Assembly (NCBI RefSeq): GCF_030384885.1 | Contig: NZ_CP128613.1 | DNA: 64,000 bases | Direction: 5' to 3' (one strand) | Source of the DNA: Escherichia coli | GTDB taxonomy: Bacteria; Pseudomonadota; Gammaproteobacteria; Enterobacterales; Enterobacteriaceae | Shown: positions 1 to 64,000 of the stretch, one piece after another | Numbering within the stretch: the stretch's first letter is position 1 | Layout: each line of letters begins with the position of its first letter | Made by a program: the position numbers and the translations under genes | The notes under the pieces: model-generated | What the model saw: only the letters and a program-made list of their open reading frames with translations | The model's database searches: none | Told to the model about the DNA's origin: nothing

Positions 1-112
1 GTGCGCCAGATAAGACACAACAGCGTCGCATCAGGCATCTCGCACAACCGCCGGATGCGGCGTGAATGCCTTATCCGGCGGCCCACAAGTCGGCATCAGG
101 CATTGATGCCCC
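1..112. repeat. REP/BIME-like cluster of palindromic units
   Basis: Direct read: units such as gccggatgcggcgtgaatgccttatccggc match the enterobacterial REP consensus; the 110-aa ORF called across it is an artefact. Confidence 0.7.
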
Positions 113-1069
113 TCAATACCCCATGTTTTTCTTCTTCTCTAACTCTTCTTTTGCAGTATCAGGCAGGTAAAGGGTGGACTTGGTCAGGGTCAGCTTTTCA
201 GGCAGGGTGCCGTCTTTTTTATATTTCTCCAGCGCATCAAAAGCGGGGCCTGCCATGTTCGGCGTCAGTTCAACGCTGGCGTTCGCTTCGCCATCAATCA
301 TCGCTTTGTAGATGTCCGGCACGCCGTCGATAGAGCCTGTCAGGATATCTTTGCCCGGTTTCAGGCCCGCTTCTTTAATTGCCTGAATTGCACCAATCAC
401 CATGTCATCGTTATGGGCGTAAACCATGCAGATGTTTTTGCCGTTGTTTTCCGCTTTGATAAAGCTCTCCATCACTTCTTTGCCTTTGCTGCGGGTGAAG
501 TCACCTGACTGCGAGCGGATAATTTTGATATTTGGCGCATTCTTAATGGCTTCGGCAAAGCCTTTCTTACGGTCAATGGCGACGCTGGCCCCAACGGTGC
601 CCTGCAGCTCCACCACGTTGCATGGTTTGCCATTCACTTCTTTTACCAGCCAGTCACCGATCAATTTGCCTTCGAGGATGTTGTCGGCAGTGACGGTGGT
701 CATATAGAGAGATTTGTCTTTCACATCGATGGAACGGTCAAGCAAGAAGACCGGGATTTCGGCATCTTTCGCCTCTTTTAATACCGGTTCCCAACCAGTC
801 GCCACCACCGGAGCGATAAAGATCGCATCCACCCCTTGTGCAACGAAGGAACGTACCGCTTTAATCTGGTTTTCCTGCTTTTGCTGACCATCGGCAATTT
901 TCAACGTGATACCGCGTTTTTCGGCTTCACTTTTCGCCACGTTGGTTTCTGCGGCGCGCCAGCCGGATTCCGATCCGACCTGCGAAAATCCTACGGTTAA
1001 TGGAGCGGCCAACGCCATAGACGACATGGCTGCCGAGACTGCAGAGACTACAAGTATGCGTTTCCACAT
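113..1069 (-). CDS. ytfQ: Periplasmic sugar-binding protein of ABC transporter (galactofuranose-binding YtfQ)
   Basis: 318-aa ORF with N-terminal signal peptide; matches E. coli YtfQ from memory; position next to ppa as in K-12. Confidence 0.93.
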   Translation of the reverse strand: MWKRILVVSAVSAAMSSMALAAPLTVGFSQVGSESGWRAAETNVAKSEAEKRGITLKIADGQQKQENQIKAVRSFVAQGVDAIFIAPVVATGWEPVLKEAKDAEIPVFLLDRSIDVKDKSLYMTTVTADNILEGKLIGDWLVKEVNGKPCNVVELQGTVGASVAIDRKKGFAEAIKNAPNIKIIRSQSGDFTRSKGKEVMESFIKAENNGKNICMVYAHNDDMVIGAIQAIKEAGLKPGKDILTGSIDGVPDIYKAMIDGEANASVELTPNMAGPAFDALEKYKKDGTLPEKLTLTKSTLYLPDTAKEELEKKKNMGY

Positions 1070-1331
1070 AGGGTTGTCCTCGTCGGGGTAATTATTATTG
1101 GTGAAAAGATGTTCGCGAAAAAACTATAGACAATTCGTTATGTAACGGATTGCGTTACATCACACTTCAAAAAAGTAAATAAAACGTTAATCACAAGTTT
1201 GTAATCGCTTTCATCTCACTATGAAAAATGCGGCTACGGTTATGGATTTTCCTGCTCTTTAAACCACCTTAAAACTGGCTAAAAAGGAAAATGAAGAAGA
1301 AAACAAGCGAAGACATTCGGCGCGAGTTGGC

Positions 1332-1337
1332 TATAAT
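1332..1337 (+). promoter_or_regulatory. Candidate -10 hexamer (tataat) of ppa promoter
   Basis: Perfect TATAAT about 40 nt upstream of the ppa ATG; -35 not canonical; inference only. Confidence 0.35.
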
Positions 1338-1378
1338 ACTCGGCACTTGTTTGCCACATATTTTTAAAGGAAACAGAC

Positions 1379-1909
1379 ATGAGCTTACTCAACGTCCCTG
1401 CGGGTAAAGATCTGCCGGAAGACATCTACGTTGTTATTGAAATCCCGGCTAACGCAGATCCGATCAAATACGAAATCGACAAAGAGAGCGGCGCACTGTT
1501 CGTTGACCGCTTCATGTCCACTGCGATGTTCTATCCGTGCAACTACGGTTACATCAACCACACCCTGTCTCTGGACGGTGACCCGGTTGACGTACTGGTC
1601 CCGACTCCGTACCCGCTGCAGCCAGGTTCCGTGATTCGCTGCCGTCCGGTTGGCGTTCTGAAAATGACCGACGAAGCCGGTGAAGATGCGAAACTGATTG
1701 CTGTTCCGCACACCAAGCTGAGCAAAGAATACGATCACATCAAAGACGTTAACGATCTGCCTGAACTGCTGAAAGCACAGATCGCTCACTTCTTCGAGCA
1801 CTACAAAGACCTCGAAAAAGGCAAGTGGGTGAAAGTTGAAGGCTGGGAAAACGCAGAAGCCGCTAAAGCTGAAATCGTTGCCTCCTTCGAGCGCGCAAAG
1901 AATAAATAA
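1379..1909 (+). CDS. ppa: Inorganic pyrophosphatase
   Basis: 176-aa ORF whose translation matches E. coli Ppa from memory. Confidence 0.97.
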
Positions 1910-1925
1910 GTTCTTCTAGTGCCAT

Positions 1926-1965
1926 AACCCTGAACGCCGGGCTTCGGTTAGTAAGGGTTTTTTAT
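1926..1965 (+). terminator. Putative intrinsic terminator after ppa
   Basis: GC-rich imperfect hairpin (aaccc...gggtt) followed by a T-run; stem not perfect. Confidence 0.45.
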
Positions 1966-2251
1966 GCCCGCGATAAATAAACTCTCTATTCCCCTATCAT
2001 TATTCTCAGCGCTTGCAAGGCTTGAACGGTAAGAACAAGCTAAACTCGACCACCATTTTGCTGTTCATAGCCGCTTGCTGGAAATTAGCCGACCTCACTC
2101 ATTCTCACCGTTCAAAGCGTGCCCCCGTTTTACCCCTGCGTAATTGTGAACGCCAGCAGAGTTTTTTATGCGTTTACGGATATGGAAAGCGGCTCGGAGA
2201 GAAAAGCTAAAGATGGGGAAGTTACAAAAAAAATCGCGAGATACATCGCAT

Positions 2252-2286
2252 AAAACAACGCCACCCGAAGGTGGCGTGCTTTTATT
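2252..2286. terminator. Bidirectional intrinsic terminator between ppa and ytfP
   Basis: Hairpin acgccacc-cgaa-ggtggcgt flanked by an A-run upstream and a T-run downstream, directly after the ytfP stop. Confidence 0.7.
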
Positions 2287-2287
2287 A

Positions 2288-2629
2288 TTACTTATCCCTG
2301 TCTAACCAGTCGCCGCTTTCAATTAGCTTTAATCCATCGACGGGTCGTTGATAAACGTACATCCATGCACTCCCGTACGGCGTCTGAATCAACTGGCGCG
2401 CGTATTCACCGCCCCTGGTGCGCAAGGCATCAAGTTCGGCCAGCGTGGCGTTGTCAATACGATAAACTTCACCGTGTACTGTTCCGTTCCCCGGAACTGC
2501 GCCTGGATAGTGGCCCAGGCTATACAACTGGTAGTTATCGATACTGAAATCGCCCAGTAACTGGGCATTGGTCATCCAGTGACTGTTGCCTTGTTTGTGG
2601 CGTAAACTGCCGTAGACAAATATTCGCAT
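2288..2629 (-). CDS. ytfP: Gamma-glutamylcyclotransferase family protein YtfP
   Basis: 113-aa ORF; matches E. coli YtfP from memory; immediately upstream of tamB. Confidence 0.9.
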   Translation of the reverse strand: MRIFVYGSLRHKQGNSHWMTNAQLLGDFSIDNYQLYSLGHYPGAVPGNGTVHGEVYRIDNATLAELDALRTRGGEYARQLIQTPYGSAWMYVYQRPVDGLKLIESGDWLDRDK

Positions 2630-2631
2630 TG

Positions 2632-8183
<5,552 letters not shown>

Positions 8184-8346
8184 TTAAACGGCTTAACAAA
8201 AATCCAGTAATATGGATTAAAAAGCAGACTAAACCCCAAATATTTCTTATGTTTTACTTTAGACCTATTCACGGTGGTTATTGTGTGCAAATACGTCTCT
8301 TGTTACAACCTTAACCCCAATGACCGATTTTCGGGAGAGCGACACC

Positions 8347-8985
8347 ATGAGTTTATTTGATAAAAAGCATCTGGTTTCCCCCGCCGATGCCCTGCCTGGA
8401 CGTAACACCCCGATGCCCGTAGCCACGCTGCATGCGGTCAATGGTCACTCAATGACCAATGTACCTGACGGAATGGAGATTGCCATTTTTGCGATGGGTT
8501 GTTTCTGGGGTGTGGAGCGTCTGTTCTGGCAGTTACCCGGCGTTTACAGCACCGCCGCAGGTTACACCGGCGGATATACGCCAAACCCCACTTATCGGGA
8601 AGTGTGCTCCGGTGATACTGGTCATGCCGAAGCGGTACGCATTGTTTACGATCCTTCAGTCATCAGCTATGAGCAGTTGCTACAGGTATTTTGGGAGAAT
8701 CACGATCCCGCCCAGGGAATGCGTCAGGGCAATGACCACGGCACGCAGTATCGTTCAGCGATTTATCCGCTGACCCCAGAACAGGATGCCGCCGCTCGTG
8801 CCAGTCTGGAGCGTTTTCAGGCGGCGATGCTTGCCGCCGATGACGATCGTCACATCACCACGGAAATCGCTAACGCCTCACCATTTTATTATGCCGAAGA
8901 TGACCACCAGCAATATCTGCATAAAAACCCATATGGTTACTGTGGAATTGGCGGAATTGGCGTCTGTCTGCCGCCGGAAGCATAG
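8347..8985 (+). CDS. msrA: Peptide methionine sulfoxide reductase MsrA
   Basis: ORF contains the GCFWG active-site motif; start set at MSLFDKK (ATG at 8347) rather than the upstream extension in the ORF track. Confidence 0.93.
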
Positions 8986-9031
8986 CGTTACGGTTACAAA
9001 CTCAGATTGTTGATAAAGTGAGCTTTGTTTA

Positions 9032-9131
9032 TGCCGGATGCGGCGTAAACGCCTTGCCAGGCCTACAAAACCCTCAAAATTCAATGTATTGCAGAGACCT
9101 CGTAGGCCTGAACAGCATAGCGCATCAGGCA
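9032..9131. repeat. REP/BIME-like palindromic units
   Basis: atgccggatgcggcgtaaacgccttgccaggcctac plus a second unit ...cgcatcaggcag in the msrA-ytfL intergenic region. Confidence 0.65.
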
Positions 9132-9307
9132 GTTTTGCATTTATCAGTCGTCTGAATTTTAACCCTCTGGCGACTTTACAGTACCTTACGCTATACTAGC
9201 CACTGAAAATGCCGGTTCACTTTCTTCGAATCGGCTTTCAATGTGTATTTCACACAAATTAATCAACTTCCCCTTCCGAGGATCTGGCCTGAAAGGTCGG
9301 ATAAGAT

Positions 9308-10651
9308 ATGTTAAACAGTATTTTTGTCATACTCTGCTTGATCGCTGTAAGTGCGTTCTTCTCGATGTCCGAGATCTCACTTGCCGCTTCACGCAAAATC
9401 AAACTAAAACTGCTGGCTGATGAAGGCAATATAAATGCCCAACGCGTTCTGAATATGCAAGAAAATCCTGGCATGTTCTTTACCGTGGTACAAATCGGTC
9501 TTAACGCAGTGGCGATTCTCGGCGGTATTGTCGGTGATGCGGCGTTTTCTCCAGCTTTTCACAGCCTGTTCTCCCGCTATATGTCGGCGGAACTCTCTGA
9601 GCAACTGAGCTTTATTCTCTCTTTCTCGTTAGTAACTGGCATGTTTATCCTGTTTGCGGATTTAACTCCGAAACGCATCGGTATGATTGCGCCAGAAGCG
9701 GTGGCTTTGCGTATCATCAACCCGATGCGCTTCTGCCTGTACGTTTGCACCCCGTTGGTGTGGTTCTTCAACGGCCTGGCGAATATGATCTTCCGTATCT
9801 TTAAACTGCCAATGGTACGTAAAGATGACATCACTTCTGATGACATCTATGCAGTTGTGGAAGCAGGTGCACTGGCGGGCGTGTTACGTAAACAGGAACA
9901 CGAGCTGATAGAAAACGTCTTTGAGCTGGAATCCCGTACCGTTCCGTCGTCAATGACACCGCGTGAAAACGTGATTTGGTTTGATCTCCACGAAGATGAG
10001 CAAAGTCTGAAGAATAAGGTGGCGGAACATCCGCACTCGAAATTTCTCGTCTGTAATGAAGATATTGACCACATCATCGGCTATGTCGATTCTAAAGACC
10101 TGCTGAACCGCGTGCTGGCTAACCAAAGCCTGGCACTGAACAGCGGCGTACAAATTCGCAACACACTGATTGTGCCGGATACATTAACCCTTTCAGAGGC
10201 ATTGGAAAGTTTTAAAACTGCGGGTGAAGACTTCGCGGTGATCATGAACGAGTACGCGCTGGTCGTTGGGATCATCACCCTCAACGACGTAATGACCACA
10301 CTAATGGGCGATCTGGTCGGTCAGGGACTGGAAGAGCAGATTGTCGCCCGTGATGAGAACTCATGGTTGATTGATGGCGGCACCCCGATTGACGACGTAA
10401 TGCGTGTGCTGGATATTGATGAGTTCCCGCAGTCAGGCAACTACGAAACCATCGGCGGCTTTATGATGTTTATGCTGCGTAAAATCCCGAAACGCACCGA
10501 CTCGGTGAAATTCGCCGGCTACAAATTTGAAGTGGTGGATATCGATAACTACCGCATCGACCAGTTGCTGGTAACGCGGATCGACAGCAAGGCCACCGCC
10601 CTTTCGCCCAAACTGCCTGACGTTAAAGATAAAGAAGAAAACGTCGCGTAA
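9308..10651 (+). CDS. ytfL: Inner-membrane CNNM/CBS-domain protein YtfL (CorC/HlyC family)
   Basis: 447-aa ORF with N-terminal TM helices followed by a soluble region; matches YtfL from memory; synteny. Confidence 0.92.
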   Translation: MLNSIFVILCLIAVSAFFSMSEISLAASRKIKLKLLADEGNINAQRVLNMQENPGMFFTVVQIGLNAVAILGGIVGDAAFSPAFHSLFSRYMSAELSEQLSFILSFSLVTGMFILFADLTPKRIGMIAPEAVALRIINPMRFCLYVCTPLVWFFNGLANMIFRIFKLPMVRKDDITSDDIYAVVEAGALAGVLRKQEHELIENVFELESRTVPSSMTPRENVIWFDLHEDEQSLKNKVAEHPHSKFLVCNEDIDHIIGYVDSKDLLNRVLANQSLALNSGVQIRNTLIVPDTLTLSEALESFKTAGEDFAVIMNEYALVVGIITLNDVMTTLMGDLVGQGLEEQIVARDENSWLIDGGTPIDDVMRVLDIDEFPQSGNYETIGGFMMFMLRKIPKRTDSVKFAGYKFEVVDIDNYRIDQLLVTRIDSKATALSPKLPDVKDKEENVA

Positions 10652-10659
10652 CCCCAAGA

Positions 10660-10697
10660 AACATCAACGGCTCCTGAATCAGGAGCCGTCTTATTTA
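10660..10697. terminator. Bidirectional intrinsic terminator between ytfL and ytfK
   Basis: Perfect palindrome ggctcctga-a-tcaggagcc followed by a T-rich run on both strands. Confidence 0.7.
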
Positions 10698-10713
10698 CTG
10701 CATAGCACTTTGG

Positions 10714-10920
10714 TTAAGCCATCTCTGTTTGCAGACGCATAACCTGACGGTTAACTTCGGACATCACTGACAAATGCAGCTTATCCTTCACTTTTGGGAT
10801 AAGAATCTTACCCTTATCAAATTCAAAAGCGCCAACGTCCTTGATGTATAACCGTCCACGGAACAGGATCTTTACGTACTTCGCCACCTGCAGTGGGTTG
10901 TACCGTTGGAAAATTTTCAT
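10714..10920 (-). CDS. ytfK: Small DUF1107 protein YtfK
   Basis: ORF contains [22 protein letters not shown]...; conventional 68-aa start chosen over the longer ORF-track version. Confidence 0.88.
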
Positions 10921-11245
10921 TGTTATCTCCTGCTGAGTATTACGCCTTTGCGGTGCCACAATCGGCCCAACTATTATGAGGCGCAAATTTTAATGCTTAG
11001 TGACTATAGACTATCCGGGTAATGTTTCCACCGCGTATAACTTTTTTTACCTAAAGGTTACAATTATTCAGAATTATCTTTTTACCGAAGCGCGGTCTTC
11101 AGTATAAGCATTCATTTTTCATATGATTTGTGCGCTTGACCGCAAACTGGCATCACACTTGCGGGAAATTCGATAAATAGCACATATGATTAAAAGTCAG
11201 ACCCCAAGTGGTCGGATCACCTGCATATCATAAGAAGGATACACC

Positions 11246-11800
11246 ATGACCCTACGCAAGATTCTGGCACTCACCTGCCTGCTGTTGCCGATGATGGCTT
11301 CCGCACATCAGTTTGAAACCGGTCAACGAGTGCCACCGATAGGCATTACCGATCGGGGCGAGTTAGTGCTTGATAAAGATCAGTTTAGCTACAAAACCTG
11401 GAACAGCGCGCAGTTAGTGGGAAAAGTGCGAGTACTGCAACATATTGCTGGTCGCACCTCTGCAAAAGAGAAAAACGCGACGCTGATTGAAGCGATTAAA
11501 TCAGCAAAGTTACCGCACGATCGTTACCAGACCACCACCATTGTGAACACCGACGACGCGATTCCGGGTTCTGGCATGTTTGTGCGCAGCAGTCTGGAGA
11601 GTAATAAAAAACTTTATCCCTGGTCGCAGTTTATTGTCGATAGCAATGGCATCGCGCGCGGTGCCTGGCAGCTGGATGAAGAAAGTTCCGCTGTAGCGGT
11701 GCTGGATAAAGACGGTCGAGTGCAATGGGCCAAAGACGGTGCGCTCACTCAGGAAGAGGTGCAGCAAGTGATGAACCTGCTGCAAAAGTTGCTCAAATAA
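11246..11800 (+). CDS. ytfJ: Periplasmic protein YtfJ
   Basis: 184-aa ORF with signal peptide (…MMASAHQ); synteny. Confidence 0.9.
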   Translation: MTLRKILALTCLLLPMMASAHQFETGQRVPPIGITDRGELVLDKDQFSYKTWNSAQLVGKVRVLQHIAGRTSAKEKNATLIEAIKSAKLPHDRYQTTTIVNTDDAIPGSGMFVRSSLESNKKLYPWSQFIVDSNGIARGAWQLDEESSAVAVLDKDGRVQWAKDGALTQEEVQQVMNLLQKLLK

Positions 11801-11830
11801 TGTTAATAACATAAATTCTGGAAAAATAAA

Positions 11831-11862
11831 TTTCCCCTATCGATATATATGGGATAGGGGAA
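11831..11862. terminator. Bidirectional intrinsic terminator between ytfJ and ytfI
   Basis: Hairpin tcccctatc-gatatatat-gggatagggga with A/T runs on both sides. Confidence 0.65.
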
Positions 11863-11900
11863 TTAAGTCTCTGAGTTTTTACGCCGAACTCATACTAGTA

Positions 11901-12824
11901 TCAATAACCCTTATTCGCGTTTAACGGTTTTACCTCTTTTTTAAACGCTTCAATGGTAGATTTATATTTCTTGTGAATCTTTTCTTCGGTATAATTACCG
12001 TTTGCGGCCAGATTTGCACTTACAATCGCTTCCACTTGCTCGGTTATTTCCACTTGTTGGTAACCTGCATCAACCAGAAAATTATAAATAAGAGAGTAAT
12101 CTTCACCCTGCAAAAAAATATAAGAGCCAGTTCGAAGTTCCTCATCCCCTCCATAGATTTTAAGAGCAAAGCCCAAAGATTCTATGACCATGGCATAATT
12201 TCTATTATTTATTTCCTCGCAAAAATACCATCCTTCACATTCTTTAATGCTACCTTCTGGCCCTTCAAGTTCAAATTTACCCCGTTTTAATTTGCTTACT
12301 ACATTCTCCAAATAAGCAGAATTGTAAGATAAGTTACCCGCCGCCTTCCGAAAATAACCGTTAATCCTTTCAGGTATGTCAGACTGTTTTTTCTGCAAAA
12401 TATCATAGGTATACAATCTTCTATTTTGTGCTAGTGGAAATTCACGGTTTTTAAAGTCTATAAATGAGTTATACTCATTTATTGTTATAGGGATTTCTTC
12501 GTATTCAAATCCAGTGCCTCGCAATGTCATTGTATATTCGGCACCGTTATCTTTAAGGCGGAAGCTGATAAGAAAATTATCCATGGAGTGAACGGTTTCA
12601 TCTTTTAATGAAAGCACCTGATAACTATTTTTATCGATCTGTGTTGCTCTAAGAAAGAACTCCCTTAAAATTAACAAACTATCATAATTCGAAATCCAAT
12701 CCCTTTTCTTAAATGCATGCTGAATATTATTAAAGAAATTATTTGAATGTATTTTTGTATGCGATGACTTTACAAATAACTCCACTGCACCAAAAAAATT
12801 ATTGTGTCTGATCTTGGGTAACAT
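11901..12824 (-). CDS. ytfI: Uncharacterized protein YtfI, AT-rich
   Basis: 307-aa ORF, markedly AT-rich versus flanks; no motif I recognise; position between ytfJ and cysQ as in K-12. Confidence 0.8.
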   Translation of the reverse strand: MLPKIRHNNFFGAVELFVKSSHTKIHSNNFFNNIQHAFKKRDWISNYDSLLILREFFLRATQIDKNSYQVLSLKDETVHSMDNFLISFRLKDNGAEYTMTLRGTGFEYEEIPITINEYNSFIDFKNREFPLAQNRRLYTYDILQKKQSDIPERINGYFRKAAGNLSYNSAYLENVVSKLKRGKFELEGPEGSIKECEGWYFCEEINNRNYAMVIESLGFALKIYGGDEELRTGSYIFLQGEDYSLIYNFLVDAGYQQVEITEQVEAIVSANLAANGNYTEEKIHKKYKSTIEAFKKEVKPLNANKGY

Positions 12825-13036
12825 ATGACAACCTTATTATATTTGGTTATTCTATGTCGCCATTAAATATCTTATTAAAGAAGTAAACTATCAAAAAAAG
12901 CTCATTATTAAAACATAACTTATTAACGTTAGAATATTTACACTTTAAATACAATCCCTTTATATCTATAACTTTTTAGGTTGGAAACAAATCAGGATGG
13001 CAGAATCAGGAAATACACTGTTTCTGCCATATATAT

Positions 13037-13777
13037 TTAATAAATAGAGACTCTGAACCCAGGATTCAGGAACGACTCGCGCGGGGTATAATCCAGCGGT
13101 TTACCCTGCCAGTCGTGAACGTGTGCTCCGGCCGCTGCCGCAACTGCGTGACCGGCAGCGGTATCCCAAATATTAGTTGGCCCGAAACGCGGATAGAGTT
13201 GAGCCTGCCCTTCCGCCACCAGGCAGAATTTCAGCGAAGAGCCGATAGACGTGGTTTGATGTTCGCCAAGCTGTTGCAGATACTCTTTCAGCTCCGCATC
13301 CGCATGGGAACGGCTGATCACCACCAGCGGCGGGCGCGCATCGCGGACCTGAATCTGCTTGCGTACACCGCACTCTTCTTTCCAGGCTTTGCCGTCTGCC
13401 GCGCTGTACATTACGTTCATTACCGGCGCATACACCACACCTAAAATCGGTTTGCCGTGGTCGATGAGCGCAATATTAACGGTGAATTCACCATTACGTT
13501 TAATAAACTCTTTAGTACCATCCAGCGGGTCTACCAGCCAGTAACGCTGCCAGTGTTGACGGACTTCCCAACCGGGAGGATCTTCTTCAGAAAGGACCGG
13601 AATATCCGGTGTCAGCGTACGTAAACCGTCCATGATAACGGTGTGTGCGGCAATATCCGCTGCCGTTACCGGAGAATTGTCCGCTTTGCTGACGACGTCC
13701 ATCGGTTTCGTCCCGTCGTAGACCTGCATAATGGCATCGCCTGCATTCCGTGCAAGCTGGCATACTTGATCTAACAT
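13037..13777 (-). CDS. cysQ: 3'(2'),5'-bisphosphate nucleotidase CysQ
   Basis: 246-aa ORF with inositol-monophosphatase-family motifs (DPLDGT, WDTAAG). Confidence 0.95.
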
Positions 13778-13966
13778 TTCTCCACCTCGTCTCTGTGAGC
13801 GGTGTTAACTTGTTGTTTTACTTATACCCTATCGTTAAAGAATGCGCCAACTGTGATAGTGTCATCATTTTCAAAGCGTTAAATTGTGGCATTCTTCACT
13901 GTTCTAAAAGTAAGAGGTTTATTCTCCCTTTTCTTTCGAATTCCCGATGATAAAAGGATGTCCCTG

Positions 13967-15910
13967 ATGATTAAGTTTAGCGCAACGCTCCTGGCCACGC
14001 TGATTGCCGCGAGTGTGAATGCAGCGACGGTCGATCTGCGTATCATGGAAACCACTGATTTGCATAGCAACATGATGGATTTCGATTATTACAAAGACAC
14101 CGCCACGGAAAAATTCGGACTGGTACGTACGGCAAGCCTGATTAACGATGCCCGCAATGAAGTGAAAAACAGCGTACTGGTCGATAATGGCGATTTGATT
14201 CAGGGGAGTCCGCTGGCCGATTACATGTCGGCGAAAGGATTAAAAGCCGGAGATATTCACCCTGTCTATAAGGCATTGAATACGCTGGACTATACCGTCG
14301 GCACACTCGGTAACCACGAGTTTAACTACGGTCTGGATTACCTGAAAAATGCACTGGCAGGAGCGAAATTCCCTTATGTAAACGCCAACGTCATTGACGC
14401 TAAAACCAAACAGCCCATGTTTACACCGTATTTGATTAAAGACACCGAAGTGATCGATAAAGACGGAAAAAAACAGACGCTGAAGATTGGCTATATTGGC
14501 GTCGTACCGCCGCAGATTATGGGATGGGATAAAGCTAATTTATCTGGCAAAGTCACCGTTAACGATATAACGGAAACTGTGCGCAAGTACGTACCTGAAA
14601 TGCGCGAGAAAGGTGCCGATCTCGTTGTCGTTTTGGCGCATTCTGGTCTCTCTGCCGATCCGTATAAAGTGATGGCAGAAAACTCAGTTTATTATCTCAG
14701 TGAAATTCCGGGCGTTGACGCCATTATGTTTGGCCATGCTCACGCCGTCTTCCCGAGTAAAGATTTTGCGAATATCAAAGGGGCTGATATCGCCAAAGGC
14801 ACGCTGAACGGCGTTCCGGCGGTAATGCCGGGCATGTGGGGCGATCATCTCGGCGTGGTCGATCTGCAACTCAATAATGACAGCGGAAAATGGCAGGTGA
14901 CGCAGGCGAAAGCGGAAGCACGGCCGATTTACGATATCGCCAATAAAAAATCCCTCGCGGCGGAAGACAGCAAGCTGGTAGAAACACTTAAAGCCGATCA
15001 CGACGCCACACGCCAGTTTGTCAGCAAACCAATCGGTAAATCTGCCGACAATATGTATAGCTATTTGGCGCTGGTGCAGGACGATCCGACCGTGCAGGTG
15101 GTGAATAATGCACAAAAAGCGTATGTCGAACATTACATTCAGGGCGATCCGAATCTGGCAAAACTGCCGGTGCTTTCAGCTGCCGCACCGTTTAAAGTCG
15201 GTGGTCGCAAAAATGATCCGGCAAGCTATGTGGAGGTGGAAAAAGGTCAGCTGACTTTCCGTAATGCTGCAGATCTTTATCTCTATCCCAATACGCTGAT
15301 TGTGGTGAAAGCCAGCGGTAAAGAAGTGAAAGAGTGGCTGGAGTGCTCCGCCGGACAGTTTAAGCAGATTGATCCTAACAGCACGAAACCGCAGTCACTC
15401 ATTAACTGGGATGGTTTTCGCACCTATAACTTTGACGTCATTGATGGTGTGAATTATCAGATTGATGTTACTCAGCCCGCCCGCTATGACGGCGAGTGCC
15501 AGGTGGTTAATGCCAATGCGGAAAGGATTAAGAACCTGACCTTTAACGGCAAGCCGATTGATCCGAACGCGATGTTCCTCGTTGCCACCAATAACTATCG
15601 CGCTTACGGCGGCAAATTTGCAGGTACGGGCGATAGCCATATCGCTTTTGCTTCACCGGATGAGAACCGCTCGGTGCTGGCAGCGTGGATTGCAGATGAG
15701 TCGAAGCGTGCGGGGGAAATTCACCCGGCGGCAGATAACAACTGGCGTTTAGCACCGATTCCCGGCGATAAGAAACTGGATATCCGTTTCGAAACCTCTC
15801 CGTCAGATAAAGCCGCAGCGTTTATTAAAGAGAAAGGGCAGTATCCGATGAATAAAGTCGCGACCGATGATATCGGCTTTGCGATTTATCAGGTGGATTT
15901 GAGTAAGTAA
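13967..15910 (+). CDS. cpdB: 2',3'-cyclic-nucleotide 2'-phosphodiesterase/3'-nucleotidase CpdB
   Basis: Start set at [19 protein letters not shown] (signal peptide) giving 647 aa; metallophosphatase motifs (GNHEF, GHAH). Confidence 0.95.
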
Positions 15911-15937
15911 AACACTTTTCCCGTCTATAAATATGAA

Positions 15938-16034
15938 CCGCATCCGGCATTTATTGGCGGATGCGGTGCTGCTGCATCTTATCCGCCCTACAGGTCATGA
16001 ACCGTAGGCCGAATAAGCGCAGCGCATCCGGCTG
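15938..16034. repeat. REP/BIME-like palindromic units
   Basis: ccgcatccggcatttattggcggatgcgg ... gcgcatccggc units between cpdB and ytfH. Confidence 0.65.
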
Positions 16035-16415
16035 TTATGCCGCACGTTCATCCCGCACTGCCAACACCTCAGGCAAATTCAACTCAATCCAGTCCGCCAG
16101 TGCAGCAACCTTTTCGCTCACCTGCTCGCCCAGCGGCGTGAGGCTGTATTCCACATGCGGCGGCACCACCGGATAAGAGATACGGTTAAGAAACCCATCC
16201 TGCTCTAACGCCTGTAACGACTGCGCAAGCATCTTTTCACTCACCCCACCCATCTTGCGGCGCAGGTCGCTAAAACGGTGCGTACCTTCGCGAAGCGCGA
16301 CCAGAATCAATACCCCCCAACGGCTGGTGACGTGTTTCAACACCTCGCGCGACGGGCACTGTTCGGCGAAGAGGTTACCCTCTTTCAGTTGTTGCGACAG
16401 GCTAGCCTGGCTCAT
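16035..16415 (-). CDS. ytfH: HxlR-family transcriptional regulator YtfH
   Basis: 126-aa ORF with winged-helix HxlR-type features; divergent from qorB. Confidence 0.9.
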   Translation of the reverse strand: MSQASLSQQLKEGNLFAEQCPSREVLKHVTSRWGVLILVALREGTHRFSDLRRKMGGVSEKMLAQSLQALEQDGFLNRISYPVVPPHVEYSLTPLGEQVSEKVAALADWIELNLPEVLAVRDERAA

Positions 16416-16502
16416 TCATACTTACCTTTTTGTACGTACTTACTAAAAGTAAGTTTAGGTGGTAGCGTATTTAAACACAAGACAAACCGATGGAGGCTTC
16501 CC

Positions 16503-17363
16503 ATGATCGCAATTACCGGCGCAACCGGCCAACTTGGTCACCATGTTATTAACTCCTTACTGAAAACCGTTCCTGCCAGCCAAATAGTGGCTATCGCACG
16601 TAACCCGGCAAAAGCACAGGCATTGAGCGCGCAAGGCATTACTGTACGTCAGGCTGACTACGGCGATGAAGCCGCACTGACATCTGCGCTTCAGGGAGTG
16701 GAAAAACTACTGCTGATCTCTTCCAGCGAAGTGGGTCAACGTGCCACGCAGCATCGAAATGTTATTAATGCCGCTAAGGCGGCGGGCGTGAAATTTATCG
16801 CTTATACCAGCCTGCTACATGCTGATACCTCCCCGCTCGGCCTCGCCGATGAGCACATCGAGACGGAGAAAATGCTGGCTGATTCTGGCATTGCTTACAC
16901 CTTGCTGCGCAACGGCTGGTACACCGAAAACTATCTCGCCAGCGCCCCAGCAGCACTGGAGCACGGCGTATTTATCGGTGCCGCGGGCGATGGCAAAATT
17001 GCCTCAGCTACGCGAGCTGATTATGCGGTAGCTGCGGCGCGCGTAATTAGCGAAGCAGGTCACGAAGGCAAGGTTTATGAACTGGCAGGTGATAGCGCCT
17101 GGACACTGACACAATTAGCGGCGGAACTCACCAAACAGAGCGGCAAACAGGTTACCTATCAAAACCTGAGCGAAGCTGATTTCGCCGCGGCGCTGAAAAG
17201 CGTCGGTCTGCCTGACGGGCTGGCGGATATGCTGGCAGATTCTGACGTTGGCGCATCGAAAGGCGGTCTGTTTGATGACAGCAAAACGCTGAGCAAATTG
17301 ATTGGCTGCCCAACGACAACATTAGCCGAGAGCGTAAGCCATCTTTTTAATGTTAATAACTAG
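16503..17363 (+). CDS. qorB: NAD(P)H:quinone oxidoreductase QorB (YtfG), NmrA-like
   Basis: Start set at MIAITGATGQLG (Rossmann GxxGxxG), 286 aa; the ORF-track 361-aa version is an upstream over-extension. Confidence 0.93.
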   Translation: MIAITGATGQLGHHVINSLLKTVPASQIVAIARNPAKAQALSAQGITVRQADYGDEAALTSALQGVEKLLLISSSEVGQRATQHRNVINAAKAAGVKFIAYTSLLHADTSPLGLADEHIETEKMLADSGIAYTLLRNGWYTENYLASAPAALEHGVFIGAAGDGKIASATRADYAVAAARVISEAGHEGKVYELAGDSAWTLTQLAAELTKQSGKQVTYQNLSEADFAAALKSVGLPDGLADMLADSDVGASKGGLFDDSKTLSKLIGCPTTTLAESVSHLFNVNN

Positions 17364-17471
17364 TTAATTAAAGTGGCATCCTCCCGTATCCTCTCTGATA
17401 ATGACGGGATGCGGGGAACGACTACGGTTGTTCCCAGAATATTTCTTCTGACAGATCAATGGATGCCAGAA

Positions 17472-18437
17472 ATGATTAGCGGCGTGCTGTACGCCCTGTT
17501 AGCAGGGTTGATGTGGGGGCTTATATTTGTCGGGCCGTTGATCGTGCCGGAATACCCGGCGATGTTGCAGTCGATGGGGCGTTATCTGGCGTTAGGGTTA
17601 ATTGCGCTGCCCATTGCCTGGCTGGGACGCGTGCGTCTGCGTCAGTTGGCGCGTCGCGACTGGCTTACCGCCTTGATGCTCACCATGATGGGCAACCTCA
17701 TCTATTACTTCTGCCTTGCCAGTGCCATTCAACGTACTGGCGCGCCTGTTTCCACGATGATTATCGGCACCCTGCCGGTGGTGATTCCTGTCTTCGCCAA
17801 TCTGCTTTATAGCCAGCGTGACGGTAAACTCGCGTGGGGGAAACTCGCCCCGGCGCTGGTTTGTATTGGCATCGGCCTGGCATGTGTAAATATTGCTGAG
17901 TTAGACCACGGACTCCCCGATTTTGACTGGGCACGTTATGCCTCAGGCATCGTACTGGCGCTAGTCTCCGTGGTCTGCTGGGCGTGGTATGCCTTGCGCA
18001 ACGCCCGTTGGCTGCGGGAAAACCCAGACAAACATCCGATGATGTGGGCGACGGCGCAGGCGCTGGTCACGCTGCCGGTTTCGCTCATCGGTTATCTTGT
18101 CGCCTGTTACTGGCTGAATACGCAAACGCCGGACTTCTCCCTACCTTTTGGCCCCCGTCCGCTGGTGTTTATTAGTCTGATGATTGCGATAGCCGTGCTT
18201 TGCTCATGGGTTGGCGCACTCTGCTGGAACGTCGCCAGCCAGCGATTACCGACGGTTATCCTCGGACCGTTGATTGTTTTCGAAACGCTGGCAGGTTTGC
18301 TGTACACCTTTTTACTCCGCCAGCAAATGCCGCCGCTAATGACGCTGAGCGGTATCGCGCTGTTAGTGATTGGCGTGGTCATTGCGGTCAGAGCCAAACC
18401 GGAAAAGCCTTTAACTGAACCTGTCTCAGAAAGTTGA
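17472..18437 (+). CDS. ytfF: Inner-membrane transporter YtfF (DMT/EamA superfamily)
   Basis: Start set at MISGVLYALLAG, 321 aa; about 10 predicted TM helices. Confidence 0.88.
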   Translation: MISGVLYALLAGLMWGLIFVGPLIVPEYPAMLQSMGRYLALGLIALPIAWLGRVRLRQLARRDWLTALMLTMMGNLIYYFCLASAIQRTGAPVSTMIIGTLPVVIPVFANLLYSQRDGKLAWGKLAPALVCIGIGLACVNIAELDHGLPDFDWARYASGIVLALVSVVCWAWYALRNARWLRENPDKHPMMWATAQALVTLPVSLIGYLVACYWLNTQTPDFSLPFGPRPLVFISLMIAIAVLCSWVGALCWNVASQRLPTVILGPLIVFETLAGLLYTFLLRQQMPPLMTLSGIALLVIGVVIAVRAKPEKPLTEPVSES

Positions 18438-18495
18438 CACGCTGGCAGTGAGTTAAATAAGCCTCTGCTACGTAAGGGTTATAGCATTTGCCTTA

Positions 18496-18518
18496 AAGAT
18501 GCATTTAAAATACATCTT
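18496..18518 (+). promoter_or_regulatory. NsrR operator upstream of ytfE
   Basis: Direct read aagatgcatttaaaatacatctt, an 11-1-11 perfect inverted repeat matching the NsrR box; about 27 nt before the ytfE ATG. Confidence 0.85.
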
Positions 18519-18544
18519 ATATTATTAAGAATGAGGTATCAGCT

Positions 18545-19207
18545 ATGGCTTATCGCGACCAACCTTTAGGTGAACTGGCGCTCTCTATTCCTCGCGCTTC
18601 GGCTCTGTTTCGTAAATATGATATGGATTACTGCTGCGGCGGTAAGCAAACGCTGGCGCGTGCGGCGGCACGTAAAGAACTGGATGTTGACGTCATTGAA
18701 GCCGAACTGGCAAAGCTTGCTGAACAACCGATTGAGAAAGACTGGCGTAGCGCCCCACTGGCGGAAATCATCGACCATATCATCGTGCGCTACCACGATC
18801 GTCACCGTGAACAACTGCCGGAACTGATTCTGCAAGCGACTAAAGTCGAACGCGTTCACGCCGACAAACCGAGCGTGCCAAAAGGGCTGACAAAATACCT
18901 GACTATGCTGCATGAAGAGCTTTCCAGCCACATGATGAAAGAAGAGCAGATCCTCTTCCCGATGATCAAACAAGGCATGGGTAGCCAGGCGATGGGGCCA
19001 ATTAGCGTAATGGAAAGCGAGCACGATGAAGCGGGCGAACTGCTGGAAGTGATTAAACACACCACCAATAACGTCACACCGCCGCCGGAAGCCTGCACCA
19101 CCTGGAAAGCGATGTATAACGGTATTAATGAATTGATTGATGACCTGATGGATCACATCAGCCTGGAAAACAATGTACTGTTCCCGCGCGCGCTGGCGGG
19201 TGAGTGA
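18545..19207 (+). CDS. ytfE: Iron-sulfur cluster repair di-iron protein YtfE (RIC)
   Basis: 220-aa ORF matching E. coli YtfE from memory; preceded by an NsrR box. Confidence 0.95.
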
Positions 19208-19214
19208 TCTAAAA

Positions 19215-19245
19215 GCTGGATGGCATTGCGCCATCCAGCATGATA
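19215..19245. terminator. Bidirectional intrinsic terminator between ytfE and cycA
   Basis: Hairpin gctggatggc-attgc-gccatccagc between convergent stop codons. Confidence 0.7.
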
Positions 19246-19251
19246 AAGCCG

Positions 19252-20664
19252 TTACTTCCGCAGTTCAGCAGTCCGCTTCTTACCAATAAACAACCAGCCC
19301 AACCCCAGCGCGATAAACCACAGCGGGGTAACCAGCAGCGCCTGGCGAGTGTCATCTTCCAGTGTCAGCAACACGACCACGAACACAAAGAACGCCATAC
19401 ATACCCAGCACATCAGCTTGCCGAGCGGCATCTTGTAGATCGACTTCTCATGCAGATGAGGTCGCTGTTTGCGATACACCAGGTATGAGCAAAGGATAAT
19501 CGTCCAGACGAACATAAACAGAATCGCGGAAACAGTCGTGATCATCGTGAACGCGCCAATTACACTTGGATTCACATACAACATCACCACGCCGCCGAGC
19601 AGACAGATACAAGAGAAGGTCAGCCCTTTCGCGGGCACGGCGCGCTTAGAAAGTTTAGCGAACGCTTTCGGCGCAACACCTTCCTGGGCCAGACCAAACA
19701 GCATACGGCTGGTAGAGAAGACGCCGCTGTTAGCGGAAGACGCCGCAGAGGTCAGCACCACAAAGTTGATTACGCTGGCAGCCGCAGGCAAACCCACCAA
19801 TACAAAAAGTTCAACGAACGGGCTTTTCTCCGGGACTACCGAACTCCACGGCGTCACGGACATAATCACAATCAGCGCGAAGACGTAGAACATAATGATA
19901 CGGATCGGAATGGAGTTAATCGCACGTGGCAGTGATTTCTCCGGATCTTTCGTTTCCGCAGCGGTTGTACCGACCAGCTCAATCCCCACGAAAGCGAAAA
20001 CCGCTATCTGGAATCCGGCAAAGAAGCCACTTAAACCTTTCGGGAACCAGCCGCCGTCATTCCACAAATGCGCAAACGACGCTTCCACACCGGTCGGTGA
20101 CTGGAAGTGCATCGCCACCATGACCAGGCCGACGACAATCAGTGACACGATGGCGACAATTTTGATCATCGCAAACCAGAACTCCATCTCACCGAACATT
20201 TTCACGGTAGCGAGGTTAAGCGTCAGCAGCAGCACTATCACCGCCAGCGAGGCGACCCAGTCGGAGAGATCGGGGAACCAGAACTGAGCATAGGCAGTGA
20301 TGGCCACCACGTCCGCCATACCGGTAACCACCCAGCAGAACCAGTAGGTCCAGCCAGTGAAATATCCCGCCCATGGCCCCAGTAAATCGGAAGCGAAGTC
20401 ACTAAAAGATTTGTATTCCAGATTCGAAAGCAGCAATTCCCCCATTGCCCGCATCACGAAAAAGAGTATAAAACCGATGATCATATAAACGAAGATGATC
20501 GACGGTCCGGCAAGGCTGATTGTTTTACCGGACCCCATAAACAACCCCGTACCAATGGCCCCACCAATGGCAATAAGCTGAATATGTCGGTTTGTGAGAT
20601 TGCGCCGTAGCGACTGTTCAGCCGGAGCCTGATCATCGGCAACGACTTTTACCTGATCTACCAT
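19252..20664 (-). CDS. cycA: D-serine/D-alanine/glycine:H+ symporter CycA (APC family)
   Basis: 470-aa polytopic membrane ORF; matches CycA from memory; synteny. Confidence 0.95.
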   Translation of the reverse strand: MVDQVKVVADDQAPAEQSLRRNLTNRHIQLIAIGGAIGTGLFMGSGKTISLAGPSIIFVYMIIGFILFFVMRAMGELLLSNLEYKSFSDFASDLLGPWAGYFTGWTYWFCWVVTGMADVVAITAYAQFWFPDLSDWVASLAVIVLLLTLNLATVKMFGEMEFWFAMIKIVAIVSLIVVGLVMVAMHFQSPTGVEASFAHLWNDGGWFPKGLSGFFAGFQIAVFAFVGIELVGTTAAETKDPEKSLPRAINSIPIRIIMFYVFALIVIMSVTPWSSVVPEKSPFVELFVLVGLPAAASVINFVVLTSAASSANSGVFSTSRMLFGLAQEGVAPKAFAKLSKRAVPAKGLTFSCICLLGGVVMLYVNPSVIGAFTMITTVSAILFMFVWTIILCSYLVYRKQRPHLHEKSIYKMPLGKLMCWVCMAFFVFVVVLLTLEDDTRQALLVTPLWFIALGLGWLFIGKKRTAELRK

Positions 20665-20972
20665 GTTTTTTTCTTCCTGTACCTGTCTGTGTTGTTCAGG
20701 CTCTGCGGCCTTTAGTCAGTCTATGATACGACGAATCTGTATCGGGACTCATCGATATTAGGTAACAATACGCGGGATGAATACTAAGATTTAGATCTAA
20801 TGTTAATTTTATGTTTAAAGTGAGTGTCATATCACGGTGATAACGCGAAACAGCTCACAAAAATACACGCTTACGTGGTCTTTGCAACACAAAATAGCGC
20901 CATTTGGCAAACTGAAGGGTTTATTGCTGAATGCCTGCTCCCCTCTGGCTCGAGGGGAACAGAATGCGCTGC

Positions 20973-21593
20973 TTAGAGGATTTCCAGCAGTTCGACTTCA
21001 AACACCAGGGTGCTGAACGGAGGGATGGACGCGCCAGCGCCACGCTCGCCATATGCCAGTTCCTGCGGGATAGTCAGTTCCCATTTAGAACCTACCGGCA
21101 TCAGAGTCAGTGCTTCAATCCAGCCAGGGATCACGCCGTTAACCGGGAATTCAGCCGGTTCGCCACGAGCAACGGAGCTGTCAAACACAGTGCCGTCGAT
21201 CAGTTTTCCGGTGTAATGAACACGAACGCGGTCGGTACGTGCCGGAATTGCGCCTTCCCCCTGGTTGATCACGCGGAATTGCAGGCCAGATTCGGTGCTA
21301 TTCACGCCCTCTTTTTTGGCGTTTTCTTCAAGATATTTCACACCTTCGGCAGCCATCGCCTGGAAACGTTGGCGACGTACGGCATCAGCGCGTTCGTGGA
21401 TTTCACGCAGCGCGCGGTGCACCACATCAACCGGAACAGCCGGATGTTTGCCTTCCAGCGCATCGGCAATGCCTGCAACCAGTGCTTCTGGCAGCAGCCC
21501 TTCCAGGCCAGATTCACTCAGTTGTTGCCCTACCTGCAAACCAATGCCGTAGCTTGCTTGCGCTTCGATGGTGTCAAAAGTTGGGGTGGTCAT
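20973..21593 (-). CDS. fklB: FKBP-type peptidyl-prolyl cis-trans isomerase FklB
   Basis: Start set at [12 protein letters not shown], 206 aa; FKBP domain in the C-terminal half. Confidence 0.93.
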
Positions 21594-21810
21594 CGTATTT
21601 CCTTTCTTAGGGTATAAAGTAGCGGGCAGCATATCAGCCACACTTCTTTGGGTAAAACTTTGTCGCGGGAATGATGACAAATCCCGGGGAAAAAGAAACA
21701 ATAGCAATATCCCGTATGAATATAATAAAGGCGGGTTTACCACGGACATCATAGCGTTAGCTTATTCATAGGCTATGATTGAGGAACAAGACGCGGAGCA
21801 GGAGGAAACC

Positions 21811-22449
21811 ATGCCCGGGCGCTTTGAACTAAAACCAACCCTGGAGAAAGTCTGGCACGCGCCGGACAATTTTCGCTTCATGGACCCGCTACCGCCGATG
21901 CATCGTCGGGGGATCATTATTGCCGCTATTGTATTGGTGGTCGGATTTCTACTCCCGTCTGATGATACGCCAAACGCGCCGGTGGTGACGCGTGAAGCAC
22001 AGTTAGATATTCAGTCGCAATCACAACCGCCGACAGAAGAACAGCTGCGGGCGCAATTAGTCACACCACAAAATGATCCTGATCAGGTGGCTCCGGTCGC
22101 TCCAGAACCGATACAGGAAGGCCAACCGGAAGAGCAGCCGCAAACCTCGCAAGTGCAACCTTTCCAGCCAGATAGCGGAATTGACAATCAATGGCGCTCT
22201 TACCGTGTCGAACCCGGTAAAACGATGGCGCAGCTGTTCCGCGACCACGGACTGCCCGCTACCGATGTCTATGCAATGGCGCAGGTAGAAGGCGCGGGTA
22301 AGCCGCTGAGTAATTTGCAAAACGGGCAGATGGTGAAAATCCGCCAGAATGCCAGCGGCGTGGTGACGGGCTTAACCATTGATACGGGGAATAATCAACA
22401 GGTCCTGTTTACCCGCCAGCCGGATGGGAGTTTTATTCGTGCGCGGTAG
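21811..22449 (+). CDS. ytfB: Cell-division protein YtfB (OapA-domain)
   Basis: Start set at [13 protein letters not shown] (212 aa); TM segment then Pro/Gln-rich linker; 3' end overlaps the convergent TetR gene. Confidence 0.88.
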
Positions 22450-23080
22450 ATGAAGGGTCAACCAAAAGCCAGCTAAGGATTGTCTCTTTGATGACCTTAC
22501 GCCTGGCTTCCAGTGCCTGCGGTGAAACCATACTGATGTGATAAACCAGGCCAAGCGTATGCTGGTTGATCAAATAATATCCTCCAAGAGCAGCAATATT
22601 AATATTCACCTGCAACGGGTCGATATCTGGCTTAAAAATATTGCGCCGTTTGCCTTCAGCTAATAATGACTCCATTAACTGTAAGTGTGCGTGGTTAATT
22701 TCTAAAAGGCGCTGTGATTTTGCATAATGCACCCCTTTACTCTGGTTTTCACTATGCACAATTTTTAAAAACCAGGGGTTAGCAATGTAATAATCCCAGG
22801 TGAAATCGATAATTTTCTCAATGGCTTTTTGTGGCGGAAGACCTGAGAAATCAAGGGATTTTTCTTTTTGCCGAATATCATTCCAGGTATATTCCAGCAC
22901 TTCGATAAATAAATTTTCTTTATTACCAAAGTGATGATAAACCGTCTGTTTACTGCACTCCGCGGCCTTGACGATATTATCGACTCTGGCCCCTTCGTAA
23001 CCATATTCGGCAAATTCATTAACCGCACATAACAACAGCTTTTCCTTCAGGCTTTGTACGTTGCTGGTATCAAGATACAT
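22433..23080 (-). CDS. TetR/AcrR-family transcriptional regulator
   Basis: N-terminal HTH ([28 protein letters not shown]) typical of TetR; ATG at 23080 preferred over the GTG at 23140 used by the ORF track; divergent from the downstream operon. Confidence 0.8.
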
Positions 23081-23202
23081 TCCGCTTCCCCACGTCTTCT
23101 TCGTGATGACTATCTTAACCCGATTTGTTAGAAGCTCCACTAAAATGGCTAAAAACTCGCAATTTCATCGGGTTATCAAATGCTCTGTGATCATTATCGC
23201 AT

Positions 23203-23224
23203 ATCAACCAACTAGATGGTTGAT
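23203..23224. promoter_or_regulatory. Candidate TetR operator (inverted repeat) in divergent promoter region
   Basis: atcaacca-actaga-tggttgat, 8-bp perfect arms, between the TetR gene and the SDR gene; inference. Confidence 0.35.
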
Positions 23225-23291
23225 CTTTCTTGCCACACATTGCAAGCTAATCGTCACTTAAGGAAATAATATTCAAAAAGAGGGTTATTGT

Positions 23292-24083
23292 ATGAAGTCA
23301 ACACGTCCTGTTGCTGTCATCACTGGAGCCGCACGTGGTATTGGAAAGGGCTGTGCACTGGAACTTGCGCGTGGCGGATTTAATCTGCTGATTAATGATC
23401 GTCCGGATGCCGACAGCGTAGAAAAATTACATGCCACACAACAAGAATGTCTGGCGGAAGGCGTGGAAGTGATTTGCTTCCCTGCTGATGTTGGCGATCT
23501 CTCCCTTCATGAAGAGATGCTCGACGCGGCGCAAAACCAGTGGGGACGTCTGGACTGTCTACTCAACAACGCAGGCATTTCAGTGAAAAAACGCGGTGAC
23601 CTCCTCGACCTCGAACCAGACAGCTTCGACCAAAACATTGCCATTAACACCCGTGCGCCGTTCTTCCTTGCTCAGGCATTCAGTAAGCGATTACTGGCAC
23701 AGCCGAAACCGGAAGCAGAACTGCCGCACCGCTCGATTATTTTTGTCAGTTCCATAAACGCCATCATGCTGGCGATGAATCGCGGCGAATATACCATTGC
23801 CAAAACTGCCGTCTCCGCCGCAGCTCGTCTGTTTGCCGCTCGCCTTTGCAATGAACAAATTGGCGTTTATGAAGTGCGCCCTGGCCTAATCAAAACCGAT
23901 ATGACCATTCCGGCAACGGCTTATTACGACGAACTGATTGCTAAGGGGTTAGTGCCGTGGGGACGTTGGGGTTATCCGGCTGATATTGCCTCAACGGTCC
24001 GCGCGATGGCGGAAGGCAAACTGATTTACACCTGTGGTCAGGCGGTCGCCATCGACGGCGGCTTAAGTATGCCGCGCTTCTGA
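23292..24083 (+). CDS. Short-chain dehydrogenase/reductase (SDR)
   Basis: TGAARGIG cofactor motif, NNAG, and Ser...Y-x3-K catalytic motif (YTIAK) read directly. Confidence 0.85.
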   Translation: MKSTRPVAVITGAARGIGKGCALELARGGFNLLINDRPDADSVEKLHATQQECLAEGVEVICFPADVGDLSLHEEMLDAAQNQWGRLDCLLNNAGISVKKRGDLLDLEPDSFDQNIAINTRAPFFLAQAFSKRLLAQPKPEAELPHRSIIFVSSINAIMLAMNRGEYTIAKTAVSAAARLFAARLCNEQIGVYEVRPGLIKTDMTIPATAYYDELIAKGLVPWGRWGYPADIASTVRAMAEGKLIYTCGQAVAIDGGLSMPRF

Positions 24084-24092
24084 GGCTGAATC

Positions 24093-24935
24093 ATGAGAGA
24101 TCTGTTACAACGCCCGGATTTATTCAGTATCAATACTGCGACACTGGGCTATAAAACGCCGCTACCTGCCATTATTGATGCCTGCGCCGCACGCGGTATT
24201 GGCGCGATTGCCCCCTGGCGCAGGGAGTTACAGGGTGAAGATCTCCAGCAAATCGCCCGCCAGCTTGCTGCCAGTAACATGAGCGTTTCCGGTTTGTGTC
24301 GTAGCACCTATTACACCGCGCCGACGCTGACGGAACGCAAACTGGCGATTGATGATAACCGCCGGGCGCTGGACGACGCCGCTGTACTGAACGCCGCCTG
24401 TTATATGCAGGTGGTTGGCGGTCTGCCAATGGGAACAAAAGATCTGTACGAAGCGCGGGAACAAGTGAAACAAGGGATTCGCCAGTTGCTGCCACATTCG
24501 AAAGATGTCGGCGTGCCAATTGCGCTGGAGCCGCTGCACCCGATGACAGCTGCCGATCGCTCTTGCCTGTGCACGTTACGTCAGGCGCTGGACTGGTGTG
24601 ATGAACTCGATCCCGATGGGGAGTTTGGCCTCGGCGTGGCGGTGGATGTTTATCACGTCTGGTGGGACCCGGATCTCGCCAGTCAGATCCTGCGTGCCGG
24701 AAAACGCATCCTCGCGTTTCATGTTTCCGACTGGCTGGTGCCAACCACCGATTTAGTCAATGACCGGGGAATGCCGGGAGATGGCGTAATCAATATTCCG
24801 TCTATTCGTCGCCAGGTAGAAAATGCCGGATTTAACGGTGCTGTGGAACTGGAAATTTTCTCACCGTACTGGTGGCAGCAAGATATTAACAGCACGTTGG
24901 ATATTAGCGTCGATCGCATCGCGCATTATTGCTAA
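24093..24935 (+). CDS. Sugar-phosphate isomerase/epimerase-like (xylose-isomerase-type TIM barrel) protein
   Basis: 280-aa ORF; family assignment by overall resemblance only (…AFHVSDW…), no database check. Confidence 0.55.
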   Translation: MRDLLQRPDLFSINTATLGYKTPLPAIIDACAARGIGAIAPWRRELQGEDLQQIARQLAASNMSVSGLCRSTYYTAPTLTERKLAIDDNRRALDDAAVLNAACYMQVVGGLPMGTKDLYEAREQVKQGIRQLLPHSKDVGVPIALEPLHPMTAADRSCLCTLRQALDWCDELDPDGEFGLGVAVDVYHVWWDPDLASQILRAGKRILAFHVSDWLVPTTDLVNDRGMPGDGVINIPSIRRQVENAGFNGAVELEIFSPYWWQQDINSTLDISVDRIAHYC

Positions 24936-24938
24936 GGA

Positions 24939-25721
24939 ATGATCATGAGTGACCAACCCGTTCTGTTCAGCAGAGCGGCGGCTTCCTGCCGCCTGACATT
25001 GAACCGTGAAGATAAATGTCATGCTATTAATGAAGAAATGATCGAATCTCTCGACCATTATTTAAATGAAATTGAAAACGACACCACATTACGATTAGTC
25101 GAATTAACGGCAACCGGCGATAAATTCTTTTGTGCAGGCGGCGATATTAAATCGTGGTCAGCCTATTCGCCATTAGATATGGGCAGAAAATGGATTAAAC
25201 GCGGCAATGACGTTTTTAATCGCCTGCGCAATTTACCTCAATTAACGGTTGCGAATCTCAACGGTCATACCATCGGCGGTGGTATTGAACTTGCCTTGTG
25301 CTGCGATATTCGTATTGCTCGCCCCGGCGCGAAATTCTCTAATCCGGAAGTAATGCTCGGCATGGTGCCTGGCTGGATGGGCATTGAACGCGTGCTTAAT
25401 CAGGTCGGTCCGGTGGTCGGTCGCCAGATGCTGATGCTGGGTAAACGCCTGACGGCGCAGGAAGCTCAGGCAGCGAATTTAATTGATGAAGTGGTAGAAA
25501 AAGAACAGGTGGAAAGCTGGATGGCGAATCAGTTAGCGCAGCTGGAAAAATGCGGTCCGGTGGCGCTCGCACATATCAAGCAACTGATTCTGGCTCTAGA
25601 AAATAAACATGCTGATTACCCGCACCAGTTACTGGCTGGATTAATGTCCGCCACTCAGGATTGCCAGCAGGCGACGCGCGCATTTGCCGAAAAAAGTAGC
25701 GTGAGCTTCCAAAATCAATAA
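24939..25721 (+). CDS. Enoyl-CoA hydratase/isomerase (crotonase family)
   Basis: Crotonase signatures FFCAGGDIKSW and GHTIGGGIELALCCDIRIA. Confidence 0.85.
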   Translation: MIMSDQPVLFSRAAASCRLTLNREDKCHAINEEMIESLDHYLNEIENDTTLRLVELTATGDKFFCAGGDIKSWSAYSPLDMGRKWIKRGNDVFNRLRNLPQLTVANLNGHTIGGGIELALCCDIRIARPGAKFSNPEVMLGMVPGWMGIERVLNQVGPVVGRQMLMLGKRLTAQEAQAANLIDEVVEKEQVESWMANQLAQLEKCGPVALAHIKQLILALENKHADYPHQLLAGLMSATQDCQQATRAFAEKSSVSFQNQ

Positions 25722-25730
25722 GGAAATTGT

Positions 25731-27272
25731 ATGCGTAAGATAACAACCGCCGAGACACTGGCGGCGCAAATTCAGGACGGTGCAACCATTGCCATTAGCG
25801 GTAATGGCGGCGGCATGGTGGAAGCGGACCATATTCTGGCTGCTATTGAAGCGCGTTTCCTGCAAACCGGACACCCGCGCGATCTGACATTAATCCACTC
25901 GCTGGGCATTGGCGATCGCGACTGCAAAGGCACTAACCGCTTCGCTCATGCAGATATGCTCAAACGCATCATTGCCGGACATTTTACCTGGTCGCCCAAG
26001 ATGCAGGATCTGGTGAAAAACAATGCTATTGAAGCCTACTGCTTCCCTGGTGGCGTAATTCAGGCACTGCTGCGGGAGATCGGTGCCGGACGTCCAGGGC
26101 TTTTTACCCACGTTGGACTGGGATCGTTTGTTGATCCGCGCAACGGCGGCGGTAAGTCGAACGCCAGCACCACTGAGGATCTGGTAGAACTGATTGAAAT
26201 CGACGGTGAAACCAAACTTCGTTATCGCCCTTTCAAAGTGGATTACGCGATTTTGCGTGGCACTTATGCCGATCCTCGAGGCAACGTCAGCCTTGAAGAA
26301 GAGGCGATTGATATGGATAGCTATTCCATGGCGCTGGCAGCACACAACAGCGGTGGCAAAGTGTTCGTACAGGTGCGCGATGTGCTGGAAGCTGGTGCCA
26401 TTGAACCACGCCGGGTCAAATTACCGGGCATTCTGGTTGATGGCATCGTTGAACACCGCGAACAACCGCAAACATATCTTGGCGGTTACGACCTGACCAT
26501 CAGCGGTCAGCACCGCCGTTTAAGTTCTAACGACGCTATTGAACTGGTTACTCATCCGGTGCGCCGCCTGATTGCCCGTCGGGCAGCACGCGAACTGGTG
26601 GCTGGCGCTTCAACCAACTTTGGCTTTGGCATTCCCGGCGGCATTCCTGGGGTTGCACTGCGCGAAGGCGTGCCTTATCAAAGTTTATGGCTGAGCGTCG
26701 AGCAAGGCGTGCATAACGGTATGATGCTGGATGATGCTCTGTTCGGCTGCGCCCGTAACGCCGATGCCATTATTCCATCACTCGATCAATTCGAATTCTA
26801 CAGTGGCGGAGGGATCGATATCACCTTCCTCGGCATGGGAGAGATGGATCAGCATGGTAACGTCAACGTCTCCCATCTCAATGGCAATCTCATTGGCCCC
26901 GGCGGATTTCTCGAAATTGCGCAAAACGCCCGTAAAGTGGTGTTCTGTGGCACGTTCGACGCCAAAGGTAGCAAGATTGATGTAACACCAGATGGCTTGC
27001 ATATCGCCCAGTCAGGTCAAATCCCTAAACTGGTTACCCAAGTGGAAAAAATCACTTTTAGCGCCGCCTACGCACAGCAAAGCGGTCAGGAAGTGTTGTA
27101 TATCACTGAACGTGCAGTATTCCAATTAACAGCAGAAGGCGTTGAATTAATTGAAATCGCACCAGGTGTGGAGATTGAGCGCGACATTCTGCCATATATG
27201 GCTTTCCGTCCAATTATCAATCAGCCACGCCTGATGGAAAGTAGCCTGTTTACGCCGATGGAGGATGCATGA
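25731..27272 (+). CDS. Family-I CoA-transferase (YdiF/acetate CoA-transferase-like, fused A/B subunits)
   Basis: 513-aa ORF; long stretches resemble E. coli YdiF as I recall it (…VGLGSFVDPRNGGGK…); 3' end overlaps the next gene (ATGA). Confidence 0.8.
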   Translation: MRKITTAETLAAQIQDGATIAISGNGGGMVEADHILAAIEARFLQTGHPRDLTLIHSLGIGDRDCKGTNRFAHADMLKRIIAGHFTWSPKMQDLVKNNAIEAYCFPGGVIQALLREIGAGRPGLFTHVGLGSFVDPRNGGGKSNASTTEDLVELIEIDGETKLRYRPFKVDYAILRGTYADPRGNVSLEEEAIDMDSYSMALAAHNSGGKVFVQVRDVLEAGAIEPRRVKLPGILVDGIVEHREQPQTYLGGYDLTISGQHRRLSSNDAIELVTHPVRRLIARRAARELVAGASTNFGFGIPGGIPGVALREGVPYQSLWLSVEQGVHNGMMLDDALFGCARNADAIIPSLDQFEFYSGGGIDITFLGMGEMDQHGNVNVSHLNGNLIGPGGFLEIAQNARKVVFCGTFDAKGSKIDVTPDGLHIAQSGQIPKLVTQVEKITFSAAYAQQSGQEVLYITERAVFQLTAEGVELIEIAPGVEIERDILPYMAFRPIINQPRLMESSLFTPMEDA

Positions 27273-29350
27273 GTCAGCTTGATGACACCCTCCTTGATGC
27301 GCTGACGCATGTCACTTTCCCGAAGGGTTTTGCACAGGCAGAACCCGCATGGGTTGTCACGGTAGACGGTGTTGATTACCCACTCTGGCAAACAGATGCC
27401 CTGGTAGTCGGCAGTGGTGCAGCCGGGCTGCGTGCAGCTGTGGAACTTAAACGCCGCCAGCAAAATGTGTTGATCGCCACTGCCGGGTTATATATGGGGA
27501 CGTCGGCATGTTCTGGTTCCGATAAACAGACACTGTTTACCGCCGCTACCGCGGGCAATGGCGACAACTTCACCAAACTGGCAGAGGCACTGGCGAGCGG
27601 TGGAGCGATGGATCACGACACCGCTTATGTCGAAGCGGTAGGTTCTCTGCACACTCTTGGCGGGTTGCAATATCTTGGTCTGGAATTACCGGAAGATCGC
27701 TATGGCGCGATTCTTCGTTATCAAACCGACCATGACGAAGCCGGGCGTGCAACCTCGTGTGGGCCGCGTACCTCAAGGTTAATGGTGAAAGTGCTGTTGG
27801 AAGAAGTGCAGCGCCTCGCCATTCCAGTGTTGACCAGTGCAACAGTGATTAAACTGCTGCATCAGCGTGACGAAAACGGCGAAGACTGCGTGGCGGGGGC
27901 AATCCTCGCGACCGGTCATCGCGCCCATAACCCATGGGGGCTGGCAATTGTGACTGCGCCCAATGTGGTGCTGGCAACAGGAGGGCCTGGCGAGCTTTAT
28001 CGAGACAGTGTGTACCCACATAAATGCTTCGGCTCGCTGGGGCTGGCGCTGGAAGAAGGTCTGACGCTAACCAATCTGACCGAAAGCCAGTTTGGTATTG
28101 GCACGCCACGCAACACCTTTCCGTGGAATTTGTCCGGCACCTATGTACAGGTGATCCCATATATCTATTCCGTAGATGCTGAGGGCAACGAGTATAACTT
28201 CCTCACGGATTACTATCGAACTACCCAGGAACTGGCTTCAAACATCTTCCGTAAAGGCTATCAGTGGCCGTTTCACGCCACACGAGTGATGGATTTTGGC
28301 TCCAGCTTGTTAGATATGGCAGTAGCGCAAGAGCAGCAATCAGGGCGTCAGGTATTTATGGATTTCAATCGCAATCCTGAACCTGTGCCGGGTGACATGC
28401 CGTTCTCATTAGATCGACTGGACGACGACGTTCGCGCGTATCTGGAAAATAACGACGCTCTGGCACCATCGCCCATCGAACGACTGCAACGAATGAATCC
28501 GCTGTCTATCTCGCTGTATAAGATGCACGGTTACGATCTCACCACGCAGCCATTGCAGTTTGCCATGAATAATCAGCATATGAATGGCGGCATTGAAGTG
28601 GATATCTGGGGGCAAACCTCCCTGCCCGGCTGTTTCGCCGTGGGGGAAGTTGCTGGCACACACGGCGTTACCCGACCTGGCGGTGCGGCGCTGAATGCCG
28701 GACAGGTATTTGCCGTGCGACTGGCACGTTTTATTGGTTGCACACAAAAGCGGTCCGTTGAGGATGATATCGCGCAGCTGGTAGCCTCACCTCTGCATAC
28801 AATCAGAGAAGTTATCGCTCAGGCACTGGCAAACGAGAACGGAATGACGCTGGCAACGGTGAAAGAAAAAATCCAGGCGCGAATGTCTGATTACGCGGGA
28901 TTTATTTGCCATGCTGATAAAGTTCGTCACGCCGCCCGTGACGCCATGCTGTTAAATGAATTTGCGCAGCAACATGGTCTAACTATCAACCACGCCGGTG
29001 AAATTGCCGAGCTATTTATGTGGCGGCATATGGCATTAACATCCGCTGCGGTGTTAAGCCAGCTATCACATTATATTGATGCTGGCGGTGGTAGTCGTGG
29101 AGCACGGATGATTATTGATCCACAAGGAGAATATCTTCCACAAACTCGTCGCGGCGCAATCGAAGATTGGCGTTTTCGCTCTGAACAAGCTGAAGATAAA
29201 AATCACAGACTAACTCTCTCCTTTTCACAAGGTTTATTTATTAATGAAATTAAGTTCTTGAGAAACTTACCGCATATTAAAGGTATTTACTTTGAGAAGA
29301 ATTGGCCTGATTTTCTTAACGGAACAATTTATCAGACACGGCATGAATAA
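27269..29350 (+). CDS. FAD-dependent oxidoreductase (fumarate reductase/succinate dehydrogenase/L-aspartate oxidase-like flavoprotein)
   Basis: Dinucleotide-binding motif VVGSGAAGLRAA, HMNGG and GEVAGTHGVTRPGGAALN motifs of the FAD_binding_2 family; 693 aa with an AT-rich C-terminal tail. Confidence 0.75.
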   Translation: MSQLDDTLLDALTHVTFPKGFAQAEPAWVVTVDGVDYPLWQTDALVVGSGAAGLRAAVELKRRQQNVLIATAGLYMGTSACSGSDKQTLFTAATAGNGDNFTKLAEALASGGAMDHDTAYVEAVGSLHTLGGLQYLGLELPEDRYGAILRYQTDHDEAGRATSCGPRTSRLMVKVLLEEVQRLAIPVLTSATVIKLLHQRDENGEDCVAGAILATGHRAHNPWGLAIVTAPNVVLATGGPGELYRDSVYPHKCFGSLGLALEEGLTLTNLTESQFGIGTPRNTFPWNLSGTYVQVIPYIYSVDAEGNEYNFLTDYYRTTQELASNIFRKGYQWPFHATRVMDFGSSLLDMAVAQEQQSGRQVFMDFNRNPEPVPGDMPFSLDRLDDDVRAYLENNDALAPSPIERLQRMNPLSISLYKMHGYDLTTQPLQFAMNNQHMNGGIEVDIWGQTSLPGCFAVGEVAGTHGVTRPGGAALNAGQVFAVRLARFIGCTQKRSVEDDIAQLVASPLHTIREVIAQALANENGMTLATVKEKIQARMSDYAGFICHADKVRHAARDAMLLNEFAQQHGLTINHAGEIAELFMWRHMALTSAAVLSQLSHYIDAGGGSRGARMIIDPQGEYLPQTRRGAIEDWRFRSEQAEDKNHRLTLSFSQGLFINEIKFLRNLPHIKGIYFEKNWPDFLNGTIYQTRHE

Positions 29351-29370
29351 TATTGCAAAGGTTAATCACT

Positions 29371-29847
29371 ATGCGAAATATAATCAGATCTATTAATTCA
29401 TTGCTTTCCACGTTGAACATTACCATTTTGGCAATTATTGTGATGTGCGTTACATGGCAAGTAGTAGCACGATTTATCTTTAAAAGCCCCAGCATTTTTA
29501 CAGATGAACTTAGTCGTTTACTATTTATTTGTCTTGGACTTTTTGGTGGTGCTTATACTGCCGGACAAAACCGACATCTGGCCATTGATCTTCTGCCAAT
29601 GATGCTAAAAGGAAAATCCCGACGTTATTTATTCTTATGTATTCAGGCCATTGTTATTCTTTTTGCCTCTATCATTATGGTTTATGGTGGCGGGTTATTA
29701 ACACTGGACACATTTGATTCAGGGCAAACTTCTCCGGCTTTAGGCTGGCAGATGGGATATATTTACATGAGCATTCCAATAAGTGGCATCCTTATTATTA
29801 TATACACCATAGATACAGTTTTAACCGAACTTAAACAACCACTCTAA
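29371..29847 (+). CDS. TRAP transporter small permease (DctQ-like)
   Basis: About 158 aa with 4 predicted TM helices; ATG at 29371 with upstream aaagg preferred over the TTG at 29353; directly upstream of DctM. Confidence 0.75.
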   Translation: MRNIIRSINSLLSTLNITILAIIVMCVTWQVVARFIFKSPSIFTDELSRLLFICLGLFGGAYTAGQNRHLAIDLLPMMLKGKSRRYLFLCIQAIVILFASIIMVYGGGLLTLDTFDSGQTSPALGWQMGYIYMSIPISGILIIIYTIDTVLTELKQPL

Positions 29848-29869
29848 AATAAGTAGGGATGGAGAAAAC

Positions 29870-31171
29870 ATGGATTACTGGTTACCGATCATTGTGTTAT
29901 TTGGTTCTTTCTTTTTTATGTTGGCATTAGGTGTTCCTATTGTCTATGCTATTGGTTTATCAACACTGGCATCAATTACTACACAACTCGATTTCAACTC
30001 AGCATTGAGTGTGGTTTCACAAAAGTTAGCCTCCGGGTTAGATAGTTTTACGTTGTTGGCAATCCCATTTTTTATCTTGTCTGGCAACATTATGAATCAT
30101 GGAGGAATAGCGCGACGATTAATCAACTTTGCCCGTATTCTCGGCGGTCGTCTGCCAGGCTCACTTGCTCACTGTAATATTCTTGCCAATATGCTGTTCG
30201 GGGCAATTTCTGGTTCAGCTGTTGCTTCGGCGGCTGCGATGGGCGGCGTCATGCATCCACAGCAGGTTAAAGAGGGTTACGACCCGGCATTCAGTACCGC
30301 TGTTAACGTTGCCTCTGCACCGACAGGTTTACTTATTCCACCCAGTAATACGTTAATTGTCTTTTCACTGGTCAGTGGTGGTACTTCTATTGCCGCACTG
30401 TTCCTGGCAGGATATGTCCCGGGAATTTTATTGGGCCTGGCGCTGATGACTGTGGCTGGTATTATCGCGGTACGCCGGGGTTATCCAAAACCAGAACGTC
30501 CGACTTTGCGCCAGGCTGGAGTGGCAATATGGATGGCGATCCCCAGTATTTTCCTGATTGTATTAATTATGGGTGGTGTACTAAGCGGTATTTTTACCCC
30601 GACAGAAGCATCTGCAATTGCGGTAATTTATACCCTTTTCCTTGCACTGGTTCTTTATCGTGAAATATCAGTTAAAGATTTACCTAAGATATTTCTGGAG
30701 TCCGTCATTACCACTGCAATTGTCTTGTTGTTAATTGGTTCTTCAATGGGAATGTCATGGGCAATGTCAAACGCTGACGTTCCCTTCCTGATTCTCGATT
30801 TGCTTAACACTATTTCTGATAATCCAATAATAATCCTGCTTATTATCAATATTATTCTGTTGATTATCGGCACATTTATGGATATGACACCGGCAGTACT
30901 GATTTTTACGCCGATATTTTTACCCGTTGTCACCGAACTGGGCATGGACCCGATTCACTTTGGTATTGTCATGGTACTGAACATGTGTATCGGTATTTGT
31001 ACTCCGCCTGTAGGCAGTGTGTTATTTGTCGGTTGTAGTGTATCTAAATTACCGATTAATAAAATTATCAAACCTATGCTGCCCTTCTATGCCGTGATGG
31101 TATTGGTGCTGGCTATGGTGACCTATATTCCGCAAATCAGTATGGCATTGCCAAGAGCACTGGGCTACTGA
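29870..31171 (+). CDS. TRAP transporter large permease (DctM-like)
   Basis: 433-aa polytopic membrane protein; size and hydrophobicity pattern typical of DctM. Confidence 0.85.
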   Translation: MDYWLPIIVLFGSFFFMLALGVPIVYAIGLSTLASITTQLDFNSALSVVSQKLASGLDSFTLLAIPFFILSGNIMNHGGIARRLINFARILGGRLPGSLAHCNILANMLFGAISGSAVASAAAMGGVMHPQQVKEGYDPAFSTAVNVASAPTGLLIPPSNTLIVFSLVSGGTSIAALFLAGYVPGILLGLALMTVAGIIAVRRGYPKPERPTLRQAGVAIWMAIPSIFLIVLIMGGVLSGIFTPTEASAIAVIYTLFLALVLYREISVKDLPKIFLESVITTAIVLLLIGSSMGMSWAMSNADVPFLILDLLNTISDNPIIILLIINIILLIIGTFMDMTPAVLIFTPIFLPVVTELGMDPIHFGIVMVLNMCIGICTPPVGSVLFVGCSVSKLPINKIIKPMLPFYAVMVLVLAMVTYIPQISMALPRALGY

Positions 31172-31223
31172 TGCGCATTCACTGGCGGCTCCTGCCGCCA
31201 TATTTATTAGAAAAGGAACATCT

Positions 31224-32195
31224 ATGAAAATAAAAGTATCCGCTGGCATTATCGGTGCTGTTCTTATGTTATCTGCAGGCCAGTCCTGGGCAGTAACATT
31301 AAAACTTAGCCATAATCAGGATAAATCTCATCCTGTTCATAAAGCGATGGAGTTCTTTGCGAAAAAGAGCAAAGAGTACTCTAACGGTGATATTACTATT
31401 CGTATTTATCCAAATGGAACATTGGGTACTCAACGAGAAACAATGGAGCTGATTCGTTCTGGTGCTATTCCGCTGGTAAAAACCAATGCGGCGGAGATGG
31501 AAGCCTTCGAGAGTTCGTATAAAATATTTAGCCTGCCTTATTTGTTCCGCGATCGTGATCATTATTATCAGGTCATGCAAGGCGATATCGGAAGGAAAAT
31601 CCTCGACTCAACGAAAAACAAAGGTTATTTCGGTCTGACTTTCTATGATGGAGGCGCCCGCAGCTTCTACGGCAATAAACCGGTGCTGAAACCAGACGAT
31701 CTCAAAGGAATGAAAGTTCGTGTCCAGCCAAGCCCAGGGGCAGTTGAGATGATCAAAGTCATGGGAGGTAACCCAACACCGCTGGATTATGGAGAGTTGT
31801 ACACAGCATTGCAGCAAGGTGTGGTTGATATGGCGGAAAACAGTGTGATGGCGCTGACCACCATGCGCCACGGTGAAGTAGCAAAATCCTTCAGCCTTGA
31901 CGAACACACTATGGTTCCTGATGTGGTTCTAATGAGCAATGCTTCGTTTGATAAGCTTAGCCCGGAAAATCAGGCAGCTATATTAAAAGCAGCTAAAGAA
32001 TCAATGAGCTACATGAAAGACTTGTGGAGCGAGGAAGAGAAAAAAGAATTCGCTAAACTGGATCAAATGGGCGTGAAAGTCTACAAGGTTGATAAAGCAC
32101 CGTTTATCGAGAAAGTGCAGCCGATGTACGCAGCCTTTGCTAAGGAAAACCCTGCTCTCGCCCCAATGCTAACTGATATTCAGGCGACTAAGTAA
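31224..32195 (+). CDS. TRAP transporter substrate-binding protein (DctP-like), periplasmic
   Basis: 323 aa, signal peptide MKIKVSAGIIGAVLMLSAGQSWA; DctP-size soluble protein adjacent to DctQM. Confidence 0.8.
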   Translation: MKIKVSAGIIGAVLMLSAGQSWAVTLKLSHNQDKSHPVHKAMEFFAKKSKEYSNGDITIRIYPNGTLGTQRETMELIRSGAIPLVKTNAAEMEAFESSYKIFSLPYLFRDRDHYYQVMQGDIGRKILDSTKNKGYFGLTFYDGGARSFYGNKPVLKPDDLKGMKVRVQPSPGAVEMIKVMGGNPTPLDYGELYTALQQGVVDMAENSVMALTTMRHGEVAKSFSLDEHTMVPDVVLMSNASFDKLSPENQAAILKAAKESMSYMKDLWSEEEKKEFAKLDQMGVKVYKVDKAPFIEKVQPMYAAFAKENPALAPMLTDIQATK

Positions 32196-32252
32196 TTATC
32201 TTAATAGGGCTGCTTATTGTGGCCCTTAGCAATATCTACAAGCGCTCGCTAT

Positions 32253-32288
32253 AAAAGCAAAACGCCGACCAATGGTCGGCGTTTTTAC
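32253..32288. terminator. Bidirectional intrinsic terminator between TRAP operon and rplI
   Basis: aaaagcaaa-acgccgacc-aatg-gtcggcgt-ttttacg: hairpin flanked by A-run and T-run. Confidence 0.75.
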
Positions 32289-32306
32289 GTCTCGTTGAAT
32301 AACGAA

Positions 32307-32768
<462 letters not shown>

Positions 32769-32797
32769 TCAAAGTCGTATTAATGGACCGTGACCGA

Positions 32798-33344
<547 letters not shown>

Positions 33345-33350
33345 CAGAAA

Positions 33351-33764
<414 letters not shown>

Positions 33765-34073
33765 TTATTCAGCCTCCTGTCTGGGTCAGCCGAATCCCGG
33801 GGAGGCAAGGAACGTGTTAAAGGTCGGCTGAAAAATGACGCGTTATAGTACTGACATACCCCGCTAAACTCAAGGCCAGCCGACAAATAAATCTCATCTT
33901 TCACCAAATCGTACTAACACGCTGATTTGAAGTTCATCACACTTCATCATGGTGTTTTTTTGAACAACTGCATCAGAAATGGTCACCATCCACTTCTTTA
34001 TCATTGATTAAAATTAAATCAGAAGATCACCACAAGAGGAGAGCACACAAAGTCAGCCGTCGAGGAGGTATCT

Positions 34074-34349
34074 ATGTTCAGCCGTGTTTTAGCCCTTCTG
34101 GCTGTGCTTTTGCTAAGTGCAAATACATGGGCAGCCATTGAAATTAATAACCACCAGGCCAGAAATATGGACGATGTGCAAAGCTTAGGCGTGATTTATA
34201 TCAATCATAATTTCGCCACTGAAAGTGAAGCACGTCAGGCATTAAATGAAGAGACAGATGCGCAGGGCGCAACGTACTACCATGTGATTCTGATGCGGGA
34301 ACCGGGGAGTAACGGCAATATGCACGCCAGCGCGGATATTTATCGCTAG
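34074..34349 (+). CDS. yjfY: DUF1471 (YhcN/BhsA family) periplasmic protein YjfY
   Basis: 91 aa, signal peptide, C-terminal ...ADIYR motif shared with bsmA and yjfN. Confidence 0.88.
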   Translation: MFSRVLALLAVLLLSANTWAAIEINNHQARNMDDVQSLGVIYINHNFATESEARQALNEETDAQGATYYHVILMREPGSNGNMHASADIYR

Positions 34350-34388
34350 CACCAGGTATAACCAACGAAACATTGCCATAGTTTGCTT

Positions 34389-34415
34389 TGCCCCCTTTTC
34401 AGGGGGCTTTTTTTG
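34389..34415 (+). terminator. Intrinsic terminator after yjfY
   Basis: gcccccttttcagggggc hairpin followed by ttttttt. Confidence 0.85.
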
Positions 34416-34477
34416 AAAAACGGCTGCGGACTTAGACCAGTTATCTCCCGAAGAAGGAAATCTCCGCAGCGCGTGTT

Positions 34478-35164
34478 TTACTTCTGCCCGTAATAGGCGT
34501 TGGGACCGTGCTTACGCATGAAGTGTTTATTCATGAGATAGCTGTCGATGTGATTCAGTTGCGGGTTAATGCCGCGGGCAATCCACGCCATTTTCGCCAC
34601 TTCTTCCATCACCACCGCGTTATGCACCGCATCGTGAGCATCTTTCCCCCAGGCGAATGGCCCGTGCTGATACACCACAATTCCCGGCGTATGCAGCGGC
34701 TCGGCGTCACCCAGCGTTTCGATAATCACTTTGCCAGTGTTTAGCTCGTATTCCCCCTGCACTTCTTCTTCGCTTAACCCGCGCGTACACGGGATATCGC
34801 CAAAGAAGTAGTCAGCGTGCGTGGTGCCTAATGCCGGGATCGCCAGCCCCGCCTGCGCCCATGCGGTGGCATGCGTGGAATGGGTATGGACAATGCCGCC
34901 AAGCGACGGATAACGACGGTAGAGTTCAAGATGCGTCGCAGTGTCGGAAGACGGACGATACTCCCCTTCCACCACCTTGCCACTCATATCAACCACCACC
35001 ATATCGTTCGCTTTCATGCTTTCGTAGGCAATGCCGCTGGGCTTGATCACCACCAGCCCGCGTTCGCGGTCAATGGCGCTGACGTTACCCCAGGTAAAGG
35101 TCACCAGCCCGTAGCGCGGCAGATCCATATTGGCTTCAAATACCTGCTGTTTTAGCTTTTGCAT
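34478..35164 (-). CDS. ulaF: L-ribulose-5-phosphate 4-epimerase UlaF
   Basis: 228-aa class II aldolase/epimerase fold; last gene of ulaABCDEF. Confidence 0.95.
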
Positions 35165-36018
35165 TATGCCGCCTCCACCATGCCGGCTTTAGCCATGCGC
35201 GCTTTCACCCAATCACGCGCTTTCGCCACTTCTGCCGCCGGGTCTTCCGCCGTTTCGCTCCACATCTCAATCAGGTACGGCCCGCAATAACCACTCTGTT
35301 TGAGCGTTTCGAAGCAACGTTCGAAATCCACTACACCTTCGCCAAACGGCACGTTTTTGAAGACGCCTGGTTTAGTGTCTTTCACATGCACCGCAACGAT
35401 GTGCCCGATTCCGGCCTGCAACTCCATCTGCACGTCGTTGTCCCACGCCGACAAGTTGCCGATATCCGGGTAGAGCTGGAACCACGGGTTGTTAAGATAG
35501 TGCGCGTAACCCAGCGCCTTGCTGATGGAGTTCATCAACGGGTAATCCATGATCTCCATTGCCAGCGTCACCTGCGCGCGGCTCGCCATCTCAACGCTCT
35601 CTTTCAGGCCGTCACGGAAACGACGACGCGTTTCGTTATTGGCTTCCTGATAGTAAACGTCGTAGCCCGCCAGTTGGATCACGCGAATACCGACATCCTG
35701 GGCGAACTGGATAGCTTTGCGCATAATCTCCAGCCCCTGCGCCCGCACTGCGTCATCTTCGCTGCCCAGCGGGAAACGGCGATGAGCAGAAAGGCACATG
35801 GACGGCACGCGCACGCCGGTTTCAACAATCGCGTTCACCAGCGCCAGACGCTGCTCGCGGCTCCAGTCAAGGCGCGAGAGGCGATCGTCCGTTTCATCTA
35901 CCGACATCTCGACAAAATCGAAGCCTAACGTTTTTGCCAGTTGCAGCCGTTCCAGCCAGCACTCCCCGGTGGGGAGCGCTTTTTCGTAGATGCCAAGCGG
36001 GATTTGTTTGGACAACAT
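35164..36018 (-). CDS. ulaE: L-ribulose-5-phosphate 3-epimerase UlaE
   Basis: 284-aa TIM-barrel; synteny in ula operon. Confidence 0.95.
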
Positions 36019-36027
36019 ATCCGCTCC

Positions 36028-36678
36028 TTAGCCCCACAGCTCGGCGATGGAACGTTTGAACTGACGCGCGGCTTCAACCGGAGAAGCGGCATCACGGATA
36101 CTACGCCCCGCGATAAACACATGAATCGGAATGCCTTTGAACAGCGGCAGGTCTTCCAGCGCCAGGCCACCGGTGACGGTGACTTTGAAGCCCATATCGG
36201 AAAGACGTTTGATCGCGGTGATATCCGCTTCGCCCCACGCCACGCCTGCGGCCTGCGCGTCACGGCTGCGGTGATAAACCACCTGCTGGATACCTGCGTC
36301 GCGCCACTGCTGCGCCTGTTCCCAGGTCCAGTAACCGGTCAGTTCGATCTGCACGTCGCCATTAAACTCTTTTGCCACGTCCAGCGCGCCTTTGGCGGTG
36401 TTGATATCTGCACAACAAATCACGGTCACCCAGTCAGCGTTGGCTTCAAAGCACATACGAGAAAGGATTTTGCCCGCATCGGCGATTTTGGCGTCTGCCA
36501 GCACGATTTTGTGCGGATAAAGCGCTTTCAGATCGCGAACCGCACGCACACCTTCGCCCACGCACAGAATGGTGCCCACTTCGATAATGTCGACTTCTTC
36601 GGCAATCAGGCGAGTAGTTTCGTAGGCGCTAGCCATAGTCTGGTTGTCCAGCGCGACTTGCAACATCGGTAATGACAT
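36028..36678 (-). CDS. ulaD: 3-keto-L-gulonate-6-phosphate decarboxylase UlaD
   Basis: Start set at [11 protein letters not shown] (216 aa); the ORF-track 267-aa version over-extends into ulaC. Confidence 0.95.
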
Positions 36679-36691
36679 TTTCAATTCCTTC

Positions 36692-37156
36692 TTAAGCAGC
36701 CGCGTTGGTGCGGTCAATGAGATCCAGGACTTCCTGCTCAGTACGGCAGGCGCGTAAACGGTCGAAATTCTCTTCATCTTCAAACAGGTTGACGATCTGC
36801 ATGATGCCCACTTCCTGATGCGTGTTGGCATCGACCGCCGCCATCGTGATGAGGATATCCACCGGGTCGTTATCTTCGTGGTTGAACTCCAGCGGCTTTT
36901 TCAGCGTCACCAGTGCAAAACCGGTTTTCTTAACGCCCTCTTCCGGGCGACCATGCGGCATTGCCAGGCCCGGTGCGAGCACAAAGTACGGGCCGTGTTG
37001 TTCAACCGCATCCAGAATCGCCTGGTAGTAACGCGGCTCTACCACATCTGCCGCCACCAGCAGGTCAACGCCGATTTTCACTGCGTCCTGCCATGTCTCA
37101 ACTTCAGCCTGCAGACGGATAGATTTATTCTCCGCCAGCGAATCACGTAATTTCAT
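36692..37156 (-). CDS. ulaC: Ascorbate-specific PTS EIIA component UlaC
   Basis: 154-aa ORF; synteny. Confidence 0.95.
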
Positions 37157-37165
37157 AGCGCGCCC

Positions 37166-37471
37166 TTACTTCACGTCCTGCGGGAAATGTTCTTTGATCA
37201 CTTCCAGCAGTTTCGGGCCAAAATCGGCAGGAGAGAGCATGTTGCGCACGCCAACCACGTATTTATTGCCGGTCACGGTTATTTCGCCCGCGATGTGCGT
37301 AGAAGCGATGATGATATCCGCGCCGCTCAACTCGCTTTTGTATTCACCAACCGCGCAGCTGTTTACCGTGTGGTCGATGTTCGACTGGGTTAAAAACTGG
37401 TCCACTTTCATTTTCATGATCATGGAACTGCCTTGTCCGTTACCACACACAGCCAGAATACGTACGGTCAT
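37166..37471 (-). CDS. ulaB: Ascorbate-specific PTS EIIB component UlaB
   Basis: Start set at [16 protein letters not shown] (101 aa), with the Cys phosphorylation site. Confidence 0.95.
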
Positions 37472-37486
37472 AATCAAAACTCCTTA

Positions 37487-39238
<1,752 letters not shown>

Positions 39239-40303
39239 ATGAGTAAAGTGAAAAGTATCACCCGTGAATCCTGGATCCTGAGCACTTTCCCGGAGTGGGG
39301 TAGCTGGTTGAATGAAGAAATTGAACAAGAACAGGTAGCTCCTGGCACATTCGCGATGTGGTGGCTAGGCTGCACCGGGATCTGGCTGAAATCTGAAGGA
39401 GGCACCAACGTTTGCGTCGATTTCTGGTGTGGTACTGGCAAACAAAGTCACGGTAACCCACTAATGAAACAGGGTCACCAGATGCAGCGCATGGCTGGCG
39501 TGAAAAAACTGCAACCGAACCTGCGTACCACCCCATTTGTTCTTGATCCGTTTGCGATTCGCCAGATCGACGCGGTACTGGCAACTCACGATCACAACGA
39601 TCATATCGACGTCAACGTCGCTGCTGCCGTGATGCAGAACTGCGCTGATGACGTGCCATTTATCGGGCCGAAAACCTGCGTGGATTTGTGGATTGGCTGG
39701 GGTGTGCCGAAAGAACGTTGCATCGTGGTCAAACCGGGCGATGTCGTTAAAGTGAAAGACATTGAAATTCATGCCCTTGACGCGTTTGACCGTACTGCAC
39801 TGATCACTTTGCCTGCCGATCAAAAAGCGGCTGGCGTACTGCCAGACGGCATGGACGATCGCGCGGTAAACTACCTGTTCAAAACGCCGGGCGGTACCCT
39901 GTATCACAGTGGCGATTCCCACTACTCTAACTACTATGCGAAGCACGGTAACGAGCATCAGATCGACGTGGCATTAGGTTCATACGGTGAAAACCCACGT
40001 GGTATCACCGACAAAATGACCAGTGCTGATATCCTGCGTATGGCAGAAGCGCTGAATACAAAAGTGGTTATCCCGTTCCACCACGACATCTGGTCAAACT
40101 TCCAGGCCGATCCGCAAGAGATCCGCGTACTGTGGGAGATGAAAAAAGATCGCCTGAAGTATGGCTTCAAGCCGTTTATCTGGCAGGTCGGTGGCAAATT
40201 TACCTGGCCGCTGGATAAAGACAATTTCGAGTACCACTATCCACGTGGTTTTGACGATTGCTTCACCATTGAACCGGATCTGCCGTTCAAGTCGTTCCTG
40301 TAA
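39239..40303 (+). CDS. ulaG: L-ascorbate-6-phosphate lactonase UlaG (metallo-beta-lactamase fold)
   Basis: 354 aa from [12 protein letters not shown]; HDHNDH metal-binding motif. Confidence 0.95.
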
Positions 40304-40410
40304 TCTGTCGTTTATACCGGATGGCGTGGAGAAGTTCGCGCTATCCGGCGTAGTATTTCCTGGCTATTTCAAATATCATCTAAAAAAATCAAATTTTATC
40401 GGAATAGCTC

Positions 40411-41166
40411 ATGACTGAAGCACAAAGACATCAAATTCTCCTGGAAATGCTCGCACAATTGGGCTTTGTGACCGTTGAGAAAGTCGTTGAGCGTCTGGGA
40501 ATTTCGCCTGCTACCGCTCGACGCGATATCAATAAACTTGACGAAAGCGGCAAACTGAAAAAAGTGCGCAATGGCGCAGAAGCCATTACCCAGCAGCGCC
40601 CACGCTGGACGCCGATGAATCTGCATCAGGCGCAGAACCATGATGAAAAAGTACGTATCGCTAAAGCAGCCTCGCAGCTGGTTAATCCGGGCGAAAGCGT
40701 CGTCATCAACTGCGGTTCCACCGCGTTTCTGCTTGGGCGGGAAATGTGTGGCAAGCCAGTGCAAATCATTACTAATTATCTACCGCTGGCGAATTACCTG
40801 ATCGATCAGGAGCATGACAGCGTGATTATCATGGGCGGCCAATACAACAAAAGCCAGTCCATCACCTTAAGTCCACAGGGCAGCGAAAACAGTCTCTATG
40901 CCGGGCACTGGATGTTTACCAGCGGCAAAGGACTGACCGCAGAAGGGTTGTATAAAACCGATATGCTGACGGCAATGGCAGAGCAGAAGATGTTGAGCGT
41001 GGTAGGGAAACTGGTGGTACTGGTTGATAGCAGTAAGATCGGCGAACGTGCGGGGATGCTCTTTAGTCGTGCAGATCAAATCGATATGCTGATCACCGGC
41101 AAAAATGCTAACCCGGAAATCCTGCAACAACTGGAAGCGCAAGGGGTCAGCATTCTGCGTGTTTAA
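40411..41166 (+). CDS. ulaR: DeoR-family repressor of the ula regulon UlaR
   Basis: 251-aa ORF with N-terminal HTH and C-terminal DeoR sugar-phosphate-binding domain. Confidence 0.95.
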
Positions 41167-41912
41167 AGATGCTGCTGGAAAAATGTCACGGCAGCATCTA
41201 ATGCCTCAGGCGTAATGCGGTGACGCACGCCTGGCTGCCATGAACAGGTTAGCAGTTTATCCCGTCCCGTCTCGATTAAGGCCTGCTGCAAACGTAGTGA
41301 TTCGTCGGCAGGCACGACGTCATCGTCAAGGCCATGCCACAGCAGTAGAGGTCTGTCACCAAGTTGTTCCAGATGGTTTGTCGCTTCCCACTCTGCCAGC
41401 GGCGCGACAATGTTATTGAATTCATTCTGCTGTGCTGCCGTTTCAGGTATCAGCGGTGGAAACAGTGAACGGGCGAGCGATGTAAAATAGCCCGATCCCA
41501 TCATGCTGGCGGTACATTTCACCGTGGGGTGGCGAGCGGTAATTCCCAGTGCCGTCATCGCGCCCATCGACGCGCCACCGACTGCCAGACGGTCAGCAAG
41601 CAGCCAGTTTTCTTCGGCTATTGCCGCACGTAAGGTAGTGAATTCCTGCATACTTTGTAGCAAAATTTGCCAAAATTGATATAACCGCCGCGCTGCGTCG
41701 CCCCTAAAACGGCTACCGTGATCGGGCGCATCCGGCATGATCACCCGCAAACCAGCCTGCGCCAGCGCAACGGCAAAATAGCTATACACCAGACTGGACG
41801 AAGTAAAGCCGTGATAAAAAATCACGCACGGTAACGGGGTATCTTTTTGCCCGACAGGATAAGCATGAAGAACGGGAATATCTGCCAGCACGCGCGAGTC
41901 TATTTCAATCAT
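41163..41912 (-). CDS. yjfP: Esterase YjfP (alpha/beta hydrolase)
   Basis: 249-aa ORF with nucleophile elbow GASMG. Confidence 0.92.
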
Positions 41913-42093
41913 CTGTCTCTCCTTTTTGTCTGGTATGACATGAAGAAATCCTTAGCACAAGTTTCTGCTGGCGGTATTAGTTCATAATGTTGAGATGTGG
42001 GTTACGCTTTCGTCACGTTTTCATTCGAAAATCGCGTACCAGGTAACAATTCGGGAACATTCCCCCAAAGTTAAATTAATAAGGCACTACACT

Positions 42094-42423
42094 ATGGTTA
42101 GCAGGAAACGTAATAGCGTTATTTACCGGTTTGCCAGTTTATTATTGGTGTTGATGTTAAGTGCCTGTAGCGCACTGCAAGGTACGCCACAGCCAGCACC
42201 GCCAGTAACGGACCATCCGCAAGAGATTCGCCGCGACCAGACGCAAGGGTTACAGCGAATAGGTAGCGTAAGCACGATGGTTCGGGGTTCTCCGGATGAC
42301 GCATTAGCAGAAATCAGAGCGAAAGCTGTCGCTGCAAAAGCTGATTATTACGTTGTCGTCATGGTGGACGAAACCATCGTGACAGGACAGTGGTATTCAC
42401 AAGCTATTTTATACCGTAAATAA
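42094..42423 (+). CDS. bsmA: Biofilm/stress lipoprotein BsmA (YjfO)
   Basis: Start set at MVSRKRNSVIYRF (109 aa); lipobox LSAC; C-terminal AILYRK motif. Confidence 0.88.
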   Translation: MVSRKRNSVIYRFASLLLVLMLSACSALQGTPQPAPPVTDHPQEIRRDQTQGLQRIGSVSTMVRGSPDDALAEIRAKAVAAKADYYVVVMVDETIVTGQWYSQAILYRK

Positions 42424-42571
42424 ATCAGACAACTTATACAGCCAGCTTTACATTGCTTTGCGTCCCTATGCGTTTACCTGTGCACAATAAATTACCAGCT
42501 GGAAGCTCGGGCGTTTATTACCGCGATGGAATGCCCTGCAACATGTGGGGAAACGAAAAATGGAGCTGATG

Positions 42572-42847
42572 ATGAAACAATTACTTGCCTCACCCTCACT
42601 GCAATTAGTGACTTATCCTGCGAGCACCACGGCACAGTCTGCAGAATTCGCCAGTGCTGACTGCGTGACGGGCCTGAATGAAATAGGTCAGATCTCGGTT
42701 AGCAATATTTCAGGGGATCCGCAGGACGTGGAACGTATCGTGGCGTTAAAGGCCGATGAACAAGGTGCGTCATGGTACCGCATTATTACCATGTATGAAG
42801 ACCAGCAGCCTGATAACTGGCGTGTACAGGCGATACTGTATGCGTGA
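42572..42847 (+). CDS. yjfN: DUF1471 periplasmic protein YjfN
   Basis: Start set at MKQLLASPSLQL (91 aa); C-terminal ...AILYA motif. Confidence 0.85.
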   Translation: MKQLLASPSLQLVTYPASTTAQSAEFASADCVTGLNEIGQISVSNISGDPQDVERIVALKADEQGASWYRIITMYEDQQPDNWRVQAILYA

Positions 42848-42849
42848 GT

Positions 42850-42905
42850 GTCATCCGCAGCAAATGAACAATGCCGGATGCGACACCTGTGCCTTATCCG
42901 GCCAA
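42850..42905. repeat. REP-like palindromic unit
   Basis: atgccggatgcgacacctgtgccttatccggcc after yjfN. Confidence 0.6.
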
Positions 42906-42996
42906 CAGTTCCTGAAATTTCATTGTGTTAGTTGATAACACGTAATGCTGCTGTTGCCATTATAAGACGCGCTAGCATCACATCTGGCTGACTCGT

Positions 42997-44622
42997 TTAT
43001 AAACATACTCCCCCCGTCGCCCGCAGCAATAAATCATTCTGGATCTGCTCTGACAACCGCACGCCGCCGCGCGTATCAAACATCATCTGACACCACGCCT
43101 GCGCCATTGGCGGAGAGGCATATTTCAACATTTGCGCGCCGCAACCCAGCAGGAATAGCTGACGAGTAATCTCTCGCCCCATTTCTTCAGCTGGCTTACG
43201 CAGTTGCTGCTGCAAACGACGAACCGCGCGATCAAAATAGCGATCCTGCCCTTTCACTTCCATAAACGCTTCCGACAGTAAGTCGTATACACCCGCCTGC
43301 TTATTAAGAACGCGCAATACATCCAGGCACATAATATTGCCAGAACCTTCCCAGATGCTGTTCACCGGCATTTCCCTGTAAAGCCGCGGCAGCTCGCTCT
43401 CCTCGCAATAACCAATACCGCCCAGCACCTCCATCGCTTCGGCCACAAACGGCATACCACGTTTGCAGATAACCAATTTCGCCGCAGGCGTAAATAAACG
43501 CGCCCACAGGGCTTCTTTGGCATCGGCACGCCGGTCCCACGCTCGCGCAAGACGAAACAGCAACGCCGTTTGACCTTCAAGCTGAAGTGCCATGCGACTT
43601 AAGACATGACGCATAAGGGGTTGTTGGATCAATGGATTACCAAAAACATGGCGTTGATGGGCATGATAAATCGCCAGCGAAAATGCACGGCGCATCATGG
43701 CATGGCTACCCAGGGCGCAATCAAAACGCGTCATCCCACCCATTTTCAGGATCAGACGAACTCCTTCCCCTTCCTGCCCCAACAACCAGCCAATGGCATC
43801 CTGAAACTCCACTTCGCCGCTGGCGTTAGAGCGATTACCCAGCTTATCTTTCAGCCGCTCGAGGCGAATCGCGTTGCGTTGCCCGTCAGGCAAAAAGCGC
43901 GGCACAAAAAAGCAGGACAAACCGCCAGTGGTCTGCGCCAGTACCAGATGCGCATCGCTTTGTGGCACCGAGAAAAACCATTTATGCCCCACCAGCCGAT
44001 AAGAGCCATCGTCCAGACGCTCTGCGCGGGTAGTGTTGCTCATCACATCGGAACCGCCCTGCTTTTCCGTCATGCCCATGCCAATCAACAAACCGCGTTT
44101 TTGCCCACCTGGCAATAAGTGGGAATCGTAGCGATCGCTCAACAGCGGCGTGGTCCAGTCCTGAAACGGCGCGGGTAACATCTGTAACAGCAATGGCGTG
44201 GCGGCAAAGGTCATGGTTATCGGACATAACGACCCTGCCTCAACCTGTGCGTGCAACATAAAACGCGCCGCTCGCGCCACAAATGCGCCGGAGCGAGCGT
44301 CTTCTTCCCAGGCCAGATTGTGTACCCGATTGGTACATAACGCCTGCATCAGCAGGTGCCAGGCGGGGTGAAAACGCACATCGTCCAGACGGCGTCCTTG
44401 CGCATCGTAGCGCAATAATTCGGGCGGATTCACATTCGCCAGTCGCCCCAGTTCAAGGGATTCAGCCGTTCCTAACTGCTGACCAATACTGGCGAGAAAA
44501 TCGCTATCCCAGCCAGCACCTTCACGCGTTACCGCTTCGCAGAGCGCGCCATCAGACAGGTATAAGTTGCTGTTATTTAATGGTATAGGTTGATTAAAAA
44601 CGGTGTGAGTTTGCCAGTGCAC
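42997..44622 (-). CDS. aidB: Acyl-CoA dehydrogenase-family protein AidB
   Basis: 541 aa if started at the GTG corresponding to the K-12 MVHWQTH start; an in-frame ATG/TTG lies 5-6 codons upstream (44637/44640). Confidence 0.92.
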   Translation of the reverse strand: MHWQTHTVFNQPIPLNNSNLYLSDGALCEAVTREGAGWDSDFLASIGQQLGTAESLELGRLANVNPPELLRYDAQGRRLDDVRFHPAWHLLMQALCTNRVHNLAWEEDARSGAFVARAARFMLHAQVEAGSLCPITMTFAATPLLLQMLPAPFQDWTTPLLSDRYDSHLLPGGQKRGLLIGMGMTEKQGGSDVMSNTTRAERLDDGSYRLVGHKWFFSVPQSDAHLVLAQTTGGLSCFFVPRFLPDGQRNAIRLERLKDKLGNRSNASGEVEFQDAIGWLLGQEGEGVRLILKMGGMTRFDCALGSHAMMRRAFSLAIYHAHQRHVFGNPLIQQPLMRHVLSRMALQLEGQTALLFRLARAWDRRADAKEALWARLFTPAAKLVICKRGMPFVAEAMEVLGGIGYCEESELPRLYREMPVNSIWEGSGNIMCLDVLRVLNKQAGVYDLLSEAFMEVKGQDRYFDRAVRRLQQQLRKPAEEMGREITRQLFLLGCGAQMLKYASPPMAQAWCQMMFDTRGGVRLSEQIQNDLLLRATGGVCL

Positions 44623-44705
44623 TGTGTCTCCCTCCATCAATGGCAGTCACCATTAGTATGGTCACTGCCACGGATTCCTGACAGAAAGAGATTGCTAAAA
44701 CATTC

Positions 44706-45869
44706 TTAGCCAGCAATATAATGCGGAACGAAACGTGAGGTGTCTTTGGTGATCAGCGTGTTATCTTCACGGATCCCCATTCCGCACGCTTCATCATCGA
44801 CAATCCAGCTACCAATGAGTGTGTAGCTATCGCCAAACCGTGGTAGAGGTTGAAATGCCTGGTAGATCATCGGTTCATCGGCGTAATCACCCTCAGCGTG
44901 GTCAACGACGTTATTCTGACCATCGAAAATGGTGACGTTACCGCCCTCGCGTGAGTAGATCGGTTTACGCACATAGCTTTCGCCAGCGGCAATCTGCGGT
45001 TTTTCGCCATCAAACCAGGATGCAAGTAGGTTAGGATGACCAGGAAAGAAGCGCCAAAGCAGCGGCATTAACCCTTTGTTGCTCAAGATACTTTTCCATA
45101 ACGGCTCCACCCATTGCTCGCGGCGCTTGCGCAGCAGCGGACCGTTATCGTCACGCATCATCCATTCCAGCGGATACAGCTTAAATGCACGCTGGATGAC
45201 ATTATCATCAAGATCGGTCAGTACACCGCCGACGCCCAAACCGAGATCTTCAATGTAGATAAACCGTGACTCCTGCCCAGCCTGCTGAGCGCAGTCCTGC
45301 AAGTACAGCACAGTACTCCTGTCTTCGTCGGTATCCTGACAACAGCAGAAATAAAACGGTTCCCGACTGTAAAGCTCGCTAAAACGCGAAATCAGGCGTT
45401 CCTGAATGGCATTGTACTGATCGGCATCACGCGGAATAATGCCGCTACGCCGCGCATCTTCCAGCCACAGCCACTGGAAATAAGCCGATTCATACAACGA
45501 GGTTGGCGTATCGGCGTTGTACTCCAGCAGCTTCACCGGCGCATTGCCACACCAGGCAAAATCCATCCGACCATACAGCGAAGGATCGCGTGCGCGCCAG
45601 CTTTCAGCGATCACATCCCAGTACAGCGGTGGGATCGCCAGTTGCGTCAGGATCTCTTCGTCTTGAACCGCACGATCCACCACCTCAAGGCACATCTGAT
45701 GCAGTTCCGCAGTTGGTTTTTCGATCTGCTCTTCTATCTGACGCAGAGTAAAGCGGTAAGCCCGACTCTCATCCCAATAGATTTCATTGTCGATGATATG
45801 AAAGTCGAAACCGTTGTCGGCGGCGATCTGGTCCAGATCCCGTCGTACAGGAACGTTGTGTCTCAGCAT
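44706..45869 (-). CDS. yjfC: Glutathionylspermidine synthase-like ATP-grasp protein YjfC
   Basis: 387-aa ORF; last gene of the yjf cluster. Confidence 0.9.
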   Translation of the reverse strand: MLRHNVPVRRDLDQIAADNGFDFHIIDNEIYWDESRAYRFTLRQIEEQIEKPTAELHQMCLEVVDRAVQDEEILTQLAIPPLYWDVIAESWRARDPSLYGRMDFAWCGNAPVKLLEYNADTPTSLYESAYFQWLWLEDARRSGIIPRDADQYNAIQERLISRFSELYSREPFYFCCCQDTDEDRSTVLYLQDCAQQAGQESRFIYIEDLGLGVGGVLTDLDDNVIQRAFKLYPLEWMMRDDNGPLLRKRREQWVEPLWKSILSNKGLMPLLWRFFPGHPNLLASWFDGEKPQIAAGESYVRKPIYSREGGNVTIFDGQNNVVDHAEGDYADEPMIYQAFQPLPRFGDSYTLIGSWIVDDEACGMGIREDNTLITKDTSRFVPHYIAG

Positions 45870-45871
45870 GA

Positions 45872-46510
45872 TTAGCCTCCCCAGTGCCCACGGGCGCTGG
45901 AAGAACGACCATAGCCGCCGCGAGAAACAGTTGACGCTTTTCTGGTGGTAAAGCCGCCCGAGGAGTAAGACTCTTTTTTGCCAGAACCGGAGCGCCAGGA
46001 GTAATCACCGGAAGTATTGCGCCAGACGGGGCGGGAAGCAAATGAGGATCCACCGCTGTTATAAACGAACGGCTCATCGCGATCTTTACGAATAACCCGG
46101 CTTAATAAAAATCCAGAAATGACCGGGATCCAACTCTGTTCAACATTGTCGTAGTAGCAATTTTCGTACTTAGACTGACAATTCTGCTGAGTCATATTCT
46201 TCGGAACATCGGCATAAAATGCCGCTTTGGCATTGTTCCAGCCATGAGCACAGATATCTGAATTATTACCGTCATCAATACAATCCTGCACTGTCGAGTA
46301 AAACGTTCCGTCACCGTCGTTATCGACATCACCACTATCGCCACAACCTTTCAATACAAAAAAAGCTGCACCGCCCATTAGCGCCAACGTTAAGTATTTT
46401 TGTGCGTAGCGATTGCGTCGCGGCTCAAAAGGATTATTAGGTCTTCCAATGCGACTGATCGCTCCGTGACCAATTTTACTGTTATTTCTTGATTTGCGTT
46501 TTCTGGCCAT
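45872..46510 (-). CDS. yjfM: DUF1190 protein YjfM
   Basis: 212-aa ORF with basic N-terminus and one TM segment; synteny. Confidence 0.85.
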   Translation of the reverse strand: MARKRKSRNNSKIGHGAISRIGRPNNPFEPRRNRYAQKYLTLALMGGAAFFVLKGCGDSGDVDNDGDGTFYSTVQDCIDDGNNSDICAHGWNNAKAAFYADVPKNMTQQNCQSKYENCYYDNVEQSWIPVISGFLLSRVIRKDRDEPFVYNSGGSSFASRPVWRNTSGDYSWRSGSGKKESYSSGGFTTRKASTVSRGGYGRSSSARGHWGG

Positions 46511-46519
46511 GATCGTCCA

Positions 46520-46918
46520 TTACCATGTCATACAAGCTGCGTTAAAAATACCGCCAGCCAGCGCGGCGGTTCCCATAAACATTCCTGCTGCGGTATTGTG
46601 ATTAATAATTTTTTCGCTTAATGCTGGCATATAAAGTCTGACGCCAGCAAAAACGAGTAACTGAATCACCAGTGCGATCCCGCCCCAGGCAAAATAATCC
46701 GGAATACTCACCGCATTGATTGCCGCACTAGATAATGGGATCACGTAACCCAACAATGTACCACTGAACGCCAGTGCCGCCGCGGTATTATTGTTTTTAA
46801 TTAACTGCCATTCGTTGTGTGGTGTAATTTTGGAGTAGATAAACAGAAAAATAATCACCATAGCCACGCCAATAAAAAAATAGGCGCTAAAGGCAAGAAG
46901 TGAATCCAGTATATGCAT
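46520..46918 (-). CDS. yjfL: DUF350 small membrane protein YjfL
   Basis: 132 aa, 4 predicted TM helices; synteny. Confidence 0.85.
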   Translation of the reverse strand: MHILDSLLAFSAYFFIGVAMVIIFLFIYSKITPHNEWQLIKNNNTAAALAFSGTLLGYVIPLSSAAINAVSIPDYFAWGGIALVIQLLVFAGVRLYMPALSEKIINHNTAAGMFMGTAALAGGIFNAACMTW

Positions 46919-46935
46919 CGTAAACGTCCTTGTAA

Positions 46936-47595
46936 TTAACCAATAATATGAAGTGATGTCAGTGGGATATCAACACCCAGTGCGCGCGAAAATAACCACT
47001 CCGGCTCGCCGAGATCGTTAAAAGATTCCTCACCATTTAACAGCAAATATTCACAGGTATCTTCGGTCACCTGCCGTTCATAGCCCATGGTAAAATTATG
47101 CACTTCCCATTTGGCGTGGTTTTGATTTTCAACTTTTTCCAGCATATAGACGGGTTCGATATTTCCCGGTTCTTCACTGTTAAAAAATCGCTGCCAGCGT
47201 TTTTCCTGCCAGTTTAATGTCATTGCCCCCATCGCTTTGGCGTTGATCGCTTCGCGCCAGTGGCTCTCTTTGCTGATACCGTAGCTCTCTTCATAGACAA
47301 AGAGCTTTATATCATCAATGTCATCAATATCTTCGCCGCCGGTGGTATTGATTTGCAGAAATTCATCGCCCGAAGTGTAGTAGCGGAAAATCTGACTACC
47401 GCCGCCCAGATCGATGTGGCTGACAGCGGCTACCGTAAATTCTTCACCCGGCAGCGCAATCAGCAATTCATCTTCCAGCAAACGAAACGCTAACGTGTCG
47501 AGCGTAAAGCCGCTATTGAGATGAAGTCCCAGTGGGCCACGTGCGATTGCAGGTTTATCATCCTTACCAAACAGACGCTTGAAAAAACTTGTCAT
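46936..47595 (-). CDS. yjfK: DUF2491 protein YjfK
   Basis: 219-aa ORF; its ATG overlaps the stop of the upstream RCK-domain ORF (ATGA). Confidence 0.88.
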   Translation of the reverse strand: MTSFFKRLFGKDDKPAIARGPLGLHLNSGFTLDTLAFRLLEDELLIALPGEEFTVAAVSHIDLGGGSQIFRYYTSGDEFLQINTTGGEDIDDIDDIKLFVYEESYGISKESHWREAINAKAMGAMTLNWQEKRWQRFFNSEEPGNIEPVYMLEKVENQNHAKWEVHNFTMGYERQVTEDTCEYLLLNGEESFNDLGEPEWLFSRALGVDIPLTSLHIIG

Positions 47596-48347
47596 ATGCT
47601 TCCCTCAATGTCCTGCCATGCCACTTCTTCAGCCAAAATACGGTTATTGCCAATAAGATGCAGCCACATACCGCCTTTAACTTCCGTTGCAATGACTGGA
47701 TTCAGTTCCATTCCCCTACCATTTTTACAACTGCTTATTCCCAGGACGGTGGCATCATGATGAAGTTTCATATAATGCATCAATGCGCCATAACGCATTG
47801 AGGTAACCCGTTCAGGAATCGGTAAAACAAACCCCGTATCCCCCAGCATTGGATTCATAATCGATGCCACTGATTGAGATGAACCGGGATCTTGTATTGA
47901 ACGGGAAAGTTGTTCTGCTGAAATATTTCGCACTATTTCAATACGTTGACAATGAACCTCTAATAAACGAGCGTAGCGTTCATCTTCCAGATAAGCGACG
48001 ATATGGCATCTTTCAGGAATAAAATCCGCCAGGGATAGTGCGGTCGTGAACGTCTGCTCATCTGTTTGCGAAAAGATGATGACACTTTGGCAATTTGCCA
48101 GTCCCATGCGGGTATGTTCATGCGGATCATTAAAATTACTAATACGAATGAAATCGACCCAATTATTTCCAGGCATCGGATGTTGAATATCATCCCGCTC
48201 ACACAAAAGTACCCGGCCAAATGCTCTTCGGGAATCAAACAACAATAATGAAATCATCTTTTCAGTCTGATGCCCGCGCCATCCAATGACCAGCATATGG
48301 TTGCGCAAATTGCTGTAGTCGCCCATTCCCGTCATTCCTTTCGCCAA
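47592..48347 (-). CDS. RCK/TrkA-like cytoplasmic domain protein (C-terminal half of a Kch/MthK-like K+ channel)
   Basis: Rossmann-like start …HMLVIGWRGHQTEKMISLL… and later segments resemble TrkA-N/TrkA-C by eye; ORF track starts at TTG 48347, but in-frame ATGs at 48335 and 48326 follow an AAAGGA Shine-Dalgarno-like sequence; same frame as the pore ORF. Confidence 0.6.
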   Translation of the reverse strand: MAKGMTGMGDYSNLRNHMLVIGWRGHQTEKMISLLLFDSRRAFGRVLLCERDDIQHPMPGNNWVDFIRISNFNDPHEHTRMGLANCQSVIIFSQTDEQTFTTALSLADFIPERCHIVAYLEDERYARLLEVHCQRIEIVRNISAEQLSRSIQDPGSSQSVASIMNPMLGDTGFVLPIPERVTSMRYGALMHYMKLHHDATVLGISSCKNGRGMELNPVIATEVKGGMWLHLIGNNRILAEEVAWQDIEGSI

Positions 48348-48353
48348 TATGTC

Positions 48354-48662
48354 TTACACTAATGCAATGACTTTTCCCATTAAAGCGCCAAATAAACCAA
48401 CACTCACAGGAATCTGCCAGAGCGCTGTGAACAGACGTCCCCCCACCGTTTGGGGTGTGATATCACCAAACCCCAGCGTTGATCCCACAACCGAGCAGTA
48501 ATAAATAAAATTACTAAGTTGTCCTACCAACGCCTCTTCATGCAACGCAGTTAACACCAGATAACAAAACAGATACTGTCCTGTAAATAATCCAGTCAAT
48601 GCCGGCCAGGTAAGCCTGGAAAGGTGACGTCGGCAGGTTTTAATGATCCATGAGAAGAACAT
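48354..48662 (-). CDS. Two-TM potassium-channel pore domain protein (selectivity filter TLGFGD)
   Basis: 102 aa: hydrophobic M1, pore helix + GSTLGFGDITP (T-x-G-[YF]-G-D K+ filter), hydrophobic M2; ATG overlaps yjfJ stop (TAATG); ends at a TAA in frame with the RCK ORF. Confidence 0.65.
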   Translation of the reverse strand: MFFSWIIKTCRRHLSRLTWPALTGLFTGQYLFCYLVLTALHEEALVGQLSNFIYYCSVVGSTLGFGDITPQTVGGRLFTALWQIPVSVGLFGALMGKVIALV

Positions 48663-49360
48663 TACTCGCCCTGTTGGCGTTGCAGTCTTGCTAATACATC
48701 CTGGGCGCTACTTTTGTTGCTACCGCCAATTCCGGCTTCCGCCAGTTTTTCATCAAGATCGCGACCATCTGCCACTTTTTCCAGCTGTACGGCAGCATCC
48801 AGGCGAGCTTGACGTTCGGCCTGACGCGTTTGCAGACGCTTTAAGGATTCTGCCGCTGTCGAAACGCTGGAAGATGCGCCAACAGTAGAGGTCGTTACGG
48901 CCTGTTGTGCACGCTGCATGGCTTCAGTAGCTTTAACGACTTCCATTTGTTGCTCAAACTGAGCGATACGCTGCGCTGTCGCTGTAACTGCTTTTTCCAC
49001 GCCATCACGAGAGACTTCCAGATTCGACAACACTTGCTCTTCAGCGGTAATAAGATTCTCAAGGCGCGCGATTTCTTCAGCAACTTCGTTAATCAACGAC
49101 GGATTAACGTTCTTGCTTAACGCTTCCAGCGCACGAGCTTCCAGACTGGCTTTGCGCTCACGTAAATCTTTCAGCTTATCGTGACTTAATTTCACCCGCG
49201 CCAGCAGATCAACGCGAGATTTTCCGGCTTTATCGAGTTCAGCTTTAGCGTCACGAATATGCTGTTCCAGCATGCGCACACCCTGGGTTTCTTCAATGGA
49301 TTCTTCCGCCTGAGAGATAAACGATTTCCCCAGCGTAAATAAACTTTTTAAAATTCCCAT
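48662..49360 (-). CDS. yjfJ: PspA/IM30-family protein YjfJ
   Basis: 232-aa coiled-coil-rich ORF; synteny after yjfI. Confidence 0.9.
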   Translation of the reverse strand: MGILKSLFTLGKSFISQAEESIEETQGVRMLEQHIRDAKAELDKAGKSRVDLLARVKLSHDKLKDLRERKASLEARALEALSKNVNPSLINEVAEEIARLENLITAEEQVLSNLEVSRDGVEKAVTATAQRIAQFEQQMEVVKATEAMQRAQQAVTTSTVGASSSVSTAAESLKRLQTRQAERQARLDAAVQLEKVADGRDLDEKLAEAGIGGSNKSSAQDVLARLQRQQGE

Positions 49361-49378
49361 AAATACCTGTCCTTGTAA

Positions 49379-49780
49379 TTAGTGTGAATATTCTTCTGTA
49401 ATTTCAGCAAGATCCAAAGCGTTATCTACCAGCGTGGTTATTTCCAGCAGGATATCTTCAAGAGAAGATTTAAGCGATAACGCCCCGAAAACAATGTAAT
49501 ACTCTTCCTGTTGCACGCTGGAGATCCCTACCGATGACAACGGCATCATCTTCTGATTTCTTAATAAGAAGGTATTAAATTCATCTGGATTGCAGATACT
49601 ACTTACCGGACAAATAAAGGTTTCGATAATCATTTGGCGGGAAGTAAAAAGAATATTGATTTGCAAATCGCCATAATCATTCATTTTAATAATTAATGCG
49701 TTTTCATTATTTGTTATATCAATATTTTGTTCAGGTATAGTTTGCAGCGCCGTCGCCAGCGCCAACGGATTCCATGTCAT
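49379..49780 (-). CDS. yjfI: DUF2170 protein YjfI
   Basis: 133-aa ORF; first gene of the yjf cluster. Confidence 0.88.
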   Translation of the reverse strand: MTWNPLALATALQTIPEQNIDITNNENALIIKMNDYGDLQINILFTSRQMIIETFICPVSSICNPDEFNTFLLRNQKMMPLSSVGISSVQQEEYYIVFGALSLKSSLEDILLEITTLVDNALDLAEITEEYSH

Positions 49781-49856
49781 ATATTATTCCATAGTGATTA
49801 AGTTGAAATATTAATAATATAAATATTTGTAGCACGTAATTATCTTACCAGCTCCA

Positions 49857-49892
49857 GACAAAAAAAAACCATCCAAATATGGATGGTTTTTC
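49857..49892. terminator. Intrinsic terminator downstream of rlmB (rnr-rlmB operon)
   Basis: aaaaaaaa-accatcc-aaatat-ggatggt-ttttc: hairpin with A-run and T-run on either side. Confidence 0.8.
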
Positions 49893-49906
49893 ATAATTCA
49901 GAGAAA

Positions 49907-50638
49907 TTAGCTACGCTGGCGTACCGCTTCAAATAAGCAAATGCCGGTCGCTACCGAAACGTTCAGGGAAGAAACGCTTCCTGCCATGGGGATGCTGATC
50001 AACTCATCGCAATGTTCACGAGTCAGGCGACGCATGCCTTCACCTTCTGCGCCCATAACCAGTGCCAGCCGTCCGGTCATTTTGCTCTGATAGAGCGTAT
50101 GATCCGCCTCTCCTGCCGTACCGACGATCCAAATATTCTCTTCCTGCAACATACGCATAGTGCGCGCCAGGTTAGTCACCCGAATCAGCGGAACGCTTTC
50201 TGCCGCGCCGCAGGCCACTTTTTTCGCCGTGGCGTTGAGCTGTGCGGAGCGATCTTTCGGCACAATCACCGCATGAACGCCTGCGGCGTCCGCGCTGCGC
50301 AGGCACGCGCCGAGGTTGTGCGGATCGGTCACACCGTCGAGGATCAGCAGGAACGGTTGTTCGAGCGAAGCGATCAGATCCGGCAGATCGTTTTCCTGAT
50401 ACTGACGTCCTGGCTTCACACGGGCGATAATGCCCTGATGCACGGCACCGTCGCTTTTCTCGTCGAGATATTGGCGGTTTGCCAGCTGGATAACCACGCC
50501 CTGGGACTCAAGGGCGTGAATCAGCGGCAACAGACGTTTATCTTCACGGCCTTTTAAAATAAAGACTTCCTGAAAACGTTCAGGGGCGCGCTCCAGCAGG
50601 GCCTGCACTGCGTGGATGCCGTAAATCATTTCGCTCAT
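49907..50638 (-). CDS. rlmB: 23S rRNA (guanosine2251-2'-O)-methyltransferase RlmB
   Basis: 243-aa SpoU-family ORF; follows rnr. Confidence 0.95.
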
Positions 50639-50661
50639 TAATGTACTCGTTGTTTACGTTT

Positions 50662-50762
50662 TGCCTGATGCGCTACGCTTATCAGGCCTACATGATCCCT
50701 GCAATGTATTGAATTTGCGTGATTATGTAGGCCGGATAAGGCGTTCACGCCGCATCCGGCAT
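50662..50762. repeat. REP/BIME-like palindromic units
   Basis: gcctgatgcgctacgcttatcaggcctac ... ggccggataaggcgttcacgccgcatccggc between rnr and rlmB. Confidence 0.7.
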
Positions 50763-50818
50763 GAACAAAGCGCATTTTGTCAGCAATCTGACCCTCTTCT
50801 GTTTGAAGAGGGTAATGA

Positions 50819-53260
50819 TCACTCTGCCACTTTTTTCTTCGCCGCACGCTTCGCTTTGGTCGCTGCGGCTATTTTCTGCGTTTTCGCCGATGGCTTTTTC
50901 GATTTTCTCGCGTCTTTCTTCGCCGCTTTCGGCTTCGTTTTTTTCTCGCCACGGAAGGCGCTGTCTGGCTCAAAGTTTACCTTTTTACCGACCTGGCGAC
51001 GCTTGCCGCCTTTTTTGCCTGCATCGCCTTTTTTCGCTTTCTCGCGCGCGGTTTTACCGACGTTGCGCGGTGCGCGTTCGCTGGAGATCAGGCTAAAGTC
51101 GATTTTGCGCTCGTCCATATTAACCGCTTCGACGCGAACTTCCACGCGATCGCCCAGGCGATAAGTCTGGCCGCTGGATTCACCCATCAGGCGTTGTCCC
51201 ACCTGGTCAAAGCGATAGTAGTCATTGTCCAGCGAAGAGACGTGGACCAGACCATCGATGAACAAGTCATCCAGGCGAACAAAGAAGCCAAAACCAGTGA
51301 CGCTGGAAATTACGCCTTTAAAGATGTTACCTACCTGGTCGAGCATGAAGTCACACTTCAGCCAGTCAGCCACATCACGCGTTGCTTCGTCGGCACGACG
51401 TTCCGCCATCGAACAGTGCTGACCCAGTTGCAGCATCTCTTCCATCGAATAATGGTAGCCGCCGGTTTCAGTGGTATTCCCCTGATGCCCCTGCTCTTTC
51501 GCCAGCAGATACTTAATGGCGCGGTGGAGCGTCAGATCAGGATAACGACGAATCGGCGAAGTAAAGTGCGCATAGGACTGCAATGCCAGACCGAAGTGAC
51601 CGCGGTTTTCCGGATCGTAAATCGCTTGTTTCATCGAGCGCAACAGCATGGTTTGCAGCATTTCTGCGTCAGGACGGTCAGCAACCGATTCCAGCAGTTC
51701 CGCGTAGTCACGCGGTTCCGGCTTGTTACCGCCAGGCAATTCCAGCCCCAGTTCCGCCAGCACTGAACGGAAAGAGGTTATCGCTTCGGTGCTCGGCTTG
51801 TCGTGAATACGGAACAGTGCCGGTTCTTTGGCCTTCTCAACGAAACGCGCCGCCGAGATATTCGCCAGAATCATGCACTCTTCAATTAACTTGTGTGCGT
51901 CGTTACGCTGGGTCTGTTCGATACGCTCAATACGGCGTTCAGCGTTGAAAATGAACTTCGCTTCTTCGCTCTCAAACGAGATCCCGCCGCGTTCTTCACG
52001 GGCTTTATCCAGCACTTTATAGAGGTTATGCAGCTCTTCGAGATGCTTAACCAGCGGGGAGTACTGCTCGCGCAGATCCTGATCGCCCTGCAGAATATGC
52101 CAGACTTTGGTGTAGGTCAGACGCGCGTGAGAGCTCATCACCGCTTCATAGAATTTGTAGCCAGTCAGGCGGCCTTTCGACGAAACCGTCATCTCGCACA
52201 CCATACACAGGCGGTCTACCTGCGGGTTGAGCGAACACAGGCCGTTAGAGAGCACTTCCGGCAGCATCGGGATAACCTGCGAAGGGAAGTACACCGACGT
52301 ACCACGGTTACGCGCTTCTCTATCCAGCGGTGTTGGCGGACGCACATAGTAACTGACGTCGGCAATTGCGACCCACAAACGCCAGCCGCCGCCGCGTTTT
52401 TTCTCGCAGTAAACTGCATCGTCAAAGTCACGGGCGTCTTCGCCATCAATGGTGACCAGCGGTAAATCGCGCAGATCGACACGGCCAGCTTTCGCCTCTT
52501 CCGGTACTTCTTCTTTCAGCCCGGCAACCTGTTGCTCAACAGCCTGCGGCCAGATGTACGGAATTTCATGGGTACGCAGGGCGATATCAACCGCCATGCC
52601 GGTGCCCATATTATCGCCCAGCACTTCGACGATTTTACCCACCGCTTTGGTACGGCGAGTCGGGCGTTGGGTCAGTTCAACCACCACCACAAAGCCCATC
52701 CGCGCGCCCATGATCTGATCGGGCGGGATTAAAATATCGAAGCTCAGACGGCTGTCGTCAGGAACCACAAAGCCGACACCCGCTTCAGTAAAGTAGCGAC
52801 CAACAATCTGGCTGGTTTTTGGCACCAGTACGCGGACAATACGCGCTTCACGGCGGCCTTTACGGTCAGCGCCCAGCGGCTGTGCCAGCACCTGATCGCC
52901 ATGAATGCAGGTTTTCATCTGCTCGCTGGAGAGATACAAATCATCTTTACGCCCTTCAACCCGCAGAAAGCCGTAGCCATCACGGTGGCCAATAACGGTA
53001 CCTTTCACCAGGTCGAGGCGTTCCGGCAGCGCATAGCACTGACGGCGAGTAAAGACCAGTTGACCATCGCGCTCCATCGCGCGCAGGCGGCGACGCAGGC
53101 CTTCAAGCTGCTCTTCGCCTTCAATGTGCAGTTCTACCGCCAACTCATCACGGCTGGCCGGTTTTTCACGTTTGGTTAAATGTTCGAGGATAAATTCCCG
53201 ACTAGGGATGGGATTCGCGTATTTTTCAGCTTCGCGTTCCTGGAAAGGATCTTGTGACAT
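50819..53260 (-). CDS. rnr: Ribonuclease R
   Basis: Start set at [13 protein letters not shown] (813 aa); RNB and S1 regions with lysine-rich C-terminal tail. Confidence 0.95.
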
Positions 53261-53298
53261 CTCGGTTCCTCCGTTGTCATCTCTGATGAAGATTTTCG

Positions 53299-53724
53299 TC
53301 ACTCCACCAGCAATAATTTATAAAGCGGTTGATTCTCTTCAACCAAATCGGCAAGCGTGTAGTTATCCAGTTCCGTAAGAAAACTTTGCACGGCCTTAGA
53401 AAGTGCCTGTTTCAACCGACAGGCAGGTGTAATGTGGCAAAACTCACTGCTGCAATTCACCAGCGATAAAGGTTCCAGCTCGCGCACCACATCACCAATA
53501 CGTATCGCACTCGCCGGTTTCCCCAGGCGAATGCCGCCATTTTTTCCACGAACAGCAGTCACGTAGCCGGCACGACTAAGTTGATTGATTATTTTGACCA
53601 TATGATTACGGGAGACGCCGTAGACGTCAGTCACTTCAGAAATACTGGTCATCCGCCCTTCTGGCAATGACGCCATGTAGATCAGCGCACGTAATCCGTA
53701 ATCAGTGAAACTCGTTAACTGCAC
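53299..53724 (-). CDS. nsrR: Nitric-oxide-sensing repressor NsrR (Rrf2 family)
   Basis: 141-aa ORF with Rrf2 HTH and three Cys ligands. Confidence 0.95.
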
Positions 53725-53928
53725 ATCAACCTCAAAAGGGAAATCGGGAAAAAATACATTTATATTGATGATAAACCAGCCACAAGCTGTGTCGCTAATT
53801 TATTTCAGTTTGGGGAAGGAAAAAAGCGAGGATTTAACACTGTGTCGGAAAGCGTAATGGCTTAACCGACACAGCAATGTATCACACTGTTAGCCCGGCA
53901 GGCAAAATATCTGCCAGGCGTACCAGAA

Positions 53929-55230
<1,302 letters not shown>

Positions 55231-55330
55231 TCAAAATCACCGTTTGCTTAAAAATGGATTCTACCATCGCTTTTTCAGAGTTACAGCACTTTTTGCACTC
55301 AAAAATGACCTCGATCAGTCTGTTTTTTGT

Positions 55331-55528
55331 TCAGCCAATCGTTTTCCTCAACATGTAGTAGACCACAACGCCCGCAACCACAAGTCCACCGCCAAAACGA
55401 CGTAAAATATTATCGGGCAAATTGGTCATCGCAGCGATCATCTTCTTCCATGCCTTCGGGTAAAGCATCGGCCCTAAACCTTCCAGCACCAAAACCAGGG
55501 CAAGCGCCAGCCAGATTGTCGAATTCAT
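55331..55528 (-). CDS. yjeT: DUF2065 small membrane protein YjeT
   Basis: 65-aa hydrophobic ORF between hflC and purA. Confidence 0.8.
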   Translation of the reverse strand: MNSTIWLALALVLVLEGLGPMLYPKAWKKMIAAMTNLPDNILRRFGGGLVVAGVVVYYMLRKTIG

Positions 55529-55609
55529 TCATTATCCTTATAGAAAAAGAAAACCACCGACATCCCTGAGGATGCGGTGGCTTTATTGACCTGTACCGCA
55601 GTCGTTATA

Positions 55610-56614
55610 TTAACGCGTTGCGGAAGTCGGCGTCTTCATGTAGCGGAAGAAATCGCTGTCCGGGCTCATGACCATCACGTCCTGATTGCCAGAGAAGCTG
55701 TTCTCATAAGCACGCAGGCTACGGATGAATGCGTAGAAGTCCGGATCTTTACTGAATGCATCAGCAAACAGTTTGGCTGCTTCTGCATCGCCTTCACCAC
55801 GCATGATGCGGCCCTGACGCTCCGCTTCTGCCAGCGTTCTGGTCACTTCATAGTCGGCAGTCGCGCGCAGTTTTTCCGCTTCTTCCTGACCTTGTGAACG
55901 GTGACGACGTGCTACCGCTTCACGCTCGGCGCGCATGCGGTTGTAGATCGCTTCAGACACTTCGGTCGGCAGGTTGATCTGCTTGATACGCACATCGACA
56001 ACTTCAATACCCAGCGCCGCCATACTGTTCGGGTTGATGACCGGTACTTTACCCTTCGTCTCAGCCGTTACGCGCTCTGCCGCTTCGGCAATGGCGTTAT
56101 CTGCAGCCGGAGTAGTAACTTCATCTTCTGTACCCGCAGAACCGGAGTTTAGCGCGTCACGTACTTCCAGGGTCAGACGACCACGAGAATCGGTGACGAT
56201 GTCTTTCACATCCAGACGACCAATTTCAGAACGCAGACGGTCAGAGAACTTACGTTTCAACAGCACTTCCGCTTGCGAAATGTCGCCACCGCCCGTTGCC
56301 AGGTAGTAACGACTGAAATCACTGATGCGCCATTTGATGTAAGAGTCGACGATCAGGTCTTTCTTCTCTTTAGTCACAAAGCGGTCGGCCTGGTTGTCCA
56401 TGGTCTGAATACGTGCATCAAGCATTTTCACCGTTTCAATGAACGGTATCTTGAAATGCAGACCCGGCTCATAAACCAGAGGTTTGTTGTCATCGTCACG
56501 CAGTACCTTACCAAAACGCAGCGTAATACCGCGCTCACCTTCTTTGACGACAAAGACAGACATGTAAAGCACTACCAGCACGATGATGATAATCGCGATA
56601 ACTGACTTACGCAT
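55610..56614 (-). CDS. hflC: Modulator of FtsH protease HflC
   Basis: 334-aa SPFH/band-7 protein; follows hflK. Confidence 0.95.
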   Translation of the reverse strand: MRKSVIAIIIIVLVVLYMSVFVVKEGERGITLRFGKVLRDDDNKPLVYEPGLHFKIPFIETVKMLDARIQTMDNQADRFVTKEKKDLIVDSYIKWRISDFSRYYLATGGGDISQAEVLLKRKFSDRLRSEIGRLDVKDIVTDSRGRLTLEVRDALNSGSAGTEDEVTTPAADNAIAEAAERVTAETKGKVPVINPNSMAALGIEVVDVRIKQINLPTEVSEAIYNRMRAEREAVARRHRSQGQEEAEKLRATADYEVTRTLAEAERQGRIMRGEGDAEAAKLFADAFSKDPDFYAFIRSLRAYENSFSGNQDVMVMSPDSDFFRYMKTPTSATR

Positions 56615-56616
56615 CG

Positions 56617-57876
56617 TTATTCCCCCTGACGCTGGTAGTCGTTACGCTGCGCGTTAGCGCGGCGTTGGTCCATAATATCGCCCTGACTGGTGGACGACGT
56701 GTTGCTTGCTCCACTGGTTGTGGAGGAAGAGGCTGGCGGCAGACGCAGCAGATTGCTGGCACCGTTATCGCTCTTCGCCGCAGGGGCGTTACCACCTTTC
56801 AGCATCTGGTCTAACGGCAGAACCATCAGGTTGCCACCTTTATCGTTAACCAGCACTTTGCGGGTGTTGCCCAACACTTTTTCCATCGTCTCGATATACA
56901 GACGCTCGCGGGTAATTTCCGGCGCAGCTTTATATTCCGGCAGAAGTTTAGCAAAGCGTGCCACTTCACCCTGGGCTTCCAGGATAGTCTGAGCCTTGTA
57001 CGCACGCGCCTCTTCGAGGATACGTTGCGCCTGACCGTTCGCACGCGGCTGAACTTCGTTGGTATACGCTTCTGCTTCACGAATGTATTGCTGTTCGTTT
57101 TCACGCGCGGCAATCGCATCGTCAAACGCCGCTTTTACTTCTTCCGGCGGACGAGCTGCCTGGAAGTTGACGTCCAGCAGAGTGATACCCATGTCATACG
57201 GACGAATCGTCTCTTCCAGTTCGCGCTGAGTATCGCTACGAATCACGGTACGACCTTCCGTCAGAATGCGGTCCATGGTGTATTTACCGATAACCCCACG
57301 CAGGGCGCTGTCGGTAGCCTGACGCAGGCTGTCATCCGGGCTGGTCACGCTATATAGATATTTTTCCGGATTGGTGACGCGGTACTGTACGTTCATCTCA
57401 ACGCGCACCACGTTTTCGTCCGACGTCAGCATCACACCGGAAGCAGCCAGTTCACGCACGGCTTCCACATTCACCGGTTTGACTTCGTCGATAAACGTCG
57501 GTTTCCAGTTCAGACCCGGCTCAACCAGATGGCTGAATTTACCAAAGCGTGTTACCACGCCGCGTTCGGCTTCTTTAATGGTGTAGAAACCACTGGCCGC
57601 CCAAATAATGACAATCGCTGCCGCTGCGATGGTAACGACACGACCGCCAAGCTGCGGGCGCGGGCCTTGCGATGAATTACCACCGCCAGATCCGGTGCCT
57701 TTACCGCCGCCCAGACCACCGAGCTTTTTGCTCAGTTTGCGGAAGATATCATCTAAATCAGGTGGCCCTTGATCGCGACCGCCTTTGTTTCCATTTCCCT
57801 CAGAGTTGCCGCCAGGTTTGCTGCTTCCCCACGGGTCGCGGTCTTGTCCGTTATTACCGGGCTGATTCCACGCCAT
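56617..57876 (-). CDS. hflK: Modulator of FtsH protease HflK
   Basis: 419-aa SPFH protein with Gly-rich N-terminus. Confidence 0.95.
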   Translation of the reverse strand: MAWNQPGNNGQDRDPWGSSKPGGNSEGNGNKGGRDQGPPDLDDIFRKLSKKLGGLGGGKGTGSGGGNSSQGPRPQLGGRVVTIAAAAIVIIWAASGFYTIKEAERGVVTRFGKFSHLVEPGLNWKPTFIDEVKPVNVEAVRELAASGVMLTSDENVVRVEMNVQYRVTNPEKYLYSVTSPDDSLRQATDSALRGVIGKYTMDRILTEGRTVIRSDTQRELEETIRPYDMGITLLDVNFQAARPPEEVKAAFDDAIAARENEQQYIREAEAYTNEVQPRANGQAQRILEEARAYKAQTILEAQGEVARFAKLLPEYKAAPEITRERLYIETMEKVLGNTRKVLVNDKGGNLMVLPLDQMLKGGNAPAAKSDNGASNLLRLPPASSSTTSGASNTSSTSQGDIMDQRRANAQRNDYQRQGE

Positions 57877-57961
57877 GTTTGTGCTCCATATTTGTTATGC
57901 GGTGATCCCTGTTGTCTTTCGACGCCAGAGGATATGACTCCACGCTTCAGACGCTACGCCG

Positions 57962-59242
57962 TTAGATCAGGTAATCGATCAACGCCGGTTCTTGTTTACA
58001 GAGGCGACGCCAGTCAACGATCGGCATACGAACTTGCAGACTTACGCTGCCGTCCTCCTCCATCCACTCTTTTTCTATTGCCTGAAGCTGATAAAAACGA
58101 CTTCTCAGACGCCCTTCCTGCGGTGGCAGACGCAATGTATGCTGCGCCACCTCGCCGGAAAGCCGCTCCGTCAAAGCCTGAAAAAGCTGTGGTATCCCCG
58201 CTCCGGTCTGTGCGGAAAGCCAGACACGGATCGGTTTGTTCTCTTCGTCCCGATCAATACGCGGTTCGAAATCTTCCAGCATATCGATCTTGTTCATCAC
58301 CAGCAGGGTTGGGATCTCGTGAGCATCGATCTCTTCAAGAACCGTATTCACCGCTTCGATGTTTTCTTGTACTCGCACATCTGCCGCGTCAATGACGTGC
58401 AGCAGCAATGTGGCTTGCCGCGTCTCTTGTAACGTGGCTTTAAATGCCGCCACCAGATCGTGCGGCAGGTGGCGAATAAACCCTACGGTATCTGCCAACA
58501 CGGTTTCACCGACATCCGCGACGTCAATACGCCGCAACGTCGGGTCGAGGGTGGCAAACAACTGGTCTGCCGCATAGACCCGCGCTTCGGTGATGCGATT
58601 GAAAAGGGTAGATTTACCGGCGTTGGTATATCCCACCAGCGAAACAGTAGGAACGTCGGCTTTGATACGCGATTGCCGCCCCTGCTCACGCTGTTTTTCA
58701 ACTCTTTCCAGGCGCGACTGTATCTGCACGATGCGATTACGCAACAAACGACGGTCGGTTTCGAGCTGGGTTTCACCCGGACCACGCAAACCGATCCCGC
58801 CTTTCTGTCTTTCAAGGTGGGTCCAGCCACGCACCAGGCGCGTAGCCAGATGGCGCAACTGCGCCAGCTCAACCTGCAACTTACCCTCATGGGTACGCGC
58901 ACGCTGGGCGAAAATATCTAAAATAAGGCCGGTGCGGTCGATAACACGACACTCGCACAAACGCTCCAGGTTACGCTCTTGCGCCGGGCTCAGGGCATGG
59001 TCAAAAAGAACGACCGAAGCACCCGTCGCTTTGACAGCTTCCGCAATTTCAACTGCTTTACCTTCACCTACAAAATACTTTGGGTGCGGCGCTTTACGGC
59101 TACCGGTAATCACCTGCAATGCTTCGACACCGGCGGAAGAGACCAGAGATTCAAACTCCTGGAGGTCTTCCATATCTTTGTCTTGCGTAAAATAGATGTG
59201 TACCAGTACCGCCTGCTCACCAGCATCATAACGGTCAAACAA
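57962..59242 (-). CDS. hflX: GTPase HflX
   Basis: 426-aa ORF with G1 motif GYTNAGKST. Confidence 0.95.
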
Positions 59243-59318
59243 GCGTATAACCCTCTAAATAGATCAGCGGGGAACGCAGGATCGCTGGCTCCCCGTGTAA
59301 AAAAAACAGCATGAAACC

Positions 59319-59639
<321 letters not shown>

Positions 59640-59712
59640 TTATATGCTTATTTGTACTTTGAACCTTTCGATTCTGAAAAAATTGCGCACGATACGTCTC
59701 AATTGTACACAT

Positions 59713-60663
59713 TCAGCCTGCGATAGCACCAACAACCTGTAATACTTCATCACGCGCCTGTTCTGGTTTTTCACTGTCAAGCCAGTGAACCCCTTCCCAA
59801 CCACGCAGCCAGGTTATCTGCCGCTTCGCCAACTGTCTCGTGGCGCAAACACCTCGATAAACCATTTCATCGTATGAGATTTCGCCTTCAAGGTAAGACC
59901 ACATCTGGCGATAACCCACGCAACGAATGGAAGGCAAGTCCGTATGCAAATCTCCTCGGGCAAAAAGCGCCCGGACTTCTGCTTCAAAACCTGAAGCCAA
60001 CATCTGATGAAAACGCTGCTCAATTCGTTGATGGAGCAGTTCACGGCTCGCCGGGGCGATGGCGAACTGATGCACCTGATACGGTAGAGCGTCTCCTGAC
60101 GTTTGCGTCAGTTCCGTTAAAGTTTTACCCGAAATGAAAAAAACTTCCAGTGCCCGGGAAAGCCTTTGTGGATCATTTGGATGAATCCTTGCTGCCGCAA
60201 CCGGATCGATCTCCTGAAGTTGACGATGCAATGACTCCCAACCTTGCTCTGCCGCCTGTTGCTCAATTCTGGCCCGCACTTCGGGGTCTGCCGACGGTAG
60301 CGGCGACAACCCTTCCAGCAATGCCTTGAAATACAACATCGTACCGCCCACTAATAGTGGGATCCGCCCCGCCGCGGTGATATCAGCCATTTCCGCCAGC
60401 GCATCGCGGCGAAAATCAGCGGCCGAATAAGCCTGCGACGGATCGCGAATATCCAGCAATCGGTGCGGCGCGGCGAGTAACTCTTCAGCGTTCGGCTTCG
60501 CCGTCCCGATATCCATCCCTTTGTAAATAAGGGCAGAATCAACGCTTATCAACTCTACTGGTAAAATTTTACGCAGCTCAATGGCTAACGCCGTTTTACC
60601 GGAGGCCGTCGGCCCCATCAAAAAAATCGCCTTAGGCAGGCTCGCCTTACTGATATCACTCAT
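59713..60663 (-). CDS. miaA: tRNA dimethylallyltransferase MiaA
   Basis: 316 aa with P-loop GPTASGKT; overlaps the mutL 3' end. Confidence 0.95.
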
Positions 60664-62503
60664 CTTTCAGGGCTTTTATCGCCGGATGTAAATCAACAGA
60701 TTGTAACAGACCACCCGGCGGCGTTTTCACAAGTTGCGGACATAACCGTTCCACGTCCGCCAGCAGGGTGATGGCCTGTGCCATTGACCACTGCGCATGT
60801 TCGCTCATCAGATTTCGTGCAATCCACTGCGCAATATTGCCAGGTTCGAATACGGACTGCTTCGCCAGGTAGCCTATCAGTTCAGGAATCAAGATTTGTA
60901 AATTTTGTTGGCGTAAGGGTAAAGGCACGGCCCTGATGGTCACATACTGTGCATCGGACTGGAAATCAATACCCAATTCCGCCAGGGCAGACTGCGCTTT
61001 TTCTAATGCCGATTTTTCTTCGCCAGAAACTTTTAGCCGCAACGGAATAAGCAACGGCTGAGCGCAAACTGGCGTTTCACCCGGCGTCAACTGCGCCTGA
61101 CGCAGCCAACGTTCTGCCACTGGCAGGGCTAAAAGTGAAATGTTGCCGTCGCGCTCCAGCAACGCACAGTCGGAATGGACGATAGTCAGTACTCGACCAA
61201 AACTCTGACTGTTCGCCGCAAGCGCTGGCTCCTGCGGTTCAGGTGCTTTTGGTTTTTGCATCGGCGCAGGCGTTTGCAAAAGCTGGCGATACACTTCACC
61301 TTGCTGTTTCTGGTAGCCTGGCTGCGCATTCGGCCAGGAAGCTGCTGGACGACCACCAGAGGCGGGCGCAGGAGAGTAGCGGGGGGCTACCGGTTCACGA
61401 ACTGCCGGTTCAGCAAAATGATTACGCCCGGCGGCCACGCGGTTCTCCGGAATGGTGCGCGGTGCAGGTTGAGGTTCATCGTCCAGTGGCAGCGGCGTTT
61501 CCAGCTGTTGTTGTAGCACACTCAGCACGCCCTGATAGATAAAGTCGTGCACCAGACGCGACTGATGGAAACGCACTTCGTGTTTGGCGGGGTGCACGTT
61601 GACGTCCACTTGATGTGGGTCGATCTCCAGATACAACACAAATGCCGGTTGCTGATCGGCCCCCAGTTTGTCTTCACAGGCCTGACGGATCGCATGATTG
61701 ATCAGGCGATCGCGCATCATGCGACCATTCACGTAGCAATACTGAATTTCTGCCAGTGCGGGCGTGGTGTGATTCGGATCTGCCACCCAGCCGCGCAGCG
61801 TGAGATCGCCGTGTTGCCATTCAATCGCCAGCGCTTGTTCGAGAAAAGCGGTGCCGCAAATCGCGCCTAAGCGCCGTTCTTTTTGCCCGCCTTCCGGCAC
61901 TGCGCGGTACTGGCGAACTATTTTGCCGTTATGCGACAGATTGATAGTGACGTCGAAACGCGCCAGCGCAATGCGGCGGATGATTTCATCAATATGGTTA
62001 AATTCGGTTTTCTCGGTACGCAGGAATTTGCGCCGCGCCGGGGTATTGTAGAACAGATCCAGCACTTCCAGCGTCGTTCCCACCGGATGCGCCGCCGGTT
62101 TAACCGTCACGTCCATATCGCGCCCTTCGGCATACGCTTGCCATGCCTCCTGCTGCTCTGCGGTGCGCGAAGTGAGCGTCAGACGGGAAACTGAACTGAT
62201 ACTCGCCAGCGCCTCACCGCGGAACCCCAGGCTGATAATAGCTTCGAGATCGTCCAGAGAGGCGATTTTACTGGTAGCATGACGCGCCAGCGCCAGCGCC
62301 AGTTCATCTTTTTTGATACCGCAGCCGTTATCACGAATGCGGATAAGTTTCGCCCCACCGCGTTCGATATCAATATCAATACGCGTCGCACCCGCATCGA
62401 GGCTGTTTTCCACCAGTTCTTTGACTACCGACGCAGGTCGCTCGACCACCTCACCTGCGGCAATCTGGTTCGCCAGTTGTGGCGGTAAGACCTGAATTGG
62501 CAT
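60656..62503 (-). CDS. mutL: DNA mismatch repair protein MutL
   Basis: Start set at [23 protein letters not shown] (615 aa); GHKL ATPase motifs. Confidence 0.95.
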
Positions 62504-62512
62504 CAATCATCC

Positions 62513-63850
62513 TTAGTTTGGCAGCGTGCGATCTGGCGTCGTCACCGTGCTGGCCGTTTGTGCCGTTGCCCCCTGCGGCGCAGATTGCATCGGATGCGCA
62601 AGGAAATAATTGCGCAGGCCTTTGTAAATGGCTTCTGCCAGCTGTTGTTGGTAATCGTCGCTCGCCAGCAAACGTTCTTCGCTGTTGTTACTGATAAAAC
62701 CGGTTTCGACCAGTACTGATGGGATATCCGGCGAACGCAGAACGCCAAGGCTGGCGTGTTCTGGTCGACGTTTATGAATTTCGCCGATGCGTTGCAACTG
62801 ACTGATCATACTGGTCGCCACATCATACCCTACCCGCTGGGAATGACCGAACTGTAAATCCAGCACCGCCTGGCTTAAATACGGGTCAGACTGACTGTTC
62901 GCCAGCACATCGCCCGCTCCGCCCAGCAGCTCCGACTGTTTCTCGTGCTGCTCCAGCCAGCTGGCCATTTCGCTGTTGGCGCGACGGTTAGAGAGCACCC
63001 ATACGGAAGCGCCAGTCGCACTGCGGTTCGGTGCGGCATCAGCGTGAATCGACACGAGGAAATTAGCGTTTTGCTTACGTGCCACATCGCTGCGCCCCAT
63101 CACCGAGATAAAGTAATCCCCGTCACGGGTTAAAACGCCCTTAAACATTGGATCGTCATTGAGCAAAGTACGCAATTTACGTGCGATGGCGATGGTGACA
63201 TTTTTCTCCCGCGTACCACCGGGGCCGATAGCGCCAGGATCCTGACCGCCGTGTCCGGCATCAATAGCGATGATAATTTTATCGCCTGTGTTAGCCGTCG
63301 CGCGCGCTGCCGGACGCGTTACCGTATTACTGCTGATAATACCCGTAGTGCGGTTACTTTCGGTTTTAAACGGATTGCGCGCTGGTTCGCTGACGCGCGG
63401 TGCGACAACCGCAGGCGTTTCAACGCGTTTCGCAACCACAGGCGGCGGAGGAGGCGGTGGTGGAACATCGGCGTTAATCGTAAAGACGACAGTGTAATTG
63501 CTACCATTCTGCCGCTTCACCGCTTCGGTTTTACCGTTTTCGGTGAGATCGACCACTAGCCGTAGCGTTTGTGCATCTTTAGGCGTTCCAGAGCGAATCG
63601 CCTTCACCAGATTATTACCGCTGAACAACAACGGTAGCCCCTGAATCACGCCCGTTTGTTTGATATCGAGCGCCACGGTGCGTTTGTTTTGATGGCTAAA
63701 CGCGTAATCAGGATCGCCAGTAAAACTCAATGTTATTCGCGCCTGTTGATTACCGTTAGAAACCTGAATATCAGAGAGCGTAGCGGCGCCAGCCTGCGCG
63801 CACAGCAGCAGCAGCGTCGCTACCAACCAATTTCTGATGCGATACATCAT
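62513..63850 (-). CDS. amiB: N-acetylmuramoyl-L-alanine amidase AmiB
   Basis: Start set at [22 protein letters not shown] (445 aa); eight-proline linker; amidase_3 domain. Confidence 0.93.
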
Positions 63851-63867
63851 CCCGCCACCTTTCAAAG

Positions 63868-64000
<133 letters not shown>

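Follow-up and report, generated by a model that had tools for sequence, protein, structure and literature searches.

The interval between ppa and ytfP in the Escherichia coli DNA analysed here (one stretch of 64 kb, hereafter the window) is very probably, judging from its sequence, the decayed and inert remnant of a chpS-chpB cassette, a type II toxin-antitoxin module of the MazEF/PemIK family, which at least two deletions have destroyed. An initial annotation had placed the chpBS pair between ppa and ytfP in K-12, had put the corresponding interval here at about 380 bp, and had taken this genome to lack the module. The length is exact, as the intergenic region spans 1910-2287 (378 bp), and the stated gene order is right: K-12 has the order ytfP, 211 bp, chpS, chpB, 79 bp, ppa (a gap of 886 bp), the same spacings being given in PMC5120126. 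The absence of the module holds as well: no intact copy is present in the gap or in the window, and none was detected on the chromosome (by blastn) or on the two plasmids (by tblastn) of strain 2013C-4282, whose chromosome record NZ_CP027579.1 is 100% identical to the window over the regions compared (1379-2629 and 3000-6000).

The window is in reverse orientation relative to K-12 and matches K-12 4,395,915-4,451,006 at ca. 95-97% identity. The interval lies between two flanking core genes: ppa (inorganic pyrophosphatase; 1379-1909, plus strand), annotated as such in NZ_CP027579.1, and ytfP (gamma-glutamylcyclotransferase family; 2288-2629, minus strand), likewise supported by its ORF and by the annotation of that record. 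Beyond these are ytfQ (113-1069) and tamB (2632-6411), both on the minus strand. By blastn, window 1379-1982 matches K-12 ppa plus 73 bp at 96.7% identity, and window 2126-2629 matches K-12 ytfP plus 162 bp at 94.7%. The coding sequence of ytfP is 100% identical among the window, BL21-type strains and SE15, and 99.7% identical between these and K-12; beside it the 3' end of tamB differs by 3-4% and ppa by 2-3%. Such uniformity is unusual over 342 bp, and a recent sweep or a recombination patch may account for it; a ytfP haplotype tied to the type of allele at the neighbouring site was sought and none was found, K-12 ytfP being 99.7% identical to that of the window. At the start of the window, downstream of ytfQ (1-112), GC-rich palindromic repeats resembling REP elements (…GCCGGATGCGGCGTGAATGCCTTATCCGGC…) can be read directly from the sequence, and the K-12 match begins only at window 22.

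The core of the evidence is a fossil of chpB on the minus strand at 1991-2116, colinear with nucleotides 19-145 of chpB (codons 7-49) and recovered by local alignment, blastn and tblastn. In the local alignment (window 2116-1991) 92 of 126 nucleotides are identical to K-12 chpB, with one 1-nt deletion; blastn against K-12 places window 2017-2116 inside chpB (78.4% over 102 columns, E = 1e-13), and overall nucleotide identity lies at 73-78%. The initial annotation had conceded that careful translation might yet disclose a chpS/chpB-like ORF: there is no such ORF, but there is a ChpB-like fragment, since tblastn matches ChpB residues 15-43 on the minus strand at 62% identity, across in-frame stops (E = 3e-8 when only the gap is searched; in a search of the whole window, E = 6e-5 and no other match). 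With its frame restored the fossil reads FER*E*VXVG*FPASGYEQQNGGRV*LVLTVQALQALRIMIGE*, for comparison with FERGDIVLVGFDPASGHEQQGAGRPALVLSVQAFNQLGMTLVA in residues 7-49 of ChpB; four in-frame stops and one frameshift break the frame. Next to it the last sense codon and the stop codon of chpB persist at 1986-1991 (minus strand; GAA TAG here, GAA TAA in K-12), and the translation ends ...GE*. The frame-restored fossil gives no PemK_toxin match in Pfam (K-12 ChpB matches PF02452 at 1e-25), and none was expected because it is a degraded fragment of 43 residues; being short (126 nt) and 73-78% identical, it is assigned to chpB through direct homology and synteny. It has what characterizes a pseudogene: significant, colinear homology to chpB at the orthologous position, and a reading frame destroyed without purifying selection.

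Global alignment with cheap gap extension split the relic into blocks of 3-6 nt, of which only the first and last were used. A MAFFT alignment of relics and chpB from 11 loci mis-set the 1-nt gap, so the relic-chpB identities of about 64% read from it are underestimates, and pairwise local alignment was used instead. An additional in-frame deletion of 24 bp, suggested by the first multiple alignment, was rejected, the contiguous pairwise alignment being more parsimonious.

A second block of cassette sequence is the remnant of the non-coding chpS leader at 2126-2250 (minus strand), which includes a small hairpin with a T-run (2235-2250, minus strand) found by hairpin search. Over the block that runs from the ytfP stop up to a point 49 bp ahead of the chpS ATG, this leader is 83% identical between the window and K-12; it can be aligned with seven chpSB-bearing loci of several genera (K-12, E. 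coli E69, Lelliottia, Enterobacter asburiae, Enterobacteriaceae RIT691, Pseudocitrobacter, and Kluyvera) and is absent from cassette-free sites. Just upstream of the chpS ribosome-binding site all seven loci carry the invariant palindrome GTTATACTTTGTATAAC, at about 2415-2431 in locus L001 and at the equivalent place in L003, L027, L038, L047, L065, and L082, the rest of the leader being only loosely conserved among them. This palindrome, lost in the window, is probably the ChpS/ChpB operator, overlapping a TATACT -10 box. Between leader and fossil stand 9 nt of junction filler (2117-2125, minus strand), delimited by the alignments, at the site of a large deletion. The alignment shows chpS to be wholly deleted, and ChpS gives no tblastn match below E = 0.2 in the gap and none in the 64-kb window. 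A functional module would comprise an intact toxin ORF of ca. 116 aa with the PemK/MazF fold (PF02452), an 83-aa chpS immediately upstream of and overlapping the toxin gene, and an autoregulated promoter with its operator palindrome; here the toxin gene is reduced to codons 7-49 and the other two components are missing.

From these blocks a course of decay may be proposed, in which the order, mechanism and age of the deletions are inferred and the deletion end points are accurate to about 10 nt. An ancestor would have carried the chpSB cassette at exactly the ppa-ytfP position. One deletion, of ca. 310 bp (the distance that separates the homologous flanking blocks in K-12), would have taken out the operator/promoter palindrome and the ribosome-binding site together with the whole of chpS and codons 1-6 of chpB, leaving the 9-nt filler. 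Another, of ca. 200 bp, would have removed chpB codons ~50-114, possibly between short TGGTGG repeats: its ends fall in such motifs (CTGGTGG at codons 47-49, and GGTGGTGG before the stop), which makes slippage or illegitimate recombination plausible. What remained would then have decayed at the neutral rate, gathering substitutions, stops and a frameshift. Left over, in cassette order, are ca. 125 bp of leader, 126 bp from inside chpB, and the stop codon of that gene; altogether the cassette accounts for about 265 of the 378 bp, and the other ~113 bp are two terminators. The alignment to K-12 and to other strains that the initial annotation had proposed shows boundaries that are identical in other relic carriers.

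The two terminators that had been noted in the gap are both there, albeit of unequal strength. That of ytfP (ACGCCACC-CGAA-GGTGGCGT; 2258-2277) is a bidirectional rho-independent hairpin of 8 pairs, 6 of them GC, which is strong on both strands (z = -4.4 and -5.3) and, according to the multiple alignment, is core sequence kept in all genera examined. That of ppa (1927-1963, plus strand) is a terminator-like fold outside the cassette, with an ACCCU/AGGGU outer stem, a GCCG/CGGU inner stem and a U-run; its hairpin (1927-1958, -14.4 kcal/mol) is weak by energy, given z = +0.24, and a homologous hairpin occurs in the cassette-free sites of Citrobacter amalonaticus and Salmonella diarizonae, with its position kept and its sequence partly so. 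No promoter-like site was found in 1910-2287, the only one in 1100-2700 being the ppa promoter at 1310-1337, and an Rfam scan of 1000-3000 gave no match at E up to 1. The small ORFs of the gap (30-65 aa) bear out the earlier judgement that none is credible: five of them gave no Pfam match, and they are not conserved between alleles, which differ by 1-bp indels. With no promoter, antitoxin gene or open frame, the relic is predicted to make neither toxin nor antitoxin, and the interval appears to function only as the convergent terminator region of ppa and ytfP.

Co-option of the remnant as a small protein or regulatory RNA might be imagined on two grounds: the relic allele has persisted for long, and RefSeq, which otherwise leaves the relic without annotation, lists one minus-strand ORF over it (WP_001297254.1, a 50-aa "hypothetical protein" of NCTC 13148). 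This ORF is not conserved, however; in the window the corresponding frame stays open for 30 aa only, and alleles differ by 1-bp indels, of which a further one separates the window, SE15 and Nissle from BL21-type strains, SCPM and E. albertii. Neither a promoter-like site nor an Rfam or Pfam match points to a product. Between lineages the relic is 81-96% identical (100% between BL21-type strains and NCTC 13148, which share an allele), similar to third-codon positions of ppa (86-96%) and to the intergenic flanks, and below the coding sequences of ppa and ytfP. Divergence at the level of synonymous and intergenic sites gives no hint of constraint; the pattern argues for neutral decay, and we consider co-option very improbable.

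To place the 378-bp gap among related sites we used 80 ytfP loci, one genome per species. Twenty-five loci (Citrobacter, Salmonella diarizonae, Enterobacter, Klebsiella, Kluyvera, Raoultella and others) have no trace of a cassette and consist of two terminators and a short spacer, with a gap of 99-194 bp. Intact chpSB is found at 10 loci, 4 representing Escherichia species and 6 belonging to other genera, with gaps of ca. 860-1,075 bp (in the 9 of 10 with ppa within the locus) and a chpS start 213-218 nt after ytfP. Several further loci hold other cargo in gaps of 1.6-2.7 kb, such as the Hcp-domain protein with an HExxH extension and a small ORF in Salmonella arizonae. The gap of the window fits none of these three classes and matches only the relic allele. 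The initial annotation had left the choice between an empty site and a module never acquired, and a lineage that never had chpSB, with K-12-like strains gaining it by insertion, would indeed show neither intact chpS or chpB nor a credible ORF; toxin-antitoxin modules are, moreover, often acquired horizontally. Yet a naive site would hold only two convergent terminators and a spacer, as do the trace-free sites of other genera, which contain no relic sequence, whereas ca. 265 of the 378 bp here align colinearly with the cassette (leader, chpB codons 7-49 and chpB stop). The presence of the chpB fossil refutes such an origin, which we regard as highly improbable, and the colinear remains together with the shortness of the trace-free sites indicate a module that was once present in an ancestor and has been lost.

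Some of these other loci deserve mention in their own right. The gap of Salmonella enterica subsp. arizonae (L015 3734-5227) encodes a 403-aa protein in which an N-terminal T6SS Hcp domain (PF05638, 4e-16) is joined to a C-terminal extension with the sequence HERTH in it; a 93-aa ORF comes next, and the pair looks like an Hcp-fused effector with its immunity gene. In Enterobacter cloacae (L031 3340-5216) ca. 1.9 kb of ORFs without Pfam match are accompanied, next to ppa, by a ChpS-like fragment (residues 9-31, 65%, E = 3e-6), and in the 347-bp gap of Citrobacter sedlakii (L029) there is a ChpB-like fragment (residues 81-105, E = 2e-5). Relics of chpSB therefore seem to have formed independently in other genera.

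Within E. coli the relic is widespread. Among 5,426 complete genomes, 3,100 (ca. 57%) contain chpS-chpB DNA and 2,317 (ca. 43%) contain the relic-spanning segment, counted at a coverage of 80% or more; its carriers include T7Express/BL21, ATCC 11775, SE15 and Nissle. The 378-bp relic allele occurs with identical boundaries in E. coli SCPM-O-B-8794 and in the type strain of E. albertii. One genome with chpSB DNA, E. coli HH45 (NZ_CP116411.1), retains only 101 bp of the chpS-chpB query (nt 264-364, 100% identical), annotated there as a PemK/MazF family toxin; this is an independent and recent partial deletion of chpSB. As to the window, no more than about 10 genomes reach 99% identity with it in the ppa-ytfP region, as would suit a recent deletion private to this strain or clone. 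Such a deletion would not be found with identical boundaries in 2,317 E. coli genomes of several lineages and in E. albertii, nor would it have diverged by 4-19% between its carriers and by 22-27% from intact chpB, and we hold it to be extremely improbable.

A further state of the locus arises from the relic allele. The gap is split near window 2275 in 227 genomes, and esiB is present in 188 of the 5,426; by state, the collection divides into ca. 57% with chpSB, ca. 39% with the relic only, and ca. 3.5% with the relic and esiB. The latter gene (490 aa, with Sel1 repeats) sits inside the relic allele in PBP5 and Nissle 1917 (L083 3711-5745), with a copy of the ytfP terminator hairpin on either side (AACGCCACCCGCAGGTGGC and AACGCCACCCGAAGGTGGCGT), and the chpB fossil is kept between ppa and esiB. 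The window itself has a single hairpin and no esiB. Insertion of esiB, an ExPEC antigen, into the relic allele fixes the order of events at this locus. No EsiB homologues were found in the inserts of ca. 1.6-2.0 kb in other genera.

The divergence of the relic gives a rough idea of its age. The relic is closest to chpB of the Escherichia type and much further from that of other genera, the absolute identities in this comparison being underestimated. Among E. coli, E. whittamii and two other Escherichia species, intact chpSB has diverged by 5-9%, keeping pace with tamB. The relic is 22-27% away from every intact Escherichia chpB, and relics differ among themselves by 4-19%. The excess of relic-chpB over relic-relic divergence suggests, as a rough estimate on 126 sites that ignores recombination, that pseudogenisation predates the split between E. 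coli and E. albertii, and that the alleles have coexisted or been exchanged since. More tentatively, chpSB and relic could form a polymorphism older than that split, kept either by balancing selection (the benefit of a toxin-antitoxin module against its cost) or by repeated exchange through the ppa and ytfP flanks. The boundaries shared with E. albertii, the divergence of the relic, and the presence of both alleles in phylogroup A, to which we take both K-12 (chpSB) and BL21 (relic) to belong, favour this possibility, although we think it less probable than its negation. It would fit a ytfP-ppa site that is a hot spot for small cargo across Enterobacteriaceae.

No other ChpS- or ChpB-like sequence was found in the 64-kb window by tblastn, where the relic is the only match; the ChpS and ChpB queries were taken from the K-12 record, and those for MazF, MazE and PemK were approximate sequences. 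The chromosome of strain 2013C-4282 was searched with a chimeric query in which 3 kb of this strain's tamB was followed, on the opposite strand, by chpS and those parts of chpB that the relic lacks. This query ranks NZ_CP027579.1 first with a single place in that record, and its extra places across the collection number exactly 3,100; since only one place was reported, that chromosome has no second chpS or chpB copy that blastn can detect with K-12 DNA. The plasmids of the strain (54.5 kb and 118.8 kb) gave no ChpS or ChpB match by tblastn (threshold E = 0.1); what they do carry is hok/gef, yacAB and ccdAB. Elsewhere in the window two segments differ from K-12. At 22836-32250, 9.4 kb replace 1,078 bp of K-12 (the yjfZ region, rplI-ytfA) and encode a short-chain dehydrogenase, a xylose-isomerase-like TIM-barrel protein, an enoyl-CoA hydratase, a CoA transferase, an FAD-binding oxidoreductase, and a TRAP transporter (DctQ, DctM, DctP); this looks like a small catabolic island. 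At 47589-48654, an insertion of 1,066 bp between yjfJ and yjfK (50 bp apart in K-12) holds a 251-aa ORF for which Pfam gave nothing, and codes for a 102-aa protein in which an Ion_trans_2 (ion channel) domain is recognized.

Taken as a whole the relic is ordinary: the remnant of a known toxin-antitoxin cassette, in a common and known state of a locus already known to vary. That chpSB may be present or absent here is a common polymorphism that was published in 2013, and it has little weight beyond bookkeeping. The chpB fossil itself seems to have gone unremarked in the literature, though an earlier report is possible, and only three points are mildly new: the fossil without annotation, its occurrence in E. 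albertii as well, and the finding that esiB was inserted into the relic allele. As the "absent" state is a fossil, it records loss and not non-acquisition, a distinction that matters when gains and losses of toxin-antitoxin modules are counted in pangenome studies. The difference between K-12 (chpSB) and BL21 (relic) is also relevant to work on persistence or phage defence in which the two strains are compared.

The states of the ytfP-ppa site were surveyed in 47 complete genomes by Pastorello et al. (2013, mBio 4:e00206-13, PMC3735183), with chpBS in 53%, esiB in 15% and neither in 32%. The window corresponds to the state with "neither esiB nor chpBS"; in its account of these states the genes are described as simply absent, short repeats flanking esiB are described, and no chpB remnant is mentioned, whereas here both the "neither" and the esiB states contain the chpB fossil, with esiB lying within the relic allele. 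Compared to the chpS-chpB module of K-12 (ChpBI-ChpBK, b4224-b4225), the window shares the position between ytfP and ppa, the order and the orientation, and keeps ca. 125 bp of leader, chpB codons 7-49 and the chpB stop, but is devoid of chpS, the operator palindrome, the ribosome-binding site, and chpB codons 1-6 and ~50-114; because of these missing parts, the four stops and the frameshift, it is not expected to work as a toxin-antitoxin system. A similar case may be ccdO157, a chromosomal module that some E. coli lineages reportedly keep intact, while in others it is degraded or missing. The likeness lies in a chromosomal type II module that occupies a fixed intergenic site and has decayed to a variable extent; the difference is that ccdO157 belongs to the CcdAB family, not to MazEF/PemIK, and occupies a different site.

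Follow-up and report, generated by a model that had tools for sequence, protein, structure and literature searches.

In Escherichia coli strain 2013C-4282, ytfI and the noncoding DNA around it probably form an AT-rich islet with a single gene, acquired long ago from a foreign source, limited to Escherichia, silenced by H-NS and built around a reading frame under selection. The islet lies between ytfJ and cysQ in the window analysed here, a 64-kb stretch of DNA from this strain, and has the following features.

11785 to 13036, no strand assigned: ytfI islet, 1,252 bp, 33% GC, delimited by junction alignment against an islet-less (empty-site) E. coli genome (L004) and K-12
11785 to 11800, plus strand: 3' end of ytfJ as rewritten by the islet, ending QKLLK-stop (184 aa) against the ancestral HKL[LI]xK-stop (185 aa)
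11832 to 11862, no strand assigned: hairpin with a perfect 10-bp stem between ytfJ and ytfI, whose 3' ends converge, putative ytfI terminator
11901 to 12824, minus strand: ytfI coding sequence with ATG start, 307 aa plus stop, based on the ORF list, homology to K-12 and dN/dS
12825 to 13036, minus strand: ytfI upstream region, 26% GC, with promoter-like hexamers, likely area of H-NS nucleation
12832 to 12835, minus strand: Shine-Dalgarno-like AAGG read from the sequence, 7 nt upstream of the ATG
12849 to 12894, minus strand: two overlapping sigma-70-like promoter candidates from a consensus scan, TTGATA-17-GATATT and TTAATA-18-TAGAAT
12997 to 13030, minus strand: hairpin from the islet just downstream of the cysQ stop, 13-nt arms with 92% complementarity, putative cysQ terminator

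Composition, junctions and age of the islet

The first-pass annotation had described ytfI and its upstream region as much richer in AT than cysQ and ytfJ, and the computed composition confirms this. GC content is 0.343 in the ORF and 0.259 in the upstream intergenic region (12825-13036), compared with 0.541 in cysQ, 0.510 in ytfJ and 0.5075 in the window as a whole. Over positions 11863-13036 it is 0.329, at most 0.004 from the minimum of the 64 kb and at a z of -3.7 to -4.2 relative to all windows of equal length; checked in this way against the average, as that annotation had proposed, ytfI clearly differs (z about -4). The kilobase poorest in GC within the 64 kb lies here. The shift affects all three codon positions (0.41/0.30/0.32 in ytfI vs 0.64/0.42/0.56 in cysQ). 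The neighbours of ytfI are core housekeeping genes, and the gene order paeA-ytfK-ytfJ-ytfI-cysQ-cpdB is the same in the window and in K-12.

About 1.25 kb of foreign DNA with roughly 33% GC would have entered the site where the convergent core genes ytfJ and cysQ overlap by 11 bp. In the alignment with L004 and K-12, the islet takes the place of 8 bp of the overlapping ancestral junction. It is present in 1,603 to 1,610 of approximately 5,420 complete E. coli genomes (about 30%) and lacking from the other 70% or so. All sampled islet-less genomes have 1,287 to 1,288 bp between the starts of ytfJ and cysQ, so that the two genes overlap, and the 11-bp overlap without an islet is found in Salmonella enterica and E. 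marmotae as well as in empty-site E. coli. YtfJ is 185 aa long and ends in LLHKLxxK/R in Salmonella, Citrobacter, Klebsiella, E. fergusonii, E. marmotae and empty-site E. coli, compared with 184 aa ending in LLQKLLK at filled sites. Because the outgroups have both the overlap and the 185-aa C terminus, the islet is, on this comparative evidence, a derived insertion and not a deletion. The insertion remade the 3' end of ytfJ and gave cysQ a new, putative terminator. No integrase, terminal inverted repeat or convincing target-site duplication was found at the islet, only short AT-rich microhomology.

A divergent Escherichia lineage (L007) has the islet at exactly the same junction, indicating that the acquisition is old. 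Both junctions and both hairpins are common to the window, K-12 and L007, and the dS values of ytfI (0.37 and 0.86) track those of the flanking genes (0.13 to 0.24 and 0.54 to 0.68, the latter being the flank divergence of L007). The filled site would represent a single old event, dating from before E. coli and at least one cryptic Escherichia lineage parted. Sites with and without the islet would have coexisted since then, with homologous recombination in the flanking genes probably swapping one for the other. The old horizontal acquisition first proposed from base composition is thereby supported, both by the absence of the islet from about 70% of E. coli, S. enterica and E. marmotae and by the shared junction in the divergent lineage.

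K-12 YtfI (b4215, WP_000937655.1), whose function is uncharacterised, shares its position between cysQ and ytfJ, its junctions and its flanking hairpins with the window gene, but has 312 aa instead of 307 and an unlike C-terminal tail. The two proteins are collinear and align without gaps over their full length, with 229 of 297 residues identical (77%, E 5e-174). At the DNA level the two genes are 85% identical; expressed as divergence, 16% separates them, against 4-5% for the genes on either side. The name ytfI thus holds by synteny and homology, with the caveat that identity to the K-12 gene is only 77% (amino acids) and 85% (nucleotides). A literature search for b4215 returned nothing relevant. 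The window allele is rare (about 20 of 5,426 complete genomes); this number matches the approximately 18 genomes with the purA allele of the window strain, suggesting that the allele was inherited with its lineage. In RefSeq, the window gene is labelled 'hypothetical protein', and the practical consequence is that the annotation of 2013C-4282 misses the divergent allele as ytfI.

Selection on the reading frame and its upstream region

Apart from ytfI, which would encode a predicted soluble cytoplasmic alpha/beta protein without detectable relatives, the cargo of the islet would comprise its own AT-rich promoter region and two hairpins, terminators for cysQ and for ytfI/ytfJ. The computed properties of YtfI from the window are those of a soluble protein of 35.8 kDa with a pI of 6.35 and no transmembrane segment. 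Recombinant K-12 YtfI has been printed on a proteome chip (PMC3229523).

Since dN/dS lies between 0.22 and 0.39 (0.39, 0.22 and 0.27 in the allele comparisons; Fisher p 6e-7 to 5e-20), ytfI is, as judged from its substitution pattern, a real protein-coding gene under weak constraint. Intact copies would be under purifying selection that is strongest at residues 1-140, where dN/dS is 0.1 to 0.3. Residues 141-240 are near-neutral between the window and K-12 alleles (omega 0.6 to 0.9), which could reflect diversifying selection instead of relaxed constraint; omega is at or below 1 in every 40-codon window. In some genomes ytfI has been replaced or disrupted by IS1, and a YtfI cluster of 729 members carries a 1-bp frameshift within a T7 run, on account of which the gene appears to be dispensable.

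These data bear on the unlikely alternative that ytfI is a relic in decay, or was never functional, and persists only because H-NS silencing hides it from selection. Such a state would fit the absence of ytfI from 70% of strains at no obvious cost, the repeated frameshifts and IS1 disruption, a dN approximately 40 times that of cysQ, low-confidence structure predictions and the lack of relatives anywhere. However, a frame of 307 to 312 codons is open in three alleles separated by a dS of up to 0.86, and dN/dS is significantly lower than 1 (p as small as 5e-20), with values of 0.1-0.3 for the N-terminal half. Conservation beyond the synonymous rate also extends to the start codon, the AGG core of the Shine-Dalgarno-like site (AAGG in K-12, GAGG in L007) and the upstream region.

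The upstream region is 79-89% identical among the three alleles and diverges 2.4 to 2.6 times more slowly than the synonymous sites of the ORF. Its promoter-like sites are no more numerous than expected from shuffled sequence; of the hexamers, TTGATA is unchanged across the three alleles. The hairpin at 12997-13030 (-17 kcal/mol, z -4.8) is invariant in the window, K-12 and L007 although the adjoining DNA differs. The hairpin at 11832-11862 (-20.6 kcal/mol), which also occurs in K-12 and L007, has a z of -3.2 on the minus strand, followed by a T-rich run, and of -2.0 on the plus strand, and is possibly a bidirectional terminator. A simple consensus terminator scan flagged neither hairpin. The first-pass annotation had placed terminators on both sides of ytfI, which is essentially right in that stable hairpins flank the gene; the second of them, however, would terminate cysQ and does not mark a boundary of ytfI.

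Homology searches and the toxin or defence question

No motif had been recognised in the protein at first, and the remote-homology searches agree: comparison with Pfam, NCBIfam, PADLOC, PHROGs and PDB sequences gave YtfI no match that passes the threshold and assigned it to no curated family. A word-indexed search of 5.8 billion clusters returned 17 matches, and all of those with a named source are from E. coli or Shigella. The 18 matches of an exhaustive profile search against 1.84 billion representatives are all fragments of 38-166 aa whose identity to known alleles is 64-100%. Only two ytfI loci were detected in 100,044 species genomes, one in a cryptic Escherichia and one in a contaminated MAG. 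Relatives outside Escherichia/Shigella were absent from approximately 15 billion proteins, and the phage collection contained no YtfI copy. The only matches among plasmids, four in number, are to E. coli replicons of megabase scale with the K-12-type gene, and a phage or plasmid origin was rejected.

Sub-threshold family matches were likewise rejected, namely LisH (19.2 bits), DUF4844 and three function-unknown PHROGs at E >= 0.019, and the best match of a PDB profile search, a nitrogenase alpha chain at E 1.1, is noise. LisH (PF08513), a dimerisation motif, is mainly eukaryotic. Residues 244-257 of YtfI (SLIYNFLVDAGYQQ) fit its core LIxxYLxxxGY (E 0.0012), and the match is found in four of seven YtfI alleles. 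However, its 19.2 bits fall below the gathering cut-off of 21.6 bits, and the GY pair varies among alleles (GC in K-12, NY in L007).

AlphaFold models of YtfI are of low confidence (pLDDT 54 and 62), so a fold revealing a defence or toxin function could have escaped notice. It is extremely improbable that YtfI is a very remote relative of the VirA/EspG effector fold or of a PUR/Whirly-like nucleic-acid-binding fold and shares the corresponding activity. The top Foldseek matches of the full model are indeed PUR-alpha repeats (E 0.017), but the models reach a pLDDT of only 54-62, no match has E <= 0.001, query-normalised TM-scores are at most 0.15, and Pfam gives no EspG or PUR match even at E <= 10. 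The beta-sheet-plus-helix pseudo-repeat is unsupported as well, an internal duplication of this unit in YtfI being ruled out by an hhalign probability of 0.2%.

The first-pass annotation had further suggested that a small, isolated AT-rich gene between core genes may serve a toxin or defence-like function. This part of its interpretation is unsupported: there is no PADLOC family, partner gene, or phage or true plasmid copy, and the flanks are housekeeping genes. The only match in PADLOC-DB v2 is to Cas6b (E 0.005, 14.6 bits), covering 40 residues of a 240-position model. The setting is not that of a defence island or mobile element, with no integrase and no other defence gene near ytfI. As a single gene, ytfI has no toxin-antitoxin partner; no small ORF of the islet stands out, and Rfam recognises no RNA family inside it. 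An ASKA clone overexpressing K-12 ytfI was recovered alive, as a resistant clone, in a screen for HOCl resistance (PMC8228696), which argues against strong toxicity.

That YtfI nonetheless acts on its own in anti-phage defence, or is a toxin or an orphan immunity protein, with its fast central and C-terminal part shaped by an arms race, is improbable. Consistent with such a role, ytfI is a patchy, AT-rich accessory gene with deeply divergent alleles, omega rises to 0.6-0.9 at residues 141-240 between the window and K-12, no family assignment speaks against it, and another accessory gene, for a pentapeptide-repeat protein, sits at the same junction in E. albertii. However, the Cas6b match (14.6 bits) is insignificant, adjoining defence, mobile-element and toxin genes, a partner ORF and an RNA family in the islet are all lacking, omega stays within 1 throughout the 40-codon windows, overexpression from the ASKA clone is tolerated (PMC8228696), and frameshifted and IS1-disrupted copies are common. 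We infer that YtfI is most likely a dispensable, conditionally expressed accessory protein, possibly involved in stress tolerance, and not a toxin, an antitoxin or a phage-defence effector.

Probable H-NS silencing and comparison with known systems

In K-12, ytfI has been identified by ChAP-seq as an H-NS-bound, strain-specific insertion (PMC4720273, S10 Fig), and H-NS binding extends from it to cpdB, cysQ, ytfJ and ytfK (PMC4720273). The probable H-NS silencing put forward in the first-pass annotation thus has literature support for the K-12 allele (PMC4720273), and by extension would apply to the window allele. The islet resembles xenogeneic DNA both in its AT content (GC 0.33 vs 0.51, z about -4) and as a derived insertion absent from about 70% of E. 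coli and from the outgroups. In a scan of the window with an H-NS consensus motif, 6 of 93 matches fall within the islet, which makes up 2% of the window; the scan is uninformative, because this enrichment is only what AT-richness predicts. As the DNA is AT-rich, H-NS would nucleate on the islet and spread to the neighbouring genes, as shown for the K-12 allele and presumed for that of the window. With H-NS nucleated there, ytfI would normally be silent, evolve 3-10 times faster than core genes and often be lost or broken. Of the earlier interpretation as a whole, acquisition and silencing are thus supported, and the toxin or defence part is not. A sigma-32 ChIP signal at ytfI is disputed and has been claimed to be an artefact.

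An islet of the same kind is present at the ytfJ/cysQ junction of E. albertii. It also carries a single AT-rich gene (33% GC, about 1.5 kb) and brings its own hairpin downstream of cysQ. However, the encoded protein is an unrelated pentapeptide-repeat protein (WP_001340718.1; Pfam Pentapeptide, E 7e-12), and its gene lies on the opposite strand. Together with the different junction sequences, this identifies the E. albertii islet as an independent event, which may interest students of integration hotspots without mobile-element signatures.

The recurrence at this junction and the spread of H-NS are relevant to another explanation, in which the DNA and not the protein is selected: the islet would separate and terminate ytfJ and cysQ and place them and their neighbours under H-NS. 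An invariant cysQ-terminator hairpin, an upstream region better conserved than synonymous sites, the extension of H-NS binding from the K-12 islet to cpdB, cysQ, ytfJ and ytfK (PMC4720273) and the independent gain of an AT-rich insert with a hairpin in E. albertii are all compatible with it. We nevertheless regard it as very unlikely, given that it leaves the purifying selection on the amino-acid sequence unexplained and that overlapping ytfJ and cysQ serve the majority of E. coli and every outgroup sampled.

A more far-reaching proposal, which we consider rather unlikely, is that YtfI is the first member of a protein family of undescribed fold restricted to Escherichia, and that it has been retained for some niche-specific function ever since E. 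coli and its cryptic sister lineages separated. This function might be tolerance of oxidative or chlorine stress, or an uncatalogued single-protein defence or host interaction involving the variable region 141-240. The overlapping convergent ends of ytfJ and cysQ would at the same time be a place where AT-rich single-gene cargo lands repeatedly without mobile-element features (ytfI in E. coli, the pentapeptide-repeat gene in E. albertii). Orphans of the length of ytfI that are under measurable selection are reasonable targets in the search for new folds and functions.

Returning to the preferred reading of a silenced foreign gene, the ytfI islet is a kind of object that is already known, an H-NS-silenced orphan islet, and a clean, well-bounded example more than a discovery: a foreign AT-rich orphan that has lasted as a presence/absence polymorphism, silenced by H-NS, its reading frame still selected. 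In the ORFan study, the ORFans of E. coli are described as AT-rich, patchy in their distribution among strains and elevated in dN, with purifying selection still acting on them (PMC3514957). With the H-NS-silenced AT-rich ORFans covered there and in PMC4720273, ytfI shares its AT-richness, its patchiness among strains, its lack of relatives and its raised dN with residual purifying selection. In the same study, ORFans are reported to be shorter than other genes and mostly restricted to a single genome (PMC3514957), compared with 307 aa and about 30% of strains for ytfI. Unlike typical ORFans, ytfI is old enough to be common to a cryptic Escherichia lineage.

Composition and boundaries of the ytfI islet

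The window is a 100% match to the chromosome of E. coli 2013C-4282 (NZ_CP027579.1), with the gene order tamB-tamA-msrA-paeA(ytfL)-ytfK-ytfJ-ORF-cysQ-cpdB-ytfH. The GC content of the ORF (0.343) and of the 212-bp region upstream of it (0.259) is low compared with the window average (0.5075), cysQ (0.541), and ytfJ (0.510). With z-scores of -3.7 to -4.2 against every same-length window in the 64 kb, this is essentially the lowest-GC kilobase of the stretch, and GC is low at codon positions 1, 2, and 3 of the ORF. Stable hairpins lie on either side. These values, together with the two hairpins, confirm the first-pass annotation, which had noted an AT-rich gene between core genes with terminators on both sides. 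The hairpins may act as terminators; a simple consensus terminator scan picked up neither, and in a consensus scan the density of promoter-like hexamers near ytfI was not above chance.

Features of the ytfJ-cysQ junction (window coordinates)
11785-13036: ytfI islet, 1,252 bp in place of 8 bp of the ancestral junction (junction alignment)
11832-11862: hairpin with a perfect 10-bp stem where the 3' ends of ytfJ and the ytfI ORF converge; z -3.2, T-rich tail on the minus strand
11901-12824, minus strand: ytfI ORF, 307 aa, ATG start (ORF list)
7 nt upstream of the ytfI ATG, minus strand: AAGG, Shine-Dalgarno-like motif (read from the sequence)
12997-13030: hairpin with 13-nt arms immediately 3' of the cysQ stop; z -4.8

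The gene is present in about 1,610 of 5,420 genomes; where it is missing, ytfJ and cysQ together span 1,287-1,288 bp in all genomes sampled. In these empty-site genomes, the convergent ytfJ and cysQ genes share an 11-bp overlap, which is also found in Salmonella enterica and E. marmotae. YtfJ has 185 aa and ends in LLHKLxxK/R in Salmonella, Citrobacter, Klebsiella, E. fergusonii, E. marmotae, and empty-site E. coli; the protein from islet-bearing alleles has 184 aa and ends in LLQKLLK, because its last codons come from the islet. The overlap and the YtfJ C-termini of the outgroups therefore identify the empty site as ancestral and the islet as an insertion with exact boundaries, in agreement with the horizontal acquisition proposed earlier. 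The islet insertion lacks a target-site duplication and terminal inverted repeats, and neither an integrase nor a tRNA gene marks it.

Adjoining the islet, the cysQ-cpdB intergenic region contains a strong Rfam match to the ES239 sRNA (RF02756; 13844-13966, minus strand; 149 bits versus a gathering score of 62). Elsewhere in the window, a ~10-kb cluster between ytfB and rplI (22433-32195), presumably absent from K-12, encodes a TetR-family regulator, 3-ketoacyl-ACP reductase, sugar-phosphate isomerase, enoyl-CoA hydratase, CoA transferase, FAD oxidoreductase, and TRAP transporter, and is low in GC in part (about 29.0-29.7 kb). The yjfIJKLMC cluster includes a "potassium channel family protein" gene (47592-48662) that separates yjfK from yjfJ and lies beside a further low-GC patch in the yjfJ/yjfI region (about 49.2-49.6 kb).

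Allelic divergence and age of the insertion

The ORF, named "hypothetical protein" in RefSeq, is ytfI (77% identity to the 312-aa K-12 YtfI, 229/297, E 5e-174), in the form of a rare and strongly divergent allele. At the DNA level it is ~85% identical to K-12 ytfI, versus 95-96% for the flanking genes. Alleles at least 95% identical to it occur in 20 of 5,426 complete E. coli genomes, and K-12-type alleles in about 1,600. The source strain is itself a member of a rare lineage: its purA allele (53929-55227) is found at a minimum of 99% identity in 18 of 5,425 complete genomes. The agreement between these 18 genomes and the 20 with the ytfI allele indicates that the rare allele accompanies the rare lineage, rather than reflecting recent transfer. 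Most complete E. coli genomes have purA 98.1-98.6% identical to that of the window. Divergence from K-12 extends ~100-200 bp into the core genes on either side of the islet, with identities of 91% at the ytfJ 3' end (11700-11800) and 83% at the cysQ 3' end (13100-13210), compared with 95-99% farther out. As expected, this pattern fits old linked haplotypes.

A third allele (68% amino acid identity) is present in the divergent "E. coli" SCPM-O-B-8794 (L007), whose flanks are 89-90% identical to E. coli and which differs from both E. marmotae and E. albertii. Its junction and hairpins are the same as those of the window. Across comparisons, ytfI dS follows that of the flanking genes (window versus K-12, 0.37 for ytfI and 0.13-0.24 for the flanks; window versus L007, 0.86 and 0.54-0.68). 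The shared junction and the parallel dS show that the insertion is old, as the first-pass annotation had supposed, and fit one ancient insertion that then diverged together with its host lineages. Homologous recombination may since have kept filled and empty alleles side by side or reshuffled them.

Orphan status, selection, and gene loss

YtfI is a true orphan restricted to Escherichia. Among 5.8 billion protein clusters, a word-indexed search yielded 17 matches (65-98% identical), and all those with a source name were labelled E. coli or Shigella. The 18 matches that an exhaustive profile search gave among 1.84 billion representatives were all fragments of 38-166 aa, 64-100% identical to known alleles. 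A scan of 100,044 species (one genome each) gave just two matches, L007 and a "Collinsella" MAG contig of 1.5 kb. The latter (JAIJJM010000759.1) is 97.5% identical to K-12 cysQ-ytfI-ytfJ DNA and is thus almost certainly contamination. There was no match in the phage collection, and matches in the plasmid collection were limited to megabase-scale E. coli replicons with the K-12-type gene. Curated families and PDB sequences contained no match either, consistent with the earlier reading that the protein has no recognisable motif.

The protein (35.8 kDa, pI 6.35, GRAVY -0.53) is probably soluble and cytoplasmic, since it lacks a hydrophobic segment (the highest Kyte-Doolittle average over 19 residues is 0.54) and its N-terminus, by inspection, does not resemble a signal peptide. 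The structure prediction suggested earlier yielded an alpha/beta pattern at low confidence (AlphaFold2 with a shallow family alignment; pLDDT 54 at full length and 62 for residues 150-307), with three N-terminal helices and then two stretches of antiparallel beta-sheet that both have helices after them. Foldseek against the PDB returned nothing significant (best E 0.017, PUR-alpha; TM <= 0.15). A remote VirA/EspG-like or PUR-like fold is very improbable, as the matches that might suggest it are marginal and involve low-confidence models. A two-fold pseudo-repeat was unsupported by profile comparison, and a LisH-like helix (residues 244-257) scored 19.2 bits, below the Pfam cut-off of 21.6.

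Purifying selection acts on ytfI, a real, weakly constrained gene: dN/dS is 0.39 for window versus K-12 (Fisher p 6e-7), 0.22 for window versus L007 (5e-20), and 0.27 for K-12 versus L007 (2e-15), compared with 0.015-0.09 for neighbouring genes. Constraint is strongest in residues 1-140 (omega 0.1-0.3) and weakest in residues 141-240 (0.6-0.9, window versus K-12), and omega exceeds 1 nowhere along ytfI. These ratios contradict the idea of a decaying non-gene, which we consider unlikely. The regulatory region and hairpins of the islet are also conserved. Alleles differ by 11-21% in the upstream non-coding region and by 29-51% at synonymous sites, with no variation in the cysQ hairpin, in a TTGATA hexamer, in the Shine-Dalgarno AGG core, or at the ATG. 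Selection on the islet DNA, for insulation and H-NS nucleation, instead of on the protein would account for the conserved hairpin, but leaves the amino acid constraint unexplained and seems improbable.

The gene is nevertheless dispensable. In some strains IS1 has replaced or interrupted it, and a 729-member cluster (annotated as a 251-aa protein; locus L009, 1134-2256) is K-12-type ytfI that has lost 1 bp from a T7 run around codon 30 and is therefore a frameshift pseudogene. This homopolymer is absent from the allele of the window. IS1 in ETEC1738 (locus L003, 2246-2943) takes the place of the 3' end of ytfJ and of ytfI itself, leaving only part of the ytfI upstream region, and in MB50 (hit H116) it interrupts the ytfI region.

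H-NS binding, function, and relation to known systems

In K-12, ytfI has served as the example of a strain-specific, H-NS-bound inserted segment (PMC4720273 S10 Fig). The binding reaches cpdB, cysQ, ytfJ, and ytfK, and is absent from SE11 and SE15, both of which lack ytfI (PMC4720273). The role of H-NS proposed in the first-pass annotation is thus directly supported for the K-12 allele, and by extension H-NS may silence the allele of the window. A sigma-32 ChIP signal at ytfI is contested as an artefact. Printed proteome chips have included recombinant YtfI (PMC3229523), and an ASKA ytfI overexpression clone, entered as uncharacterised, was among 23 growing at three times the HOCl MIC (PMC8228696). 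Recovery of this clone counts against strong toxicity and provides a weak functional lead. The toxin or defence function floated earlier is unsupported, given a viable clone and no curated family match; with no positive evidence and several negatives, a defence, immunity, or toxin protein is an unlikely reading. We consider it likely that this is an old, Escherichia-restricted, H-NS-silenced orphan islet, in which YtfI may be a conditional accessory protein.

In E. albertii, this junction is occupied by another single gene, AT-rich (33% GC) and on the strand opposite to ytfI. It encodes a pentapeptide-repeat protein of 385 aa, and the insert has a hairpin of its own 3' of cysQ.

Pentapeptide-repeat gene at the ytfJ/cysQ junction
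L005 (locus of SCPM-O-B-7615), 2733-3890
L012 (second locus), 3292-4449

This type of insert also occurs in two RefSeq "E. coli" genomes, SCPM-O-B-7615 and -9504. In SCPM-O-B-7615, the genome chosen for a comparison of flanks, identity to E. albertii is 99.7-99.8% in paeA and cysQ, suggesting that at least this genome is mislabelled.

H-NS-silenced orphan islets have been described before as a class, and so has the K-12 allele specifically. The present analysis delimits the islet exactly and identifies the change as an insertion, one that rewrote the 3' end of ytfJ. It also shows that ytfI alleles are deeply structured, that the gene is a strict orphan among 15 billion proteins, and that an unrelated AT-rich gene has independently used this junction in E. 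albertii. E. coli ORFans are reported to be AT-rich and often confined to few strains, with raised non-synonymous diversity and purifying selection still acting (PMC3514957). ytfI fits the class, except that it is long and comparatively widespread.

Follow-up and report, generated by a model that had tools for sequence, protein, structure and literature searches.

What is the inverted repeat that lies between ytfF and ytfE in Escherichia coli, which protein reads it, and how might binding there control ytfE? We addressed this question in a stretch of 64,000 nt of the E. coli chromosome (henceforth the window), which shows 7/64,000 mismatches to NZ_CP027579.1 (strain 2013C-4282, coordinates 2977999-3041998) and for which the gene annotation was taken from the RefSeq version of that near-identical record. 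The repeat sits at 18496-18518 in a ytfF-ytfE gap of 107 bp. The upstream neighbor ytfF encodes a DMT-family transporter (17472-18437, plus strand, RefSeq annotation of NZ_CP027579.1) and reaches its stop codon 58 nt ahead of the repeat, while the ATG of ytfE (18545-19207, plus strand) follows 26 nt after its end. A Shine-Dalgarno sequence, GAGG, can be read at 18533-18536 on the plus strand and is kept in the cross-genus alignment. The ytfE gene, recognized as an open reading frame, by the NF008221 profile and in the RefSeq annotation, encodes the di-iron iron-sulfur cluster repair protein (RIC): its product scores 417 bits against NF008221 (cut-off 254), identifying the target as an NO/nitrosative-stress gene, and contains the Pfam domains ScdA_N and Hemerythrin.

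An earlier note on this DNA had read the 23-mer AAGATGCATTTAAAATACATCTT as a perfect 11-1-11 palindrome that matches the consensus of the repressor NsrR, and the letters and coordinates that it gave are those we find at 18496-18518. The repeat belongs to neither strand in particular and is composed of AAGATGCATTT-A-AAATACATCTT, in which 10/11 arm pairs are complementary. The description as a perfect palindrome is therefore wrong by one pair, as C18502 stands opposite A18512. When the right arm is written as its reverse complement, AAGATGTATTT, it differs from the left arm AAGATGCATTT by a T in place of C, the sole asymmetry, and the symmetry is confined to the 23 bp, with none further out. Importantly, the asymmetric position coincides with the degenerate Y/R of the NsrR consensus gATGyAT-N5-ATrCATc (PMC1274295), a position that carries C 30 times and T 17 times in 50 published half-sites. 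Since the mismatch falls on this degenerate position, each half-site is still a full consensus match, and both operator halves together have 0 of 22 mismatches to AAGATGYATTTNAAATRCATCTT.

The NsrR match was confirmed by a scan across the window with a symmetrized position weight matrix (PWM) built from 25 distinct 11-1-11 NsrR sites other than ytfE (Table 4 of PMC5320621), the ytfE site itself being left out. The ytfE box scored 30.07 bits, out of a possible maximum of 30.97, and was the single clear match, as the next-best 23-mer in the 64 kb reached 12.06 bits. In 200 random 64-kb sequences the best scores averaged 14.0 and the highest was 21.9, so that the ytfE box exceeds the top of these sequences by 8 bits while the second-best match of the window lies below random expectation. 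Likewise, 100 shuffles contained no match to the 23-mer within 3 mismatches. Scored as separate half-sites, the left arm (18496-18506, plus strand) ranked first in the window with 15.33 of 15.4, and the right arm (18508-18518, minus strand) second with 14.58. Because a matrix that lacks ytfE finds the box by an 18-bit margin over the rest of the 64 kb, the suggestion that this site can serve as a positive control for motif scans is sound. The ytfE box is thus a calibration point rather than a discovery; among natural NsrR operators of E. coli it is the strongest.

Symmetry as such does not single out the box. Counting the ytfE box, five 11-1-11 repeats with no more than one mismatch occur in the window, against an expectation of about 0.5-0.7 per random 64 kb. 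Two of them are truly perfect, GC-rich and intergenic: ACGGCTCCTGA-A-TCAGGAGCCGT at 10667-10689 between paeA and ytfK, and AACGCCGACCA-A-TGGTCGGCGTT at 32261-32283 between the gene for a TRAP substrate-binding protein and rplI. Both are probably stems of bidirectional terminators. The other two have one mismatch each: ATAAATGAGTT-A-TACTCATTTAT at 12460-12482 is within a hypothetical gene (11901-12824), and AAATATTAATA-A-TATAAATATTT at 49806-49828 is between yjfI and rlmB. Symmetry is therefore not the criterion, given that the operator allele of ytfE is imperfect whereas two unrelated palindromes in the same window are perfect.

The allele of the window is shared with the laboratory strain. 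In K-12 MG1655 the identical 23-mer AAGATGCATTTAAAATACATCTT is flanked by ytfF and ytfE, with the same 26-nt gap to the ATG. Two differences between K-12 and the window are close by and both are outside the operator: at 18521, 3 nt downstream of the box, K-12 has C (TATCTT, in TTATCTTATT) and the window A (TATATT, in TTATATTATT), and at 18483 K-12 has T and the window A. Strain CFT073 has the same locus and architecture as the window, but its operator carries G at position 17 (AAATGCATCTT), where the window has A, and is a truly perfect palindrome. We counted both alleles in 5426 complete E. coli genomes by exact 28-word megablast with 30-mer queries. The A allele of the window and K-12 was present in 4167/5426 genomes (76.8%) and the G allele in 959/5426 (17.7%), the genomes with neither counted allele having flank variants or no such region. 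The "textbook" perfect palindrome is thus the minority allele in E. coli, found in ~18% of complete genomes. Exact matches to the longer 63-mer at 18476-18538 occurred in only 32/5416 records. The ytfF-ytfE region was also seen on three E. coli records labeled as plasmids, probably because these replicons were mis-assigned or carry large inserts from the chromosome.

Published work bears directly on this site, in keeping with the description of the operator in the earlier note as known biology. An NsrR site upstream of dnrN/ytfE was predicted in PMC1274295, and NsrR control of ytfE in K-12 has been shown experimentally (Bodenmiller and Spiro, 2006; Partridge et al., 2009; both as related in PMC5320621 and PMC8593673). 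Detection of the K-12 site by ChIP-chip is likewise known to us through its citation in PMC5320621. In CFT073, the ytfE site lies under a ChIP-seq peak, ytfE is induced 69.6-fold under nitrate, and by PatSer score the site ranks first among the 11-1-11 sites in the genome (PMC5320621, Table 4). Because the window encodes equivalogs of YtfE and NsrR, its 23-mer is identical to that of K-12, the orthologous site of CFT073 is bound in ChIP-seq, and the PWM has a single match, we are highly confident that 18496-18518 is the NsrR operator of ytfE, and the earlier reading is to that extent upheld.

The gene for the repressor is in the window as well, as had been noted. The nsrR gene (53299-53724, minus strand, GTG start, assigned by NF008240 and annotation) encodes a protein of 141 aa that matches the NF008240 equivalog profile with 292.8 bits (cut-off 182) and the Pfam family Rrf2, and whose nearest solved structure is that of S. 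coelicolor NsrR (5n07/7b0c). Cys91, Cys96, and Cys102, the ligands of the iron-sulfur cluster, are all present in its translation. With 34.8 kb and about 35 unrelated genes in many unrelated operons between nsrR and the ytfE box, their co-occurrence in the window is a coincidental linkage that is not operon-like and has no evident mechanistic meaning. Upstream of nsrR itself, a single strong NsrR half-site, AAAATACATTT, is located at 53751-53761 on the plus strand, 27 nt from the GTG start. It scores 13.1 of 15.4, the third best in the window behind the two arms of the ytfE box, and on the nsrR strand it coincides in part with a TATAAA-like stretch; as a full 23-bp site the position scores only 4.95. 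This lone half-site may give weak autoregulation of nsrR in E. coli. The interval between the box and nsrR also contains a 9.8-kb gene cluster (22433-32195) located between ytfB and rplI, with genes for a TetR regulator, a 3-ketoacyl-ACP reductase, a sugar-phosphate isomerase, an enoyl-CoA hydratase, a CoA transferase, an FAD oxidoreductase, and a TRAP transporter. This variable and unusually divergent cluster is present at 80% coverage or more in only 1447/5426 E. coli genomes, most of which share just 90-95% identity with the window there.

We then scanned one genome per species with the motif AAGATGYATTTNNNATRCATCTT, which matched at least 120 loci. Among the matches listed, 101/120 species have the start of an NO-stress gene or of an NsrR homologue no more than 250 nt from the box, a figure that shows association and not how often ytfE occurs without a box, as the loci were chosen by the motif itself. 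The genes near the box at these listed matches encode NsrR homologues (36 loci), truncated globins (26 + 5 = 31 loci), YtfE (27 loci), flavohaemoglobin (Hmp, 27 loci), NIT-domain chemoreceptors (14 loci), TehB (8 loci), Hcp (2 loci), and hemerythrin (1 locus). This association of motif and NO genes independently reproduces the one on which the NsrR motif was first defined (PMC1274295). In 27 enterobacterial species among the matches listed, from the genera Escherichia, Citrobacter, Enterobacter, Kluyvera, Lelliottia, Pseudescherichia, Superficieibacter, Shimwellia, and Mangrovibacter, the box is 24-27 nt before the ATG of ytfE while the flanks diverge, these sequences being related and the conservation counts therefore not independent.

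How the operator would act depends on where the promoter is. A scan of 18300-18700 for consensus sigma-70 promoters gave no match, and the best -35 element for any candidate -10 matches at 3/6 positions. The poor -35 and the empty promoter scan fit an activator-dependent promoter. Two candidate -10 hexamers on the plus strand, each with 5/6 identity to TATAAT, are found at the box: TAAAAT (18506-18511), which is inside the operator and predicts a 27-nt leader, and TATATT (18518-18523), which begins on the operator's final base and would give a 15-nt leader. Among the matches listed, the 27 enterobacterial ytfE promoters have TAAAAT, TAATAT, TATAAT, or TAACAT at the first position, so that TAnnAT inside the box is kept in 27/27, while the final T of TATATT is lost in 5/28 orthologous promoters. 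The center base of the box at these matches is A in 26/27 boxes oriented toward ytfE, whereas boxes of the other gene classes have mainly T or a mixture. Based on the retention of TAnnAT, the A-biased center base, and the position of about -44.5 that an upstream block would then take, we infer that TAAAAT inside the box is the -10 element, a choice modestly favored over TATATT.

The upstream block in question is a conserved element at 18466-18481 (plus strand) with a weak resemblance to the 7-2-7 sites of NarL/NarP (TGCTACG-TA-AGGGTTA, 4 mismatches). Its right half, AAGGGTTA, falls within the conserved block AAAGGG(G/T)TAT, and its center is fixed at 20-22 nt upstream of the box in 27/28 enterobacterial ytfE promoters among the matches listed. 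Across these promoters the fit to NarL/NarP leaves 2-4 mismatches, compared with 4.7 on average in shuffled sequence. A position of about -44.5 is used by NarL/NarP 7-2-7 sites, and the conserved block may represent a degenerate NarL/NarP site at about -44.5. NarP sites at dnrN (ytfE) have been predicted in enterobacteria (Rodionov, 2005, PMC1274295). A reading of the same block as an IscR type-2-like element (ATAACCCTT...) is also better than shuffled controls. In many genera other than Escherichia, a CRP-like sequence, TGTGA-N6-TCACA with 0-1 mismatch, is located 44-47 nt upstream of the box, examples being found in Citrobacter, Enterobacter, and Kluyvera (loci L010, L021, L071, L049, L052, and others of our set). 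In the three Escherichia sequences examined the best match has 3 mismatches; E. coli lacks the sequence, and its DNA at the matching position is the 3' end of ytfF, which is coding up to 18437.

Taken with these promoter elements, the box suggests the following mechanism, which takes from the literature that NsrR binds in vivo, that NO or nitrate relieves repression, and that the cluster senses NO. A dimer of NsrR, a [4Fe-4S] repressor of the Rrf2 family encoded 34.8 kb away, would bind 18496-18518 and repress ytfE, each monomer reading one 11-bp half-site, AAGATGCATTT or AAGATGTATTT, on opposite strands. Since the box overlaps both candidate -10 hexamers, covering TAAAAT fully and the first base of TATATT, repression most likely occurs by promoter occlusion, with bound NsrR predicted to keep RNA polymerase off the core promoter of ytfE. 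Once NO nitrosylates the cluster, the affinity of NsrR for DNA would fall, and the promoter thus freed would permit synthesis of the Fe-S repair protein YtfE. With A or G at operator position 17, A or C at 18521 in the neighboring -10-like hexamer, and a -10 element that may be inside the operator, one can also imagine that natural promoter variation sets different NO thresholds for ytfE induction among E. coli lineages, though we consider this rather unlikely.

Could NsrR bind the box but act differently, as a roadblock to transcription from a promoter further upstream, for example around 18480-18487? The block AAAGGG(G/T)TAT(A/T)(G/T)C at 18472-18485 is kept across genera, and the TGTGA-N6-TCACA sequence outside Escherichia could serve a class II activator if transcription began near the box's left edge, which would put the sequence ~41-42 nt ahead of the start. 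However, the hexamer within this block (TATAGC, TATATC, or TATTCC) does not have the final T that is nearly invariant in -10 elements, the CRP-like sequence is absent in E. coli, where ytfF coding extends into the corresponding DNA, and the TAnnAT inside the box is retained in all 27 enterobacterial promoters among the matches listed. We thus regard a roadblock as improbable and promoter occlusion as the preferred reading. That the box works mainly at the RNA level, as a transcribed hairpin that terminates ytfF or forms a structure in the 5'-UTR of ytfE, instead of as protein-binding DNA, is far less probable still. An inverted repeat 58 nt past the ytfF stop and followed by an AT-rich stretch invites such a view, as do the GC-rich, terminator-stem-like palindromes at 10667 and 32261, but the minimum free energy of the ytfE repeat is just -4 kcal/mol (z-score -0.85), 41/200 shuffles fold equally well or better, the stem has only 3 G-C pairs with no U-run after it, and a terminator scan of 18300-18700 was empty. 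Moreover, it is base identities that are kept across species, beyond mere pairing, and the motif recurs before unrelated NO genes. We rejected the hairpin or terminator reading on the grounds of the weak fold, the lack of a terminator match in the scanned interval, and the missing U-run.

An assignment of the box to another regulator, with NsrR incidental, is about as improbable as the hairpin. IscR is a sensible candidate, as it is a paralogue of NsrR (the window's NsrR gives weak matches to IscR models and has IscR structures among its relatives) and YtfE acts on Fe-S clusters, so that IscR control would make biological sense; another Rrf2 protein, Fur, FNR, or CRP might also be envisaged. 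We scored the interval 18438-18544 against the familiar consensus strings of IscR, Fur, FNR, and CRP. The best match to IscR type 1 had 10/25 mismatches, compared with 0/22 for NsrR, that to IscR type 2 had 7/24 and was at 18457-18482, not at the box, that to Fur had 9/19, and those to FNR and CRP had 4/10 each. In distant taxa, too, the motif goes with nsrR homologues (36 loci among the matches listed) and not with iscR. As all four were poor matches, we rejected IscR, Fur, FNR, and CRP as readers of the box. Finally, the box might be a chance AT-rich intergenic palindrome with no regulatory role, in a window that has five 11-1-11 palindromes with at most one mismatch where ~0.5-0.7 are expected at random. 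We rejected this view, whose probability we consider negligible, given the absence of any match within 3 mismatches in the 100 shuffles, the 8-bit margin of the PWM score over the best of the 200 random 64-kb sequences, the conservation of box sequence and spacing in 27 species among the matches listed, and the published ChIP-seq peak over the orthologous site (PMC5320621). Binding by NsrR, rather than RNA folding, another regulator, or chance, is thus the reading that we retain.

How does this operator compare with known systems? Operators of IscR, of type 1 and type 2, are likewise bound by a dimeric winged-helix Rrf2 protein on an AT-rich, ~25-bp pseudo-palindrome that overlaps a promoter, as is predicted for the ytfE box, but the sequence of the latter does not match either IscR motif (10/25 and 7/24 mismatches to the consensus). 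The box stands before nsrR itself in Legionella, Bacillales, Betaproteobacteria, and others (36 loci among the matches listed), implying from its position that nsrR would be autoregulated there, whereas the region upstream of nsrR in the window has a single half-site only, unlike the full box of those bacteria. Close counterparts are the NsrR operators of E. coli hmp, hcp, yeaR, ygbA, and tehA and the nsrR-hmp or nsrR-globin operators of other bacteria, which share with the ytfE box both the 11-1-11 motif and the type of target, NO-stress genes (PMC1274295; PMC5320621). Within this group, the hmp, hcp, yeaR, ygbA, and tehA sites of E. coli are much more degenerate, scoring 12-26 bits compared with 30 for ytfE.

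Follow-up and report, generated by a model that had tools for sequence, protein, structure and literature searches.

A repressor-controlled operon between ytfB and rplI of Escherichia coli, possibly for catabolism of a hexuronate-like acid

The ytfB–rplI interval of Escherichia coli 2013C-4282 contains a real, intact, repressor-controlled locus of nine genes, and we consider the chances about even that it is a chromosomal catabolic operon, old in the Enterobacteriaceae at this position, for a hexuronate-like (glucuronate-shaped) polyhydroxy-carboxylic acid. The enzymes of the operon match no described pathway for glucuronate-like sugar acids. All nine open reading frames are intact in the window analysed here (the whole stretch of 64,000 nucleotides, 100% identical to the 2013C-4282 record) and agree with the RefSeq annotation. 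The features of the locus are as follows.

22433..23080, minus strand: TetR/AcrR-family regulator, 215 aa, divergent from the operon; its truncated remnant is K-12 ytfA
23187..23201: tentative CRP-like site, GTGA-N6-TCRCA, adjoining the operator on its upstream side
23203..23224: candidate TetR operator, palindrome ATCAACCAACT/AGATGGTTGAT, from conservation across three genera
23292..24083, plus strand: classical SDR oxidoreductase, 263 aa (NF009386 at 420 bits, cut-off 250)
24093..24935, plus strand: xylose-isomerase-like TIM-barrel protein, 280 aa, uncharacterised subfamily (PDB 3qc0/3ju2)
24939..25721, plus strand: crotonase-fold enoyl-CoA hydratase, 260 aa (RefSeq start 24945; many enoyl-CoA hydratase models, E = 1e-44)
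25731..27272, plus strand: fused family-I CoA-transferase, YdiF-like, 513 aa (YdiF, 2ahu, E = 6e-116)
27269..29350, plus strand: orphan FrdA/SdhA/NadB-like flavoprotein, 693 aa (FAD_binding_2 and FrdA/SdhA fold)
28718..29350, plus strand: 3' portion of the flavoprotein gene (residues ~485-693), hyper-divergent and mosaic in allele comparison
29371..29847, plus strand: TRAP small permease DctQ, 158 aa in RefSeq (alternative start TTG 29353)
29870..31171, plus strand: TRAP large permease DctM, 433 aa (TIGR00786 at 460 bits, cut-off 268)
31183..31200, plus strand: GC-rich hairpin with a T-rich tail, between dctM and dctP
31224..32195, plus strand: TRAP periplasmic solute-binding protein DctP, 323 aa (NF037995, 252 bits against 50)
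32259..32285: two-way intrinsic terminator common to dctP and rplI (12-bp stem, seven GC pairs, flanking A-run and T-run)

The TetR gene diverges from eight tightly packed genes in the order SDR, TIM barrel, crotonase, CoA-transferase, flavoprotein and DctQ/M/P. The successive gaps are 9 bp (SDR to TIM barrel), 3 bp (TIM barrel to crotonase; 9 bp from the RefSeq start at 24945), 9 bp (crotonase to CoA-transferase), 2 bp (flavoprotein to DctQ; 20 bp from the RefSeq start at 29371), 22 bp (DctQ to DctM) and 52 bp (DctM to DctP), with a 4-bp overlap of the CoA-transferase and flavoprotein genes and a 17-bp overlap of the 3' ends of the TetR gene and ytfB. Reading frames, spacing and hairpin thus bear out the architecture proposed in an earlier, sequence-only reading of this DNA (divergent TetR gene, tight same-strand array, terminator), and profile and structure-database matches, taken gene by gene, placed every protein in the family which that reading had named. 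Neither the literature nor NCBIfam yielded a characterised operon with an assigned substrate or a functional assignment for the locus; the protein names in the source records are all generic, and a literature search found no published experiments on these genes.

The regulator most likely starts at the ATG at 23080 (215 aa, as in RefSeq) rather than at the GTG at 23140, and its orthologues in Klebsiella and Salmonella contain PF00440 and PF17938. The palindrome, which occurs once in the window, forms a block of ~22 invariant columns in the three genera, against 79% identity in the remainder of the intergenic region. From this site, TetR would repress the operon until it binds the substrate or an intermediate. 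The adjacent CRP-like motif, kept in the intergenic regions of Escherichia, Klebsiella and Salmonella, suggests catabolite control; it is the sole match in the window, yet 1.2 matches are expected by chance, so that the case for it is one of position and conservation only. At the other end, the sequence from 32254 onward is conserved in all variants of the locus, K-12 included.

This is not a mobile island: as had been noted before, integrase and transposase genes, tRNAs and direct repeats are all missing around it in the window; Klebsiella oxytoca and Salmonella (S. enterica) share the regulator and the five enzymes at the same position, and K-12 retains relics, namely a TetR remnant that corresponds only to 22433-22835 and a 102-bp piece of the SDR gene. 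Genome comparison also confirmed that K-12 carries yjfZ and ytfA at this junction, and the ytfA pseudogene proved to be the 3' part of the TetR gene. By synteny and these relics, the suggestion held up that K-12 has lost a segment that is ancestral or variable, and the locus is, on comparative grounds, old in the Enterobacteriaceae. The enzyme module is present in 3,114 of 5,426 complete E. coli genomes (about 57%); downstream of it lie the TRAP genes in 1,445 and an MFS permease gene in 1,686 genomes. The module is missing from K-12 and about 42% of the complete genomes. Damaged copies occur as well: frameshifts and internal stops affect the TIM-barrel gene of IHE3034 and the flavoprotein gene of ZYS9073, IS1 lies inside dctM of G3/10, and another form is IS1-truncated. 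Such pseudogenes in the operons of several strains are a point against the catabolic reading.

The transporter slot behind the single enzyme module is therefore interchangeable, being filled either by the TRAP system or by an ExuT-like MFS. DctM is 86% identical to a Rhodocyclaceae homologue, compared with 40–62% for the enzymes, and because of this the TRAP genes look imported. DctQ gave a weak match to YiaM, and its homologue in a betaproteobacterial locus (L091) carries PF04290. The signal peptide of DctP ends in ...SWA. Among the best PDB matches of this protein are 4n91, a D-glucuronate binder, and the template 4n15; 4mhf, which binds both uronates, ranks lower. The glucuronate-binding TRAP proteins STM3169, Apre_1383, Bpro_3107 and Bamb_6123 constitute the closest cluster. 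The Arg/Arg/Asn triad of these proteins (R146, R166 and N206 in DctP) is conserved in the alignments, and N31, Q32 and D233 match STM3169 contacts, a correspondence that derives from a constant numbering offset and not from a printed alignment; one of the seven glucuronate-contact residues is changed, from Glu in STM3169 to Gln70. The binding site is accordingly predicted, from these residues, to be of the hexuronate type. Over its full length, the MFS that replaces the TRAP system in other genomes shows 47% identity to the E. coli hexuronate transporter ExuT, compared with 24-28% to DgoT, LgoT, GudP and YfaV. ExuT and the glucuronate TRAP systems are tied to the UxaC/UxuAB isomerase pathway or stand alone, whereas in this locus the transporter shares its transcript with CoA-dependent enzymes and an orphan flavoprotein.

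The flavoprotein combines FAD_binding_2 (residues 43-475, E = 2e-25) with the full four-domain fold of the FrdA/SdhA/NadB superfamily: Foldseek comparison of its AlphaFold2 model (pLDDT 91.5) with FrdA/SdhA gave best-match TM-scores of 0.65 (query-normalised) and 0.73-0.78 (target-normalised) at 15-19% identity. The FAD-domain active-site residues H437 and R469 align with NadB H351 and R386. However, the alignment with the superfamily showed no covalent-FAD histidine, the cap domain is unalignable by profile, the protein has no signal peptide, and the operon includes no Fe-S partner gene. All matches to NCBIfam equivalogs fall far under the cut-off (at best 130 bits against 718), and the protein falls in a distinct family, which comprises at least 417 sequence clusters and in which we found no characterised member. 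In other phyla, its homologues neighbour genes for KdgK-like kinases, KDPG-aldolase-like proteins, LacI regulators, sugar ABC systems, Gfo/Idh/MocA dehydrogenases, a UxuB-like (fructuronate-reductase-like) reductase and IlvD/Edd- and DapA-family proteins.

Three independent lines of evidence, the DctP contact residues, the ExuT-like MFS and these sugar-acid neighbours, thus indicate that the substrate is probably a hexuronate-like acid. E. coli already possesses a glucuronate/galacturonate route, ExuT and the UxaC pathway, and the true ligand may consequently be another uronate or a look-alike. The known hexuronate pathways, which proceed by isomerisation (UxaC-UxuB/UxaB-UxuA/UxaA-KdgK-Eda), oxidation (Udh-Gci-KdgD) or DEHU reduction, resemble the locus in the probable substrate class and in the KdgK-, Eda- and UxuB-like genes that adjoin distant flavoprotein relatives, but the operon encodes none of their enzymes. 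CoA goes unmentioned in a 2019 review of hexuronate pathways; on this basis, the known pathways involve no CoA thioesters, and a CoA-dependent hexuronate route would be without precedent in that review. An enterobacterial precedent for degradation of a sugar-derived acid via CoA thioesters is the deoxyribonate cluster of Klebsiella michiganensis (Price et al. 2019, PMC6365646), which includes MFS transporters and a CoA-transferase but lies at another locus, encodes a CoA synthetase, 3-hydroxyacyl-CoA dehydrogenase, thiolase, glycerate kinase and lactonase, and lacks the TIM barrel, crotonase and FrdA-like flavoprotein.

The SDR shows the motifs TGAARGIG, NNAG and YTIAK, and its closest PDB entries, 4da9 and 4one, are both uncharacterised. 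The TIM barrel matched SMc04130 (3qc0/3ju2; 291 bits, E = 9e-86) and 7vpf (208 bits), with only 29 bits to IolI; PF01261 was found in its homologues, and every NCBIfam match was far under the cut-off. The crotonase has both catalytic-type glutamates in the expected motifs (GGGIE117 and PE137). E324 of the CoA-transferase aligns with the catalytic E333 of YdiF, likewise a fused family-I enzyme, although YdiF is a paralogue from another operon (the ydiF-ydiO-ydiQRST cluster) with other partner enzymes; to our knowledge, the physiological substrate of YdiF is itself unsettled. The sequence-only reading had envisaged CoA activation, hydration and oxidation; the CoA steps are kept here, but that scheme is incomplete, with sugar-type chemistry (SDR and TIM barrel) probably accompanying them.

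In the hexuronate reading, DctP would capture the acid in the periplasm through Arg166, Arg146, Asn206 and neighbouring residues for import by DctQM, the ExuT paralogue taking over uptake in other strains. The SDR would oxidise (or reduce) a hydroxyl or carbonyl group, after which the metal-dependent TIM barrel could isomerise, epimerise or dehydrate beside the carbonyl, as do its relatives IolE, IolI and YcjR. The YdiF-like transferase would form the CoA thioester through E324, the crotonase would add or remove water at the alpha,beta bond through E117/E137, and the flavoprotein, having kept the carboxylate-binding His437 and Arg469, would carry out redox chemistry at the carbons adjoining the carboxyl or thioester, with C-C cleavage left to enzymes encoded outside the operon. 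We infer this order of steps.

In Brenneria and Escherichia sp. ESNIH1, related clusters lack the CoA genes and rely on MFS permeases of an aromatic-acid type, not of the ExuT type, so that the substrate of the SDR/TIM-barrel/flavoprotein core may differ from lineage to lineage. On the side of the hexuronate reading, coupling of CoA genes to this core recurs in Betaproteobacteria (L091, with the same gene order, and L015), Desulfobacterales (L072) and, without the TIM-barrel gene, Clostridia (L081). In Brenneria, a TetR-SDR-TIM barrel-flavoprotein cluster precedes a PcaK-like aromatic-acid:H+ symporter (369 bits), and an acyl-CoA dehydrogenase that co-occurs with these genes in L015 is nearest to acryloyl-CoA reductase and next to cyclohexane-1-carbonyl-CoA dehydrogenase. 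Both observations favour catabolism or reduction of a hydroaromatic (alicyclic) acid, such as quinate, shikimate or a related polyol carboxylate built on a cyclohexane or cyclohexene ring, close in shape to a pyranuronate; the flavoprotein would then reduce or desaturate the ring bond beside the carboxyl, dehydration would be the task of the TIM barrel, and Bad-like ring chemistry that of the CoA-transferase, crotonase and SDR. The TIM-barrel superfamily includes 3-dehydroshikimate dehydratase and inosose dehydratase, and cyclohexanecarboxyl-CoA degradation employs a CoA-transferase, dehydrogenase, enoyl-CoA hydratase and SDR. We nevertheless regard this explanation as unlikely: the MFS of E. 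coli and Klebsiella is specifically ExuT-like, DctP keeps glucuronate-contact residues, the flavoprotein homologues neighbour sugar-acid and not aromatic-ring genes, the TIM barrel gave no match to the dehydroshikimate dehydratase structure at E < 0.01, and a literature search found no support.

An acyl-CoA dehydrogenase occupies the place of the flavoprotein in two loci (L090 and L092), which fits plain beta-oxidation as well as sugar-acid chemistry. The operon might then carry out a variant form of beta-oxidation on short or medium hydroxy- or keto-acids, essentially the earlier scheme: a FadX/YdiF-type transferase would activate the acid, the flavoprotein would take the place of acyl-CoA dehydrogenase, the crotonase would hydrate, oxidation of the 3-hydroxyacyl-CoA would fall to the SDR, and housekeeping thiolases would complete the route. 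The match of the CoA-transferase to Staphylococcus FadX (384 bits, under the cut-off of 750), the automatic naming of the SDR as a 3-ketoacyl reductase and the two crotonase glutamates agree with this. We consider it unlikely too, however, because it leaves unexplained the conserved TIM-barrel gene, the hexuronate-type transporters and the sugar-kinase and aldolase neighbours, and because the flavoprotein, whose fold is not that of an acyl-CoA dehydrogenase, retains residues for binding a free carboxylate.

It is improbable that the flavoprotein serves mainly as an electron sink. In that case it would resemble fumarate reductase, acting in the cytoplasm on an unsaturated acid, such as a 4,5-unsaturated uronate or the enoyl-CoA produced by the crotonase, and reducing it during anaerobic growth; the operon would then balance redox instead of supplying carbon. 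Fumarate reductases share its fold and its conserved His and Arg, the FAD is non-covalent as in soluble reductases, Planctomycete homologues adjoin OYE/GltD-type ene-reductases, and NadB can use fumarate as electron acceptor. Against this, the operon lacks any domain or partner for electron input, carbon-source operons typically show such a CRP-like site and TetR/transporter layout, and the kinase and aldolase neighbours elsewhere imply carbon flow to central metabolism.

Finally, the absence of the module from K-12 and many other genomes and the frameshifts, internal stops and IS insertions could mark a decaying cryptic remnant without current function in most strains, but this is very improbable given nine of nine genes intact in the window, an operator and gene order conserved in three genera, and a dN/dS of 0.04 across most of the flavoprotein gene.

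That value, indicative of strong purifying selection, applies to residues 1-484. Beyond them the gene is an old mosaic, in which E. coli alleles agree at 63-76% of nucleotides (>90% upstream) and 66-78% of amino acids (97-98% upstream), while dS rises to 1.1-1.3 from 0.2-0.4 and dN/dS to 0.13-0.26.

The locus between ytfB and rplI in the E. coli stretch consists of nine intact open reading frames, a TetR-family regulator gene and, divergent from it, eight tightly packed genes separated by gaps of 2-52 bp, with a 4-bp overlap between the CoA-transferase and flavoprotein genes. The sequence-only reading had described this nine-gene layout accurately: it matches the RefSeq annotation of E. coli 2013C-4282, which carries the same genes in a sequence 100% identical to the window. 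Only start codons called for correction, the TetR gene most likely starting at 23080 and dctQ, following RefSeq, at 29371. The features are as follows.

21811-22449, plus strand: ytfB, flank of the operon
22433-23080, minus strand: TetR-family regulator, intact
23187-23201: CRP-like motif GTGA-N6-TCRCA, directly upstream of the palindrome
23203-23224: palindrome ATCAACCAACT/AGATGGTTGAT with 11-nt arms, candidate TetR operator
23292-24083, plus strand: short-chain dehydrogenase (SDR), intact
24093-24935, plus strand: xylose-isomerase-like TIM-barrel protein (XI), intact
24939-25721, plus strand: crotonase (ECH), intact
25731-27272, plus strand: CoA-transferase (CoAT), intact
27269-29350, plus strand: FAD flavoprotein, intact
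29371-29847, plus strand: DctQ, intact, with the RefSeq start
29870-31171, plus strand: DctM, intact
31224-32195, plus strand: DctP, intact
32259-32285: two-way terminator hairpin, a 12-bp stem between an A-run and a T-run, closing both the operon and rplI
32307-32756, minus strand: rplI, flank of the operon

In type the locus is ordinary: a catabolic operon under repressor control that brings along a transporter. What it contains is uncharacterised, and the overall interpretation offered from the sequence is supported. Within the operon, a GC-rich terminator-like hairpin with a T-rich tail (31183-31200) separates dctM from dctP and might set the ratio of membrane subunit to binding protein. 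At the other end, ytfB and the TetR gene, which lie on opposite strands, overlap at their 3' ends by 17 bp (22433-22449), and this overlap persists in K-12 with its truncated TetR gene.

A mobile genomic island is rejected, as the sequence-only reading had also concluded: no integrase, transposase or IS element, tRNA, other Rfam RNA or flanking direct repeats were found in the window, and synteny at this position extends to Klebsiella and Salmonella. In both Klebsiella oxytoca and Salmonella enterica, the TetR gene, the five enzyme genes and a gene for an MFS permease lie between ytfB and rplI, and the encoded proteins are 77-94% identical. The same genes at the same position argue that the locus is older than the split of the three genera, a conclusion that we regard as well supported.

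To gauge the distribution of the operon, we surveyed 5,426 complete E. coli genomes and counted the enzyme module as present where matches covered 80% or more of the segment holding the five enzyme genes. By this measure 3,114 genomes possess the module; the TRAP genes were found in 1,445 genomes and, occupying their place, the alternative MFS gene in 1,686. The module is missing from the remaining genomes, K-12 included. Examination of ytfA and yjfZ, suggested earlier as possible sites of remnants, showed that ytfA, annotated as a truncated TetR gene, retains the 3' 403 bp of the regulator gene. In addition, a second, unannotated deletion scar lies between ytfA and yjfZ, a 102-bp relic of the SDR gene (~80% identity; positions 3408-3509 of the K-12 derivative locus L002, corresponding to window 23381-23482), after which the sequence runs into yjfZ exactly as in the MFS form that carries yjfZ. 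Since the truncated TetR gene, the SDR relic and this continuation all remain, K-12 is, judging from its sequence, a deletion derivative of the locus. Comparison of the junction across E. coli genomes thus bears out the suggestion of a variable or ancestral segment lost in K-12. The cargo at the rplI-proximal side of the junction differs among strains: IHE3034 has a HipA-type toxin and its HTH partner there, Klebsiella and Salmonella have an EamA-family gene, and other strains have yjfZ or IS609/IS1 elements (L093, the IHE3034 locus, 10421-12183; comparison loci L003, 13550-14344, and L088, 13468-14394). One to three locus matches in the E. coli collection fall on plasmids, not on chromosomes.

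An unusually divergent import into the source strain can likewise be rejected. The part of the TetR gene retained in K-12 is 92.8% identical, and the operon genes share 93-96% identity with those of other E. coli, but the flanking core genes are also ~5% divergent from K-12 (94-97% identity over window 19252-22449 and 34074-35164; cycA 94.9%, ulaF 94.3%), that is, about as much as the retained TetR part; the ribosomal protein genes are ~99.7% identical. From these values, the source strain appears to come from a divergent lineage of Escherichia.

Unlike the enzyme module, the transporter has apparently been exchanged. Homology between the TRAP and MFS forms ends ~20 bp before the stop codon of the flavoprotein gene and restarts at the rplI terminator. 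In a Rhodocyclaceae metagenome-assembled genome (MAG), TRAP genes follow homologous enzyme genes in the same order (window 29353-32195 versus 14545-17637 of the MAG locus), and the transporter proteins are more similar to those of the window (DctM 86%, DctP 76%, DctQ 70%) than the enzymes are (40-62%). Because of this higher identity and the lower G+C content of the TRAP segment (0.38-0.45 versus 0.51-0.56), the TRAP genes appear to have arrived later, by import from a related operon. The transporter swap is, like the ancestry of the locus, well supported, and the polymorphism offers a clean natural case of a transporter swapped behind a fixed enzyme module.

The protein families named from sequence all hold in profile, motif and structure comparisons. 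The SDR scores 420 bits against NF009386 (cut-off 250) and shows the motifs of classical SDRs (TGAARGIG at 11, NNAG at 92, YTIAK at 167); its label '3-ketoacyl-ACP reductase' is an automatic name only. The nearest structures to the TIM-barrel protein are those of the uncharacterised SMc04130 (3qc0/3ju2, 291 bits), with IolI only remotely related. The crotonase possesses both hydratase-type glutamates, E117 (GGGxE) and E137 (PE), and falls below every equivalog cut-off in NCBIfam (best score 152 bits versus 394). The CoA-transferase, with fused alpha and beta domains, aligns end to end with YdiF (residues 6-508 with 2ahu), its E324 matching the catalytic E333. No thiolase or lyase for C-C cleavage is encoded among the nine genes, so that these do not make up a complete beta-oxidation cycle. 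A truncated XI paralogue of 207 aa, ~70% identical over 64% of the length, occurs in E. coli and Shigella (P0310-P0320), and one survey hit covering only the SDR-XI part at 86.6% identity (H28) may be related to it.

The flavoprotein (693 aa) combines a FAD_binding_2 domain with the four-domain FrdA/SdhA fold: its AlphaFold2 model (pLDDT 91.5) superposes on FrdA/SdhA at 15-19% sequence identity, the best structural matches reaching TM-scores of 0.65 when normalised to the query and 0.73-0.78 when normalised to the target. H437 and R469 are invariant in a 34-sequence family alignment, and the family profile aligns them with H351 and R386 of NadB. At the position of the covalent-FAD His the family consensus has a different residue, neither the operon nor its immediate surroundings include a frdB- or sdhB-like gene for an Fe-S subunit, and the scores are far below all curated cut-offs (TfrA 130/718, NadB 108/639, SdhA/FrdA 87/567 bits). 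By these comparisons the protein is a member of the FrdA/SdhA/NadB superfamily, yet of none of its known families. Neither fold nor sequence allows a reaction to be assigned because the cap domain does not align to that of FrdA or NadB. The family comprises at least 417 sequence clusters (E<=1e-30), and its members in other phyla have neighbours with sugar-acid connections: in Alphaproteobacteria, a KdgK-like kinase, a LacI regulator, a sugar ABC system, GMC oxidoreductases and a levoglucosan-dehydrogenase-like enzyme of the Gfo/Idh/MocA type; in Planctomycetes and relatives, an SDR and a KDPG-aldolase-like gene; in a gut Clostridia MAG, a UxuB-like reductase; and in a Desulfobacterales MAG, genes of the IlvD/Edd and DapA families.

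The two transporters point in a similar direction. All three TRAP components are encoded: DctM (TIGR00786, 460 bits versus a cut-off of 268), DctP (NF037995, 252 versus 50; TIGR00787, 246 versus 175) and DctQ, which matches YiaM weakly and whose Rhodocyclaceae homologue carries PF04290. Conserved in alignments, R146, R166 and N206 of DctP correspond to the Arg150/Arg170/Asn210 triad of the solute-binding protein STM3169, the residue roles of which have been described (PMC7660916). R166, the predicted holder of the ligand's carboxylate, also aligns with the conserved Arg of 4ovr, 4x8r, 4n15 and 4n8y and is equivalent to R170 of STM3169. By a constant numbering offset of -4, N31, Q32 and D233 would match N35, Q36 and D237 of STM3169 and Q70 would take the place of E74. 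Asn35, Gln36, Glu74 and Asp237 are residues of the glucuronate-specific members, and other uronate binders vary at the equivalent positions. The best solved relatives of DctP form one group that includes Apre_1383 (4n91) and Bamb_6123 (4n15), with Bpro_3107 (4mhf) ranking lower, and the remaining top structure matches are presumably uronate complexes as well. Apre_1383 binds D-glucuronate, Bpro_3107 binds both uronates, and Bamb_6123 served as the template for the glucuronate-binding STM3169. Furthermore, the alternative MFS permease shares 47% identity, along its entire length, with ExuT, the hexuronate transporter of K-12 (424 bits), and only 24-28% with DgoT, LgoT, GudP and YfaV. Taken together, three independent lines, namely DctP, the ExuT-like permease and the neighbours of the flavoprotein relatives, suggest a hexuronate-like substrate class, to which we would give an even chance. 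The best-supported prediction is that the operon serves to take up a hexuronate-like acid and to break it down by CoA-linked steps.

When the proteins were checked against characterised pathways, as had been proposed, neither a characterised operon nor an assigned function was found; no functional assignment appeared in NCBIfam, in the names given by the sequence sources or in a literature search that had most subscription journals outside its scope. A 2019 review of microbial hexuronate catabolism covers the isomerase, oxidative, fungal reductive and DEHU routes without using the word 'CoA', and none of the enzymes of these routes is encoded in the operon. In particular, homologues of UxaC, UxuB/UxaB, UxuA/UxaA, KdgK and Eda from the Ashwell isomerase pathway are absent from it, KdgK-like and Eda-like neighbours being seen only at distant flavoprotein homologues. 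The acyl-CoA route for deoxyribonate in Klebsiella michiganensis (PMC6365646) is a precedent for CoA-linked breakdown of a sugar acid, but its gene set and locus differ from those described here, and identity of the two clusters is rejected for that reason.

Parts of the gene set recur elsewhere. The SDR, TIM-barrel and flavoprotein trio occurs without CoA genes in Brenneria, Escherichia sp. ESNIH1, Mangrovibacter, Phytobacter and Pseudescherichia, and together with CoAT and ECH in the Rhodocyclaceae MAG (same gene order, plus TRAP) and another betaproteobacterium; SDR, flavoprotein, CoAT and ECH are found together, with no TIM-barrel gene detected, in a Desulfobacterales MAG and a Clostridia MAG. 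Close XI homologues (55-56% identical) accompany CoAT, acyl-CoA dehydrogenase, SDR, DUF993 and ECH genes without the flavoprotein in two clusters from other Proteobacteria (L090, L092). These are arranged as TetR, CoA-transferase, and then a run of acyl-CoA dehydrogenase, SDR, DUF993 and TIM barrel, with ECH nearby in L090; the literature search returned no publication on DUF993.

The most economical reading of these combinations is that the operon joins sugar-type carbonyl chemistry to thioester chemistry. The SDR would make or remove a keto group, beside which the TIM-barrel protein would isomerise, epimerise or dehydrate; the CoA-transferase would activate a carboxylate, the crotonase would act on the alpha,beta bond, and the flavoprotein would perform redox chemistry at the carbons adjoining the carboxyl or thioester, a role that fits its retained carboxylate-binding His and Arg. 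We hold the order of these steps with less confidence than the substrate class. More doubtful is the proposal that the operon encodes a route, not described before, that depends on CoA thioesters and degrades a hexuronate or something closely similar, possibly a compound beyond the UxaC pathway (L-iduronate, mannuronate, guluronate, or a uronate derivative of host-glycan or dietary origin). The key redox step would then fall to a flavoprotein that founds an orphan NadB/FrdA-like family, one spread over many phyla and neighbouring sugar-acid genes. The operon is present in more than half of complete E. coli, in strains of the K. oxytoca group and in some Salmonella; its loss from K-12 is the reason why it has not been studied. 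Should its substrate be an acid of the uronate type, derived from mucus, glucuronides, glycosaminoglycans or dietary fibre, the operon would be a strain-variable determinant of a gut nutrient niche. It would also provide the first function both for the flavoprotein family and for the TIM-barrel subfamily of SMc04130, whose crystal structures are solved but for which no function is known.

With regard to control, the N-terminal HTH domain of the TetR protein is matched, over residues 7-79, by many NCBIfam TetR models, and orthologues 87-90% identical to it bear PF00440 and PF17938. The divergent intergenic region (211 bp) has a mean identity of 79% across Escherichia, Klebsiella and Salmonella. 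The palindrome at 23203-23224, which occurs once in the window and sits in a block invariant across the three genera, has the shape expected for a TetR operator and is a candidate site. The adjacent GTGA-N6-TCRCA motif is also kept in all three genera, but its reading as a CRP site is tentative because about one such motif per window is expected by chance. No riboswitch or other known RNA was found in the operon leader, and no consensus sigma-70 promoter in the intergenic region at the scan threshold.

Finally, the 3'-terminal ~630 bp of the flavoprotein gene (28718-29350; ~210 C-terminal residues) form deep allelic classes among E. coli, amino-acid identity between alleles falling to 66-78% versus 97-98% upstream and dS rising to 1.1-1.3 versus 0.2-0.4. 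A dN/dS of 0.13-0.26 at this very high dS does not support positive selection on the C-terminal domain. Nor is co-import with the TRAP genes supported: the segment is 32-33% identical to the Rhodocyclaceae protein, and TRAP-type alleles are no closer to it than MFS-type alleles. The pattern indicates old or imported allelic segments that continue to be under purifying selection, rather than decay; recombination from other species and an interaction surface are possible causes of the divergence. Individual operons have been inactivated in several strains, by a frameshift in XI in IHE3034, a stop codon within the ZYS9073 flavoprotein gene and an IS1 in dctM of G3/10, and an IS1-truncated form also occurs (disrupted sites at L093 3661-4502 and L004 7838-9910, and in survey hits H35 and H12).

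Follow-up and report, generated by a model that had tools for sequence, protein, structure and literature searches.

The divergent arrangement of a TetR-family regulator gene and an operon of transport and catabolic genes in Escherichia coli raises the question of whether the palindrome that lies between them is the operator through which the regulator controls its neighbours. The window, i.e., the whole stretch of E. coli DNA analysed here, comprises 64,000 nucleotides, and its positions are used throughout. Comparison with related loci suggests that the 22-bp element at 23203-23224 is probably the operator of the adjacent regulator, YtfA, within a model in which the operon is controlled by a repressor and by CRP; we assign this reading a probability of roughly 0.75. 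The main interpretation is well supported by the comparative evidence; YtfA binding, repression, the promoter elements, the start site, the class of CRP promoter and the inducer are inferred.

The ytfA locus and its operon

The 211-bp spacer at 23081-23291 separates the TetR gene on the minus strand from an SDR gene on the plus strand, which starts at 23292; this layout, as given in the original prediction, agrees with the RefSeq annotation. The regulator gene (22433-23080, minus strand) is an orthologue of ytfA according to Pfam and RefSeq annotation and encodes a protein of 215 amino acids. Like other members of the TetR family, the protein consists of an N-terminal TetR_N helix-turn-helix (PF00440, 2e-13) and an all-helical C-terminal ligand domain (TetR_C_29, PF17938, 2.8e-30), both of which score over their cut-offs. 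A PDB search with YtfA matched 71 TetR-family chains, and the identical E. coli record in RefSeq carries a TetR/AcrR family regulator in the same gene layout. The segment 22400-24100 is 100% identical to E. coli 2013C-4282.

The operon occupies 23292-32195 on the plus strand, as assigned from open reading frames, Pfam, NCBIfam and RefSeq. This nine-gene transport and catabolic unit codes for the SDR protein, a xylose-isomerase-like TIM barrel, an enoyl-CoA hydratase, a CoA transferase (513 amino acids), a FAD_binding_2 oxidoreductase (693 amino acids) and the TRAP transporter components DctQ, DctM and DctP. Direct reading of the sequence places a Shine-Dalgarno motif, GAGGG, at 23280-23284 (plus strand), with the ATG of the first operon gene 7 nt on, at 23292.

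The TetR gene and the operon together (22433-32195) make up a variable island that has ytfB on one side and rplI on the other. At the same position in E. coli K-12 MG1655 (locus L089) there is only a 402-bp ytfA pseudogene and yjfZ, and about 58% of the complete E. coli genomes contain at least 80% of 22400-24100. YtfA is the sole regulator gene in the cassette, and the cassette is found at differing chromosomal positions. The same divergent gene order occurs in Salmonella, Leminorella, Lelliottia, Klebsiella and Entomohabitans, and in four metagenomic or other orthologous loci.

The similarity of YtfA to characterised regulators is limited. Residues 14-155 show a weak, extended similarity to FadR (44 bits in NCBIfam, against a cut-off of 200 bits), the FadR-type PDB matches being 5gpa, 3whb and 1vi0 (E-values of 1e-5 to 1e-9), and orthologues of YtfA are labelled KstR2 in some databases. 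FadR-type TetR proteins respond to acyl-CoA. NCBIfam and PDB searches for a name for the pathway returned generic names only, and the literature searched contained no description of the operator or of the operon's function, nor any functional study of the cassette.

The nearest solved relatives of the TRAP substrate-binding protein (31224-32195) include the DctP structures 4N91, 4MHF and 4N15 (E-values of 1e-60 to 1e-71). The ligands of 4N91 and 4MHF are D-glucuronate or D-galacturonate, and all three proteins belong to a hexuronate-binding group (PMC7660916). A sugar-acid transporter is an odd partner for a CoA transferase, an enoyl-CoA hydratase and a fumarate-reductase-like flavoprotein, and the pathway is uncharacterised. 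The effector of YtfA would most plausibly be a carboxylate of the sugar-acid type or the CoA thioester formed from such a compound.

The palindrome and its chance expectation

The main palindrome was found exactly where it had been reported, at 23203-23224, with the sequence ATCAACCAaCTAGaTGGTTGAT. Read with a central gap it consists of two 8-nt arms, ATCAACCA-ACTAGA-TGGTTGAT, and the assignment of this stretch as a candidate operator draws on the inverted-repeat reading, on shuffled sequences and on conservation. Since the inner CTAG pairs as well, the element can also be read ungapped, with 11-nt arms that form 10 of 11 complementary pairs over 22 bp. It is thus a dyad-symmetric site within the size range of about 15-30 bp that is typical of TetR-type operators. 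When the 211-bp spacer was shuffled 20,000 times, an equally good palindrome arose in 53 cases (0.27%), and palindromes of such quality number two in the 64-kb window, against 0.48 expected.

The other of the two, AACCATCCAAATATGGATGGTT at 49867-49888, lies between two minus-strand open reading frames and is preceded by a run of eight A and followed by a run of five T; it looks like a bidirectional intrinsic terminator, unrelated to the operator. A search of the 64 kb with the 18-nt core of the operator gave no other match with two or fewer mismatches. One sequence with three mismatches, AAACCAGCCAGATTGTTG (52801-52818, minus strand), was considered as a second operator copy and rejected; it is located inside an open reading frame of 827 amino acids and is probably a chance match.

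Because CAAC occurs twice in the left arm, the element contains three copies of the half-site: H1, ATCAACCA, at 23203-23210; H2, ACCAACTA, at 23207-23214; and the inverted H3, TGGTTGAT, at 23217-23224. H1 together with H3 makes up the 8-6-8 palindrome of the original prediction (register A). H2 together with H3 provides an alternative dyad with 8-2-8 geometry, ACCAACTA-GA-TGGTTGAT at 23207-23224 (register B), which follows the geometry of homologous loci and of the RutR box. The position of the dyad is therefore ambiguous, since three overlapping half-sites permit two registers. Register B forms 6 of 8 pairs in the window and 7 of 8 in E. coli sequences with C at 23213.

Conservation in orthologous spacers

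We compared 14 spacers, from Escherichia (including two E. coli, E. albertii and E. whittamii), Klebsiella spallanzanii, Entomohabitans, Salmonella, Leminorella, Lelliottia and four further loci, three of them metagenomic and one from a Salmonella assembly. The TetR proteins of these four are 57-66% identical to that of the window, and the range over the 14 orthologous spacers is 57-97%. In all orthologues the regulator gene is divergent from genes for the SDR protein, the TIM barrel, the enoyl-CoA hydratase and the CoA transferase.

The positions invariant in 14 of 14 spacers are AACCAAC (23206-23212), GGTTG (23218-23222), T23224 and C23225, which gives a conserved core at 23206-23225 with the pattern AACCAAC-N5-GGTTG-N-TC. 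Nine of 23 operator positions vary, compared with 161 of 171 (94%) elsewhere in the spacer (Fisher p = 1.3e-9); for the Escherichia spacers by themselves, the numbers are 3 of 23 and 66 of 171. The enterobacterial consensus reads T(C/A)AACCAAC(C/T)A(G/T)(A/T)TGGTTGATC. Bearing on the choice of register, the outer AACC of register A (23206-23209) is invariant in the enterobacteria and position 23213 is variable. In the metagenomic orthologue L088, the pair 23214/23217 is changed from A-T to G-C.

The palindrome is also present in the TetR-SDR spacer of enterotoxigenic E. coli (ETEC) H10407. Beyond the enterobacteria, a metagenome-assembled genome of the Acidobacteriaceae codes for a TetR protein 41% identical to YtfA, with genes for an SDR protein, an enoyl-CoA hydratase and a CoA transferase on the divergent side. 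The spacer between them contains TAACCAACCAGTTGGTTGAT, downstream of a TATAGT, with 17 of 22 positions the same as in the window. The original prediction of a TetR operator at the palindrome would have been contradicted by its absence from orthologous loci; instead, the site is present with little change in the 14 spacers, in H10407 and in the Acidobacteria orthologue, always between the regulator and the presumed regulated gene.

In L088 there is a second copy of the operator, AAACCAACCGAATGGTTGGTTT, 46 bp downstream of the first. This copy, situated downstream of the predicted promoter, is fully symmetric and has AACC and GGTT doubled on both arms.

The same palindrome could in principle act as an RNA hairpin, i.e., an intrinsic terminator or attenuator, rather than as a protein-binding DNA site. 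A terminator scan did flag it, as a stem of 8 pairs with a 6-nt loop followed by CTTTCTTGCC, and the predicted fold has an energy of -9.1 kcal/mol, with z = -2.8 against shuffles. The details are nevertheless at odds with such a role: just 3 of the 8 pairs are G-C, the T run is interrupted (tail CUUUCUUG), no plus-strand gene ends upstream and the element is situated upstream of the predicted transcription start. Judged by these features, a rho-independent terminator was rejected. Conservation also tells against a hairpin: the arms are kept as sequence and lack compensatory changes, since substitutions in the outer part of the left arm are unmatched on the right, and homologous regulator genes are preceded by the same motif irrespective of how the transcripts are laid out. 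A search of 22950-23400 against Rfam gave no match at E of 1 or less. We consider a function as an RNA hairpin extremely unlikely.

The motif in homologous regulators

If the palindrome is read by YtfA, a related motif would be expected beside related regulators irrespective of the neighbouring genes. A genome scan yielded 45 full-length homologues of YtfA (32-42% identical), mostly from Alphaproteobacteria and in unrelated gene contexts. The alphaproteobacterial homologues had been expected beside the same operon, which is not so; one, for example, has ABC-transporter, amidase and GNAT genes around it. The differing contexts thereby provide evidence that the motif tracks the regulator. A match was defined as agreement with AACCAACC-N4-GGTT at no fewer than 10 of 12 positions within 420 nt upstream of the TetR gene.

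By this rule the motif is found upstream of 35 of the 45 homologous TetR genes (78%), compared with 5% of 953 background windows from the same loci and none of 28 distant TetR genes that share only the helix-turn-helix match. With 78% of homologous loci in unrelated contexts against a background of 5%, the motif follows the regulator across gene contexts. The homologous loci were retrieved by helix-turn-helix peptide patterns, so the family-wide motif is valid for that selected subfamily only. A subfamily that shares the recognition helix thus shares the motif, which is the pattern expected if the helix reads this DNA. The motif AACCAACC-N4-GGTT also predicts operators for dozens of homologous regulators.

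Some background windows in the alphaproteobacterial loci (L008-L053) match AACCAACC-N4-GGTT at 11-12 of 12 positions, and may represent further operators before neighbouring target genes. Homologues that lack the 4-bp repeat of the left arm show the 8-2-8 form only, such as ATCAACCA-GA-TGTTTGAT in L010 and ACCAACCA-TC-TGGTTGAT in L024.

The 8-2-8 form brings to mind the box of RutR, TTGACCAnnTGGTCAA (PMC2475637), and the palindrome might accordingly be the site of a regulator encoded elsewhere, notably RutR, with YtfA acting at another place or not at all. Both proteins belong to the TetR family, and their sites share the geometry xACCA-NN-TGGTx, with AACC-N4-GGTT for YtfA and GACC-N4-GGTC for RutR. 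Register B matches the RutR box at 8 of 14 positions in the window and at 9 of 14 in those E. coli that carry C at 23213, positions 4 and 13 included. These values fall in the lower range of the sites bound by RutR in vivo, which have 7 to 13 of 14 matches, one of them with a CCAACCA half-site (PMC2475637). The differences from the box are nonetheless systematic: A for G and T for C are invariant on both arms, so that G3 and C14 are replaced symmetrically. The helix-turn-helix regions of the two proteins, while alike, are just 34% identical, and the recognition helix (VSKTNLLYYF in RutR) and the C-terminal domain differ from those of YtfA. Furthermore, RutR is a multi-target regulator, whereas the YtfA site is tied to one cassette, and YtfA-type genes of Acidobacteria and Alphaproteobacteria are accompanied by the motif in unrelated contexts and at differing chromosomal positions. 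Control of this site by RutR or another distant regulator is in our estimate very improbable, and the adjacent YtfA is preferred as its ligand.

A CRP site beside the probable operator

The original prediction made no mention of a CRP-type site that adjoins the palindrome. A pattern search located it at 23186-23201, TGTGAtcattaTCGCA, with 9 of 10 consensus positions of TGTGA-N6-TCACA. Matches of such quality to the CRP pattern number three in the window, against 1.9 expected, and taken alone the match is not rare, but the place of this site is fixed in the orthologues, one base upstream of the operator, and in Leminorella the site is a perfect TGTGA-N6-TCACA.

In a published CRP ChIP-seq study of ETEC H10407, TGTGATCACTATCGCA is listed as a peak site between an ETEC-specific gene and ytfA (PMC4287617). 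We located this 16-mer in the TetR-SDR spacer of H10407, where it is directly followed by ATCAACCAACCAGATGGTTGATC. The published peak coordinate, 4940903, is about 190 bp from the position of the 16-mer in RefSeq (4941093-4941108), whereas the sequence and the gene assignment agree (PMC4287617). According to the ChIP-seq data published for ETEC H10407, CRP occupied this site in vivo in that strain.

In Entomohabitans, an insertion of about 210 bp parts the TetR gene from the CRP-operator module, and the distance between the module and the SDR gene is kept. The insertion itself (Entomohabitans teleogrylli, L006, about 4700-4950) is G+C-rich and is situated between the regulator promoter and the module.

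Upstream of the CRP site, the spacer contains an A-rich block (AAAAGG..AAAAA) followed by TTTCAT...GTTAT.AA (23140-23180), which is moderately conserved in the enterobacteria; it could be an UP-like or DNA-bending region.

Predicted promoters and their relation to the probable operator

A consensus sigma-70 scan of 22900-23450 detected no promoter at its threshold, and in its place the 14 spacers were scanned with position weights, the operator serving as anchor. The sole promoter-like arrangement that is positionally conserved in 14 of 14 consists of a -35 element TTGATC, a spacing of 17 bp and a -10 element CA(A/T)NNT, with a mean of 5.9 bits, compared with 0.3 or less elsewhere. In the window, the anchored scan thus predicts for the operon promoter a -35 TTGATC at 23220-23225 (plus strand), inside the right arm of the operator (H3), and a -10 CAAGCT at 23243-23248 (plus strand), which is weak. 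The -10 in the orthologues is mostly CATCTT or CATTTT, with TGaTAAGTT in L088. The -35 shares its bases with the operator, and its conservation is thus confounded with that of the operator.

These elements would place transcription start of the operon near 23255, with the CRP centre (23193.5) at -61.5 and the operator at about -52 to -31. A CRP site at -61.5 occupies a class I position. With the -35 inside the right arm, the stronger conservation of the outer GATC there, compared with the outer ATC of the left arm, would be accounted for as well.

The conserved block might then be a CRP-dependent promoter and nothing else, made up of an extended contact with CRP and alpha-CTD and of the -35, the dyad being incidental. 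The right arm does hold the predicted -35, and the block abuts a CRP site that was bound in vivo. The invariant AACCAAC of the left arm is left unexplained by such a promoter, as is the motif of the Acidobacteria orthologue, which lies downstream of a TATAGT, and the motif also stands before homologous TetR genes in GC-rich Alphaproteobacteria, with no CRP site noted beside it. We regard a promoter-only function as highly improbable and retain a probable operator that overlaps the predicted promoter.

On the minus strand, a -10 TAAGAT at 23112-23117 is predicted for the regulator's own promoter from its conservation in the orthologues. Its counterparts read TAAGAT, TATGAT, TATAAT or TATAGT and precede the start codon of the TetR gene by 33-44 nt, in four cases with a TG extended -10. 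The distance from this -10 to the operator is about 90-110 bp, and about 210 bp further in Entomohabitans. The original proposal that the operator overlies both divergent promoters is thus not supported: on the operon side the predicted promoter has its -35 in the right arm, and on the regulator side the conserved -10 is about 100 bp away. With the regulator's predicted promoter some 100 bp from the operator, autoregulation is not indicated, and ytfA is probably not directly autoregulated through 23203-23224.

The distant inverted pair

A second, more distant inverted pair had also been reported in the spacer, and it is indeed present: the reported 8-mers extend to a perfect 9-nt pair, TAACCCGAT at 23116-23124 and ATCGGGTTA at 23167-23175, with 42 nt between the arms. 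It is not significant: a perfect inverted repeat of at least 9 nt occurred in 382 of 5,000 shuffled spacers (7.6%). The pair is also lost outside Escherichia. A pair that 7.6% of the shuffles equal is not beyond chance expectation.

A second functional element, either another operator over the regulator promoter or a partner in DNA looping, would draw on several features of the pair. The left arm overlaps the -10 region of the regulator, the right arm is loosely like an operator half-site, and the pairing, perfect in the window, is kept in E. whittamii by a matched double change of C to T and G to A. The frequency among shuffles tells against such a function, and so does the decay of the pair within Escherichia, where it has 8 of 9 pairs in E. 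coli E69 and 7 of 9 in E. albertii and the second E. coli; no trace of it was detected in the Salmonella, Klebsiella, Leminorella and metagenomic orthologues. A role as a second element is decidedly improbable, and the pair is treated as a chance occurrence or at most a lineage-specific feature.

A model for control of the operon, and comparison with known systems

In the proposed model, a YtfA dimer, or a pair of dimers, would occupy the element when inducer is lacking. Bound YtfA would cover the -35 at 23220-23225 and the DNA between the -35 and the CRP site at 23186-23201, and the operon, from the SDR gene to the TRAP transporter, would be off. Binding of an inducer to the TetR_C_29 domain would remove the repressor from the DNA; this inducer would probably be the sugar-acid-like carboxylate that the TRAP system transports, or else its CoA thioester. 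CRP-cAMP, bound about 61.5 bp upstream of the start, would then activate the weak promoter in a class I manner. With release of the repressor and activation by CRP combined, the operon would be expressed only when its substrate is present and preferred carbon sources are lacking. The regulator gene would be transcribed from its own promoter about 100 bp away, probably without direct autoregulation through the operator.

Like TetR and tetO, the YtfA locus has a regulator gene divergent from its presumed target, a dyad of about 18-22 bp in the spacer over the predicted target promoter and an expected release by inducer. Unlike tetO, the locus has one operator about 100 bp from the regulator promoter, with no autoregulation evident; this operator stands beside a CRP activator site, and its left half-site is duplicated at a 4-bp offset. 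The acyl-CoA-responsive TetR repressors (Bacillus FadR/YsiA, KstR2 and PaaR) are comparable in that YtfA is encoded beside CoA transferase, enoyl-CoA hydratase and SDR genes, but YtfA scores far under the cut-offs of these families and the sequence of its operator is different. A parallel in logic is with class I CRP promoters that are also under a specific repressor, as in the lac system: CRP is at -61.5 of the proposed start, the core promoter is weak and there is a putative site for a substrate-specific repressor. In contrast to the lac-type arrangement, the candidate YtfA site fills the stretch from CRP to the predicted -35, and it is this -35 rather than the proposed start site that it overlaps.

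The switch is a previously undescribed instance of the ordinary type that combines a repressor with CRP, and its mechanism is conventional. The analysis offers a specific operator and promoter model for YtfA, an uncharacterised TetR regulator that is a pseudogene in K-12, whereas about 58% of complete E. coli genomes, and some Salmonella, Klebsiella and other enterobacteria, have an intact copy along with the operon. Knowledge of the operator should make it easier to design reporter fusions and inducer screens and to find the substrate of the TRAP and CoA-transferase catabolic island. Most unusual are the conserved, asymmetric layout of three half-sites and the uncharacterised pathway under its control.

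Asymmetry of the half-sites and Dam sites

The asymmetric layout of half-sites has the same orientation relative to the regulator gene from Alphaproteobacteria to Enterobacteriaceae. In 38 of 46 loci, a count that includes the Acidobacteria locus, it is the side towards the regulator gene that has the doubled AACC, as in the window. A broader reading of the element, with H1 and H2 offset by 4 bp, would have it bind YtfA in two registers or as a QacR-like pair of dimers, respond to Dam methylation and control an uncharacterised CoA-dependent pathway for a hexuronate-like sugar acid in about 58% of complete E. coli genomes; taken as a whole, this combination is speculative and rather unlikely. 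With respect to Dam methylation, there are two GATC sites in this part of the spacer, one inside the CRP site (23189-23192) and the other at the right end of the operator (23222-23225), the latter kept in 13 of 14 orthologues. Their positions at the operator end and within the CRP site could confer sensitivity to Dam methylation.

Follow-up and report, generated by a model that had tools for sequence, protein, structure and literature searches.

The operon analysed here lies in Escherichia coli strain 2013C-4282, within a stretch of 64,000 nucleotides (the window), and is a genuine, closely packed E. coli unit without a counterpart in the laboratory strain K-12. Five genes on the + strand (23292-29350) encode an SDR oxidoreductase (23292..24083, 263 aa), a xylose-isomerase-like TIM barrel (24093..24935, 280 aa), a crotonase (24945..25721, 258 aa, with an alternative ORF start at 24939), a YdiF-type CoA-transferase (25731..27272, 513 aa) and a flavoprotein of Sdh/Frd fold (27269..29350, 693 aa). 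Their spacing is 9, 3-9 and 9 nt, followed by a 4-nt overlap between the last two. This gene content had been recognized in a preliminary description, but its right-hand limit was too narrow, as the unit continues past 29350 through a TRAP transporter (29371-32195) to about 32285. The transporter genes, also on the + strand, encode a small permease (DctQ, 29371..29847; RefSeq annotation, with a weak YiaM-family match), a large permease (DctM, 29870..31171; TIGR00786, 459.8 bits, cut-off 268) and a DctP-family solute-binding protein (WP_000695879.1, 31224..32195; TIGR00787, 246 bits, cut-off 175). Between dctM and dctP, a GC-rich hairpin (TGGCGGC-TCCT-GCCGCCA, 31183..31200, + strand) may act as a partial terminator or influence mRNA stability. 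A bidirectional terminator, AAAACGCCGACC-ATT-GGTCGGCGTTTT (32259..32285; 12-bp stem with 7 GC pairs), sits between the dctP stop (32195) and the convergent rplI (32307-32756), which shares it. Klebsiella, Salmonella and a Rhodocyclaceae MAG have these genes in the same order, so that the arrangement is not due to chance.

A TetR/AcrR-family regulator gene (WP_001353506.1 in the RefSeq annotation; 22433..23080, - strand, with the longest ORF reaching 23140) is upstream of the enzyme genes and divergent from them; the TetR link proposed earlier holds. The gene is intact here, whereas its counterpart in K-12 is the pseudogene ytfA; NCBIfam TetR matches cover the N-terminal HTH of the protein, and its orthologues carry Pfam TetR_N and TetR_C_29. 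The divergent promoter region includes a CRP-like site, TGTGATCATTATCGCA (23186..23201, + strand), with one mismatch to TGTGA-N6-TCACA. This site is suggestive only: three such sites occur in the window against 1.9 expected, which is not above chance, although the GTGA-N6-TCACA core is retained at the equivalent position in Klebsiella and Salmonella. The perfect inverted repeat ATCAACCA-ACTAGA-TGGTTGAT (23203..23224, 8-bp stem) is a candidate TetR operator and the most conserved intergenic block across E. coli, K. oxytoca and S. enterica, and the related TCAACCATCTAGTTGA is found upstream of the L082 cluster described below. In our best reading, which as a whole is tentative, these eight genes form one operon repressed by the TetR protein and possibly activated by CRP. 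Among 5426 complete E. coli genomes, 3152 carry the enzyme genes, which occupy the same ytfB-rplI locus in Klebsiella oxytoca and Salmonella. In K-12 the ytfA pseudogene alone remains there; the full set, including TRAP, is also carried by a Rhodocyclaceae locus (L002).

All sequence motifs named in the preliminary description were located in the translations, and its family assignments hold under profile, PDB and fold matching. The SDR belongs to the NF009386/PRK12745 family (420.6 bits, cut-off 250), is annotated as a 3-ketoacyl reductase family and contains TGAARGIG (aa 11-18, nt 23322-23345), a Ser in SSINA and YTIAK (aa 167-171); its PDB homologues, 4da9 and 4one, are both uncharacterised. 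The TIM barrel, rightly described as isomerase/dehydratase-like, is of the SMc04130 family, and its orthologues match Pfam AP_endonuc_2. It resembles PDB 3qc0 and 3ju2 (E about 1e-85, 49-50% identity) and 7vpf (41%), all titled "putative sugar isomerase," followed by IolI, ketose 3-epimerases, YcjR and QuiC1; the closest characterised structures work beside a sugar carbonyl. The family has an invariant Glu146, Asp185, His210 and Glu252, which, by their position, are read as putative metal ligands.

The crotonase-family enoyl-CoA hydratase/dehydratase matches 72 NCBIfam enoyl-CoA hydratase families (best E 2.4e-44), all under equivalog cut-offs. It contains FFCAGGDIKSW (aa 63-73) and GGGIELALCCD (aa 113-123), and keeps both Glu positions of canonical hydratases, in GGGIE and SNPE, which we presume to be catalytic like E144 and E164 of rat ECH. 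The CoA-transferase is of family I (YdiF/Pct-type), matching YdiF in the PDB (2ahu, E 6e-116) and in K-12 (39% identity over 508 aa). Its Glu324, in SVEQGVHNG, aligns with YdiF Glu333, which we take to be the catalytic residue.

The flavoprotein belongs to a clade of the Sdh/Frd/NadB superfamily that is uncharacterised. Pfam FAD_binding_2 covers residues 43-475 (E 1.8e-25), with GSGAAGL at residues 48-54 and HMNGG at 437-441, and the best folds for its AlphaFold model (pLDDT 92.4) are SdhA and FrdA (TM 0.65/0.78, 15-19% identity). It shares with these proteins and with L-aspartate oxidase the four-domain fold, a dinucleotide motif of the non-covalent type and the HxxGG plus RxGG pair that binds carboxylate, in which FrdA H355 and R390 are kept as H437 and R469. 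By contrast, residue comparison finds no equivalents of FrdA H44 (the covalent-FAD His), H232, T234, E245 or R287, and every fumarate-specific catalytic residue is missing; an additional C-terminal β domain (residues about 613-693) further separates it from Sdh/Frd. All its NCBIfam scores are far under cut-off (NadB, 96.7 against 452.75). Among its relatives, 417 clusters at 50% identity score E<=1e-30; the family is frequent in strict anaerobes, and no specific functional name is attached to any of the relatives listed. The active-site columns are invariant in a 42-sequence alignment, and one chemistry is therefore likely throughout the family. The operon encodes neither an electron donor nor an electron acceptor for the flavoprotein. 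An OYE, Fe-S or ETF partner is missing from it and from the homologous soil and freshwater metagenome loci, in which GMC oxidoreductases also occur.

The best PDB matches of the TRAP binding protein are 4ovr, 4x8r, 4n15, 4n8y, 4n91, 4p1l and 4mhf, among which the ligands are glucuronate in 4X8R and 4N91, galacturonate in 4N8Y, and glucuronate/galacturonate in 4MHF (PMC11668362; PMC7660916). By sequence, the protein is thus closest to hexuronate binders and retains the Arg/Arg/Asn triad, but its identity to them is only about 40%, and of seven listed STM3169 ligand residues one maps, by offset, to Gln and not Glu. About half of the operon-bearing E. coli strains replace TRAP with an MFS of the anion:cation-symporter type. 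This MFS matches TIGR00893, the D-galactonate-transporter subfamily for sugar acids, at 315 bits and the aromatic-acid family at only 80 bits. Both transporters point to a sugar acid over a fatty or side-chain acid.

Related gene clusters occur in several forms. Homologues of the flavoprotein at 53-58% identity are found with SDR, Gfo/Idh/MocA, TIM barrel and transporter genes but no CoA enzyme (L082, L105, L114, L123, L124). Loci in this identity range also have a KdgK-like gene immediately downstream, accompanied by genes for a LacI regulator, a sugar ABC transporter, GMC and aldehyde dehydrogenases, a CoA-transferase and a crotonase. Members at 36-41% identity are accompanied by KDG-kinase-like and Eda-like genes and an NF009386 SDR (332 bits beside distant homologues), and at L148 the flavoprotein is found with TRAP, a kinase, an aldolase and a regulator resembling IclR/KdgR. 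Some cluster variants have an enolase-superfamily protein where CoA-transferase and crotonase would be, a swap that fits a common role in α-proton abstraction and dehydration. Sister clusters in Pseudomonas, Caballeronia and Rhizobiales contain CoA-transferase, ACAD, SDR, TIM barrel and sometimes crotonase without the flavoprotein, and GMC oxidase and aldehyde dehydrogenase genes often precede them. Across loci, the flavoprotein alternates with DUF993, not with ACAD: DUF993 occurs in 73 of the 74 loci of the main TIM-barrel group, none of which has the flavoprotein, and is absent from the 6 TIM loci and 78 metagenome loci that do have it.

No paper on the operon and no characterised homologue were found, but parts of it resemble known systems. 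As in routes from hexuronates or unsaturated uronates to KDG (UxaC/UxuAB/UxaAB; KduI/KduD; KdgK/Eda), there are uptake proteins resembling hexuronate and sugar-acid systems, an SDR paired with an isomerase, and KDG-kinase-like and Eda-like genes next to flavoprotein and SDR relatives. However, no operon protein scans as an Ashwell-pathway enzyme against NCBIfam profiles: the SDR scores 117 bits for KduD (cut-off 339), its candidate isomerase partner has a TIM-barrel and not a cupin fold, and the CoA esters and flavoprotein have no counterpart in those routes. YcjS/YcjR of E. coli, LGDH/LgdB of levoglucosan catabolism and IolG/IolI likewise combine an NAD-dependent dehydrogenase with a TIM barrel acting beside the new carbonyl, and the Gfo/Idh/MocA partners in sister clusters score as levoglucosan-dehydrogenase-like. 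The operon differs from these in having an SDR in place of the Gfo/Idh/MocA enzyme, a TIM barrel just 14-19% identical to characterised members, and a substrate that bears a carboxylate.

The idea that a hydroxy- or unsaturated carboxylate is handled as a CoA ester is, in general terms, correct. The preliminary description went further, proposing a β-oxidation-like side-chain conversion in which a soluble Frd-type flavoprotein replaces acyl-CoA dehydrogenase/ETF. Worked out for a non-sugar carboxylate, the flavoprotein would desaturate the α-β bond of the free acid in place of an ACAD, the transferase would form the enoyl-CoA, the crotonase would hydrate it, the SDR would oxidize the 3-hydroxyacyl-CoA, and the 3-ketoacyl-CoA would pass to the TIM barrel or a housekeeping thiolase. 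The canonical hydratase site, the SDR annotation and the SdhA/FrdA fold agree with such a route, and the flavoprotein-less ACAD clusters look more like fatty-acid-style β-oxidation. The replacement of ACAD/ETF by the flavoprotein is weak, though, because ACAD, EtfAB and flavoprotein coexist in one cluster (L046), many flavoprotein clusters lack CoA enzymes, the alternation involves DUF993, distant relatives have KDG-kinase-like and Eda-like neighbours, and both transporters resemble sugar-acid systems. The flavoprotein also lacks the proton-shuttle Arg and the His/Thr/Glu with which succinate dehydrogenases desaturate C-C bonds. We regard this route as unlikely. A reductive pathway, serving as an anaerobic electron sink, is another improbable explanation: the transferase would activate a β-hydroxy acid prepared by SDR and TIM barrel, the crotonase would dehydrate it, and the flavoprotein would reduce the enoate set free. 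The logic is that of CaiB/CaiD/CaiA in E. coli and of the Pct acrylate pathway of Clostridium propionicum, where a CoA-transferase recycles CoA from product to substrate, a crotonase-type dehydratase acts on 3-hydroxyacyl-CoA and a flavoprotein on the α-β position, with neither thiolase nor ligase. The Pct-like character of YdiF and the occurrence of the flavoprotein family in strict anaerobes fit as well, and more distant relatives are fused to or adjoin OYE or OYE-GltD flavoproteins; in enzymes combining OYE with FAD_binding_2, OYE passes NAD(P)H electrons to the enoate-reducing FAD domain. The operon, however, has a family I transferase where CaiB is of family III, an Sdh/Frd-fold protein instead of an ACAD, no ETF or other redox partner, and additional SDR, TIM barrel and sugar-acid-type transporters. 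Its flavoprotein lacks the catalytic Arg that known soluble enoate, fumarate and urocanate reductases keep, and the CRP-like site and kinase/aldolase neighbours indicate carbon catabolism and not respiration.

A substrate of the quinate/shikimate class, a carbocyclic polyhydroxy acid in place of a sugar acid, is highly improbable. The SDR would then be a hydroaromatic dehydrogenase, the TIM barrel a dehydratase comparable to dehydroshikimate dehydratases, the flavoprotein a ring C=C reductase, and the CoA module would carry out further ring dehydration. IolI and the QuiC1 dehydroshikimate dehydratase fusion are indeed among the TIM-barrel fold matches, a cyclohexane carboxylate could fit a pyranuronate-type pocket, the paralogue ydiF adjoins ydiB-aroD in K-12, and the L082 MFS scores slightly higher for the aromatic-acid symporter than the galactonate family. 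Against this, the E. coli MFS favours the sugar-acid subfamily, the KDG-kinase-like and KDPG-aldolase-like neighbours of family members mismatch a carbocyclic product, and a dehydroquinase or shikimate-pathway-type gene is absent from all clusters examined.

Catabolism of an imported hexuronate-class sugar acid, by CoA-assisted dehydration and keto-sugar chemistry, is the explanation we prefer, at somewhat less than an even chance. The short gaps, promoter palindrome and terminator after dctP favour such an operon, as do, at the level of sequence similarity, the binding protein, the MFS and the neighbours of flavoprotein relatives. Evidence against it includes the distance of the binding protein from hexuronate binders, the KdgK-like and Eda-like matches, which fall under NCBIfam cut-offs, and the missing electron partner. 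Moreover, glucuronate and galacturonate are already broken down in E. coli by way of UxaC/UxuAB/UxaAB, and the flavoprotein step is unaccounted for because the simplest uronate-to-KDG schemes need no flavoprotein.

For this sugar-acid pathway, we infer the substrate and the order of steps as follows. The acid would be imported by TRAP, or by the MFS in about half of the carriers, as the transporter sequences directly support. The YdiF/Pct-type transferase would form the CoA thioester from a donor acyl-CoA at no ATP cost, acidifying the α-proton, and the crotonase, with both Glu residues in place, would dehydrate across the α and β carbons beside the carboxyl, the CoA-dependent counterpart of an acid-sugar dehydratase. 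CoA would then be handed on to the next substrate molecule, so that a thiolase or ligase is unnecessary; in line with the absence of a thiolase first described, the annotation shows none for 9 kb to the left or right. By analogy with KduD/KduI, the SDR, together with the metal-dependent TIM barrel, may perform keto-sugar chemistry, interconverting a hydroxyl/carbonyl pair and isomerizing, epimerizing or β-eliminating at the adjacent carbon. The flavoprotein would catalyse a two-electron oxidation or reduction of the free acid at its carboxylate end, with His437 and Arg469 gripping the carboxylate and its own polar/aromatic cap replacing the fumarate-specific residues. The product, with direct support from sequence, is probably a KDG-like 2-keto-3-deoxy sugar acid, which would enter the Entner-Doudoroff pathway through kinase and aldolase genes elsewhere in E. 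coli.

Between ytfB and rplI the window carries nine genes, in which a TetR gene (22433-23080, minus strand) diverges from a plus-strand series formed by an SDR gene (23292-24083), a xylose-isomerase-like TIM barrel gene (24093-24935), a crotonase gene (24945-25721), a YdiF-type CoA-transferase gene (25731-27272), the gene of a 693-aa flavoprotein (27269-29350) and the TRAP transporter genes dctQ, dctM and dctP (29371-32195). The enzyme genes are spaced by at most 9 nt, and those of the CoA-transferase and the flavoprotein share a 4-nt overlap. All motifs quoted in the preliminary description lie in the genes to which it assigned them, and its gene set at 23292-29350 stands, but not its right edge, as the unit runs about 3 kb further right. 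A strong bidirectional terminator is found 3' of dctP (32259-32285). The same gene order is kept across genera, which rules out a chance juxtaposition, and the arrangement as a single regulated catabolic operon is well supported. Two other long ORFs (32217-32783, plus strand, and 24172-24744, minus strand) are not genes, being opposite-strand shadows of rplI and the TIM-barrel gene, respectively.

The divergent promoter region spans 211 bp and contains a candidate TetR operator, ATCAACCAACTAGATGGTTGAT (23203-23224), a perfect palindrome of the form ATCAACCA-N6-TGGTTGAT, which is the most conserved element of this region across E. coli, Klebsiella oxytoca and Salmonella enterica. Directly upstream lies a half-conserved CRP-like site (23186-23201), whose core GTGA-N6-TCACA is kept in Klebsiella and Salmonella and whose count in the window is not statistically unusual. 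Further downstream, dctM and dctP are separated by 52 nt that include a GC-rich hairpin (31183-31200), which could adjust how much binding protein is made relative to the membrane components.

The SDR is of the classical kind, in which an N-terminal TGxxxGxG dinucleotide motif (here TGAARGIG, aa 11-18) is combined with the catalytic residues Ser...YxxxK (the Ser of SSINA, 153-157, and YTIAK, 167-171), and its 420.6 bits against the curated NCBIfam model NF009386 lie well above the cut-off of 250. Hydratases of the crotonase type combine the crotonase fold with two catalytic Glu, at the positions of rat ECH E144 and E164. The orthologues of the operon's crotonase match Pfam ECH_1/ECH_2, and both Glu of the canonical hydratases are there, in GGGIE (aa 117) and SNPE (aa 137); against the NCBIfam equivalogs every score falls under the cut-off, so that no substrate specificity is assigned. 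Family I CoA-transferases have fused alpha/beta CoA_trans domains and a catalytic Glu forming an enzyme-CoA thioester. The protein of the operon belongs here, being 39% identical to YdiF over 508 aa (PDB 2ahu, E 6e-116), and its Glu324 aligns with YdiF Glu333, which we take to be the catalytic residue. Its closest E. coli paralogue is ydiF, found in K-12 in the order ydiN-ydiB-aroD-ydiF-ydiO (compared locus L171, 2513-8348), directly after ydiB (quinate/shikimate dehydrogenase) and aroD and before the ACAD gene ydiO. A CoA-transfer and (de)hydration module that lacks a thiolase is well supported.

The TIM barrel is an AP_endonuc_2 barrel with a predicted Glu-Asp-His-Glu metal site. Its fold matches 3qc0, 3ju2 and 7vpf with TM 0.86-0.87, and it shares 49-50% identity with SMc04130 of S. 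meliloti (3qc0/3ju2), itself uncharacterised, and 41% with 7vpf, a "putative sugar isomerase"; IolI, ketose 3-epimerases, YcjR and the QuiC1 dehydratase come next among the matched structures. Glu146, Asp185, His210 and Glu252 do not vary across the family alignment and, judged by position, are the predicted metal ligands. Sequence and fold searches of the PDB with this protein returned "putative sugar isomerase" entries only and no characterised homologue, and NCBIfam holds no specific model for the TIM barrel, the flavoprotein or DUF993, a family that accompanies the barrel elsewhere.

The flavoprotein matches Pfam FAD_binding_2, and its predicted model is confident (pLDDT 92.4), with SdhA/FrdA subunits as top structural matches at 15-19% identity. 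A functional FRD/SDH requires His232, Thr234, Glu245 and the proton-shuttle Arg287 of the capping domain (FrdA numbering), and in membrane-bound enzymes the covalent-FAD His44. In the hhalign profile alignment with E. coli FrdA, Gly276, Gly278 and Ser345/Ser346 occupy the positions of His232, Thr234 and Arg287, there is no counterpart of Glu245, and no His is present at position 44. Among the catalytic residues compared, only the carboxylate pair His355/Arg390 is kept, as His437/Arg469. The NadB model TIGR00551 reaches 96.7 bits (cut-off 452.75), in two separate stretches. With the catalytic residues missing, the readings as a canonical fumarate reductase or aspartate oxidase are rejected, as is a periplasmic or respiratory flavocytochrome, since no signal peptide was seen and no haem or FMN_bind domain was found. 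It is well supported that the flavoprotein belongs to an uncharacterised clade and cannot work like fumarate reductase.

Across 42 family members, 33-79% identical to the E. coli flavoprotein, the invariant polar and aromatic residues of the capping domain are N269, Q274, W286, N287, S289, Y292, Q294, K329, Y331, W333, S345, S346 and D349, a set such as might be expected for a polyol-carboxylate ligand. The family comprises 417 clusters at 50% identity (E<=1e-30), with members in Enterocloster, Halanaerobium, Victivallis, Treponema, Coriobacterium, Succinatimonas and Promethearchaeum; among the relatives listed in AFDB50 the names are generic, and none is functionally specific. The Asgard archaeon Promethearchaeum syntrophicum has a full-length member (A0A5B9DEN3, 34% identity, TM 0.88 in AFDB50). 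In distant relatives an OYE (Oxidored_FMN) domain is fused to the flavoprotein (locus L006, 9001-12255, 1084 aa), or the gene is preceded by that of a 450-aa OYE or an 880-aa OYE-GltD protein (L144, L154, L159, L160, L165). From this linkage, anaerobes appear to have a dedicated electron path tied to NAD(P)H.

The TRAP (DctPQM) assignment rests on scores above the family cut-offs for DctM (TIGR00786, 459.8 against 268) and DctP (TIGR00787, 246 against 175); DctQ, annotated as such, gives only a weak match to the YiaM family. The best solved relatives of the binding protein, WP_000695879.1, are hexuronate binders. Glucuronate is the ligand in 4X8R and galacturonate in 4N8Y (PMC11668362), while 4N91 contains glucuronate and 4MHF both (PMC7660916). 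In STM3169 the uronate is held by the triad Arg150, Arg170 and Asn210 together with Asn35, Gln36, Glu74 and Asp237 (PMC7660916). At a constant offset of -4, six of these residues correspond to Arg146, Arg166, Asn206, Asn31, Gln32 and Asp233 of the binding protein; by the same mapping, position 70 is Gln instead of the Glu of STM3169, with a Glu two residues further. Arg146, Arg166 and Asn206 also align with the 4x8r (glucuronate) and 4n8y (galacturonate) binders.

Of 5426 complete E. coli genomes, 3152 carry the five enzyme genes, in most cases with 90-95% identity; the TRAP genes are found in only 1480. The transporter has been exchanged within the species, as about 1670 enzyme-carrying genomes have an ACS-family MFS transporter at the same place instead (29353-32195 in the window), for example strain HH97 (L166, 11144-12421). 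The operon also occupies the ytfB-rplI position in K. oxytoca and S. enterica, and there too it carries the MFS. Against TIGR00893, the model of the D-galactonate-transporter subfamily of sugar-acid symporters, this protein reaches 315 bits. That two unrelated uptake systems of sugar-acid type serve the same enzymes is the strongest indication of the substrate class, and an operon that handles an imported carboxylate of this type is well supported. The GC content of the TRAP genes is 43%, against 52% in the enzyme genes, and relative to a Rhodocyclaceae MAG with the whole cluster they are 70-86% identical, whereas the enzymes reach only 40-62%; because of both differences the TRAP module is probably a later import. 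The entire operon (22433-32285) is absent from the reference strain K-12 MG1655, where ytfB and rplI are separated only by yjfZ (DUF2686) and the TetR remnant ytfA, a pseudogene. Some strains show signs of decay or rearrangement: in HH97 the flavoprotein gene is frameshifted (L166, 8978-11051), many E. coli and Shigella records contain a TIM-barrel protein truncated to 207 aa, and CoA-transferase-flavoprotein fusions of 1043-1078 aa occur, the parent genes overlapping by 4 nt (proteins P0160-P0170, P0013 and P0030 are among these variants).

With the TIM barrel as anchor, a genome scan recovered 80 loci, which were analysed by ORF clustering; the barrel is constant and its partners vary. The commonest arrangement (type A), which includes the SMc04130 neighbourhood of S. 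meliloti, combines it with Gfo/Idh/MocA, DUF993, an enolase-superfamily protein and a TTT, ABC or MFS transporter. Type B consists of TetR, CoA-transferase, ACAD, SDR, DUF993, TIM barrel and sometimes crotonase; type C of TetR, SDR, Gfo/Idh/MocA, TIM barrel, MFS and flavoprotein, with no CoA enzyme (L082); type D is that of E. coli; and type E has CoA-transferase, crotonase, TRAP, MaoC, ACAD, EtfAB, TIM barrel and flavoprotein (L046). DUF993 is almost inseparable from the SMc04130-type barrel and never occurs with the flavoprotein in the scanned loci: in the main TIM-barrel group it is present in 73 of 74 loci and the flavoprotein in none, and it is missing from all flavoprotein-bearing loci (six from the TIM-barrel scan, 78 from metagenomes). 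Its profile matched only the uncharacterised 4dnh in the PDB. In soil Proteobacteria a cluster of TetR, Gfo/Idh/MocA, DUF993, enolase-superfamily protein and SMc04130-type barrel with a TTT, ABC or MFS transporter is widespread (L038, 6218-10810, and 73 other loci among L003 and L010-L086) and apparently uncharacterised.

A second set came from a metagenome scan anchored on the flavoprotein. At 53-58% identity, its neighbours include LacI, a carbohydrate ABC transporter, two GMC oxidoreductases, an aldehyde dehydrogenase, a Gfo-type dehydrogenase (which resembles levoglucosan dehydrogenase in one locus, at 308 bits), CoA-transferase and crotonase, and in these LacI-type clusters a KdgK-like kinase gene stands immediately 3' of the flavoprotein; other clusters in this range are of type C. 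At 36-41% identity, the neighbours are an NF009386 SDR (332 bits), an OYE or OYE-GltD protein, a KDG-kinase-like PfkB and an Eda-like aldolase. A further locus has the order TRAP, flavoprotein, IclR/KdgR-like regulator, kinase, aldolase. From these comparisons, the conserved core is the flavoprotein with a PRK12745-type SDR, often with the TIM barrel, in sugar-acid catabolic surroundings. The CoA-transferase and crotonase are a recurrent, optional add-on.

Our tentative model, which falls somewhat short of an even chance, is an operon for an imported sugar-acid-type carboxylate that joins this CoA module to keto-sugar chemistry. The thioester would acidify the alpha-proton and so let the crotonase eliminate the beta-hydroxyl, a role that matches the enolase-superfamily protein taking the place of the module in type A. 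The SDR and the TIM barrel would act on a keto intermediate in the fashion of KduD/KduI, the flavoprotein would catalyse a two-electron reaction on the free acid, at its carboxylate end, and the end product may be KDG-like. Stepwise drafts from uronate to KDG and from aldonate to KDG each work on paper without the flavoprotein; as none makes it indispensable, none is put forward as established.

As to the direction of the flavin step, the OYE partners in anaerobes argue for a reduction; neither E. coli nor the homologues from soil and freshwater have such a partner, which speaks for an oxidation or a redox-neutral step. A Cai-like reductive pathway seems improbable. In the preliminary description, a Frd-type flavoprotein replaced acyl-CoA dehydrogenase and ETF in a beta-oxidation-like conversion. 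The CoA-transferase, crotonase and SDR on which it drew are all present; of the complete cycle (acyl-CoA dehydrogenase, hydratase, 3-hydroxyacyl-CoA dehydrogenase and thiolase), neither ACAD nor thiolase is found in the operon or within 9 kb. We consider the proposed conversion unlikely. The ydi locus, with hydroaromatic and CoA genes side by side, resembles the logic of the present cluster. A hydroaromatic substrate of the quinate/shikimate type is very doubtful.

As a substrate-inducible catabolic operon the unit is of an ordinary kind, and each of its parts falls into a known superfamily, but no characterised member exists for the gene combination, the flavoprotein clade, the TIM-barrel family or DUF993. 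There is a small but realistic chance that flavoenzyme chemistry of a new kind, and a sugar-acid route so far overlooked in enteric bacteria, lie behind it. The 693-aa protein would then be the first to be recognised from a new flavoenzyme family, with an Sdh/Frd fold, a carboxylate clamp and a sugar-binding-looking cap but no fumarate catalytic residues, and would act on uronate-type sugar acids by a reaction new to the superfamily. This could be that of a 3-keto-uronate 4,5-dehydrogenase/reductase analogous to KstD, or a redox-neutral 4,5-elimination that depends on flavin. The protein, the CoA-transferase and the crotonase would then form a CoA-dependent route for sugar acids, perhaps for uronates beyond UxaC, such as L-iduronate, mannuronate/guluronate or non-reducing uronides. 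Most E. coli, Klebsiella oxytoca and some Salmonella would have this pathway, and K-12 would have lost it.

A full-text literature search found no publication on the operon, which sits at a fixed chromosomal site in more than half of complete E. coli genomes and in Klebsiella and Salmonella relatives; it is unstudied probably because K-12 has only a pseudogene scar there. Should our reading hold, gut Enterobacteriaceae would use a sugar acid from host or diet by a route that has gone unrecognised, with a bearing on nutrient niches and colonisation, and the flavoprotein with its SDR partner would provide the first functional handle on a family that many anaerobes share, among them gut Clostridia and an Asgard archaeon.
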